Shown here piece after piece: positions 1 through 35,831 of a stretch of DNA of 35,831 nucleotides. Position 1 is the stretch's first letter; every line of letters starts with the position of its first letter. This DNA is from an uncultured virus (IMG/VR IMGVR_UViG_3300037297_000216) (taxonomy: Duplodnaviria; Heunggongvirae; Uroviricota; Caudoviricetes; Crassvirales). The DNA is taken from the IMG/VR virus record IMGVR_UViG_3300037297_000216, one strand, 5' to 3'. The translations under genes were made by a program, and so were the position numbers. The notes under the pieces were generated by a model, which did not search any database, was not told where the DNA came from, and worked only from the letters and a program-made list of their open reading frames with translations.

Positions 1-3000
1 CTAAACTTAGAGTTCTTCCTAAACTTACCCCCAACGTACTCATTCAGTATATCAAATCTTTCATTTAATAAATTAACAACATTTTCTGGAGCCCTCATAC
101 CTATATCCCCAAGTAATCCAGCCATATTTTTAAAATAATAACCATTTGCTTTAGCAAGATTCTTAGGACTATAATATTGTTTACCGAAAGCTTCAATAAT
201 TTGTAAACTACTACCTAATATAACATTAGCTGTCCCTTGAATAAAATTAGCACCTAGTAAATTTAAAGCTGTATATCTGTTTAATAAATCAACAGCTCTA
301 CCAAAGTCTATTTCTGCCCCAAATATATTTAATGTTCCTTCTTCTTTAGTTCTTTGACCATATACCACAGCATCAAACCAATCATTTAATTGAGCAGCAA
401 TAAGTGATTTATTACCACTTTCTACTCTTTCTTTACTTTTTAATGCTGCATCTTTAATAACATTACCTTTTGAATCTCTAGTAATAACTTCTCTATTATT
501 TATAAAAAATCTTGTCATTTCTAATTCTGGTAAGATAGCTACCTTTTCAGAATAATCTATAGTCATACTAAAGTATTTAAAATATATATCGGCTATATCA
601 TAAGATTGGTCTTTTACATCTAAACTACCAGTAAAATATATAGGTAAAAAATTAACAGGATTATTAGATTCATCTGTTATTTCTGTCCTATCCCCCCGTT
701 CCTCATATTCACTAGTTACGGCAAGACCTTTTTTTATAGTGCCTTTTAATAAGGTAGCTATATTATCACCAGCTTTTATTCGTTGATTAAAATCTTTCAT
801 AACTGCCGGTAATCTTAAATGTAACCTATGAGCATAAGGTAATAATCTTTGGTGTTCATCAATAGAATTAACTAAAAAGTTATAAAAATCTATCCTTGGA
901 TCATTAGCAACATTATCTCTAACTGCTTTTCGCTGCTCATCAATTGAAGCTTTTAAATTACCACCAGCCATCTTAACTAAACCAGACCATTGAGGGTTAT
1001 ACCAACCACCTTCTTTTCTTACTAAAGCTTTTTTCTTTGTATCAAATTCAAACCTATGCATAGTGTGAGGTTCTCTGTAATTTCTAGTATTCTCCACTAA
1101 CCAGTTTGTTATTAATTCTGAAGCTTTTTCATTTTTTACTATTTGATCTACTCTTTTCCATTTTTCTACTAATTCGGGGTTATTATTTATAAGTCTGAAT
1201 ATTTTATCATTATTTTTTATACCTTGAAACTCATCCTTAGTAATTAACTTTTGATCAACTAAAGTTTGAATATAATCATATTTAGCTTTTTCAAATTTTT
1301 TATATTTTAAAGGAGCATTCCAATTTTTCCATTGCCTCTTCCTTAAAATCATTTCATCAAAAGATATATGTTTTGCTTCAACTTCTGATTGTAAAAAATC
1401 ACCATATTTTTTATATTCTTCCCACATATCGTTTCGATATACATCTATTATATAAGGAGTAAAATTTCCTTTTCTGTCCTTTTCAATTAAAAATTCATAA
1501 AACTTCTTATCATCTTTTAATATACCTGATTTATCTTTTTGAAACTCCTCTAAAGCTCTTAATTTTTTAAGTAAAGCATTCCTAAACTCTATTTGTTTTA
1601 ATCTGGATTTATATTCTGTTTCAGCTACTGCTTTAGCTAATGCAGAAACTATTAAGTCTGGACTGTCCAAAACATTATCTAACCAACGCATCATTTGATT
1701 TATATCCCCATAAGCTTTGATTAATTCCTTTGATATAGCTTGTCTAGATTTTTCTTGTAATTCCTCAAATCTTATATCTAATTGTTCTGAAATATATTCT
1801 TCAACATCAATTTTATTTCTTTCAGCTTTTGAAAGTTTATTATACTCTTTTTCAATTATTTCTCTATACTTTGCAGCAATATGAGTACTATAAGGTAACA
1901 AAAATCTAGTAACAACATCTACTCCCTCGTCAATATAAGCTTGTTGTATTTCATTTTTCTGTTGTACAGCTTCTGTTAATTTTTCTAAATCTAAAGCATC
2001 AGCTAATTCACTAATCTCACTTTTAACCATACCACTCTTAGGAGACCTAATTACTGCTATTATTTCTTCAAGTAAATCAAACCCACTAACATAATCTTTC
2101 CAACGAGATAAAGAACGTGCATTAAAAGCATTCGTATCTCCTTTGTCTTTTTTACGCTTTAATTCCCCATAATTAGTGTATATTCGATTAGTTTCTTCAA
2201 TAGCAAAATCTTGAAAAGCTTTTAAACTTTCAATAGGATTATCTTTTAAACTTGATAACTTAACTAATGTATCTTCAAGTGTTTCAGCTTTTTGTTGTAT
2301 ATTCTTCTTCCTATATATAGCATATTTTTTACTTAAAGCTTCTTTTGCTTTCCTACGTAAACTTTCAACTTTACTTATTTTTTCAGTTGGTTCTACTTCA
2401 TATTCCCTTACCCGTTGTTCGTATGAAGTATCTAGTCGAAGTTGAGCTTCAAACACTTTAAATCTTCTTTGACCTACTACTATTTTAGCTAATGACCGAG
2501 CATCATTTTTTTCAAGACCTAACTTCCGTTTTAAACCATCAAATAACCACATTAGGAACTTTTCCCACCAAGTTCTTTCTTGATCTTCTTTAAACAACTT
2601 ATCTGTTTCTTCCCCAATTGCTTGAGCTAGTACTTCTTTATGTATTCTTTCATCAGTAGTATCTTCAAGATTAGCAACTGCAAGTTCCGGGTATAAGGCA
2701 TATACCCTTTTTTCTATTGGATGGCCTATTAATCTAGCCCTAGCTTCTTTTATTCTAGGATTATTCATACCCCCCATTACGTCAATAAGGAAATGCCCAA
2801 ATTCATGACCTACAGTGTCTGTAGTCCATTTATTAGGGTTGACTCGTATGGTTGTACCATTAGCTTCTAAAAGTCCAGCAGGAGCGATTGTATAGTCTTC
2901 TATGACATTTTTGATTTGAGGGAAAACTTTAAGCATTTTTGCTTTTTTCTTTTCAAAATCTGCCCTATTTTCTGGTGTTAGCTTGTCTTCTCTTTGTAAT

Positions 3001-4721
3001 TGTATATTTTTTAAATCTCGTTCTGGTTTAATTGTAATTTCAAACCATTCATTATTGTACTCATCTGTAATACGTTGAAAATCTGGATATAATTTCTTTA
3101 ATATATTTTGTATACGAATTTCATAAAATGCTTCAACGGGTTCAAGTTTTTCAATACTTTCTGTTTTTAAACTTTGTCTAACATTTTCTAAATCTTCTAT
3201 TTTTTTCTTATTTTCAATAACTTTTTGATTATAGTACTCAGAATCTAATTTATTTTTCTCTATATAAGAAATATCATTTTTTAAATTTTCTAATTTTTTA
3301 TTAACTTTCTTTAGCTGCTCTGCAATAGTTTCATGCCCTTCAATTTTAGCAGCAGTTTCACCTTTCGGGAACGCTACACGTTCATATCCTCGTTTAGCAC
3401 TATCTTGAATAATAGATTTAATAAAGAACGTAACCCAATTGTTATCTTTGTTTAGAAGTTGTAAAAATTGATTTTCTTGTGTACCTTGTTTATTTTCTAA
3501 CATTTCATCTGTAAATTCTGAAAAATTAGGGTTATCAATATCCTGAGCAACTAAATTAGTTTTATCTCTACCTTTCTGAAATAAATCAGATTGTATTTCT
3601 AGTATGCGTCTTATTTTAGTTTTACCTGATTCTTGAGATAATCCTGCACTAAATAGTGCTTCCTTATCTTTGTCTAATTGTTCATCACTCCTAAACCAAC
3701 CTATACCTTTATCTGTACTAAATTGAGCATGTCCTTTAATACTTGGTGTAATATCAGGAGTTTTAATCTCATTTTCAGTATAATTAGTACCACCTGAAAC
3801 TGTTAGATTTGAATAATATTGAGTGGGCCTTTTAGTTTTATTTAAAAACTCCTGTCTTGCTTTTTCATATTGTTCATAATCTATTTTAATATCATTTTTA
3901 TAGTACCAGCCTTCATCTCCATATACTTCTATATGATATTGAGCACCTTCAAACCTAAAAGATTCATTTGAATCATACTCTCCAACAGTTAGTGGAGTAT
4001 CAATTTTAACAGTATAACTATAACTAGCAGCAATACTAGCGATAATTTCATCTTTAGTCATACTATCTTTAGCAGATTCTTGGAATAACTGTATTTGTTC
4101 TTTTGGAACTCCAGCTTTTTGTAAATCATTTAACCAACCTTGTAATTTAGATTGTTCAAATTTATTACGTGGTATTTTATTTAAAGCGTCTATGATACGT
4201 AGACTATAATCAACTTTTCTATCTATATCTTCGACACGTTGTTCATACAGAGGCTTAATTTCGCCTTCTGTAACTTTTACGCCAGCTTCTACTTCACGTT
4301 CTTTAGCTTCTTCATATATACTATAATGCTTATCTAAAGCATCCTGACTGATATTTAATACAGCAGCTTTTGTCCTACCTATACCAAATCTTTCATTAAT
4401 TTTTGTAATAGGTATCATTTGAATAGACAATAAATCATTATAGAGTTTATTTATCTTTGGTATTTCAGCCCTAATAGAAGATATGTTCTTTAAATAAGTA
4501 GCATAATTACCGCCTGTTTTTATATGAACATTGCCAGCATATTTTGACAACTTATTTGGATAAGTTTTTAATAAATGATTTACAACATCTTCTTTACCAG
4601 TAAAAGGACCAAAATCAGGTACTTCATTACCATTTCTAATAAATAATCTATAAGCCTCAACTTTACCTACTTCTTTCAGTAATTCAGACCACTTATTATT
4701 TCTAACTGGACATACTGACAT
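1..4721 (-). CDS. Giant virion cargo/ejection protein, 3'-truncated by the window (>1573 aa), with an EIQSD-type polyvalent-protein module and a zincin metallopeptidase domain
   Basis: Absent from the ORF track, consistent with no stop inside the window. ATG at 4721 lies 1 nt after the TAA of the 4205-aa gene. Hand translation: MSVCPVRNNKWSELLKEVGKVEAYRLF... The same frame is open at every segment translated (about 4260-4080, 3840-3300, 3060-2760, 2640-2340, 60-3: ...ERFDILNEYVGGKFRKNSKF). HEFGH at 2807-2793 and EVLAQAIGE at about 2636-2610. Position directly after the RNAP gene matches crAss-like cargo gene order. Confidence 0.85.
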   Translation of the reverse strand, partial: MSVCPVRNNKWSELLKEVGKVEAYRLFIRNGNEVPDFGPFTGKEDVVNHLLKTYPNKLSKYAGNVHIKTGGNYATYLKNISSIRAEIPKINKLYNDLLSIQMIPITKINERFGIGRTKAAVLNISQDALDKHYSIYEEAKEREVEAGVKVTEGEIKPLYEQRVEDIDRKVDYSLRIIDALNKIPRNKFEQSKLQGWLNDLQKAGVPKEQIQLFQESAKDSMTKDEIIASIAASYSYTVKIDTPLTVGEYDSNESFRFEGAQYHIEVYGDEGWYYKNDIKIDYEQYEKARQEFLNKTKRPTQYYSNLTVSGGTNYTENEIKTPDITPSIKGHAQFSTDKGIGWFRSDEQLDKDKEALFSAGLSQESGKTKIRRILEIQSDLFQKGRDKTNLVAQDIDNPNFSEFTDEMLENKQGTQENQFLQLLNKDNNWVTFFIKSIIQDSAKRGYERVAFPKGETAAKIEGHETIAEQLKKVNKKLENLKNDISYIEKNKLDSEYYNQKVIENKKKIEDLENVRQSLKTESIEKLEPVEAFYEIRIQNILKKLYPDFQRITDEYNNEWFEITIKPERDLKNIQLQREDKLTPENRADFEKKKAKMLKVFPQIKNVIEDYTIAPAGLLEANGTTIRVNPNKWTTDTVGHEFGHFLIDVMGGMNNPRIKEARARLIGHPIEKRVYALYPELAVANLEDTTDERIHKEVLAQAIGEETDKLFKEDQERTWWEKFLMWLFDGLKRKLGLEKNDARSLAKIVVGQRRFKVFEAQLRLDTSYEQRVREYEVEPTEKISKVESLRRKAKEALSKKYAIYRKKNIQQKAETLEDTLVKLSSLKDNPIESLKAFQDFAIEETNRIYTNYGELKRKKDKGDTNAFNARSLSRWKDYVSGFDLLEEIIAVIRSPKSGMVKSEISELADALDLEKLTEAVQQKNEIQQAYIDEGVDVVTRFLLPYSTHIAAKYREIIEKEYNKLSKAERNKIDVEEYISEQLDIRFEELQEKSRQAISKELIKAYGDINQMMRWLDNVLDSPDLIVSALAKAVAETEYKSRLKQIEFRNALLKKLRALEEFQKDKSGILKDDKKFYEFLIEKDRKGNFTPYIIDVYRNDMWEEYKKYGDFLQSEVEAKHISFDEMILRKRQWKNWNAPLKYKKFEKAKYDYIQTLVDQKLITKDEFQGIKNNDKIFRLINNNPELVEKWKRVDQIVKNEKASELITNWLVENTRNYREPHTMHRFEFDTKKKALVRKEGGWYNPQWSGLVKMAGGNLKASIDEQRKAVRDNVANDPRIDFYNFLVNSIDEHQRLLPYAHRLHLRLPAVMKDFNQRIKAGDNIATLLKGTIKKGLAVTSEYEERGDRTEITDESNNPVNFLPIYFTGSLDVKDQSYDIADIYFKYFSMTIDYSEKVAILPELEMTRFFINNREVITRDSKGNVIKDAALKSKERVESGNKSLIAAQLNDWFDAVVYGQRTKEEGTLNIFGAEIDFGRAVDLLNRYTALNLLGANFIQGTANVILGSSLQIIEAFGKQYYSPKNLAKANGYYFKNMAGLLGDIGMRAPENVVNLLNERFDILNEYVGGKFRKNSKF
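2560..2940 (-). other. Zincin-like metallopeptidase domain (HExxH plus downstream E) inside the left-edge giant protein
   Basis: IRVNPNKWTTDTVGHEFGHFLID ... KEVLAQAIGEE, the layout of metallopeptidases in phage polyvalent proteins. Boundaries approximate. Confidence 0.75.
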
Positions 4722-4722
4722 A

Positions 4723-7700
4723 TTAACCACAGTTTTTAATTGATTCAACTAACTTCTTAAACTCATCAACAGGCATATTATTTGCTACTGCATTCTGTAA
4801 TTTATTATATTCTACGTCACTTAGAAATCCTGTAGGTATAAGTTGTATTAATTCTATTTGTTCATCTGAATAAAATGGAGATTCTTCTGTTATATCCTTT
4901 GTTTCAATTGTTTCCCTCACTTCATATTCTCTAGGTAATACTACATTATTTGGTATAAAATTCTTGAGTTGTTCAAACAACCCTTTAATTTCATCAGTAG
5001 AATAGCCAGCTAATGAACTGCCTAATTTAGCAACATAGAACTTTTTATTTGGATTATCTTTTGCAAATAATAACATATCTTGAATGCCTTTACCTATTTT
5101 ATTTAAAGGTATAGATTTTTCACCTTTTTTCAAATCTTTTGTAATAATAGCATAAGATTGCCCTTGTAAACCTTCTGCTTGACCATATTTAGCCCCAAAC
5201 CTTTGTTTAGCTATTAACGCAGCTCCTTTACCATGTCTGCCTTCAGTATTAGAACCAAATACAAAAACTTCATTTGATTTCAAAGATGTGATATTTTCTG
5301 GAGTATATTCTCTAACTACAGGAATTTCTTCAGGTATAACTTCTGTTTCAAAAAGAAATTCTGTTTGAGTTGCTTCAGATATTACTTCCTTTATCAGCTT
5401 AAAAGTAAATTGCTCATATGTACCTTCTTTTAACAATCTATAATATTCTTTTTCACTCCAACCTTCCAATTTACTCCACCATTTAGCTCTTAAAGGTACT
5501 AAATCTTTTTCAGAAGTATTCAACCCTTCAATAAGATCTTTTTCTTTATTACTAAATAATTTATCATAAATATCTTCATTAATAATATTAGATAATACTT
5601 CGTCTATAGGTTTAAAAGGACTAGTAACTTCAACATTAGCAACTCTACCTTTATCGTCATAAAATTGTATAACATCTCCATATTGCAAATTAAATTGATT
5701 ATAAGGCTTAGAAGTATTTCTGGTAGTTGCTATTCTATCACCAGATAAAATTAAATCCATAGTAGATTTTCCTTTAAACTCGGACCTCATTTCTCTACCA
5801 CCATCACCATCTTTAAATTTCATTGGTATTTTATATTTTACCTTTGAAATTTCTTTTTCTTCAACTGGAACTTCTGTTTCAACAACCCCCTCCTGCTTTC
5901 TATATTCAATATCACTACGATCATCTTTAGATACATAGTTTACATTTTCAAACTCTAATACCTTTTGTATTACTTTTTCTGGAAACATTTTAACATTATT
6001 ATCTTTAACAAGTGACCTATCACCTAAACCATATTCTTTAAATACATGCCCTTTTTCATAAAATCCTTTCTTATCTACCGGTCTATATAAAAGAACATTT
6101 CTATCATCTTCTGTAGCAATATACTCAGCTACATAGTCAACCGAATCATTTTTTTCTTTAGAATATACTTCAAATCGTATAAACCTTGAATATATTGGAT
6201 CTCCTTTATCTGAAAGTCCTCTATATAAATCTTTACTTTTATCTACTTGAAGAAGTGGAATTACTTTATCACCTTCTTTTACTTCTTTATACGAAATATT
6301 TTGTACTAAAGGTACAAATAAAGATGAATTATTTAAGTATACATCCCTTGTTAATCGTTCAACATATTCTTCGTCAATTTCTTCGTTTTGTAATTCTTCC
6401 CGTTTATTTTTTATAAAATCATTGTAAGAAATACTATGTTCTTTATTTACAAAATATGAAGGTACTTCAATAAAAAATTCTATAGGTATATTATGATAAA
6501 ACGAGAAACTACTTCGATTAAACCCTGACATATAGAAAGAATAATATACTAATTCCCTAGCTATTGTACGTATATTGTCATCTTCATGTTCCATTAATTC
6601 AGCCCAGGATTCAGTAATTGTATCTCTAACCCACTTGTCCCCTCTATCACCAGTTCTCGTACTAATATATCCTATATTAGTTTTAGTATTGAAAATAGGT
6701 ATTAATGTCTTTAAAAATGGATTTTTATTATAAAATTCAAGATTAGATTCTTTTAAATCATATAATCTTTTTGGTAAAGAATTTTTACCTTCAAATAAAT
6801 TTAATATATCTTCTTTAGATAAACCGAAACCATCAAGTGAAGTAAAATATTCTGATACTATAGAAGTAAATAATTCATCTTCTATTACTTTCATAATACG
6901 AGGATTTCGACTATTTACATTTGTATCACTTATAATCCTATCTACTAATGTATTAAATTGTTTAGTTGAAGATATCATTAACCCTGAATATACAGTAGAA
7001 ATGTAAGCCGCACTATTATCATGAAAAGTTTGTAAGAAAGATTCATTCATAAACTTATCAAGATTTAGAACATCATCTCTTAACATTAATTCTTCTAAAT
7101 TTACATTATATCTTTTTACAGCAGCTAAATTTTTACCTATTCCTCTAGTATCAGTTCTAGTACTTAATACTATTTTACTTAATAAATTAGCAGGCTCAAG
7201 CATTCTAGCGTATGCTTTTAATAAACCTCCTTGAGTAGCATACCACTTCCAATCTTTATCACCTTTTATAAAATTCTTATAAGTATTTTCACTGTATCCT
7301 AAAGCATTCTTTGGTAAAGCATTATAATTAAATATTTTTTCTACATCTTCCTTAGACATACCTTCCTTTTTAGCAAGATATACTGCCTTAAGTTTATTTT
7401 TTTCAGCAATATTATAAAGCTTATTTTTATCTTCCAAATCATATTTGTTATCTTTTATAAGAGGTTGATTTATAAACCAAAAAGTATTCTTACCAATACC
7501 TGATCGAAGTAACAATGAAACAACATTATAAGTAGTTGGTACTACATTTATATCAAAAATATAAGGATCTTTAGCTACATCAACATGAGCACTAATTAGA
7601 GCTGAAAACCAATCTAATATATTTATACCGTCTTTACCAATTATTCCTCCTACATTTACCCACTTACCGTCATTATTGCCTATAAGAAATTCCCTAAAAC

Positions 7701-10700
7701 TTCCATCTTTAAAATATTCCCTAAATTTTATCTTTAAATCAGATATTTGAGCTAATGCGTGATGAACATTATTTAATGCAAATGGCCCAATACCCCCTTT
7801 ACCTTCCGTATAATTAACTTTAGCTTCTATTTGATATGTTGGAGCTATTCCTTCTAATGACTGTAAAGATTTAGTTTTTCCTTCTAATTTTTTTAATTCA
7901 CTAGCTATTTCTTTCAAATCACTAGTAAAACGATCTAAAGGAGTTTTAGTATCCATTAAATGTTCCTCATTAGTAAATACTGTAAACATAGTATCTAATA
8001 ATCTGTTTTCTACAGCTTCTTTCGAATTTAAATCATAAACAGAAGTTTTTTTATTTTTATTAACCCATTCATCAAAATCAGGAATTTTATTTAAATCTTC
8101 AAGTAATGAATCTACTTGTTCGGGGGTTATATTTTTAATATTCCAATCATCTAATACTTCTTGTCGTAAAGACATTAAAGTATTTACCATACTTTTATAA
8201 TTCTCATTTGTTAATTCTTCAGCAAATAAAATACCATATTTTTCTTTATTAAGTAATATTTTTGAAGCTACTTTTTCTTTTACTTCTTGTAACTCTTCCC
8301 TTAAAAATATTTTATCTTGATATAATTGTTGGTATATACGTTCCCAAGTAGAAGCCTCTGTAACTAAATCACCTTCATCCCCTTCAATAAATTCTACCTT
8401 ATTTCCTTTTCTGTTATAATTATAACGAGCTATAAATATCTTATCAATATCAAAGTCAGACCCTGTTAATGCAGTAAATTCTGATGGTAATATAATGGTA
8501 TTACCTGTATTTTCTGGCAAAAAATCTTTAACTGAAAATACAACAACAGAATTAGGTCCTTGAGTAGGAATACGATAACCAATTCCTTCTAAATTCTTCT
8601 CTAACCATTTCTTCTTTTGTTCAAAAGTCTTTTTATTGTAATTAGGAATAACATCTTTAAACATTTGTACAGACATCATTACTTCCATTTTACCAGAAGA
8701 ATCTATTAAATTTAGTCTATCGCTTTCTACAGTATGTAGTCCAAAGTTTGATACTTGAATGTATGCATCCCCTTTTGATTTTAAATGAATAGTATGTTTA
8801 GTATTAAGAGCAATAAGTCTACTCTCTACCCATTTTCTATCTGGTAAAGTGTCTAACTGAATTCCTTCTTCTAAAGCTTCTATAACATTATAAGGCATAT
8901 TACCTTTAACAGCATCACTTCTTAACATTCGACGAAGTTTAACTTCATCTACTTTATCGTTTTCATCTATACCTAGTTTTTCTTTAAATTCAGCTTTGCC
9001 TTTATTTGATAACGCATTAAATGTTTTACTAATTATATTAGCTAATTCTTTACCTGTAATATCTCTACCTCTAAATTTATATACTTCTTTTTCAAGATGA
9101 AGGTTAGCGTATACCATTTTTCTAAGCTGCGTTCCAATTAATCTTTTAGAAGCTTCATGTACATCAGTTATTTGTTGTCTTCTTAAATTTCTAAAACTTT
9201 GTTTATGAACTACCTTTTTAATATCTTTTAAAGCTGTAGTATTAACACTACCATCAGATTTAAAATACTTTATACTGTCCCTATTACCAACTTTAACAGC
9301 AGAATCAAATTTAACGACATCAATCCCTTCTTCTCTCATCTTATCAATAAGAGGTCTTATTTTTGATTTTTTATCTATATATCTAGGTAATAAAACAGCC
9401 ATTGACATTTTGTCATATACAGGTATATTTAAATTGTTTGTTTGTTCGATTCCAAAATATACCGGCTTAAGAGGTTGCATTATTACTCCTGAAGCTTTCA
9501 ACTCTTCTTCTGGAGTTAATTCTTTATCAGACATTAATAAGTCAAAAGCATCCTGTTTACCTTTAGACCATTCTCCTATTCTAATAGAAAGCTCTCTATA
9601 AAACTCAGGAGTAATATACACCTGAGCATCAGTTACATCTACATTTTTATAAGCTTTCAATTTATCTTCGGCTAATAATAGAGCTGCTTGATCGGATATA
9701 TTTGGGTCTATTTTTTTTAATAATTTTATAAATTTTGGTTTTAATTTATTATATATTTCTTCACTATTATATTTTTGAGTAGCCAACGTAACTACATTAT
9801 ACTTAGTTTTACCAGCAAATTCTCCTTCTTTATAGTCTGTCCTGTAATTATCTCCAGGAGCAGCTAGCACACTAACTCTTTTAATAAAGTCATCAACAAT
9901 ATCACCATTAACTTTACTATGTTTATAAAAAGCAGGATCGCCTGATAACAACTTTTGAGTTTCAATAATAGACATCATATAAGAAGTAGTAAATTCACTA
10001 ATTATTGTGTATATTGCTTCACTTTCCCCTAATCCATACTTATCTTTATAACCTTTTATTACTTTTTTATCAAGTAAATTATTTGTATATATTTCTTTTC
10101 CACCAATTAATTTAATATTAATAACCCCTAATTCTTTAGCATAATTCAAAGAATCTCTAATTCTATCTTTTATTATTTTTTCTACTTTATTTAAATTATA
10201 AGTTGTTTTATTAAACTCTTTAAATAAAACAAATTTTAAAGCATTACCTTCAACAGGGTTACCATAACTATCAAATTTTTCATAATGATAATTCTCTATT
10301 AAACCTTTATATCCGTTCTTCTTAGCGTCTTCAATTTGTTGTTTTGCTTGATTTATCCTATTATACTCATCTTCTGCATACCCTTTAAAAACATCTATTA
10401 CTTTTTTAGGTATTACTATATTACCTTTCTCGTCTAATTGTATGTCAGAAAATTCTTCTTTTAATGTTTTAAATCCCTTATAAAAGAAAAATGAACGCCT
10501 GTCAGCTAAAGTAGGTAATGGTAAATAACCCTGTAAAACCGCATTAAGTTTTACTAAATAATCCATATCCCTAGATAACTCTAAATACCCAGTATTAGAT
10601 ATACCAGGAATTCTAAGAGCTGACATTGTAGTAACTTGAGGTTTAGTACCTTCGATTAATTCCTTATAAAACCTAGAATTTTTATTGTAAACAACTTTAC

Positions 10701-13700
10701 TTCTTTTAGTAATTAAATCAGGATCTTTTACTAAATCCCTTAGAGTATCTGTTAAATAAGTATTCTGTGAGTAAACATAATATATGTTATTGTCAGGACC
10801 TAATATAGTATCATCTAATGCATCAGGTGAAAGTTCAGCCTGTAAATTAGCAAAATCCCTTATAATACTTTCATAACTATAAACATTATCTATAGTCGCA
10901 TTTTTAGGTACATTTTGATTTGAAAACAATTTCCATAAAGTGCCCTTAGTACCAAAAACAAGTTCTAAAGAATTTTTACCGCTTAATAAATCAATAAAAT
11001 TTTTATCGTAACTTCCTTTCTTTTGAGTAAGAAAAGCTACTAAAGTATCCTCTGTTATATTTATATGTAACTTATTTAATAAAGATAATAATTTTGTAGT
11101 ATGTTGTTGTATGTTAGGTAAAGTTAAACCATTCCTAGAAAATTCTTCACGTACTATCTTTGAAAAGGAAGTATATTCTGAAATAATTTTTAACAAATGT
11201 TGTTTATTATATTTTCGTTCAGAACCTTCAAAAAAAGCATCATCTTCTACTAATCTATTATTCCAATCAAACAAATACTGACTTGAAAGTTTTCGTACGT
11301 TAGCATCAACTACTAACATCCCTTTTGTATTCTTGTTGTATAAAAAGTTTATAAAATTATGACGATGTTTCATAACAGATACCTGAAACTGAGTCCTCAA
11401 CTCCTCATCTCCATTTATTAAACCAGGCTTTATTAAATCTCCTTTAGCATTTGTTATGCCATACAATAGAGTATTGTAATAATCATCTGTTGAATTATTA
11501 GCTTTTAATTTTAAGGTATCTATCATTTCATATATATTTGAAGAATTCCAAAGTAAAAACATCAATTTAGACCATGATGTATTAAAATCTTCAAATATAG
11601 GCATAGCTGAGTATGAATCTATCTTTCTTTCAACAGGTATAGTAGCAATAAACATCTTTATATTAGAAAGTATGTTGTCTCTACCTGAATACTCATAGGA
11701 AGCTTTTTGATATTTTTCAAAATTATTTGATTCATAATCCTCATTTTCATCGTTATAAGCAGCTACATCATCTTCATCATTTTCTATCCTTTTATGAATA
11801 TTCATTCCAAGTAACATATCATCCATATATTCGACAAATTTTGGAAAATTGTTTAATATGTCTTGATATACTTCTTGTAACCTAATTGTTTCTTTATATT
11901 CCTCTTGTCTACTTTTATCTTTAGAAATTTTTTCAGCTAATTCTTTAAATCTATTTTTTCTATTTAATACCCAATCATATACAGGCTGATATTTTATGTT
12001 ATCTATATTATTAATATTACTTACACCATTTAAAACTAATACTTGATATATTAAACCACTAGTAATATTACGTATTTGTTCATTATTAAATCCAGCTATT
12101 TTTTTAAGATAGTCTATACTCCCAAACTTTTCTAAATTTTCTGGTTTAACCTTAGCTCTTGAAAATTTATTTTGTTCAATAGATTTAAATAATTTTTTAA
12201 CTGTTAAATCAGAAATCTTAGTATTATCTACGAATACAGACTTAATAAAATTCCATAATTTTGCAAAAAAATCTGCTATCTTCTCAGATAAAGGTTTTAC
12301 TTTTTGATTAGTCAGTATATAAATTTCATATTCTTCCGCTAATTTTTCATTAACATATTTATCAGAAGATTCTCCTAAATTATATGATAACCTAGCGTCA
12401 TCATAAAGTTCAGCTCGTTGCTTATCAGTCAAATAATATAAAGTTACAAAATGAAAAGCCTCATGATACCCAGTACCTTCTTTGGCTTCTGTACTTATTT
12501 TTATAGCAGCATTTTTTACTAACCCAAAAGCAGTTTCATTACCAATTTCATTTGAAACCCTAATTAAATCATTAACTACTTGAATTGAAACATTTTTGCC
12601 AATTTGACGTTTTACATGTTTTAATTCTTTATTTAAATCTATCTTTTGGTAATCTACTTCCTTTTTATAAAAATGATTGATACTCCAAAACTCATTTCTA
12701 ATATCATCTAAAGTTTCCCCTTTCGGTTTTTCTTCTTCTTTAGTAGGTTTTTCAGTTATAGTTTCAGTAGAATTAATATTATCAAAATGTACAAACAAAG
12801 CTGGCTTATGATAAGCACTATTAGTCTTAAGATTATATCTTGCATTAGTTTTTACAAAACCATTATCTAATACATAACTTTCATAGGTTTGTCCTTCTTT
12901 ACCTTTTAACGAACCTATTGAAAAATTATTCTCAAAAGTAGTACCAAAATGATTAAAACTAATCCCATAGTTTTTATATATTACAGCCCAATCAATAAAT
13001 TTTTGTCTCTCTTGTGCTATTTGGTTTTCATTCTTGCCAACAAAGTTAAAAGATTTGTTGCCATAATGTAAAACTTTCCCTTCATAATACAACTGTTTGT
13101 CAATGAGATTCGGATTAACTACCGTTTTCTTTTGTTTAGTATGGGGTCCATAATTAACTAATAAATCTAGTATTTTTTCAGCTGTAGCTAACCCTTCTAC
13201 ATTTGCAACTTTTATTTGACGTTTAACACTGGGCCTTGTCCCAGGTCTTGACAGTAAGTTAGAAAATACATCAAATACTACACCGGCATGCTCATTAGAA
13301 AGTTTACTAGGGTTTAAATTTAACGCTCTATATTCTTTGTTACTAGTTAAATTAGTTCTTATAAAAACATTACCCCCAGTAGAACTACTTATACCTTCAA
13401 ATATTTCATTATTCAATCCCCTTATACTACCATCTTTTGTACTAACACCTAACTCAGCTTTTGAAGTATCTATACGCAGAGCATCCTTTACTAAAATATT
13501 TTCAGCTACAACATTTGGGTAACCCCTATCTTTACTAAGTCTTTTAATTCTTACTTTATTACCTTCTAAAATAGAATTTAGTACTTTTGATCTTACTTCC
13601 CTAGTTTTATCTCTTATATCTCCCTGATACTTTTCAGGACTAAGTACATCTGTATTAGAAGATCTACGTAAATAAAGATGTCCTTCTATTTGATTACCTT

Positions 13701-16700
13701 TTGAATCATACAATTTACCTATTACAGGAACTTCGTCTATGAATGAGTTATAATTATTTATATCTTCAATCTCTAAAACAAATTTATTTCCTTTTTGAAC
13801 TTTAGTTTTTAACTCTGTTTTATTTGCCCACCATTCTTTAGCATAATCAGAATCATAATCTATCTCAAATTCTATATAATTATTTTTTAAATCATTATCT
13901 GGATTTGATAAATACTCATTTAATTCCTTTTCTTTATTAGCTAAATATACCAATTGAGTAAAATCGCCATAGAGGTTATTTTCAGGCTCATACACGTACG
14001 TTTGATCTTTTGTAATAACGGGGACTTCATCAGTTACTTCAATGTCTCTATAACCTTCTAATGAAGCCTCAAAGGCTCGTTGTTCCGCCATAGCCTCTGC
14101 TTCTAATAAAGCGTCAGTTAAACTTTCTGCTTTAGCATCAACTACATCCTTTGCAGACTTTGACCCTTTATCCCTGGATTCAGTAGTCGACTCAACCTTT
14201 TTAATTGTATCTTCCTCAGATATAAATAACGCTGTAACGTCGGGAGAGTTATTAATTTCTTTCGAAGATCCTTGTCTAATATTTTCGGTAATTTCATCGT
14301 TTATAATAATATTTAAATCCGTAAAAAAGTTATTTAATAATCTTTTCTTAAATGGAGAATCTTTCATGACAACCCTTGAAGAAAGACTAACAGGTAACCA
14401 ATTTCTACCATTATAATATACCCTATACTCTTTATTTTCAAATTTATAAAATACAGGATGTTGTTCAGATTCCCTAAACTTGTTTAAAGCAGCTACCCTA
14501 GATTCTTCTATTATAGCAATAGCTGAAGCTATTTCATTCACTAAATTATCATTATCAACTGCTTCATAAGTTACTTTATTTTTTTTATCATCTAGTAAGG
14601 TAACAAAAATAGGATTACCTTCTTTATCTTCAGTAATTGATTCTAATATATTATAAGTAGCAAAAGTATGTTCTTTACCTTGAATATTCAATCCTACGTT
14701 ATCAGTAATAATAGATACTTTTATATCAAAAATTTCATCCCCTTGAATAGGTTGTATGCCTTTACTCTCTAAAGAAATATCAGCATTGGAGTAAGCAACA
14801 AAATACCTACTACCTTTTTCATCTTCCAATAAAACTTCAGAACCATCTGTTACAACTTGCCACTCCTTATTTGCATATGTAACTTTAGTACCAACAATAG
14901 AAGATATATCTTCTATCTTACTAAAAGGAGTAGAAATTAAAAGATTTTTAGCTGCTTTAGCAGGTTCTTTTTTAATTATATTCTCAGCTTTTTCTTTTGT
15001 TTTTTTCCTTTTTTCTTTAATTCCTGGTTTAATTTCTTCTAATTCTGCGTCATACTTAGCGTTTATTTTATCACGTATATCCTTTTCTGATTTTCCCCTT
15101 ATTTCTTCGGTTCTTCCTTCAGGATTAATATAGTACTCATATAATCCTTTTTCATCTTGTTCTACATAAAAATTTTCATTTGTAATACGCCTACGATTTT
15201 CAATATCAGCAACACGCTGTTCTTCAGAAATTTCTTCAGGCTTAACTACAGGCTTTTCTTCAGGTTCTGTAACAGGCTCCGTTGGTGTAACAGGCTTTTG
15301 TTTTGTACCAGCATTACGTTCAGCTTGTAATTCTTTCTGAGCTTTTATTGTATTTTCTTGTATAAGAGCTCCTTCTCTGGTGAAATCTGCTTTTGCATAT
15401 AATTCTTGTTGATCTTTAAAAGGAGTAAATTCTTTATCCTCTCTTATATTTATATAAACACTATCTCCTTTTTTTGAAATGTTTAAATATTTTGAATCTT
15501 TCTTCTTGTCTTCATTACTGTATTCATCTATATATATTTTTGAAATTTCTTTCTTTAGGTCAAGAATTTCCTTTTCAATTTCTCCTCCCCTATTTTGATA
15601 ATAAACGGGATTATCAATATAATCACTTTTTAAAGAAATATTTGTTTGAGTAAGAATCCTCCATTTACGAGCAAGTTGACTAGATAAATTTACTAATGTT
15701 TTACCAGTAATAGATAGTATAGAATTACCTTTATCATCCTTATCTGTATAAATTGGTATCTTAGAATTTAATGCTTGAGCTTCTCCCCTATACTTTTCTG
15801 ATAGTTCCATTAATAATTCTCGTTCAACTTCAGCTCTTGCTAATCTTGAAGCTATGTCAAAATCATAATTATCTTTAGTATAAGATTCAAAATAATTTCC
15901 TACCTTCTTAGTAACATCTACTAGCTCATCATAATTAGTTTTTATAAACTCGGCATCTGCTTCATCTAAATTAAAATTTTGTAATTCTTCAGTTGATGCA
16001 TTTTTTATAGCAGTAAGAAAATCTATAGAAAATTGTAAGTTACCTACTTCTGAAGCTTTGGCAGCCATTTCAGAAGCATGCCTAACTTTCAAAGATTGAG
16101 CTCCTAAAATATCACCCCTCTCTTCAGCTATCCTAGCAGATGTACCATATAACTTTATTAAGGGAGCCCAAGTATTAATATTATTAATTCTAGCCTGGTC
16201 AACCGGATCTTCCCCAAATATAGCTTTATTTATACGTCTACCAACAGTTTGAAATACTGTAGACCCTAAAGCTCCCATAGTAAAACTAGTCCATAACTCA
16301 CCTTCCCCTAAATAATCACTAATTGATTTTTTTGTAACAGTGGGGTCTAATGAAGCACGAGACAAGTAATCAGCGTTCTCAGAGACGATATACTGCATTA
16401 CTTCTTCACCACCTTCTGTAATAGCATCTTCTAAAAGAAGTGCCCCCTTACGAGCTAAAATAGGGCTTAAATCAAACCCCATACTTTTACTCATCTCTAA
16501 AGTAGCAGGTTTACTAGCTTTGCCAAACGCTTTACCTAAAATTAAATATTGTGGAATATCCTGAGCCATAAGTACCCAGTTTTTATTCCATATATCTGAA
16601 GCAGCAATTGAAGCATTCTTTTTAGCTTCATTAGGAGACATGCCTGCTTGAAGATTTCGTTGTTCAATTTCGTCATATTTCCCAGCAGCTTCCATACCAT

Positions 16701-17340
16701 TCTCCATAAGTCTAGAAACAACAGCCTGGCCGATACCAGTGGAGAGCCACTTAGCCTTCTTACCCATATTTAAGGATATATCAGCCGCTTTGCCTAACAT
16801 ACTAATACCTTTTGTGGCGCCTAATGTAGGTACTAATAAAGACAATGTACTAGCAACTGAAGGACCGTTTGACATCCACCAAGACCATTTATCAGGTCTA
16901 AATTGACCAGGCTCGTATGTAGTATAAATAGGAGTAGCTTCTTGTGACCAAGTTCGAAGATCTTTACCTATATCACTTAACCAATTACCCCAATCTTGTT
17001 CAACATCGTTAAGTATATTTACAGTTTGATCAACATCTAACAAATACCCAGCACCTTCCAAAGTACCACCAACTATTTCCCCAACAATTGCTTGATTAAG
17101 AAAAGCCCCAAATTGTTCAGTACCTGATTGTCTCTCAGCCCTAACTCTATCTAAATAATCTTGGCCAAATTCAGGATGTACTTTCCCTTCAAAAAATCGT
17201 TTATAAGGCCTTATATCAAAAGTACTTTCTACTGTACCTGTAAAAGTCGAATAAGGTTCATCTTCAGGAAAAAGTAAACCAGTAGTAGGATCTACTGGTT
17301 CCGTACCCAAAACTTCATCTTCTGGAAATTTTAAAGCCAT
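4723..17340 (-). CDS. Giant virion-packaged DNA-dependent RNA polymerase polyprotein (crAss-like two-barrel RNAP fused to an N-terminal cargo region, a zincin peptidase and C-terminal accessory domains), 4205 aa
   Basis: GSDFDIDK catalytic loop (DFDIDK at 8457-8440), preceded by GYRIPTQG (8580-8557). TDAQVYITP, PLKPVY, DKMS, FDSAVKVG and VDVAKDP motifs match the crAss-like/phi14:2 gp66 RNAP type, where DFDID replaces cellular DFDGD. GYHEAFH zincin at 12465-12451. Confidence 0.92.
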   Translation of the reverse strand: MALKFPEDEVLGTEPVDPTTGLLFPEDEPYSTFTGTVESTFDIRPYKRFFEGKVHPEFGQDYLDRVRAERQSGTEQFGAFLNQAIVGEIVGGTLEGAGYLLDVDQTVNILNDVEQDWGNWLSDIGKDLRTWSQEATPIYTTYEPGQFRPDKWSWWMSNGPSVASTLSLLVPTLGATKGISMLGKAADISLNMGKKAKWLSTGIGQAVVSRLMENGMEAAGKYDEIEQRNLQAGMSPNEAKKNASIAASDIWNKNWVLMAQDIPQYLILGKAFGKASKPATLEMSKSMGFDLSPILARKGALLLEDAITEGGEEVMQYIVSENADYLSRASLDPTVTKKSISDYLGEGELWTSFTMGALGSTVFQTVGRRINKAIFGEDPVDQARINNINTWAPLIKLYGTSARIAEERGDILGAQSLKVRHASEMAAKASEVGNLQFSIDFLTAIKNASTEELQNFNLDEADAEFIKTNYDELVDVTKKVGNYFESYTKDNYDFDIASRLARAEVERELLMELSEKYRGEAQALNSKIPIYTDKDDKGNSILSITGKTLVNLSSQLARKWRILTQTNISLKSDYIDNPVYYQNRGGEIEKEILDLKKEISKIYIDEYSNEDKKKDSKYLNISKKGDSVYINIREDKEFTPFKDQQELYAKADFTREGALIQENTIKAQKELQAERNAGTKQKPVTPTEPVTEPEEKPVVKPEEISEEQRVADIENRRRITNENFYVEQDEKGLYEYYINPEGRTEEIRGKSEKDIRDKINAKYDAELEEIKPGIKEKRKKTKEKAENIIKKEPAKAAKNLLISTPFSKIEDISSIVGTKVTYANKEWQVVTDGSEVLLEDEKGSRYFVAYSNADISLESKGIQPIQGDEIFDIKVSIITDNVGLNIQGKEHTFATYNILESITEDKEGNPIFVTLLDDKKNKVTYEAVDNDNLVNEIASAIAIIEESRVAALNKFRESEQHPVFYKFENKEYRVYYNGRNWLPVSLSSRVVMKDSPFKKRLLNNFFTDLNIIINDEITENIRQGSSKEINNSPDVTALFISEEDTIKKVESTTESRDKGSKSAKDVVDAKAESLTDALLEAEAMAEQRAFEASLEGYRDIEVTDEVPVITKDQTYVYEPENNLYGDFTQLVYLANKEKELNEYLSNPDNDLKNNYIEFEIDYDSDYAKEWWANKTELKTKVQKGNKFVLEIEDINNYNSFIDEVPVIGKLYDSKGNQIEGHLYLRRSSNTDVLSPEKYQGDIRDKTREVRSKVLNSILEGNKVRIKRLSKDRGYPNVVAENILVKDALRIDTSKAELGVSTKDGSIRGLNNEIFEGISSSTGGNVFIRTNLTSNKEYRALNLNPSKLSNEHAGVVFDVFSNLLSRPGTRPSVKRQIKVANVEGLATAEKILDLLVNYGPHTKQKKTVVNPNLIDKQLYYEGKVLHYGNKSFNFVGKNENQIAQERQKFIDWAVIYKNYGISFNHFGTTFENNFSIGSLKGKEGQTYESYVLDNGFVKTNARYNLKTNSAYHKPALFVHFDNINSTETITEKPTKEEEKPKGETLDDIRNEFWSINHFYKKEVDYQKIDLNKELKHVKRQIGKNVSIQVVNDLIRVSNEIGNETAFGLVKNAAIKISTEAKEGTGYHEAFHFVTLYYLTDKQRAELYDDARLSYNLGESSDKYVNEKLAEEYEIYILTNQKVKPLSEKIADFFAKLWNFIKSVFVDNTKISDLTVKKLFKSIEQNKFSRAKVKPENLEKFGSIDYLKKIAGFNNEQIRNITSGLIYQVLVLNGVSNINNIDNIKYQPVYDWVLNRKNRFKELAEKISKDKSRQEEYKETIRLQEVYQDILNNFPKFVEYMDDMLLGMNIHKRIENDEDDVAAYNDENEDYESNNFEKYQKASYEYSGRDNILSNIKMFIATIPVERKIDSYSAMPIFEDFNTSWSKLMFLLWNSSNIYEMIDTLKLKANNSTDDYYNTLLYGITNAKGDLIKPGLINGDEELRTQFQVSVMKHRHNFINFLYNKNTKGMLVVDANVRKLSSQYLFDWNNRLVEDDAFFEGSERKYNKQHLLKIISEYTSFSKIVREEFSRNGLTLPNIQQHTTKLLSLLNKLHINITEDTLVAFLTQKKGSYDKNFIDLLSGKNSLELVFGTKGTLWKLFSNQNVPKNATIDNVYSYESIIRDFANLQAELSPDALDDTILGPDNNIYYVYSQNTYLTDTLRDLVKDPDLITKRSKVVYNKNSRFYKELIEGTKPQVTTMSALRIPGISNTGYLELSRDMDYLVKLNAVLQGYLPLPTLADRRSFFFYKGFKTLKEEFSDIQLDEKGNIVIPKKVIDVFKGYAEDEYNRINQAKQQIEDAKKNGYKGLIENYHYEKFDSYGNPVEGNALKFVLFKEFNKTTYNLNKVEKIIKDRIRDSLNYAKELGVINIKLIGGKEIYTNNLLDKKVIKGYKDKYGLGESEAIYTIISEFTTSYMMSIIETQKLLSGDPAFYKHSKVNGDIVDDFIKRVSVLAAPGDNYRTDYKEGEFAGKTKYNVVTLATQKYNSEEIYNKLKPKFIKLLKKIDPNISDQAALLLAEDKLKAYKNVDVTDAQVYITPEFYRELSIRIGEWSKGKQDAFDLLMSDKELTPEEELKASGVIMQPLKPVYFGIEQTNNLNIPVYDKMSMAVLLPRYIDKKSKIRPLIDKMREEGIDVVKFDSAVKVGNRDSIKYFKSDGSVNTTALKDIKKVVHKQSFRNLRRQQITDVHEASKRLIGTQLRKMVYANLHLEKEVYKFRGRDITGKELANIISKTFNALSNKGKAEFKEKLGIDENDKVDEVKLRRMLRSDAVKGNMPYNVIEALEEGIQLDTLPDRKWVESRLIALNTKHTIHLKSKGDAYIQVSNFGLHTVESDRLNLIDSSGKMEVMMSVQMFKDVIPNYNKKTFEQKKKWLEKNLEGIGYRIPTQGPNSVVVFSVKDFLPENTGNTIILPSEFTALTGSDFDIDKIFIARYNYNRKGNKVEFIEGDEGDLVTEASTWERIYQQLYQDKIFLREELQEVKEKVASKILLNKEKYGILFAEELTNENYKSMVNTLMSLRQEVLDDWNIKNITPEQVDSLLEDLNKIPDFDEWVNKNKKTSVYDLNSKEAVENRLLDTMFTVFTNEEHLMDTKTPLDRFTSDLKEIASELKKLEGKTKSLQSLEGIAPTYQIEAKVNYTEGKGGIGPFALNNVHHALAQISDLKIKFREYFKDGSFREFLIGNNDGKWVNVGGIIGKDGINILDWFSALISAHVDVAKDPYIFDINVVPTTYNVVSLLLRSGIGKNTFWFINQPLIKDNKYDLEDKNKLYNIAEKNKLKAVYLAKKEGMSKEDVEKIFNYNALPKNALGYSENTYKNFIKGDKDWKWYATQGGLLKAYARMLEPANLLSKIVLSTRTDTRGIGKNLAAVKRYNVNLEELMLRDDVLNLDKFMNESFLQTFHDNSAAYISTVYSGLMISSTKQFNTLVDRIISDTNVNSRNPRIMKVIEDELFTSIVSEYFTSLDGFGLSKEDILNLFEGKNSLPKRLYDLKESNLEFYNKNPFLKTLIPIFNTKTNIGYISTRTGDRGDKWVRDTITESWAELMEHEDDNIRTIARELVYYSFYMSGFNRSSFSFYHNIPIEFFIEVPSYFVNKEHSISYNDFIKNKREELQNEEIDEEYVERLTRDVYLNNSSLFVPLVQNISYKEVKEGDKVIPLLQVDKSKDLYRGLSDKGDPIYSRFIRFEVYSKEKNDSVDYVAEYIATEDDRNVLLYRPVDKKGFYEKGHVFKEYGLGDRSLVKDNNVKMFPEKVIQKVLEFENVNYVSKDDRSDIEYRKQEGVVETEVPVEEKEISKVKYKIPMKFKDGDGGREMRSEFKGKSTMDLILSGDRIATTRNTSKPYNQFNLQYGDVIQFYDDKGRVANVEVTSPFKPIDEVLSNIINEDIYDKLFSNKEKDLIEGLNTSEKDLVPLRAKWWSKLEGWSEKEYYRLLKEGTYEQFTFKLIKEVISEATQTEFLFETEVIPEEIPVVREYTPENITSLKSNEVFVFGSNTEGRHGKGAALIAKQRFGAKYGQAEGLQGQSYAIITKDLKKGEKSIPLNKIGKGIQDMLLFAKDNPNKKFYVAKLGSSLAGYSTDEIKGLFEQLKNFIPNNVVLPREYEVRETIETKDITEESPFYSDEQIELIQLIPTGFLSDVEYNKLQNAVANNMPVDEFKKLVESIKNCG
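4924..5307 (-). other. Macro-like phage domain (FVFGSN/GxHGxGAA family) at the RNAP polyprotein C-terminus
   Basis: YTPENITSLKSNEVFVFGSNTEGRHGKGAALIAKQRFGAKYGQAEGLQGQSYAIITK...FYVAKLGSSLAGY...NVVLP matches a widespread, usually stand-alone ~130-aa phage/bacterial family with macrodomain-like glycine loops. Confidence 0.7.
5392..5844 (-). other. ASCH/PUA-like domain near the RNAP polyprotein C-terminus
   Basis: TMDLILSGDRIATTR...LQYGDVIQF...VEVT ... SKLEGW resembles the ASCH pattern (I..G.K..T.R, GD.i.f, V.V, a..EG). Confidence 0.6.
12150..12640 (-). other. Zincin metallopeptidase domain within the RNAP polyprotein
   Basis: AFGLVKNAAIKISTEAKEGTGYHEAFHFV ... NEKLAEEY ... IADFFAKLWNFIKSVF. Boundaries approximate. 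Confidence 0.8.
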
Positions 17341-17362
17341 AATTAATATTTAAATATGTTTA

Positions 17363-19420
17363 TTAAACAGGACTATACTTATTTATAACCCTCATGTCGT
17401 ATATTGCTTTTTCTAAATCTTCCCTTGTTGTATATGTTCTTTTACTTTCTTCTTTTGTATCCGGATCTAATAGCTTATACCCATTACCTCTTTTAACAAC
17501 TGTTACGTAAGCAGTTTTTGGTAAAGGTACGTATTTATCACCAACTATTTTGTGTTTAGATAATTCTACTTTGAAATTATAACCCTCTTTTACATCCTTA
17601 GGGTTATTCCATCCTTTTTCAATATCTAAACTAACATTAGGATAATCCCATCTCCTTGCAGTTTTTGTATACCCAAGTATAGAAAAATCCCTTACTACTG
17701 ATTGAATATCACTTTGATTTGGAAGAAATACCTTATAGGTTGCTTTAGGTTTAGAAGTTTTAATTCCATCTTTATTTTTTTTAACATCCATAGTTTCAAC
17801 AGCCAAAAAAGGACCCTTACTAGTTATACTTATAGAAGGTCCCATGATATAATAATCATCAGCCTCTTGAAATTTCTTAAGTTTATCATCCTTTTCACCT
17901 GCTATCCATTCTACTTTTTGATCTTTAACTAATGTAGTAACATCTTTAAATATCCTCGCTATATCAGAAGGAATTTGTTTTCCACTAACTGGATCAATAA
18001 TATAACCTACTCCTTGAGAAATTACAATTGGAGGAGCATCCGTAACTGATTCTTTTAAACTAGCTGGAAGACTTACTTTTAATATTTCTTTAGTTCTCTT
18101 ATTTACATTATTTTCTAAATTACTTATATACTTATTATATTTTGTTACAGCTTCGTTAATAGCAAGTTTTTCAGAATAAGAAGAATGGGGTTTATCCCCA
18201 TATATCGACTCATATATATATGTAGGAGATACATTACGTTGTGAAATGTCCTTAATTATAAAAGAATCAATATTTTCTACAATATTATCAAATACTTCAC
18301 CACTTATTCCTTTAGATAACAAATCAATTTTTAAATCATCTAAAGCTGTTCTATATCCCTCATTAACCTCAGTATTTACTACTGATACAGCTTGATCTAA
18401 TACTGCTATATCCTTATTTAATTTTTCTGCTAATTGATCATATTCTGCTTGTTTTTCTGCTCGAATTGTTGGACTTGATGTATTAATTTGATATTGTAAA
18501 TTAGCCAACTCTTCTTGTTGTTTTTCTATACCCTTCATAAATAATCTAGGAACTCTTCGTTCTTTAGGAACTTCTTGAGCAGGTAATTGAACTTCCCTTT
18601 CAACAGTAGGAAATATAGGACCTTGTTTTTTTCCACCAGAGCCGGGTATTAAACCTACATTAGAGCCTACAAAACCCATACCAGATCTATAAAGTTCTTC
18701 ATAAGCAATGTCTTCAGCGCTTCTTTGATCTCCCCTAGCCCTTTGAATCCTAACTAATTGATTTCCTTCAGGGGTTTTTAAGAAATTGGATATTGATTCT
18801 TCAGCACGTCCACTAATCATTGATTCTACAATACCTTGTCTATAAGCTCTTGTACCTGTAACAGGATCTATTTCAAAAGCTGGACCTAATAATTGACTTC
18901 CTAAATTCTTAAAATATTCAGCTGATTGAGTTTCAATATCTAAAGCTGCTTCTGGTATAGCTGCAAATACTCCAGACTTTAAAGTGCTATGTCTTGAGGG
19001 ATCTGTTAACAATTCAGGTACTGGAGTTCGACCAGCCGCACCCATCTTTGCTAACGTATTTAAATAACTTTGATAATTTTTATAACTCTCTTGTATTTTA
19101 CTAATATTACCTTTACTTACTTTAGTTCTTAATTCCTTACTTATTTGCTTAGCAATCATTGGATCACTTAAATCCTTATTGATATATTTTTCAGTAATCT
19201 CATTTATAGTAGGAATTACTTGTTCTTTTATATACTGTTCATCATACCCAGGCATACCTCTTAATAACTCAGCTTCAGCTTGAGTTTGTTCTAACCCAGC
19301 CAAACCTTGTTCATAACGCTGTTGTCTTGCTGTACCAGCTTGAACTATCTCTTCAAATGGAATTGGAACATAAGTATTAACTATGTTACTCTCTGCGGGA
19401 ACATCATATATTGAAGGCAT
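17363..19420 (-). CDS. Virion cargo/ejection protein (second cargo gene), 685 aa
   Basis: Lies between the cargo-1-like gene and the RNAP gene. N-terminal NTYVPIPFEEI motif followed by helical/coiled regions. No Cys seen. Assignment mostly by synteny. Confidence 0.6.
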   Translation of the reverse strand: MPSIYDVPAESNIVNTYVPIPFEEIVQAGTARQQRYEQGLAGLEQTQAEAELLRGMPGYDEQYIKEQVIPTINEITEKYINKDLSDPMIAKQISKELRTKVSKGNISKIQESYKNYQSYLNTLAKMGAAGRTPVPELLTDPSRHSTLKSGVFAAIPEAALDIETQSAEYFKNLGSQLLGPAFEIDPVTGTRAYRQGIVESMISGRAEESISNFLKTPEGNQLVRIQRARGDQRSAEDIAYEELYRSGMGFVGSNVGLIPGSGGKKQGPIFPTVEREVQLPAQEVPKERRVPRLFMKGIEKQQEELANLQYQINTSSPTIRAEKQAEYDQLAEKLNKDIAVLDQAVSVVNTEVNEGYRTALDDLKIDLLSKGISGEVFDNIVENIDSFIIKDISQRNVSPTYIYESIYGDKPHSSYSEKLAINEAVTKYNKYISNLENNVNKRTKEILKVSLPASLKESVTDAPPIVISQGVGYIIDPVSGKQIPSDIARIFKDVTTLVKDQKVEWIAGEKDDKLKKFQEADDYYIMGPSISITSKGPFLAVETMDVKKNKDGIKTSKPKATYKVFLPNQSDIQSVVRDFSILGYTKTARRWDYPNVSLDIEKGWNNPKDVKEGYNFKVELSKHKIVGDKYVPLPKTAYVTVVKRGNGYKLLDPDTKEESKRTYTTREDLEKAIYDMRVINKYSPV

Positions 19421-19430
19421 ATTACAAGAA

Positions 19431-21458
19431 TTAATCTTTAAAAGTAAAACCTAAATCAGAATTATATAAAAGACTTGGTATAAGAGAACTTAATAATGCA
19501 AGTTTTTCTTTATCTCTTTGAGTCATATTTTTCATTAACTTCCTTTGCTGAGCATATTGCTGTATTCCAGAAAGACCAGCACCCATCATTTTTCTCCTAG
19601 CAGCTTCATTCCTTAAATTAATGTCAGCTACATTATATCTTGTAGTAGCAATATCTTTACCTAAATACATATCAAATAAAGCCTGATCCCTTAAATATTG
19701 ATTTTCTACATTTTGTTTTTGAGCAATTGCTTCAGCATCAGCTCGTTGTCTTGCTGCTTGACCAGTCTGTAGATTAGCTAAGTACCTTGCTTTACTGGGA
19801 GCTGCTTGCCTCACACCATAATTATACGTAGATTGAGCTAATCTGTTTCGTTCTAATATAGGATTTATATTGAATTTTCTATTTTTCAATGTATTTCTTA
19901 TATCGCTTATATAAGGATTCTGAAAATCCCTAGCATTTAACCTTGTAGGACTTTTTAAACCTTGGCTGATATTATAAGCTATAGGAGCTAATGTAGCACC
20001 AGTATTAAATATATCTTCGTAAGGAATATTAGAAAAATCAAAACCTCTAGTTGGAGCAGTAGGAATAGTATTCAAATAATCAGTCAACCCTTGAGTCATT
20101 GGTAAAGATGGATTTCCTTGATTAATTTTTCCAGAAATGGGAGTTACAGGAGTTAACAAATTACTTGTATAATCTTTTCCATAAGTTTGAAACATTTTAT
20201 TTGTCTCTGGTCCATATATATTATCAGGAGATATCCCATAAAAAGACTGAAAGTCTCTCATATACTGAGGATTCTCGGTGAAAAAAGAAGCACCTTCAGT
20301 TTCTTCGTATCCTGGTAATATTTTCATCCCCCCTTGTCCTTTTTTCAAAGAAGGATATTTATGATATACTTTTGCTTTAACATCTGGTCTATGATGCAGT
20401 CCAGCTAAACGTAATGCATCAACTGCATCTGCCTTAGTAGGTATAGGATATGATCTTCCTCCACCAGCAAAATCACCTGATTTAACCATAGGATAAGCCT
20501 TAGTTTTACCTTTACCTTTAGGATATCTGTCTGTTGCACCAGATAATCCCCCACCTGCAAATACTTCCATACCTTCAGCTCCTTTCCTACTACGAGCCAT
20601 TTTACGAAAAGTTTTAGCTAAATTATACCTTTTAGACCCGGGAGGACAACTTGAACTACCAAATTTAGAACCAGTACATACTCCTTCAGTTCCCCTACGT
20701 TTTATACTGGCAGTAGCTTTTTGAATCCATTTACCTCCCTTAGCAAATTCTTCCATATTATTTTCTCCACCATTTTGTATTTGTTGATCTTCAAATAAAT
20801 CATCAAACTTACGTTGTATCTTATTTAACATTAAACCAGCAGTATTAGATGTTATACCTACTGGATTCTCTAACAAAGATTCCTCATATTTATTTTGAAG
20901 CTTTTTTAATTTAGAGCCTAATTGTTTATAAGTTTTATCTCCTCCTGGTCTTAATTTTCCTAATACATCAGTTCCACTAGGTAACTGAGTAATAACTCCT
21001 CCTTGTGCATGGGAAGGAGCACTGTCTGGTATTTTATAAAGTTTACCATCTGGAGTCCTATAAACTTCACCTTTTTCTAGTTCTACCACATCTGATGTCA
21101 TTCCACCATCCTGCATTATTGGGACATAAGGATTGTACGAAGACCTAGTCGGATCCATTGCCTCACGCTGCATTGCATGTTGTCTTTCTAACTCCTCATT
21201 GTATTTTTTTGCCTTACGCTTAGCGCCAAAAGCTCCAATAAAAGACAGAGGTCCTAACGCTATATTTTTTAAAAGCCCTTGACCAAAAGCTTTCTTTGGA
21301 TCCATAAAACCTTCATCGCTCAAATCATTTAAACCTACTAAATCCCCAATACTAGAGCCTAGTTGATTAATAAGATTAGCTCCAGAAGACATCAATGATA
21401 CAGGGTTTACATTTCCCCCAGACTGCATTCGCCTTATTCGTTTACTTTTACAAGCCAT
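19431..21458 (-). CDS. Cargo protein 1-like virion protein with repeated xxxGG motifs, 675 aa
   Basis: Directly follows the muzzle gene (TAATG overlap). Gly/Ala-rich hydrophobic N-terminal stretch, VELEKGEV...PSHAQGGV motif, recurring MQSGG/MQDGG/FAKGG/FAGGG/GQGG, and a Gln/Ala-rich helical C-terminus. Confidence 0.7.
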   Translation of the reverse strand: MACKSKRIRRMQSGGNVNPVSLMSSGANLINQLGSSIGDLVGLNDLSDEGFMDPKKAFGQGLLKNIALGPLSFIGAFGAKRKAKKYNEELERQHAMQREAMDPTRSSYNPYVPIMQDGGMTSDVVELEKGEVYRTPDGKLYKIPDSAPSHAQGGVITQLPSGTDVLGKLRPGGDKTYKQLGSKLKKLQNKYEESLLENPVGITSNTAGLMLNKIQRKFDDLFEDQQIQNGGENNMEEFAKGGKWIQKATASIKRRGTEGVCTGSKFGSSSCPPGSKRYNLAKTFRKMARSRKGAEGMEVFAGGGLSGATDRYPKGKGKTKAYPMVKSGDFAGGGRSYPIPTKADAVDALRLAGLHHRPDVKAKVYHKYPSLKKGQGGMKILPGYEETEGASFFTENPQYMRDFQSFYGISPDNIYGPETNKMFQTYGKDYTSNLLTPVTPISGKINQGNPSLPMTQGLTDYLNTIPTAPTRGFDFSNIPYEDIFNTGATLAPIAYNISQGLKSPTRLNARDFQNPYISDIRNTLKNRKFNINPILERNRLAQSTYNYGVRQAAPSKARYLANLQTGQAARQRADAEAIAQKQNVENQYLRDQALFDMYLGKDIATTRYNVADINLRNEAARRKMMGAGLSGIQQYAQQRKLMKNMTQRDKEKLALLSSLIPSLLYNSDLGFTFKD

Positions 21459-24400
21459 TATCTATTAGATATTCTATATTTAATATTCATATAAGGTATA
21501 GAAAATTCATACCCAGTAGAAGAATTATTTTCATATATAAAACTACAATATAAAAACGAACTCCTCATTCTTTCTCTAAAAGTTTGAGTAGTATCTAAAT
21601 TTGAAGAATCAAAAATATCAGGATCATTAGATACATCTTTATCAACTGCGTTTCTTGGAATACCAAATGTCCAATTTCTTTCTCGTCTTTTCAAAGCTAG
21701 TTCTTTAAGTACATTATTGTTCATACTGATATTACTTTTCATTTCCCATGTATCAGTATTTTGATAATCATTGTAAAAATTTGCATATGTAAACGTAGTA
21801 TCAAATAAGTTTTTCCTAACCCCGGTAGTATCGTTTATATAATTAACTTCTGAAAAATATTCAATATTGTCCCACACCTTAATAAATGGATAATTTTCAT
21901 TACATATGAAAGTAACCTTTGAATCAGAAACTCCATTGTTATAATAACTACAACGAGTATCTGAAACATTGTGTTTATACACTCCACTACTATTTTGTTC
22001 CTCAATTGAAAGAACATTTTTATCTAACGTAATAAACATAAAAGGTTGGTACGTAAAAAAAGGACAAAACACTCCATCTAATTCATTATATACTAAAGTA
22101 TTTTCCTTCGACCCATCATTAGTTATAGAGAATAAAACATCATCATAAGTATTATCAAAAGTACCTTCAACAGAATCTATTGAAGTTAACCCCTTTAAAT
22201 ATGAATCTACTCCTTTTAACTTAGAAATTTTATTTTCATTACCATTAAAAAAATAAACTTCTTTACGTTTCTCATCAATCCAATAAATTCCTCTTTTACT
22301 TTTTACAACTCCAAATCTACTAGAAGAACCAGAAGTATTAGAAATATAATCATACCTATCTAAAACACCTCCAGTACCTAATACTAATTGATTAGTATTA
22401 TTATCAGAAATCAAAGACCTTTCATTTACAGAGAGAACTCCAAAACCATTTGGTTGAAAGTAAAATACTTTATCCTTAAAATTAAATAAGTTAGTTAACT
22501 CTCCATAGTTACTATCAACATCTAAAAAATTATTTGCTCTAAATTTTGTCCAACTATCACTAATTTCATTATTGTATTTTTTATCTGAAACTAATACCCT
22601 TGTGTCAAATTTAGTTAAATCAAAATCTAAAGAAGTTTCAGAAATTCTTGACTCAACTTTAGGTTCAATTGAATAAACAGTATTATATAAATAATAATCA
22701 TTATCTTGAACAAATGTTCCAGAAGCAGTATCATGTTCCCCTGCTGTTTCTCTAACCCAAGTAGCATCAACTTTACCCTTTATTCTATGATAAGAATCTC
22801 CATGATCATATGCAAGATTAATTTGAGATTCCACTGGAAAATACATAACATGAATACGCCTATCCCCAGAAGATTCATTTATATGATAAGTACAGCGAAG
22901 ATGATCAAACATATTTATATAACAATCTCCTCCATACACTGTTATCTGAACCCCGTCATAAGATGAATCATATCTGTTTGAACAGGGATAATATTCATTA
23001 AAAAATCTATCTGTATAAGTTATTCCCCCATATCTTGAAGTATCTACATTTCTTTTTATACAAGCATAATATATAGAATGATCGTTAGTTAAATCAGCAG
23101 CATAATAAATATCTGGTCCAGTAACATTAGAAGTAAGATCTAAAATAGCAGCTGTTCCACAAGGACCTTTATCAGTTGAAAAAGGACTATCAGCTCCTTT
23201 ATCTGTACACATATGAACATAAGGAGTAAAAACTCCTATAGAATATTCTGTATCTTCTGTTGGCGGATTTGGTGAAAGAATTTTTAAATCATCAATATCA
23301 TAAACAGGCCTATTTGAAGTACCAGGTTTTACATAAGAATTATATTTTATGAAAGATTTATCTGTACTATAATAACTACAATAATCATCCATAACATATA
23401 AAACATATAACATATCCCCTTGTGTATATTGATATTGCCCATAATTTATTTCTGGGGACATAAAAGAAAATAAATCATTATCAGGATTATCTCCTCCATA
23501 ATATCCGGCAGCCCCAGATAATTTAGCTTCAATCGGAGAAACATACATACTTAACCCAGAATCATAATAAGTATGACTAAGAGCTCCACATGCTACCACA
23601 GATTTATCGACATTCGTCCTTTCAGCTCTAACTATTCTAAAATATTCTACATCACTAGGTAAATTACTGATAGTAAACTTTATATTTAATATATTTGCTA
23701 CAATATCTGTACCACTTCTATATATTCTACTACCAGAAGCATAATGCTCTAACCTAGGCATTCTAATATCCCCAATCCATTTGGCAGTAGCTTCTCTCCC
23801 TTTAGCATCTCCGCATACTACAGCAAAACGATATACCTCATCAGGCTGATAACCTACAATATCTTCATTAAAAGGGTTAGCATAAGTAGTATAAGAATTA
23901 ACTCCATCTTGAGACAACACTAAACTTTCTGCGCCAGAATCGCCAGCAGAATAAGTTCCTCCAGTTCTTATATCTCCTTTAGTTACAGAAGCATCAGATT
24001 CTATAGTTATAACATTTGAACCATAACCATACAAAAATTCATACTCTACATTCAATCCAGAACCCCCAACTGTACTAGCATCATTTTGATAATAATATCC
24101 TTCAACTGAAATATTATTAAAATAATTTATACAATCAGCATCCTCCGGAACAGTCCACCCAGTTCCATGAGTTCCTGTATATACAGAACCTGAAGTAAAG
24201 TACTCCCAATCTCCTAAAGTAGCTGGACCTCCTTGACCTGTTCTAGTAACCCCGGCAGCATATACATAATAATAACTTCCATCTGATTGGTATAACTTAG
24301 CTACACCGCTAGAATTAAACCTATAAGACCTAACATCGAAATCAACTTCAAAAGTATCTTCTTCTATATTACCAAATAATAAATAATCATTTTTAGTAGT

Positions 24401-25396
24401 AATTTCTTTAGCAGAAAATAAAATATTACTATAAGTTACAAAATCCTCTAAACTTATTTCACTTACCGTAACTCCATTATCAGTAATATATAAATAAGTA
24501 CCAGTAGTTACTTCGACTTCCTTAACAATAGAAATAGTAGGAATTCCATTATATTCCTCATAATGAATTCTTATTAGTCTAACATAATCATAAGAATCAT
24601 CATTTTCTATTCTTAGTCTAAACCCTTTTCCACTATACTCACCACTGTCTCCTCCTCTAAACTTTGAAGCATCAACAAAAGCATATGATGAAGTAGAAAC
24701 GCTTATCTTGTCTGATAAGGGAGAATACAAACTTTCATTACCGTTCAAATTAAAAAACTGATATGCATAATAAACAACGCCAGTAATAAGACTTCCACCA
24801 GTTATTTTATTTATTACAGGTTTTCTTAGATAGGCTTTATCTATAAAATCTAATTTATGTACAGATACATAGTCATTACTTCCACTATAAGGTAGTCCGT
24901 CAGTTGTATTATTCGTAGCAATATTTATTCTTCTACTTAATTCGCTACCATCACACCAATAAACATTAATTAAATCATCATTCTCATATCGACCAACTGC
25001 TTTTACTCTGTTACTTAAAGAAAACCCTAAAGTACTTCCATCTTCTGTATCATAATCAGCAAAAACAGTACTAACGGAAACTAATTCTTCATTATCATCT
25101 AATTCTACCTTATATATACTACTTACTGAAGAACCGTCATAAGTAAATACAACTAAATAATTCCTAACTAAACAATACCCAACAATATACTCAGTAACCG
25201 GTATTCCAGTTACAGGAAATTTAATATAAGTATTAGACATTCCCTTATTATTTTTGAGAATAGTCTTCTTACCTTCTTTATCAGCAACTAATCTAAAATT
25301 TTCAGCATGATAAAAAGAATTATTTGGAATGATACTTTTATCAAAGTCCTTGTTCATCCCACCGTTAAAAGTGTGTGTAACAACTTTAGTAGCCAA
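21458..25396 (-). CDS. Tail muzzle / tail stabilization protein (P22 gp10-like position), 1312 aa, TTG start
   Basis: N-terminal HTFNGGMNKD...FYHAENFRL. Internal YRFAVV...AKWIGDIRMP, FMSPEI, VYGGDCYINMF and DSWTKFRANNFLDVDSNYGELTNL...LGTGGVLDRYDYIS. C-terminal RRERNW...RMRS. These motifs, the beta-rich composition and the synteny fit crAss-like muzzle proteins. Confidence 0.85.
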   Translation of the reverse strand: MATKVVTHTFNGGMNKDFDKSIIPNNSFYHAENFRLVADKEGKKTILKNNKGMSNTYIKFPVTGIPVTEYIVGYCLVRNYLVVFTYDGSSVSSIYKVELDDNEELVSVSTVFADYDTEDGSTLGFSLSNRVKAVGRYENDDLINVYWCDGSELSRRINIATNNTTDGLPYSGSNDYVSVHKLDFIDKAYLRKPVINKITGGSLITGVVYYAYQFFNLNGNESLYSPLSDKISVSTSSYAFVDASKFRGGDSGEYSGKGFRLRIENDDSYDYVRLIRIHYEEYNGIPTISIVKEVEVTTGTYLYITDNGVTVSEISLEDFVTYSNILFSAKEITTKNDYLLFGNIEEDTFEVDFDVRSYRFNSSGVAKLYQSDGSYYYVYAAGVTRTGQGGPATLGDWEYFTSGSVYTGTHGTGWTVPEDADCINYFNNISVEGYYYQNDASTVGGSGLNVEYEFLYGYGSNVITIESDASVTKGDIRTGGTYSAGDSGAESLVLSQDGVNSYTTYANPFNEDIVGYQPDEVYRFAVVCGDAKGREATAKWIGDIRMPRLEHYASGSRIYRSGTDIVANILNIKFTISNLPSDVEYFRIVRAERTNVDKSVVACGALSHTYYDSGLSMYVSPIEAKLSGAAGYYGGDNPDNDLFSFMSPEINYGQYQYTQGDMLYVLYVMDDYCSYYSTDKSFIKYNSYVKPGTSNRPVYDIDDLKILSPNPPTEDTEYSIGVFTPYVHMCTDKGADSPFSTDKGPCGTAAILDLTSNVTGPDIYYAADLTNDHSIYYACIKRNVDTSRYGGITYTDRFFNEYYPCSNRYDSSYDGVQITVYGGDCYINMFDHLRCTYHINESSGDRRIHVMYFPVESQINLAYDHGDSYHRIKGKVDATWVRETAGEHDTASGTFVQDNDYYLYNTVYSIEPKVESRISETSLDFDLTKFDTRVLVSDKKYNNEISDSWTKFRANNFLDVDSNYGELTNLFNFKDKVFYFQPNGFGVLSVNERSLISDNNTNQLVLGTGGVLDRYDYISNTSGSSSRFGVVKSKRGIYWIDEKRKEVYFFNGNENKISKLKGVDSYLKGLTSIDSVEGTFDNTYDDVLFSITNDGSKENTLVYNELDGVFCPFFTYQPFMFITLDKNVLSIEEQNSSGVYKHNVSDTRCSYYNNGVSDSKVTFICNENYPFIKVWDNIEYFSEVNYINDTTGVRKNLFDTTFTYANFYNDYQNTDTWEMKSNISMNNNVLKELALKRRERNWTFGIPRNAVDKDVSNDPDIFDSSNLDTTQTFRERMRSSFLYCSFIYENNSSTGYEFSIPYMNIKYRISNR

Positions 25397-26327
25397 CTGT
25401 TAAAATATTTACTCTATTTCTATAAAAAGTATCATTATAAATTTTCTGTTCTTGACCAGAAGTTGAAAAAAATGTAGAATGATCAGTTAATTCAGGCACT
25501 AACTCTAACCACTTATTTTTAATACTTTCTAACTGATCTGCATTAGGCATAATAACATTTGCATAAGCTTGTTTGCAATAAAAATTCCACTTATGTTCAG
25601 CATGATAATATACTCTATCCGTTATTCTTCCTGAAACCCATTCTGGATACAAAAGTTTAACTCTTATATACCAATATACAGCCTCTATATAACCCGGGTC
25701 ATCGGGTATTAAAGGATATCCGTCTGAATCAGTAGGTATAGCTTGATATGCTATCATTAAATACCCGTTACGAACATTTAACTTTATATAATTACTATTA
25801 AGAGTATAAGTATAATCAAATGAAAAATCTGTTGTATTGTCTGTAATTCTAAAACTATCTATATTCAACAAAGAGGTTAATTTTTCTTTGGTAATAGAAT
25901 CTGTATTTATCAACTCTAAAGCATCTTCGTAACTTAAATTATATAAATCCATAGCTAATTGAATAAGAGTACTCTCACTAGCTACAAACCCAGAAGATGA
26001 AGAATCAGTAACAGGTTGACGAGTTGCAAAAGAATTATAATTATATCTAAGAGGAAGAAAATTACCAGTAGGAGAAGTAGAATATGCAATGCCTAATATT
26101 CTATAAACATCGTCTGGAAGCTCTGCCTGATAATTGCTTACAGTTAGTAAAGGTTCGCCTTCTTTCCCTGCAACTTTTATATTATATTGACCAAACCCTC
26201 CAATCTTTTCTACAGCTTCTCCAATCCACTCTACTATATCAGAAATACGAACGGTTTCTTCTTGAATATTTGAATCCGTTAATACCTTTGATATTATCCG
26301 TTTAGAAGAAATTTGTTTATAAATCAT
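25386..26327 (-). CDS. Tail ring / tail tubular protein
   Basis: Start moved from TTG 26333 to ATG 26327 (MIYKQISSKRIISKV). EWIGEA and IAYQAIPTDSDGYPLIPDD...EAVYWYI...WNFYCKQA motifs. Immediately upstream of the muzzle gene as in crAss-like tails. Confidence 0.8.
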   Translation of the reverse strand: MIYKQISSKRIISKVLTDSNIQEETVRISDIVEWIGEAVEKIGGFGQYNIKVAGKEGEPLLTVSNYQAELPDDVYRILGIAYSTSPTGNFLPLRYNYNSFATRQPVTDSSSSGFVASESTLIQLAMDLYNLSYEDALELINTDSITKEKLTSLLNIDSFRITDNTTDFSFDYTYTLNSNYIKLNVRNGYLMIAYQAIPTDSDGYPLIPDDPGYIEAVYWYIRVKLLYPEWVSGRITDRVYYHAEHKWNFYCKQAYANVIMPNADQLESIKNKWLELVPELTDHSTFFSTSGQEQKIYNDTFYRNRVNILTVGY

Positions 26328-26799
26328 ACTCAAAATAATCTTTTAATCTATTTTTAATATATTTAGCTAAAGTACGCTTTACAGTTCTAGTAGGAATAAA
26401 TCTATACTTGGATATATTCTTAGTCATTGCATTTCTTTTATTCCAGTAAAATAAATATTTATATCCATCACTGTGCTCATTTAAATGTGTAACTTTTTTA
26501 CCACATTCTAAAGTAGTATGCCAATCTGTACTATAAAATCTTTTAACTTGATTTTCAGGTTTTATTTTCTTTTTAATTATTTGAAAAGTTCCTAATCCAC
26601 TTATTAACTTAAATTTATCAGAATCTTCTAAAATAACATTAATAATTTTTTTAAAATAAGAAGTAGTCAATCTAACATATGTAGAATATGATATATAATA
26701 AGGACTATCTTTCTCTAAATTTTTTATATAATCCTTATACATATGCCTAACAGTATAAGGACTTTTTATCTTATTTGATCCTCTACTAAAAAAAGCCAC
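26317..26799 (-). CDS. IHF/HU-like basic DNA-binding protein of the crAss-like tail module, 160 aa, GTG start
   Basis: Very Lys/Arg-rich. FKLISGLGTFQIIKKK resembles the HU/IHF 'l.gfG.F.v' strand, followed by DW..T, HLNEHSDGY and YRFIPTR. Located between two ring genes. Confidence 0.7.
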   Translation of the reverse strand: MAFFSRGSNKIKSPYTVRHMYKDYIKNLEKDSPYYISYSTYVRLTTSYFKKIINVILEDSDKFKLISGLGTFQIIKKKIKPENQVKRFYSTDWHTTLECGKKVTHLNEHSDGYKYLFYWNKRNAMTKNISKYRFIPTRTVKRTLAKYIKNRLKDYFEYDL

Positions 26800-27504
26800 T
26801 TACTTAGAAATATTAGGTTCAAACTTACTATTAGAATCTCCTTTATTATCACTAGGAGAAACAGCCTCTATCCCCAACTCTTTAGTTAGAATTAACTCTT
26901 TAAGAACTGGGATTTTATCCATAGGAATAGGATATTTATCATCATAAGAAGCTACTCTTTGATTAGTTAAAGGATTTGTAAGTTCATAAACTTCAACAGG
27001 ATTCTCAAATATTCCCCTAACTAAAATATATTGCAAACCTTTATTATTATTATAAAGATATATATATCTATCTTTCAAATAAGCTATCACATCGTTAGAA
27101 GTATATTTTTTATATTTTTGATGATTAGTTCTACTAACTCCATTTGAAAGCTGTATTTCATTACCTGATAAATCCCCGACATGGGTTATACCTGATTTAA
27201 AATTTAAATCTATCGTATTAGGAACATTTAAAGAAGTTCTATAAATATATTTTCCAGTTGAAATAGTAGTATCACTGCCAGCCAAATCCTCTTTTACTAA
27301 TTTAAAAGGAATATTTTGAATATAGTCTGTATCAACAAATTTATTTTTATCTAAATCCCTTTTTAAAAGAAAAGCTCTATATTGATGTATCCAAGCTTCA
27401 ATTTGTCTTTTTGATATAGGTTCACTAGAATTCAACTTTGATCCTCTAACAATATTTAAAAGATCATTAACTATACTATTAAGACTAACAAATTCTATAC
27501 TCAT
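26800..27504 (-). CDS. Tail ring (structural) protein, 234 aa
   Basis: SLNSIVNDLLNIVRG...ISKRQIEAWIHQYRAFLLK, VRGIFENP, YPIP and C-terminal PSDNKGDS motifs, plus position in the crAss-like tail block. Confidence 0.75.
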   Translation of the reverse strand: MSIEFVSLNSIVNDLLNIVRGSKLNSSEPISKRQIEAWIHQYRAFLLKRDLDKNKFVDTDYIQNIPFKLVKEDLAGSDTTISTGKYIYRTSLNVPNTIDLNFKSGITHVGDLSGNEIQLSNGVSRTNHQKYKKYTSNDVIAYLKDRYIYLYNNNKGLQYILVRGIFENPVEVYELTNPLTNQRVASYDDKYPIPMDKIPVLKELILTKELGIEAVSPSDNKGDSNSKFEPNISK

Positions 27505-27505
27505 T

Positions 27506-29266
27506 TTATTTAGTATTATGAACTTTTATTTCGGAGCCTCCTTTGAATTTTCTATCAAAAATTATAATTCGATTTCCCTCTTTATACTTTCTATCGTACA
27601 ATAAAATTTCTTTAGGTCCAAAAGTAACAAGTTGATATTCATAAGGACCAATATCACCAGCAATTCCACTAGGGATAGTTTTATGATCTAAATCTAATAC
27701 CCATGTTACTGATGTTGCCGAATCAACCTGGTACGAAGTAGATAAAGGTCGATATCTAATAGTATCTATAAATGTAGGTATATTACAAAATGAATTAGCA
27801 TCATACCCGTTCATTTGCCAGTCTTCAAGTGTTAAATCACTTGAAGTTCCTTCTCGCCAATATCCTATGCTATCAAAAAAATTATAATCGGATGTTAAAA
27901 CAACGTTTTGATGTATATAATAATAATAATTGCAATTATTGAATAAATTATTTTTTGATACTATAGTGTTGTTATCATCAGCATATGAATCTATAGCTCT
28001 GATTACATCTGTGAAAATATTATTCCAAATATTCACGTTATGATATCTCGTGTAAATTGCCCTGTCAAATCCTTCAACTATATTGTTATAAATATAAAAA
28101 CCATTTCCCGGTTTTATCCCGTTACAATCAGTTCCACATCCGTCAGGAGCTTCAATAAAATTTCTTCTAATCGTGTCTCCTTCAGCAATGGTTCCAAATC
28201 CAAATTCATTTGTAGAACTTGCAACCAACCAGTTATCTTCAAGTATACCCCAAGGTCCTCCATTACCTTCCCCGCAAGTTCCTCCAGGTTCAGGATCGTA
28301 ATCATGACTACACGAAATAACCCCTTTCCCCGTTAAACTTCCATATGTACTCATATAATTATGGTGAACATGATAATAATCCGCAACGCAATTTAATTGC
28401 ATGACACATCCTGTTCCTGCGGGAGCCCATCCACAATGCATGCATTTATTATATGCAAATTCAAGATGTTTTGATCTCCCGTAAAATCCCTCAGATCCAA
28501 CAGAGTCGAGAATGCAATTTAATATTTTTAAATATTCTGGAGTTTCTGCATTTACATTTGTCGTAAAAATCATGTGTAAATCAACCGTGGATGTTGAAAT
28601 TCCATGAATATACAGATTCCTTAATATTGAATAATCCGATATTGTCACCCGAATTGCATTACTAGAATTACCTGTTATTTCAAGATTTTCAAGTATAACC
28701 GTGTCTTCATTATTAATATCAAAAGCATACGTGTTGCTTCCCGCGTCAATATAAGGCAATGCCCCATTACCTCTGGCTCCTATAAACACATCATTCACGT
28801 TAAAATCAATTTGTGGATGGCTACTATATGTAGAATCCCTGTAATAAAAATAATAATAATGTGATGTAAAATTGTTATCATTATAACTCGCCGGGGTTTG
28901 ATTAACAATAGAATCGGAATGAGCTACATAAATATACACGCTTGCATCATCTGTCATCGTACTGTCAGTAATCCTATATGTGTACTTAAAAGTTTTTGAT
29001 TGTTGCAATTTTGCTGCATCCGAAAGTTCTATTTTACCCCCGCTTGTTATCGTGAACGCGTTAGCCGTATCTTGTACTTCGCTATATACAATACTGCAAA
29101 CATTACAAAGGGTATCCCTATTATAATTTATTGCCACTGCACCAATATCATCTCCATTTATAGCATCGAAGGGCATGACAAAATTATAATCATGTGCCAT
29201 ATCTACATTTTGCCCAAAACAAAATAAAGGTATAAACAATAATATAAAAAATAATAACCTCTTCAT
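27506..29266 (-). CDS. Secreted right-handed beta-helix (pectin-lyase-like) protein with cadherin-like N-domain and choice-of-anchor-Q-like C-terminal motif, 586 aa
   Basis: Signal peptide MKRLLFFILLFIPLFCFG|Q. AFTITSGGKIEL...YRITDS is cadherin-like. Repeated 'ILENLEI/ILRNLYI/IYNNIV/IWNNIF/KNNLF' rungs. DLD....P.....DIGPYEY motif. Many Cys. Confidence 0.7.
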   Translation of the reverse strand: MKRLLFFILLFIPLFCFGQNVDMAHDYNFVMPFDAINGDDIGAVAINYNRDTLCNVCSIVYSEVQDTANAFTITSGGKIELSDAAKLQQSKTFKYTYRITDSTMTDDASVYIYVAHSDSIVNQTPASYNDNNFTSHYYYFYYRDSTYSSHPQIDFNVNDVFIGARGNGALPYIDAGSNTYAFDINNEDTVILENLEITGNSSNAIRVTISDYSILRNLYIHGISTSTVDLHMIFTTNVNAETPEYLKILNCILDSVGSEGFYGRSKHLEFAYNKCMHCGWAPAGTGCVMQLNCVADYYHVHHNYMSTYGSLTGKGVISCSHDYDPEPGGTCGEGNGGPWGILEDNWLVASSTNEFGFGTIAEGDTIRRNFIEAPDGCGTDCNGIKPGNGFYIYNNIVEGFDRAIYTRYHNVNIWNNIFTDVIRAIDSYADDNNTIVSKNNLFNNCNYYYYIHQNVVLTSDYNFFDSIGYWREGTSSDLTLEDWQMNGYDANSFCNIPTFIDTIRYRPLSTSYQVDSATSVTWVLDLDHKTIPSGIAGDIGPYEYQLVTFGPKEILLYDRKYKEGNRIIIFDRKFKGGSEIKVHNTK

Positions 29267-30456
29267 TACCTGATTTCTTTCGCAATAATATAAGCAATTA
29301 AACCTGAAATAAGAATAATAACATATAACCCTAAAACTTTTATCTTTTTATATAATTCATTTAATTTATTCTCATGTTCTTCAATATATCTATAAGCATG
29401 TTCTACTCCCCAAAACAATTTTTGATTTACTTCCCAAAGATTTCCCTTTGTATTATGTTCTATTATAGTATCACCTTTTTCATTTATGTATTTCCAACCT
29501 AATTCTCCATTAACGGTATCCCTTAAAAACTCTACAATATCTATTAAACCATCCTTTAAACCAAACCCAGATGCTGCAGAAGTAGAATCAGCATATAAAA
29601 CTCCGCTGACAGAATCTATTAATATAACAGCCGGTTGACTAGGAATACCTGATAGAATACCTTTATAATAAATACTATCATTACATCTTAAAACTTTTCT
29701 AGTTGTAACTGAGTCTTTACTGTATGTAATAACCTCTTCACTGGAACACCAAACTGCAAGTTTATTAGAACTTATCCTTCCCCAACCAGCCTGTTCAGTA
29801 TAAACAGGTCTATACGTCATACCAGTTATACTATTATACAATGCAAATGAATAAGTAGGTCCAGCTCCAGTTATACCAATTATTACATCATCATCAAAAT
29901 CATAACGTTTACCCGTTGAAAAACATGCTCTATACCTGTTCTGACCAAAAGTAAAAAAACTATACTTTGTACTTCCTGACTTATACCCTATAGTATCATT
30001 ATCATTAGTAAACCATAAATTTTTACTAAATACAATATCTTGTCCAAAATCATCTATAGTAGCACTTCCTACATTATACAGTCCAGAACTCAAAGAAGTA
30101 AATGTATGTTCTTCTGTAGTATCGACAGCACTTTTTTTAATCGTATCTGCTGTTGGAATATAACTTGAAGTAACTCCTCCTAATATAATCTCATTCATAT
30201 TAATAGAATTAAAAGAATGAGTTTCTGCAGAATCTACTCCATATTTTTTGGATAATTTAACAATAGAATCATTGGTATGAATATAGTCCAGATATTCTTC
30301 CCCCGACACTTTAGCAGAATCACCAAGATCAGTATAACCTTCAACAGTTAAATTTCCTTTAAGCGTAACATTATTAAGTGTTTTAGTCTGAGAAAATATA
30401 TTTAACGACATCAAAGAAAAAACAACAATTAATAATATTTTAAAACTTTTTTTCAT
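29266..30456 (-). CDS. Secreted fibre-like protein with C-terminal chaperone-like coiled coil and C-terminal transmembrane anchor, 396 aa
   Basis: Signal peptide MKKSFKILLIVVFSLMSLNIFS|Q. Beta-rich fibre-like body. GNLWEVNQKLFWGVEHAYRYIEEHENKLNELYKKIK coiled coil, then hydrophobic VLGLYVIILISGLIAYIIA followed by KEIR. Confidence 0.6.
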   Translation of the reverse strand: MKKSFKILLIVVFSLMSLNIFSQTKTLNNVTLKGNLTVEGYTDLGDSAKVSGEEYLDYIHTNDSIVKLSKKYGVDSAETHSFNSINMNEIILGGVTSSYIPTADTIKKSAVDTTEEHTFTSLSSGLYNVGSATIDDFGQDIVFSKNLWFTNDNDTIGYKSGSTKYSFFTFGQNRYRACFSTGKRYDFDDDVIIGITGAGPTYSFALYNSITGMTYRPVYTEQAGWGRISSNKLAVWCSSEEVITYSKDSVTTRKVLRCNDSIYYKGILSGIPSQPAVILIDSVSGVLYADSTSAASGFGLKDGLIDIVEFLRDTVNGELGWKYINEKGDTIIEHNTKGNLWEVNQKLFWGVEHAYRYIEEHENKLNELYKKIKVLGLYVIILISGLIAYIIAKEIR

Positions 30457-30466
30457 ATTATATTTA

Positions 30467-30871
30467 TTAAATAATTTCAGCTCTATAAACTATTGTACAA
30501 TCTATCGGAACGGTAATAGTAAATCCATCTTCACTCTCACTATTTATTTGATAATCCACATTATTACCAGAACCATCATAACATCTTATAAGTAACATAT
30601 AATCTGTAGTATTTAATGTTGAAGAATATGAAATAGTATTTGGACTACCAGCCGCAGTAATTGACTCTTTTCCCTTACGAGAATCAGTATACCCAGTAAT
30701 ACCTGATACTCCAAATTTTAAAACTAAAGTATCATCAATATAAAACTTAAAATAATCATTTTCAAACCTAATTTCTCCCTCATCATTACCAGTCCTAAAT
30801 GTAAAACCTACAGAAGGAATAGTTACATTTCTAATAATATTTGGAATGTATCTATCAGAATATATACTCAT
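30467..30871 (-). CDS. Small beta-rich tail-fibre/lectin-like protein, 134 aa, no signal peptide
   Basis: EGEIRFEND..KFY fibre-type motif. C-terminal 'TISYSSTLNTTDYMLLI...SEDGFTIT....IVYRA' resembles small beta-sandwich fibre-tip domains. Confidence 0.45.
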   Translation of the reverse strand: MSIYSDRYIPNIIRNVTIPSVGFTFRTGNDEGEIRFENDYFKFYIDDTLVLKFGVSGITGYTDSRKGKESITAAGSPNTISYSSTLNTTDYMLLIRCYDGSGNNVDYQINSESEDGFTITVPIDCTIVYRAEII

Positions 30872-30874
30872 ACT

Positions 30875-31084
30875 TTATTTCTTAAAAATTAAATCATCAA
30901 TCTTTTTCTGTCTATCAGAAGCTTTTACTTTTTTTATATTAACAATAATAGCAGAAATACCAACTCCCACAGAAACGCAAAGAGCTATAAAACCCAGTAT
31001 AGGGGTAGCTTTTTCAATAAAATTATAAACAATAGATCCTAAAGGTAATGCAATTCCACTAAAATTCAATAACTTGTCTTTCAT
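30875..31084 (-). CDS. Small membrane protein (holin-like), 69 aa
   Basis: One clear TM segment (ILGFIALCVSVGVGISAIIV), an amphipathic N-terminal segment and a basic C-terminal tail. Function is inferred only. Confidence 0.45.
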   Translation of the reverse strand: MKDKLLNFSGIALPLGSIVYNFIEKATPILGFIALCVSVGVGISAIIVNIKKVKASDRQKKIDDLIFKK

Positions 31085-31108
31085 ACTTATATATATATAT
31101 GTTTAGGA

Positions 31109-31888
31109 TTAATACTCTGTTATTGGTGTACAAGTTGATATATCTTCGTCAACATTATCAACTTCACAAATTTCATAAGTACTATAATAAATCCTAAAAT
31201 CTTCTAATGTTGCTATCGTAAAATAATTATTATCTAATAGTTTTATTTCATTCCAGTTTGGATATTCACCATTTTTACGTTTCAAATGAACACTAATTTG
31301 ATTATTAGATTTGCGCTTGCAAATAAAATTCATGCTATTGCATATCTGTCTAATCGTATACCCTCCTACAACTTCATCCATATTAGCATAAGCCACAACG
31401 CCGTATAAGTCCCAGTTCCATATTTTTCCTCCCAAACTGTCTAATTTCCAAATATTGTTCATAGAGTACAACGTGTCTTTATCTTCGTCTAAATTAAACA
31501 TCCATATATTGTTATTTTTCAAATAAACATTCCATTCTTTATTTATAATTTGATTTTCTAGCTTTTGTTTAAAATCTGGATATTTTATCGCTGAATCTTT
31601 ATTAACTTTTATTACAGGCAGTTGTAAAGTATCAAATATGTATTTTTTCAAATATTTTTCCGTTGGACGATTTAATTTTATTTTGTACTTTGACAATGTG
31701 TTTGTATTGTTATACCATATATAATGCAATGCTTCCTGACGTGGATAACCATTAACATAATCAATACTGTCTATTTGTGATAAAACAATTGTATTATCAA
31801 AGTACAGAGTATCTATATTAATAATTTCTAATTGTGAATAACTTTTAATTCCAATTAATAATAATAATATTGCACTTAATTTTTTCAT
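31109..31888 (-). CDS. Secreted protein of unknown function, 259 aa
   Basis: Signal peptide MKKLSAILLLLIGIKSYS|Q. TAATG-coupled to the upstream LamG gene. No recognisable domain. Confidence 0.6.
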   Translation of the reverse strand: MKKLSAILLLLIGIKSYSQLEIINIDTLYFDNTIVLSQIDSIDYVNGYPRQEALHYIWYNNTNTLSKYKIKLNRPTEKYLKKYIFDTLQLPVIKVNKDSAIKYPDFKQKLENQIINKEWNVYLKNNNIWMFNLDEDKDTLYSMNNIWKLDSLGGKIWNWDLYGVVAYANMDEVVGGYTIRQICNSMNFICKRKSNNQISVHLKRKNGEYPNWNEIKLLDNNYFTIATLEDFRIYYSTYEICEVDNVDEDISTCTPITEY

Positions 31889-32940
31889 TATGGATTATAG
31901 TGTTTTGAAGATTGATATAAATTTGTTATTTCATTCGATGATAACGCACGATTATAAATTCTAATTTCATCAATATAGCCGTTTAAATTTACTGTACCAT
32001 TATTATTCCTTCCAATAAATGTAGTGCTTGGAATATAGATTGAATTTTCTCCAGTTGCGCTATATATAGAATTTAAATTTTGATAAACAATCCAATTGTC
32101 AATACCAGGCTCATTTGTTATTGTCAATAAATGCCAATTTGATTTATTAACACTTCCTGTTCCAATTGTAGGCCGATCATTTCTAAATATATCCATATAT
32201 ATAGTTCCAGATGTGTAAGGATAATGGGTGGATGGAGATGTTCCAAGATAACATAATCCACTTTTTGCAATGGTTGTTGGAACATTATTTTTTAATTTGA
32301 CATATAATGAAAATGTAGCCTTACCACTAAAATAACTTGTTAAATTAGGCAAAATTATATAATCATTAATACCGTCATAATACCAACAACTTGAATCAGT
32401 TTCAATCCATATCCCCATTGGTTGGTAAGCTCCAGTTGTTTGAGTTCCATTGTCACCATAAATAGACTGATCGACAATTAATCCGTCACAACCCACGAAA
32501 AATTCATCTCCTATATTTGCCGTACATATTTGATCTAATTTTATTGAATCAATACTACCAAGAGTATCAAGTATTGTATAAATTGTTCCCGATTCAGGAT
32601 CACCAAAACGTATTGAATTTCCTATAACTACATGATCCGTACTATCAACAACAACGGTATCATTACTTGCCCATACAATTGTATCTCCCGTTGAATTGTA
32701 AGTTAATCCAGATTTTGTAACATTTTTTGAATCAAACCACAAAACTAATGAAGTATCTCCTCCTGAAATATAATTCCCGTCATTAATAATAATATCTCCT
32801 TTTTTATCTATATAAACAATATTATCATTTGTATTATATATATTATCAATTTCCCAAGTACTTCTATTTATTTTAGGCAACCATTGAGAAAATACACTAA
32901 AGCTTATAAACCACAACAAAATAAATATTCCCCACTTCAT
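31888..32940 (-). CDS. Secreted LamG/concanavalin-A-like lectin-domain protein, 350 aa
   Basis: Signal peptide MKWGIFILLWFISFSVFS|Q. LVLWFD...DQSIYGDNGT...YDGINDYIILP...TFSLYVK...WHLLTIT...FIG...LNGYIDEIRIYNRALSSNEITNLY is the LamG-like (Laminin_G_3) signature. Confidence 0.85.
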   Translation of the reverse strand: MKWGIFILLWFISFSVFSQWLPKINRSTWEIDNIYNTNDNIVYIDKKGDIIINDGNYISGGDTSLVLWFDSKNVTKSGLTYNSTGDTIVWASNDTVVVDSTDHVVIGNSIRFGDPESGTIYTILDTLGSIDSIKLDQICTANIGDEFFVGCDGLIVDQSIYGDNGTQTTGAYQPMGIWIETDSSCWYYDGINDYIILPNLTSYFSGKATFSLYVKLKNNVPTTIAKSGLCYLGTSPSTHYPYTSGTIYMDIFRNDRPTIGTGSVNKSNWHLLTITNEPGIDNWIVYQNLNSIYSATGENSIYIPSTTFIGRNNNGTVNLNGYIDEIRIYNRALSSNEITNLYQSSKHYNP

Positions 32941-32944
32941 CTTA

Positions 32945-33427
32945 TTATTCTAATTCTTGTGGATACATTTTATCTAAATTACTTCCGTCATAAATTAACG
33001 TATCAGACTCAAAAGAAATTAAAATAGTATCTCCATTATATGTAAAATAAATCTTACGTTCAATTAAATTATCACTACCATCATAACTAAAATCGACTAA
33101 ATATCTCTTAGCTTTCATTTTAAGTAAAGTAGCGTGTAAATCTGAAACATCATCAAAAGTAGAATCTCCATTAGTAGACCATAAGACATAATCTATCGAA
33201 AAAGGTTTAACATTTGACGTTCTCGGTACAACCCTAACCTCGGTAGAACTAACTGTTTCAATTGCTGAAATTTCAGATTTATCTAGAACAGTTATATGAT
33301 AAGCATCTGCAGCCCTAAATTGAATCATATCCCCTAAATCAGTAATAGTATAATTTTGTGACATACTAGAAGCACAAAATAAAACTAAAGTACTTACTGC
33401 TATAATTAATTTTTTTATAATATTCAT
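32945..33427 (-). CDS. Secreted protein of unknown function, 160 aa
   Basis: Start moved to ATG at 33427, which removes the overlap with the upstream gene and gives the signal peptide MNIIKKLIIAVSTLVLFCASSMS|Q. C-terminal YDGSDNL/YDGSNL repeats. Confidence 0.6.
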   Translation of the reverse strand: MNIIKKLIIAVSTLVLFCASSMSQNYTITDLGDMIQFRAADAYHITVLDKSEISAIETVSSTEVRVVPRTSNVKPFSIDYVLWSTNGDSTFDDVSDLHATLLKMKAKRYLVDFSYDGSDNLIERKIYFTYNGDTILISFESDTLIYDGSNLDKMYPQELE

Positions 33428-33432
33428 AATTT

Positions 33433-33711
33433 TTAACTTAAATCTAACCAATAATTTCCTTCAGTTATATCATTTATCTTTTGCATAATATCTTCTGCTT
33501 CTGCTATAGTAAAAAAATTATCATCACCTGTAATAGTATCCCTAAGATAATAATCCATTATTTCTACATAAGCTTTAAGAAGAATTAATTTTATTTTCTC
33601 AACATTTCGTTTTACATTTAAATTAACATTCTCACGTAAAGCTAAATTATATGTATAATCACTAAAAGCAGAATTTATATCTAATAAATATTGTTGTTCT
33701 GTTGCTGTCAT
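33433..33711 (-). CDS. Small helical tail protein (possible tail hub B-like), 92 aa
   Basis: Compact helical ORF ending FTIAEAEDIMQKINDI. Position downstream of a hub-A-like gene and upstream of ring genes. Confidence 0.4.
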   Translation of the reverse strand: MTATEQQYLLDINSAFSDYTYNLALRENVNLNVKRNVEKIKLILLKAYVEIMDYYLRDTITGDDNFFTIAEAEDIMQKINDITEGNYWLDLS

Positions 33712-33715
33712 AATA

Positions 33716-35167
33716 TTAAGGATAACTTATATAATTCATTCTAACTATCATACTATGTACTATCCAAACTCCAGTAAGACCGGTTACTTGAACTCTAAGA
33801 CTCGGGCCTCCTCCAACTGAAAATGTTACAACTGGAACAGAACCATGTACAGATGTAAAAGAATCAACAACTTCTCTAGGAGTAGTATGAGTACTTCCAA
33901 CTAAGGAAATATTTGTTTTATCTCCAATAGTTCCTCCATAATATATAGCTCTATACAATGCTGATGGAGTATAAGTTATATCATGAGACATTGCAAGATA
34001 TTCTATTTCAAACGAAGTACAAGAATGTCCATTTAAATACAACGGATCTGTCCCTAATATATACATGTCAGAAATAGTATTGTTATCAGTTTTTCTACAC
34101 ATATGAAACTCTCTGCCTTGAATAGTTGTATCTTGAGTACCTCCTGGAAATCCTCCCCCAAATTCCACAGTATTCCCAGAAAATACTCTTTCAGTTTTAT
34201 AAAAAGCATTCGAAAAATAACCATGTGCAAAAGCATAATGAGCATTACGAACATCACTTCCACAATATCCTTTATTTATAGCAAACCCATCATTTGAATA
34301 ATAAACTTTTCCATCATTAAATGCAGTAGAACCTCCAGTTAACCCCGCATCATTCATATTAATTGATCCATCATTAGCAGTAAAATTACGTTTCACTAAA
34401 TCAACATCATTTCCATATCCAATTATTGTTCCTCCAAAAGATATCGAATAAGGAGACCACATTACAAAAGTATCTGGTGGATAAATAGCTTCAAACCCAT
34501 ATGCACTAGAAGTACCTGCTTTTAAAATACCACTTGCTAAATTATAACTTCCATTAAGAATTATAGTTGAGTTATCAACATTACTAGCAGCCCCGTCTTC
34601 AGTCATTAATTCCCAAGAATCCCCGTCCCATATATATGACCTGCCTAATGTTGAATTCCTGTAAGCATCATTTGTATCAGGACTAACCGGAGCTGTAGAA
34701 AAAGTACCTAACCAATTAATACTAATTCCATTATCTCCAGTTGCACCAGTGTCGCCAGTTGCACCAGTGTCGCCAGTATCTCCCTTAGCTCCTTCTTTAC
34801 CTTTAAAAACTGATATCTTCCTGTATACAGTATTTTCCCCAAATTTCGTCGCTTTGGCTACAAAATTTCCAGTATCAGCAGTAATAGCTGTTACAGAAAT
34901 AGTATTACTAACTACATTTACAGTTACATTAGAAGTACTTTCAGCTGTTATCGTCCATTCGGAAGTAACATCTGTTCCTTTATAATTAACTAAAAAAGTA
35001 ACATTTGCTTCAGTATAAACTGGATTATTTCCATCTCCATCAGTAGGAATAACTAAGCAATCTCTATTTGATATTAAAAGATATGAACTTAGTTCACTAG
35101 CTACACTAGGATTAAAAAATGTAGAAACATCATTACTAGGACTACTAATTACTACGGTTGACGCCAT
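33716..35167 (-). CDS. Tail fibre protein with Ig-like N-domain and short collagen-like segment, 483 aa
   Basis: IPTDGDGN...VTSEWTIT...ISVTAITADTG Ig-like tail module. (GXY)8 run. INWLG...YIWDGDSW fibre motif, VDNSTI motif and Gly/Ala-rich fibre repeats. No signal peptide. Confidence 0.75.
   Translation of the reverse strand: MASTVVISSPSNDVSTFFNPSVASELSSYLLISNRDCLVIPTDGDGNNPVYTEANVTFLVNYKGTDVTSEWTITAESTSNVTVNVVSNTISVTAITADTGNFVAKATKFGENTVYRKISVFKGKEGAKGDTGDTGATGDTGATGDNGISINWLGTFSTAPVSPDTNDAYRNSTLGRSYIWDGDSWELMTEDGAASNVDNSTIILNGSYNLASGILKAGTSSAYGFEAIYPPDTFVMWSPYSISFGGTIIGYGNDVDLVKRNFTANDGSINMNDAGLTGGSTAFNDGKVYYSNDGFAINKGYCGSDVRNAHYAFAHGYFSNAFYKTERVFSGNTVEFGGGFPGGTQDTTIQGREFHMCRKTDNNTISDMYILGTDPLYLNGHSCTSFEIEYLAMSHDITYTPSALYRAIYYGGTIGDKTNISLVGSTHTTPREVVDSFTSVHGSVPVVTFSVGGGPSLRVQVTGLTGVWIVHSMIVRMNYISYP
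34737..34777. repeat. Perfect 18-bp tandem repeat (2.3 copies) encoding GDTGAT collagen units
   Basis: + strand ccagttgcaccagtgtcg x2 followed by ccagt. Confidence 0.9.
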
Positions 35168-35180
35168 TCAAATAATATTT

Positions 35181-35831
35181 TTAATTAGCACATAGTGTTT
35201 CCAAAGTAGCTAACATAGCTAAAATCTCTTCCTTTTTAGCAAGAGTTACTTCTGCCAACATACCATGAAATTTAGAAAAATAATAAATAGGATCCAATAA
35301 CTCATCCCATTCTTTTATATCATGATAAAATCTTTCAAAATCATGTGAATAGGGAACCTGTCTAATCTTATCATAAACAGCTGCTCTTATAATCCCATCT
35401 ATCAAAACAGTAATAGACTCTAAATCTACTTCTGTAGAAGTATTAGCTTCAGAAATAGTATAAGTTATTTCATACCATCCATCAGGCAATTGATCATTTG
35501 CAGTACCTAACGCAACACCACTATCTAACAATAAAGCAGGAGTAATATCAAACACTAAATCTGTAATATCAGCAAAAGGACCAAACTTAGTATACAAATC
35601 TATTGTATCATAAGTTGTTTCAGTTTCATCAGAAGTAGTTATTGTAACATCTAGTGTCAAATGATACTTACCGACTGTAGTAGTTGTAACTGCTACAATG
35701 TCAGTAACTTCAGGATTAGGTGTTCCCCAACCTCCAGTATTATCTCCAGCATCATATGCTCCAGTATCATCTTGAATTCTAAGAGTTATAGCATCATTAG
35801 ATTGCAAAGGACCTGCTAAAGCTAAAGAAAT
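35181..35831 (-). CDS. Tail hub A-like structural protein, 5'-truncated by the window
   Basis: Frame stays open to the window edge (ISLALAGPLQSNDAITLRIQDDTGAY...GGWGTPNP...LPDGWYEITY), so the TTG at 35807 is unlikely to be the true start. Function inferred from motifs and synteny. Confidence 0.55.
   Translation of the reverse strand: MSLALAGPLQSNDAITLRIQDDTGAYDAGDNTGGWGTPNPEVTDIVAVTTTTVGKYHLTLDVTITTSDETETTYDTIDLYTKFGPFADITDLVFDITPALLLDSGVALGTANDQLPDGWYEITYTISEANTSTEVDLESITVLIDGIIRAAVYDKIRQVPYSHDFERFYHDIKEWDELLDPIYYFSKFHGMLAEVTLAKKEEILAMLATLETLCAN

Follow-up and report, generated by a model that had tools for sequence, protein, structure and literature searches.

Five adjoining genes of an uncultured crAss-like phage encode leader-bearing proteins in which the O-glycosylation sequon of the Bacteroidota, D-[ST]-[AILVMT], is about five times as frequent as expected by chance, an excess that makes it quite probable that these proteins are glycosylated by the O-glycosylation machinery of the host. 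The genes occupy positions 27506-33427 of the window (the whole stretch of DNA analysed, 35,831 nucleotides) and all lie on the minus strand. The window is that of a crAss-like phage, with a muzzle (Pfam crAss_MUZ, 9e-202), ring proteins 1 (CrAss_Ring_1, 7e-84) and 2 (CrAss_Ring_2, 8e-48) and an ORF of the size of the giant virion RNA polymerase (RNAP). Its nearest named relatives, at about 40% amino acid identity, are in the Suoliviridae. The five-gene block is situated in the tail-fibre module, with ring protein 2 on one side and the leaderless fibres on the other.

Sequon content of the exported proteins

The original prediction gave approximate counts of 11, 12, 6, 5 and 3 sequons, or about 37 of 41 D[ST] dipeptides, and a regular-expression search of the translated ORFs returned exactly these numbers. 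Sequons make up 11/12 of the D[ST] dipeptides in the 586-residue protein, 12/12 in the 396-residue protein, 6/6 in the 259-residue protein, 5/8 in the 350-residue protein and 3/3 in the 168/160-residue protein (160 residues from the ATG at 33427, 168 from the TTG at 33451). Pooled over 1759 residues this is 37/41, or 2.1 sequons per 100 residues, with densities of 1.43-3.03 per 100 residues in the individual proteins. The control figures predicted at the same time (about 14 for the RNAP, about 5 with a ratio of 5/24 for the muzzle and 1 for the fibre) were matched by the recount: 14/25 D[ST] dipeptides in the RNAP (4205 residues), 5/24 in the muzzle (1312 residues) and 1/9 in the fibre (483 residues) are sequons. 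The remaining 11 ORFs of the window together hold 30 sequons among 90 D[ST] dipeptides in 9993 residues, where about 31 are expected.

The enrichment persisted after composition-matched shuffling (20,000 mononucleotide-composition shuffles per exported protein). The 37 sequons observed compare with a pooled mean of 7.68 (sd 2.64; z = 11.1), and the maximum reached by the shuffles was 20. The observed count was equalled or exceeded in 0/20000 shuffles for the 586- and the 396-residue proteins, 1/20000 for the 259-residue protein, 648/20000 for the 350-residue protein and 2380/20000 for the 168-residue protein, so that neither of the last two counts is significant when taken singly. The third residue is permissive in 37/41 D[ST] dipeptides against a background of 0.36 (binomial p = 7.6e-13), and 37/41 versus 30/90 in the rest of the window gives p = 4.3e-10 in Fisher's test. 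Among the controls of the shuffle test, neither h[ST]D, in which the order is inverted (7 versus 51), nor E[ST]h (1 in 1759 residues versus 35) is enriched in the exported proteins. The residues that follow D[ST] in the five proteins are I (13), L (7), T (6), V (6), A (5), S (2), Y (1) and K (1), an order resembling that described for real glycosites in the available text of a recent review (PMC12871550). All 37 sequons are located outside the leader, the membrane anchor and the C-terminal helix. No similarity was found among the five proteins, and thus the excess does not stem from one repeated gene.

Proteins of the window that lack a leader do not share this excess. The muzzle, ring protein 1, a 160-residue protein and ring protein 2 (21458-27504, minus strand), which are cytoplasmically assembled tail parts, have sequons at the chance level (5/24, 1/6, 0/2 and 1/3 D[ST] dipeptides, respectively). 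A 134-residue protein without a signal peptide, encoded inside the block (30467-30871, minus strand), serves as an internal negative, with one sequon in two D[ST] dipeptides, a number reached by 1147/2000 shuffles. The 483-residue tail-fibre-like protein (33716-35167, minus strand), also without a signal peptide, is the fibre-type negative control; it matches PHROG tail-fibre families and, weakly, a collagen repeat.

Signal peptides and features of the five proteins

Signal peptides were assigned with a hydrophobicity criterion devised for this analysis instead of a trained predictor; on this criterion all five proteins have a K/R n-region, a hydrophobic h-region and a small-x-small/Q junction (slash, predicted cleavage site). 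Glutamine is at position +1 in 5/5 predicted sites, namely FG/Q, FS/Q, YS/Q, FS/Q and MS/Q in the 586-, 396-, 259-, 350- and 160-residue proteins, respectively. In the 350-residue family all members (12/12) retain this junction, as do 11-12 of the 13 leader-bearing members of the 396-residue family. Such a Q-rule of signal peptidase I is specific to the Bacteroidetes according to the available text of PMC5837995. A reading of the five as cargo of type IX secretion (T9SS) was rejected, as none has a Por_Secre_tail/TIGR04183-type C-terminal sorting domain at E limits of 0.01 in Pfam and 0.05 in NCBIfam. PHROGs gave no match for any of the five.

The 586-residue protein (27506-29266), with the predicted signal peptide MKRLLFFILLFIPLFCFG before Q, has its 11 sequons at residues 51-515 of a putative right-handed beta-helix body. 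The match to Pfam Beta_helix (E 1.3e-4, 22.1 bits) is under the cut-off of 25.9, and an ESM Atlas model (pTM 0.82) aligned with beta-helix/Pel9A-like clusters at TM 0.55-0.64 in an Atlas structure search; a PDB sequence search gave no match. A homologue with 76% identity (P0004) keeps 10/11 of the sequons.

The 396-residue protein (29266-30456; predicted signal peptide ...NIFS/Q) has a long C-terminal helix and a C-terminal membrane anchor, and every sequon is within residues 46-329. The 18 sequences of its family share this architecture at 20-35% identity and contain 167 sequons versus 35.7 expected. Sequon positions turn over in the family while the total number remains high; the best conserved are D260 and D290, which remain sequons in 16/17 and 15/17 members, respectively. 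The AlphaFold2 model of the family has a mean pLDDT of 51 and is confident at residues 300-396 only. When this low-confidence model was compared with 48,161 chains by VIA, only the long C-terminal helix was matched (best Z 5.1), and in Foldseek against BFVD the top rows were fibre/S74 proteins at TM 0.1-0.2. In the ESM Atlas the closest clusters are S74, at a score of only 0.83. A Peptidase_S74 C-terminus is a lead only; PF13884 was found in 0/18 family members at E up to 1, and a PDB profile search with the family gave no match.

In the 259-residue protein (31109-31888; predicted signal peptide ...KSYS/Q) the six sequons are at residues 26-150; the protein has no match in Pfam, PHROG or NCBIfam. 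The 350-residue protein (31888-32940; predicted signal peptide ...SVFS/Q) consists of an N-terminal domain (residues ~59-190) and a C-terminal Laminin_G_3 domain (residues 189-338; E 4.5e-14, 53.3 bits versus a Pfam gathering cut-off of 27.6). Among homologues the N-terminal domain is conserved and the Laminin_G_3 domain is hypervariable. The conserved domain holds the five strict sequons (residues 86-131) and a DTS (62), with a DSS (182) at its C-terminal edge. Across 12 aligned homologues D86-T-I is retained in 11/11, two members of the family have one sequon each, and all five sequons (5/5) are kept in P0027. The AlphaFold2 model of this family has a pLDDT of 39.5. The 160-residue protein (32945-33427) has the predicted signal peptide MNIIKKLIIAVSTLVLFCASSMS before Q, and a 44%-identical homologue in a related locus (L008) also has a signal peptide.

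Sequons in bacterial exported proteins and related phages

The same heuristic was applied to bacterial genomes. Exported proteins have 0.99 times the expected number of sequons in Escherichia coli, 1.04 times in a Patescibacterium and 2.42 times in Limnovirga soli (Bacteroidota); the enrichment is therefore specific to proteomes of the Bacteroidota type. Genomes placed in this phylum by GTDB vary, with values of 0.83-fold (G015) and 0.38-fold (G030; 0.15-fold in its Q-rule subset) in two genomes that both have SusD genes. A pool of 20 genomes of the phylum (first 20 kb or less of each) gave only 1.23-fold; it mixed enriched and non-enriched lineages, and per-genome samples were used instead. 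The comparison with host secreted proteins for which the original prediction had called places all five window proteins in the top 8% by density among 170 exported proteins drawn from genomes of the host phylum. Exported proteins of L. soli have 0.63 sequons per 100 residues, and the five are about 3-3.3 times denser.

A survey of 80 related phage loci (383 protein clusters) gave the same division. Clusters with a hydrophobic N-terminus (n = 32) contain 84 sequons versus 24.9 expected (3.4-fold) and the other clusters (n = 351) contain 482 versus 498.7 (0.97-fold). Of 22 hydrophobic-N-terminus clusters of at least 150 residues, 17 have more sequons than expected. Sequons are also kept between homologues, as had been proposed for checking: at 13 sites that had changed at position 2 or 3, 11 are still sequons (p = 4.6e-4). 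The letters change and the sequons persist, which indicates that the motif itself is under selection, as judged from these alignments.

The block is variable between phages, and only the 160-residue protein has a homologue in the 80 loci. The nearest record (G001, a 21.5-kb contig) begins inside the 586-residue gene and lacks the remaining block, and when viral contigs were scanned with the 586- and 396-residue proteins nothing beyond it was found. A member of the 396-residue family (P0015) is located in the structural module of another viral contig, and the homologues are on phage-like contigs. When 301 genomes of Bacteroidota were searched with the profile of this family no genuine match emerged, and in one genome from each of 185,579 species the 586-, 259- and 350-residue proteins had no relatives beyond two short marginal matches. 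Host homologues were not found in these scans, of which those with single proteins reach close relatives only, and the genes do not appear to be host-derived.

Comparison with known systems

To our knowledge, the general O-glycosylation system of the Bacteroidota, whose primary papers are reportedly those of Fletcher in 2009 and Coyne in 2013, has been described as acting on the bacterium's own envelope proteins and on no others. Glycosylated virions are known from mycobacteriophages, in which phage proteins bear O-linked sugars; these phages encode their own glycosyltransferases and their capsid and tail proteins are modified in the cytoplasm. The window differs in that no transferase is seen, as originally predicted: Pfam searches over its ORFs of at least 100 residues found no glycosyltransferase, and the route proposed is the periplasmic system of the host.

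Described substrates of the Bacteroidota system are extracytoplasmic proteins with D-(S/T)-(A/I/L/V/M/T), a motif in which the exported proteome of the phylum is enriched; motifs that are engineered or foreign also receive glycans, and glycosylation functions across species (PMC12871550, available text). The five proteins resemble these substrates in their predicted extracytoplasmic location and in having sequons in soluble regions. All substrates described so far are bacterial, whereas the candidates here are phage-encoded, and the word 'phage' is absent from the available text of that review (PMC12871550). The literature search found no paper describing exported phage proteins loaded with the Bacteroidota glycosylation sequon.

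Phages of Porphyromonas gingivalis also encode proteins of unknown function with Q-rule Sec leaders, interpreted there as an adaptation to the secretion system of the host; unlike the window genes, these are accessory genes of temperate siphophages, and 'glycosyl' has 0 occurrences in the available text (PMC10367356). The cultured Cellulophaga phage phi18:3 (Pachyviridae) likewise has adjoining Sec-leader proteins ending in ...SQ/AQ (gp085, gp086 and gp087), annotated in its record as virion/tail proteins from MS/MS. These are sequon-poor, with one each versus 2.9-3.6 expected (total 3 versus 9.6), and export is therefore not always coupled to sequons. This phage belongs to another family than the window phage and no homology to the window proteins was seen. 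Closer in sequon content are Bacteroides phage crAss001 gp27 ('lysis regulatory protein'), with 4/4 D[ST] dipeptides as sequons versus 0.3 expected, and gp37 (DUF6549) of Flavobacterium phage Fpv1, with 5/5 versus 0.7. Both face the periplasm from an N-terminal anchor and come from phages, crAss-like or related, that infect cultured Bacteroidota; unlike the window proteins they occur singly, in lysis cassettes, instead of as a cassette of five genes, and they are not homologous to them. In crAss001 only 1/13 ORFs with a hydrophobic N-terminus has sequons.

Alternative explanations

The motif could be a structural by-product, with D-S/T closing a turn and the hydrophobic residue opening a beta-strand in beta-rich, fibre-like folds that bear no sugar. 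A low-confidence model (A3) places several sequons directly before predicted strands, and D260 and D290 are also the most conserved residues of the 396-residue family, as would be the case for a structural motif. Beta-rich leaderless proteins of fibre, muzzle and spike type, however, have no excess, either in the window (5/24, 1/9 and 1/3) or in phage cr10_1 (6/17 and 5/21 D[ST] dipeptides), nor do the exported proteins of E. coli and the Patescibacteria; moreover, the excess is common to five unrelated folds, and sites in the 396-residue family shift position while their number stays high. This explanation is accordingly considered improbable.

Recent capture of the genes from the exported proteome of a host, with a sequon load that is passive and under no selection in the phage, is given a marginally lower probability still. 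It would agree with the 2.4-fold enrichment of L. soli exported proteins and with a block so variable that one protein only has a homologue in the 80 loci. Against it are the lack of host homologues (within the reach of the scans, i.e. close relatives), the phage-like contigs on which homologues are located, a density 3.3 times that of L. soli exported proteins, the substitutions between phage homologues that preserve the motif, and the GC content of the block (0.27-0.33), similar to that of the remaining phage sequence. Least probable, and very much so, is a selected motif with a reader other than the O-oligosaccharyltransferase, such as a periplasmic protease, a chaperone or a metal site. 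We know of no alternative reader of D-[ST]-[AILVMT]. The present data do not distinguish which factor reads the motif, and the excess is above that of host proteins; the motif, its strict Asp (a single E[ST]h in 1759 residues) and its third-residue spectrum nonetheless fit the glycosylation sequon as described in the available text of PMC12871550.

Proposed role of host glycosylation

Glycosylation by the host, the reading of the original prediction, is supported by enrichment, specificity and conservation, from which we infer the attachment of glycans itself. On this reading the five mutually unrelated late genes of the block form a cassette, carried by a crAss-like phage that infects Bacteroidota. 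Their products would each enter the Sec system of the host and have the leader cleaved before Gln according to the Q-rule; in the periplasm the D-(S/T)-(I/L/V/T/A) sites would become substrates of general O-glycosylation. Since the glycans would be supplied by the host, heavily glycosylated exported proteins could be made with no glycosyltransferase encoded in the window. The likely benefit is stabilisation or shielding, by a coat of glycans, of proteins at work in the envelope or extracellularly.

A more tentative suggestion, with perhaps one chance in a few of being right, is that the five are host-recognition gear, folded and O-glycosylated in the periplasm and joining the cytoplasm-built particle only at lysis. 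They might then represent a beta-helix spike, a fibre-like trimer that detaches from its membrane-anchored C-terminal module, a lectin whose tip can be exchanged, and two partner proteins. The suggestion has indirect support from the position of the block, flanked by ring protein 2 and by fibres that lack leaders, from the fibre-, spike- and lectin-type features, from the sequon-free hypervariable LamG tip and conserved sequon-bearing stalk of the 350-residue protein, and from the leader-bearing proteins found in phi18:3 virions by MS/MS, per its record.

The sequon load of the five proteins exceeds that of the hosts sampled here. If they are glycosylated as proposed, host glycosylation would be part of the life cycle of a phage group that ranks with the most abundant in gut and environmental microbiomes, and host mutants defective in glycosylation would be candidates for resistance to the phage or its attenuation. 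The density of sequons in phage genes with leaders would also be a cheap signal of host lineage; it is enriched in the five genes, crAss001 gp27 and Fpv1 gp37, and phi18:3 shows depletion. The finding is also relevant to why secretion signals are present at all in phage genes of fibre and lectin type, and, should the five prove to be host-recognition gear, this would be a tailed phage whose appendages bear host-made glycans.

Sequon enrichment in the exported proteins

The five leader-bearing proteins encoded on the minus strand at 27506–33427 (586, 396, 259, 350 and 160 amino acids, the last being 168 if read from TTG) contain 11, 12, 6, 5 and 3 copies, respectively, of the Bacteroidota O-glycosylation sequon D-[ST]-[AILVMT], exactly as counted by hand in the original prediction. 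Of the 41 D[ST] dipeptides in these proteins (1759 aa in total), 37 belong to sequons, against a background frequency of 0.36 for a permissive third residue, i.e. one of AILVMT (binomial p = 7.6e-13). The remaining 11 ORFs of the window (9993 aa) have 30 sequons among 90 D[ST], with approximately 31 expected (sum from shuffles), and the proposed restriction of the excess to the exported proteins of the window was upheld (Fisher p = 4.3e-10). The excess also survived the suggested shuffling at constant composition (pooled mean 7.68, sd 2.64, maximum 20, z = 11.1; 20,000 shuffles), which confirms the sequon observation. The observed count was reached in none of the 20,000 shuffles for the 586- and 396-aa proteins and in one for the 259-aa protein; taken singly, the counts of the 350-aa (648/20,000) and 168-aa (2380/20,000) proteins are unconvincing.

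The third residues of the sequons are Ile (13), Leu (7), Thr (6), Val (6) and Ala (5). Two of the four non-strict D[ST] sites end in Ser (DTS, DSS), a residue also found at this position by glycoproteomics according to PMC12871550. A single copy of the motif with Glu instead of Asp is present in the five proteins, and the reversed motif is not enriched in them. No sequon lies in their leaders, C-terminal helix or anchor, and no similarity was found when the five were compared with each other.

A sequon excess is not a general property of exported proteins. The same hydrophobicity rule was applied to E. coli K-12 (200 kb), where 19 exported ORFs have 20 sequons with 20.1 expected (0.99x; 44% of D[ST] permissive), to a Patescibacterium (94 kb; 16 exported ORFs, 19 sequons with 18.2 expected, 1.04x, 35%), to the Bacteroidota member Limnovirga soli (560 kb; 124 exported ORFs, 329 sequons with 136.2 expected, 2.42x, 71%) and to other genomes. 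The exported proteins of Limnovirga carry 0.63 sequons per 100 aa, its other proteins standing at 1.12x, and are surpassed by the five phage proteins (4.8x, 2.1 per 100 aa, 90% permissive). In a sample of 170 exported proteins of the phylum, a density of 1.43 sequons per 100 aa is attained by 14 and one of 3.03 by a single protein. Ratios for exported proteins vary within the phylum, from 2.03x, 1.44x and 1.28x in the genomes G010, G039 and G042 to 0.83x in G015 (420 kb; G015:C1, L144, L157-L176) and 0.38x in G030 (G030:C1:900001-1000000, L192-L196). The split persists with Q-rule leaders only (0.72x in G015, 0.15x in G030), and both of these low-GC genomes have SusD genes. Some Bacteroidota lineages appear to avoid the motif; sequon enrichment is described as absent from some species in a review (PMC12871550).

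Conservation of the motif

Sequons are conserved between phage homologues and substitutions keep the motif, in line with the original prediction. The 586-aa protein and its homologue P0004 (76% identity) share 10 of 11 sequons, the eleventh having become DSS; the 396-aa protein and P0002 (68%) share 9 of 12, two being in a deletion and one changed to DTC; the 350-aa protein and P0027 (62%) share all five. Changes at position 2 or 3 affect 13 sites and leave 11 of them sequons (p = 4.6e-4 for a chance of 0.36), as in DTV to DSI and DTT to DTA.

The 396-aa family (29266–30456; alignment A2) has 18 members in a full HMMER search, with 167 sequons where 35.7 are expected and 83% of D[ST] permissive. 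Two sites are present in 16/17 and 15/17 members at 20–35% identity, while other sites turn over; the most conserved residues of the family are the Asp of two sequons. The family is rare, its members being found only in metagenomes. In the 350-aa family (31888–32940; alignment A3) there are 50 sequons with 23.6 expected, D86-T-I/V is invariant, and two members have one sequon each.

Export signals and predicted folds

In each of the five proteins Lys/Arg at the start and a hydrophobic stretch lead to a small-x-small junction, after which comes Gln (FG|Q, FS|Q, YS|Q, FS|Q and MS|Q), although export was assigned by a hydrophobicity rule rather than a trained predictor. In Bacteroidetes, a Gln at +1 of signal peptidase I substrates is known as the "Q-rule" (PMC5837995, PMC10653852). 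All 12 members of the 350-aa family retain the junction, as do 11–12 of 13 in the 396-aa family, counting only members with a leader. T9SS sorting domains (Pfam, NCBIfam) are absent from all five. For the last exported gene, the longest reading frame begins with a TTG at 33451; the ATG eight codons downstream, at 33427, is probably the true start, given the textbook leader MNIIKK... that it provides.

The 586-aa protein is predicted to be a right-handed, Pel9A-like beta-helix (weak Pfam match; Atlas model TM 0.55–0.64). In the 350-aa family, a nearly invariant N-terminal domain (residues ~59–190), which holds all five strict sequons of the window protein, precedes a hypervariable C-terminal Laminin_G_3 domain (Pfam) that has no sequon but a conserved last 30 residues. 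Receptor-binding proteins whose tip is swappable and whose specificity is exchangeable have this layout; all 12 members nevertheless have a Sec leader. In complete members of the 396-aa family a leader and a variable region come first, and a conserved stretch of ~100 residues towards the C-terminus is followed by a long helix and a C-terminal membrane anchor. By language-model features the closest clusters to the 396-aa protein are those of tail fibres with Peptidase_S74 domains, which at a score of 0.83 is no more than a lead; the likeness recurs in a weak Foldseek list and was unconfirmed by Pfam and PDB profiles.

Genomic context and related phages

Every ORF of at least 100 aa in the window (GC 0.26–0.35) is on the minus strand. 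The crAss muzzle protein (9e-202) and tail ring proteins 1 (7e-84) and 2 (8e-48) were recognised by Pfam; among named phages, crAss-like ones of the Suoliviridae are the closest, with ~40% amino-acid identity in ring protein 1. Transcription order runs from two fibre-type proteins without leaders (208 and 483 aa) through the block under study (160/168, 350, 259, 134, 396 and 586 aa) to ring protein 2, a 160-aa protein, ring protein 1, the muzzle, two ~680-aa proteins and a 4205-aa RNAP-sized protein. As originally claimed, the window lacks a glycosyltransferase detectable by Pfam. The closest named relative, cr10_1, has a reverse transcriptase (L003 14930–15970) between giant fibre genes and lysis genes, where the window has the exported cassette.

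A ring-protein-2 alignment scan gave 80 loci, whose 1256 ORFs fall into 383 clusters (60% identity). Where the N-terminus is hydrophobic (32 clusters), 84 sequons were counted versus 24.9 expected (3.4x; 72% of D[ST] permissive); the other 351, one of which is the 586-aa window protein itself in truncated form, have 482 versus 498.7 (0.97x; 37%). Observed exceeds expected in 17 of the 22 hydrophobic-N-terminus clusters of at least 150 aa. Many are N-terminally anchored proteins of ~200–235 aa adjoining the holin, with 3–7 sequons each where 0.5–0.9 are expected. Across crAss-like and related phages, such holin-adjacent proteins measure ~200–250 aa (examples at L002 8792–9430 and, in cr10_1, L003 19446–20048) and have family matches to DUF6549 and, weakly, Rz-like spanin. 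Their cultured counterparts are crAss001 gp27 (L153 25093–25695; 4/4 D[ST] are sequons, 0.3 expected) and Fpv1 gp37 (L156 3185–3946; 5/5, 0.7 expected; DUF6549, 28.7 bits). The other 12 crAss001 ORFs with a hydrophobic N-terminus have no sequons. In cultured phage–host pairs these anchored proteins are candidates for glycosylated lysis proteins.

A relative with 51% ring-protein-2 identity (L008 6547–13944) encodes four leader-bearing proteins around ring protein 2 (182, 864, 159 and 549 aa), of which the 159-aa protein alone has a homologue in the window. Relatives exchange the exported set. The 864-aa protein has 14 sequons with 4.3 expected. The start of the 549-aa protein resembles a Pel9A-type beta-helix.

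Origin and proposed function

Passive carry-over from a host gene is very improbable. A profile of the 396-aa family gave nothing but weak leader-region matches in 301 genomes of the phylum, and a search for relatives of the 586-, 259- and 350-aa proteins in one genome per species, by a method reaching close relatives only, gave none bar two short marginal matches. Furthermore, P0015 of the 396-aa family (L087 10001–11446) is on an unrelated viral contig of 81.9 kb, where it is flanked by head-type and muzzle-like genes and adjoins a further leader-bearing protein. A bolder and less probable reading is that the five are virion appendages. In the Cellulophaga phage phi18:3 the neighbouring gp085–087 (L197 2891–8583) carry annotations as virion or tail proteins based on MS/MS; they are leader-bearing like the five, with canonical Sec leaders ending in Gln, but sequon-poor (one each versus 2.9–3.6 expected; in total 3 versus 9.6). 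This case is consistent with a phage sequon load that follows host lineage.

The interpretation of the original prediction, that exported phage proteins are O-glycosylated by the host, is supported computationally. From established properties of the host system we infer that the five would be exported by Sec and cut before Gln, and that the periplasmic O-glycosylation system would add its glycan at D-S/T-hydrophobic sites; engineered and foreign motifs are glycosylated, according to PMC12871550. The products would be heavily glycosylated proteins working in the envelope or outside the cell, where the glycan might, conjecturally, confer stability, shielding or recognition. Q-rule proteins are known in P. 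gingivalis phages, in a paper that does not mention glycosylation (PMC10367356), and no description of phage-encoded substrates of the Bacteroidota system was found in searches of the main texts of papers. The motif pattern suggests that exported phage proteins are a new kind of substrate for this known O-glycosylation system.

Follow-up and report, generated by a model that had tools for sequence, protein, structure and literature searches.

The stretch of DNA analysed here, referred to as the window, comprises 35,831 nucleotides (35.8 kb) and belongs to a crAss-like phage whose genome measures about 98 kb (97.8 kb): Pfam calls ring proteins 1 and 2, an IHF-like protein and a muzzle protein. 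The phage is an uncultured, virulent-type crassvirus from a wetland, with a genomic G+C content of about 29%. Seven genes, called the cassette below, are bordered by a 92-aa gene and the gene for ring protein 2 (Table 1). The interval between this conserved 92-aa gene and ring protein 2 is where the fibre genes of crassviruses sit. The 92-aa gene adjoins a variable interval in relatives too and is conserved there; a similar 96-aa gene was recognised by eye in locus L003. The collagen-repeat fibre of 483 aa is leaderless, which indicates that the phage has ordinary cytoplasmic fibres as well. The tight operon layout described in the initial annotation was borne out by direct reading of the junctions: TAATG overlaps occur at SP4/SP3 and SP2/SP1, spacers measure 1-24 nt throughout the cassette, and a single nucleotide separates the stop codon of SP1 from the start codon of ring protein 2. 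No terminator-like site was found on the coding strand of the cassette. From the spacing we infer that the cassette is co-transcribed with the tail genes.

Table 1. Cassette genes and their neighbours in the order of transcription. Vertical bars mark predicted cleavage sites; L008 is a related locus; sequons are given as observed vs expected.
Feature	Position	Strand	Characteristics	Sequons
483-aa leaderless collagen-repeat tail fibre	33716..35167	-	PHROGs tail-fibre families, best E 4.2e-6	1 vs 2.6
92-aa leaderless gene	33433..33711	-	upstream cassette border; 32% identity to L008 93-aa protein	
SP5, 160 aa	32945..33427	-	leader MNIIKKLIIAVSTLVLFCASSMS|QNYT; two YD-like repeats at C-terminus (by eye)	3 vs 1.25
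SP4, 350 aa	31888..32940	-	leader ...SFSVFS|QWLP; C-terminal LamG/concanavalin-like lectin domain	5 vs 1.8
SP3, 259 aa	31109..31888	-	leader ...IGIKSYS|QLEI; alpha/beta protein	6 vs 0.67 (z 6.6)
69-aa two-TM protein	30875..31084	-	two hydrophobic segments, highly charged C-terminal tail; no cleavable leader	
134-aa leaderless fibre-like protein	30467..30871	-	sequons not enriched	1 vs 0.7
SP2, 396 aa	29266..30456	-	leader ...SLNIFS|QTKT; C-terminal helix and TM anchor (VLGLYVIILISGLIAYIIAKEIR)	12 vs 1.66 (z 8.6)
SP1, 586 aa	27506..29266	-	leader MKRLLFFILLFIPLFCFG|QNVD; 14 Cys	11 vs 2.3 (z 6.1)
Ring protein 2	26800..27504	-	downstream cassette border; Pfam CrAss_Ring_2, E 7.7e-48	

Five of the seven cassette genes (SP1-SP5) begin with a short leader of the cleavable type, in which a basic n-region is followed by a hydrophobic core, 11-16 residues long and free of charged side chains, then by small residues at -3 and -1 and by glutamine at +1. 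The cleavage sites predicted earlier (FCFG|Q, NIFS|Q, KSYS|Q, SVFS|Q and SSMS|Q in SP1 to SP5) were recovered at all five positions, and in none of these proteins does any other Gln precede the +1 residue. Leaders were called by our own heuristic and by eye; the same heuristic detected none in the other 13 proteins of the window, including the two leaderless cassette genes. The chance of a Gln site in a composition-matched stretch is 0.024-0.031 per protein, and hence about 1e-8 to 3e-8 for five out of five. Open reading frames on the opposite strand of the same DNA gave just three starts that weakly resemble leaders, none with a Gln site. A search for T9SS C-terminal domains had no hit at E<=1, and SP1-SP5 contain no recognisable lipobox; the leaders of SP1 and SP5 do include a cysteine (C16 and C19, respectively), in both cases preceded by phenylalanine, which does not suit a lipobox.

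This anatomy, together with Gln at +1, matches extracytoplasmic proteins of the Bacteroidota host itself, the substrates of glutaminyl cyclase (PMC10653852). The Q-rule and signal-peptidase-I reading of the leaders is upheld by the conservation of Gln +1 wherever homologues of a protein exist: 12/12 sequences for SP3, 9/11 for SP5, 3/3 for SP2 and 2/2 for SP1. The residue stays constant while the h-regions drift, and it is conserved along with the small -3/-1 residues at identities down to 27-45%. SP3 has 11 homologues at 44-90% identity, with Gln19 invariant. A profile search with SP5 yielded nine small relatives, which with the window and L008 sequences make up the family in which 9/11 carry leader plus Gln; the L008 member, a 159-aa protein 44% identical to SP5, has IITA|QNYT. 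The sole homologue of SP1 (P0002, 76% identity) retains the leader and FCFS|Q, and both homologues of SP2 (P0003, 98%; P0004, 68%) keep leader, Gln and TM anchor. A bacterial genome collection contained no homologues of the leader-bearing proteins.

Evidence beyond the observations of the initial annotation comes from the three-residue sequon of Bacteroidota general O-glycosylation, D-S/T-(A/I/L/V/M/T), as given in PMC8550257. SP1-SP5 contain 37 sequons vs 7.7 expected and the other 13 window proteins 31 vs 31.6, an enrichment of 4-5 fold in the five leader proteins and, within the window, only in these. L008 shows this pattern too, with 33 vs 11.1 sequons in the five proteins that bear leaders and 21 vs 20.0 in 12 others, and database homologues of the leader proteins are enriched in 14/14 cases (z 3.1-8.6; homologues of SP3, z 3.1-8.4). 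Enrichment is absent from two beta-helix proteins of the virion that have no leader, crAss001 gp22 (1 vs 3.4 expected) and phi14:2 g086 (3 vs 7.2), and is seen in gp27 and g076, signal-anchor lysis proteins that face the periplasm (z 5.9 and 4.5). A host secretion signal combined with a sugar-attachment motif means that SP1-SP5 very probably mature outside the cytoplasm, and on these sequence features we regard their export and periplasmic maturation with considerable confidence. Cytoplasmic assembly is the norm for tailed-phage particles, and the premise that their fibres are leaderless was confirmed in two cultured crassviruses, with a cleavable leader in 0/26 proteins of phi14:2 and 0/26 of crAss001.

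The leaders could instead stay uncleaved, being either N-termini that are hydrophobic by chance because the genome is AT-rich, or membrane anchors that keep parts of fibres at the inner membrane while these are assembled. A G+C content near 29% favours codons for Ile, Leu, Phe and Lys, and the calls come from a heuristic. However, the opposite-strand reading frames, of the same DNA, yield no Gln site, and five such sites are not expected by chance; the conservation of the -3/-1 and +1 residues in distant homologues likewise speaks for cleavage, the hydrophobic cores are too short to anchor stably, and sequon-rich mature parts would serve no purpose in the cytoplasm. We consider uncleaved leaders very improbable.

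The fold labels initially given to the exported proteins fared unequally. LamG is solid, as residues 189-338 of SP4 match Pfam Laminin_G_3 with E 4.5e-14. The beta-helix is weak: SP1 may be right-handed beta-helix-like, of glycanase or lyase type, its match to Pfam Beta_helix (E 1.3e-4) scoring 22.1 bits, under the cut-off of 25.9. The label "fibre" for SP2 was not sustained, since Pfam gave nothing at E<=10, the AF2 model (pLDDT 30) is unusable, and Peptidase_S74 fibre clusters, the nearest in ESM Atlas features (0.83), are a language-model lead only, unconfirmed by Pfam; S74-type self-cleavage that would free SP2 is unsupported. SP2 is predicted to be a type I membrane protein that lies mostly in the periplasm. 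SP3 gave an AF2 model with pLDDT 75 and pTM 0.71, for which no match was found in the PDB (Foldseek best E 0.049, VIA best Z 4.5). The 69-aa protein, 36% identical to an 82-aa L008 protein in equivalent position, matched no family in Pfam, PHROGs or further profile searches, and by its architecture may be holin-like. The 134-aa protein matches at both its ends a 279-aa protein of L008, whose middle consists of inserted fibre repeats, and is probably a cytoplasmic part of the virion fibre.

A survey of 81 related loci for recurring leader-plus-Gln genes, as advised in the initial annotation, was positive for L008 and negative for the remainder; crAss001 and phi14:2 have no such cassette. The L008 cassette includes a GH5+CBM6 protein (GH5 cellulase, E 8.5e-26), a Pel9A-like helix and a depolymerase C-domain, and homologues of SP2 and SP3 are both absent from it. 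Its 363-aa counterpart of SP4 shows 46% identity over residues 5-50 only, that is, the leader and about 30 mature residues, the remainder having diverged. Two further observations are weak hints. Two metatranscriptome libraries hold short pieces of >=99% identity to SP1, SP2 and SP4 and to the 483-aa fibre, the IHF-like gene, R1 and R2, possibly as DNA carry-over. Strain differences comprise 22 synonymous vs 18 non-synonymous changes.

A signal-anchor gene recurring in most related loci is absent from both the window and L008. This would suit a cassette that is partly lysis equipment, with the 69-aa protein as holin, one Sec-delivered cell-wall enzyme restrained until the holin fires, and SP2 as a periplasm-spanning outer-membrane disruptor replacing the spanin-like protein of relatives. 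Lysis genes do occupy the interval immediately before ring protein 2 in related phages (holin-like, L,D-transpeptidase-like and 200-212-aa signal-anchor proteins in cr10_1 and L003; gp27-gp30 in crAss001). The holin-like gene directly follows SP3, which is conserved more widely than any other member, and no endolysin was recognised in the whole window by Pfam, PHROGs or further profile searches; the window, however, is only 35.8 kb of the genome, so lysis genes may lie elsewhere. No peptidoglycan-hydrolase family or fold matched SP1-SP5, and L008 lacks homologues of SP2 and SP3. A unimolecular spanin is defined by a lipobox cysteine at +1, which SP2 lacks, and at 396 aa SP2 is far larger than such proteins. 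A lysis role for part of the cassette is unlikely.

We tentatively favour another explanation: SP1-SP5 would be secreted products made late, some of which dock on virions at lysis. Late in infection, the Bacteroidota host would handle the five phage proteins like its own secretory proteins. They would cross the inner membrane via Sec and be cleaved by signal peptidase I ahead of the invariant glutamine, which host glutaminyl cyclase would convert to pyroglutamate, and their many sequons would be glycosylated by the host general O-glycosylation system. Without a T9SS tail or lipobox, SP1, SP3, SP4 and SP5 should remain soluble in the periplasm; SP2 would be held at the inner membrane through its C-terminal anchor. 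The domain kinds appear to be glycan-binding and glycan-cutting (beta-helix and LamG here, the three L008 types there), and the cassette may represent host-recognition and depolymerase gear hardened extracytoplasmically. Once the inner membrane has been opened by the holin, one or more of these proteins would dock on completed particles at the leaderless fibre/hub apparatus. The foremost candidates are SP4 and SP5, in which conservation falls on the mature N-terminus. Those not docking would be released and act as free enzymes.

The initial annotation put forward virion appendages and envelope factors alike. That at least one of SP1-SP5 ends on the virion has, in our estimate, somewhat less than an even chance. 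The position of the cassette is that of crassvirus fibre genes, and SP4 and its L008 counterpart are alike in the first 46 residues only; a conserved N-terminus with a swapped C-terminus is how exchangeable receptor-binding proteins are usually built. On the other hand, the leaderless 483-aa and 134-aa fibres could be a complete receptor-binding set, SP2 is membrane-anchored, the modelled alpha/beta fold of SP3 has no fibre likeness, and the GH5+CBM6 protein of L008 resembles an ordinary secreted glycanase.

It is a serious, if rather doubtful, possibility that the proteins are exported and never join the particle. As free periplasmic or released proteins they could cut or bind envelope and matrix glycans, promoting progeny escape and reducing re-adsorption to debris, or serve as auxiliary CAZymes feeding host polysaccharide use, with SP2 as a membrane-tethered envelope factor. 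Leaders, Gln +1 and sequons serve this explanation equally, the domains are typical of secreted carbohydrate-active proteins, the SP2 anchor is conserved in 3/3 sequences, the phage retains leaderless fibres for its virion, and the topological problem of uniting periplasmic parts with cytoplasmic particles does not arise. It accounts less well for genes tightly embedded in a fibre/hub/ring block, unlike a separately regulated moron, and for the SP4 architecture, typical of a virion-attached receptor binder; it also leaves surface glycans out of reach before lysis, there being no T9SS tail or lipobox, and a record for phage phi18:3 lists leader-plus-Gln proteins as virion proteins. Receptor masking and superinfection exclusion, both raised in the initial annotation, sit badly with expression from a late operon, and a search of defence families gave no match.

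Docking after export, as we propose it, can be set against several known systems. Sec-dependent phage envelope proteins include lysis proteins of the signal-anchor or spanin type, signal-peptide endolysins and periplasmic superinfection-exclusion proteins. As proposed for SP1-SP5, they use host Sec to reach the periplasm, and the crassvirus signal-anchor proteins gp27 and g076 share the sequon enrichment; but such proteins are small and single, have a known lysis or exclusion role and are not known to contain lectin, beta-helix or glycanase domains. The cassette matched no lysis or defence family in Pfam, PHROGs, further profile and defence-family searches. Host Q-rule and O-glycosylation substrates (PMC10653852, PMC8550257) are alike in leader anatomy, Gln +1 and sequon, whereas the cassette is virus-encoded and without homologues in the bacterial genome collection.

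Q-rule phage genes as such are not new. According to Matrishin et al. 2023 (PMC10367356), Porphyromonas gingivalis prophages carry genes in which signal-peptide cleavage is predicted to expose Gln, read by the authors as an adaptation to the Bacteroidota secretion system. Those are five function-unassigned genes of temperate, siphovirus-type phages, discussed there as host-surface modifiers; compared by description, the five genes studied here form one block within the tail module of a virulent-type crassvirus and have lectin/glycanase-type domains and strong sequon enrichment.

The tail fibres gp22-gp26 of Bacteroides phage crAss001 and those of Cellulophaga phage phi14:2 belong to phages of the same order with the same tail architecture (R1, R2, muzzle). 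Their genes encode fibres of the beta-helix, lectin and hydrolase kinds, and an N-terminal peptide (residues 1-26 in crAss001 gp22) docks into the hub on R1/R2 (PMC10172136). All of them are leaderless and none is sequon-enriched, which marks them as ordinary cytoplasmic parts, and the cassette departs from this norm. In the cultured Cellulophaga phage phi18:3 (NC_021794, Pachyviridae), three consecutive large late proteins, gp085, gp086 and gp087, have leaders ending in ...FGYS|Q, ...GVSA|Q and ...GLNA|Q. They come from another phage family, resemble SP1-SP5 in leader and Gln +1 with no sequence similarity seen, gave no Pfam domains and, unlike the cassette, are not sequon-enriched (1 vs 3.0-3.7 expected). 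Their record annotates them as virion structural/tail proteins from experimental MS/MS, a label taken from the record note, and they offer the only hint that leader-plus-Gln proteins can reach particles.

Seven genes lie between a 92-aa gene and the gene for crassvirus ring protein 2 (see the table). Five of them code for proteins (SP1-SP5, numbered from ring protein 2 outward) whose predicted leader, once removed, exposes glutamine as first mature residue (Gln +1). All five leaders are tripartite, with a basic n-region, an uncharged h-region of 11-16 residues and a net charge of +1 to +3; small residues at positions -3 and -1 are followed by Gln +1, and this glutamine is the first one of each protein. 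The calls were made with our own heuristic scanner, not with a trained signal-peptide predictor. The scanner arrived at the same five genes as the initial annotation; the window's 13 remaining proteins showed no cleavable leader, in line with the earlier statement that the flanking structural genes lack one. At a looser setting, a 69-aa membrane protein was flagged once. On the non-coding strand, the scanner picked up three weak leader-like starts, all of them lacking a Gln site. In a composition-matched random stretch, the probability of a Gln site is 0.024-0.031 per protein, so five of five would be expected by chance with a probability of about 1e-8 to 3e-8. The tight operon layout described earlier is likewise borne out: both TAATG overlaps can be read directly in the sequence, as can the 1-nt gap ahead of ring protein 2, and the coding strand contains no terminator-like sites. 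As far as sequence prediction goes, the presence of a five-leader, Gln-site cassette in the tail region is confirmed.

Features of the window and of the related locus L008, with predicted leader cleavage sites (slash) and O-glycosylation sequons
Feature	Coordinates	Strand	Cleavage site, match or description	Sequons observed	Sequons expected
92-aa gene	33433-33711				
SP5	32945-33427	-	SSMS/Q	3	1.3
SP4	31888-32940	-	SVFS/Q	5	1.8
SP3	31109-31888	-	KSYS/Q	6	0.7
69-aa holin-like protein	30875-31084	-	two hydrophobic segments, Lys/Asp-rich C-terminal tail		
SP2	29266-30456	-	NIFS/Q	12	1.7
SP1	27506-29266	-	FCFG/Q	11	2.3
Ring protein 2	26800-27504	-	Pfam CrAss_Ring_2, E 7.7e-48		
IHF-like gene	between the two ring genes	-	PHROG 12177		
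Ring protein 1	25386-26333	-	Pfam CrAss_Ring_1, E 7.2e-84		
Muzzle protein	21458-25396	-	Pfam crAss_MUZ, E 9e-202		
675-aa and 685-aa proteins	17363-21458	-			
Giant protein, 4205 aa	4723-17340	-			
Giant protein, >1582 aa	3-4748	-			
L008, 182 aa			GLFA/Q; Phage_depo_C domain		
L008, 856 aa	7088-9658		TGFS/Q; GH5 cellulase (E 8.5e-26) and CBM6		
L008, ring protein 2	between the 856-aa and 159-aa proteins				
L008, 159 aa			IITA/QNYT; 44% identical to SP5		
L008, 363 aa			ICFG/QFLP; SP4 counterpart		
L008, 549 aa			SGFS/A; Pel9A-like beta-helix		

Every long ORF of the window is located on the minus strand, and G+C content is about 29%. Pfam and PHROGs matches reproduce the tail module order of Crassvirales, described as an order infecting Bacteroidetes (PMC10136315): ring protein 2, IHF-like gene, ring protein 1 and muzzle protein. 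The ring proteins reach at best about 40% identity to those of named phages, with Suoliviridae such as cr10_1. A protein collection assigns the window's SP1 to a 97,831-base contig, and window DNA is present in four wetland metagenome runs. The two giant proteins contain one Cys each (0.02% and 0.06%), compared with 14 in SP1 (2.4%) and 16 in the muzzle protein. The 675-aa and 685-aa proteins downstream of the muzzle gene have no family match and are rich in Gln, 5.0-5.5% against about 2-3% elsewhere.

Taken from their sequences, SP1-SP5 very probably leave the cytoplasm through Sec, lose their leaders to signal peptidase I, which would cut ahead of Gln, and are cyclised by a host enzyme; glutaminyl cyclase would convert Gln +1 to pyroglutamate, in accordance with the Q-rule, whose stabilising role has been described (PMC10653852). 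O-glycosylation of predicted sequons would follow in the periplasm, where soluble SP members would remain up to lysis.

The Bacteroidota O-glycosylation motif is (D)(S/T)(A/I/L/V/M/T) (PMC8550257), and its expected frequency was obtained from shuffles of each protein. SP1-SP5 together contain 37 sequons versus 7.7 expected, and the 13 leaderless proteins of the window contain 31 versus 31.6, with no z-score above 1.1. The same division is found in L008, the locus of a sister phage (33 versus 11.1 in five leader proteins, 21 versus 20.0 in 12 others), and all 14 database homologues of the cassette proteins are enriched as well (z 3.1-8.6). Leaderless beta-helix virion proteins are not: gp22 of crAss001 has 1 sequon versus 3.4 expected, g086 of phi14:2 has 3 versus 7.2. 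These controls argue against an artefact of fold or composition. Since selection for the motif is sensible only in proteins that reach the periplasmic face, the enrichment supports real export of SP proteins. Two periplasm-facing, signal-anchor "lysis regulatory" proteins are sequon-enriched too, crAss001 gp27 (L088 14094-14696; 4 versus 0.4, z 5.9) and phi14:2 g076 (L086 18231-18809; 4 versus 0.6, z 4.5), so their periplasmic domains may be host-glycosylated.

Gln +1 is widely retained among the few homologues available. The single homologue of SP1 (76%) keeps the leader and an FCFS/Q site, giving Gln +1 in 2/2; both homologues of SP2 (98% and 68%) have NIFS/Q and the C-terminal transmembrane anchor identical letter for letter (Gln +1 in 3/3). 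SP3 has eleven homologues (44-90%); all 12 sequences keep Gln19 unchanged, while leader cores vary. A profile search with SP5 in 1.84 billion representatives yielded 13 matches, nine of which are small proteins; in the family including the window and L008, the leader ends before Gln in nine of eleven members, the other two N-termini being cut, and the best conserved stretch, QNYTITD, directly follows the cut. The view that the leaders stay uncleaved, although the calls are heuristic, is highly improbable. Within giant proteins (P0021, P0025, P0026 and P0027, 1034-2614 aa), the SP5 profile segment spanning residues 70-102 recurs 6 to 15 times; it may represent a repeat unit common to very large surface-type proteins.

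Outside these families the cassette proteins are rare. Among 50,697 phage records no relatives were found beyond LamG-domain matches: neither the cassette DNA nor SP1 and SP2 in tblastn gave any match, and SP4 gave just two, both LamG-domain matches in archaeal virus records. Scans of metagenome contigs with SP1 and its alignment confirmed nothing, and the SP3 alignment had no match in viral and genome contigs. The SP5 alignment returned the L008 contig again and nothing else from contigs, and no match from bacterial genomes.

A survey of related genomes, suggested in the initial annotation, was carried out on 81 loci, 80 IMG/VR loci around relatives of ring protein 2 plus cr10_1. They contain 1,299 ORFs of at least 80 aa on the ring-protein strand, 59 with leader-like starts, most of which represent a single signal-anchor protein, about 200 aa long, that recurs beside the lysis genes. 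A Gln site is present in seven of the 59. L008 accounts for four of these and L007 for one; the remaining two, in L015 and L016, are identical to each other and doubtful. Clustering of Gln-site genes, four in number, was thus encountered in L008 alone. This locus, part of a 63-kb contig, has a ring protein 51% identical to that of the window, and its block has other membership and another arrangement around ring protein 2. SP4 and its 363-aa counterpart share the first 46 residues only, that is the leader and about 30 mature residues. Both phages have a holin-like membrane protein and a leaderless fibre (134 aa in the window, 279 aa in L008). The 69-aa protein lies in the middle of the cassette, paired with the gene for the 134-aa fibre, and an 82-aa protein is placed likewise in L008. 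The gene for the 856-aa protein of L008, which has 14 sequons versus 4.3 expected, is immediately followed by those for a small membrane protein and ring protein 2. In cr10_1, a retron-type or DGR-like reverse transcriptase is located between large fibre genes (L001 4738-5778); the fibre region of this nearest named relative is diversified by a different route.

Relatives closer to the typical form (L003, cr10_1, crAss001) carry lysis genes and leaderless fibres where the window has the cassette. It is conceivable that some cassette members have a lysis role, but this is unlikely; NCBIfam gave no lysin or spanin families in the cassette. The 69-aa protein is holin-like by architecture alone: it matches no family, and no endolysin was recognised close to it. 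These lysis genes of relatives stand in precisely that interval (L003 7732-9430, L001 8709-12904), and window 1-35831 contains no recognisable endolysin and no recognisable counterpart of the spanin-like signal-anchor protein (about 200 aa).

SP4 contains a LamG lectin domain above the Pfam cut-off (E 4.5e-14), and SP1 is beta-helix-like, its Pfam Beta_helix match falling under the cut-off. The model of SP3 (pLDDT 75) is built of tandem alpha/beta units and has no fibre-like fold; no convincing structural neighbour was obtained with Foldseek (best E 0.049) or VIA-align (best Z 4.5, generic ferredoxin-like domains), and ESM Atlas gave no match. A Cys-peptidase-type lysin was considered for SP3 and dropped for want of an invariant His. 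The leader of SP2, combined with its C-terminal helix and transmembrane anchor, leads to a predicted type I topology. Its language-model neighbours in ESM Atlas features are Peptidase_S74 fibre clusters (0.83), which we take as a lead only; Pfam detects no Peptidase_S74 at E<=10, comparison of the SP2 profile with PDB sequences gave chance-level matches, the structure model (pLDDT 30) is unusable, and a candidate Ser-Lys dyad (S296...K301 spacing) was picked out by eye. SP2 was rejected as a unimolecular spanin: it has a C-terminal transmembrane segment, but its leader ends in NIFS/Q, without Cys at +1. The leaders of SP2, SP3 and SP4 contain no Cys, and those of SP1 and SP5 form no lipobox because their Cys is preceded by Phe. 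Cys parity was abandoned as a disulfide signal, since some of the mature parts contain an odd number of Cys. No C-terminal sorting domain of the Por_Secre_tail type was found in the seven cassette genes (NCBIfam, E<=1), so the seven proteins were discarded as T9SS cargo. PADLOC found no defence families in the seven genes, and PHROGs offered nothing for SP1-SP5 except one marginal match for SP5.

Two metatranscriptome libraries contain 151-362-nt pieces of SP1, SP2 and SP4, nearly all at least 99% identical and covering only parts of the cassette, together with pieces of both ring protein genes, the IHF-like gene and a 483-aa fibre. They are weak evidence of transcription, as DNA carry-over is possible. 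A strain variant in another run shows 40 listed differences in SP1, SP2 and SP4, 22 synonymous and 18 not, a ratio that fits purifying selection. Half of these differences (20, in run X2) are concentrated in 217 bases of SP1 (27965-28181, codons 362-434; 13 synonymous, 7 not), a pattern suggestive of a tract acquired by recombination with a diverged relative.

For the fate of the proteins after the periplasm, we infer with not quite even confidence that at least one SP protein ends on particles, joining finished virions at lysis. The cassette sits in the fibre block, the N-terminus of SP4 is conserved while its C-terminus is swapped, and SP5 is most conserved right behind its cut. The fibre gp22 of crAss001 docks into the hub on ring proteins 1 and 2 via residues 1-26 (PMC10172136). 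As an indirect precedent, three leader-plus-Gln proteins of the cultured Cellulophaga phage phi18:3 (gp085-087) are recorded as virion proteins, the label being the record's own note ("annotation based on experimental MS/MS proteomics analysis"); however, they are unrelated to SP1-SP5 and without sequon enrichment. Docking is further opposed by the leaderless fibres that the phage also has, by the membrane anchor of SP2, by the SP3 fold, which is not fibre-like, and by the GH5+CBM6 protein of L008, which resembles an ordinary secreted enzyme. That all SP proteins act free, off the virion, is a somewhat less probable reading.

Q-rule phage genes have been published for Porphyromonas prophages, which carry five functionally uncharacterised examples (PMC10367356). 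Our literature search, covering few subscription journals, returned nothing on exported fibre- or lectin-type crassvirus proteins or on sequon-rich phage proteins. Use of host Sec by phage proteins is known; not known is a crassvirus tail module in which a group of glycan-directed proteins of receptor-binding type is fitted to the secretory, Q-rule and O-glycosylation pathways of the host. Read from sequence, the cassette would place receptor-binding- and glycan-cutting-type proteins of a crassvirus on host secretory and glycosylation pathways. If SP proteins reach the virion, a second, periplasmic assembly compartment exists, and the fibres would carry host glycans, which would affect how stable they are, how they are recognised by immune systems and which hosts they serve. 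If they stay free, crassviruses release glycan-directed tools, secreted beforehand, when the cell lyses. In both cases, the combination of Gln +1 leaders and D-S/T-x enrichment could reveal from sequence alone that an uncultured phage has a Bacteroidota host, and could point out its periplasm-facing proteins.

Tailed-phage particles are held to be assembled entirely in the cytoplasm. We tentatively propose that a crassvirus branch, and other Bacteroidota phages, might build part of their host-recognition apparatus outside it, as Sec-exported, pyroglutamate-capped lectin and glycanase modules coated with host O-glycans, which would dock on finished tails by their conserved mature N-termini only after the holin has opened the inner membrane. 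To our knowledge, neither a two-compartment assembly line nor a host-glycosylated virion has been described for tailed phages. Cleavable leaders are absent from the 26 structural-region proteins of phi14:2 and from the 26 of crAss001, and the fibres of both phages carry no export signal, whereas each of the five SP proteins of the window begins with a leader.
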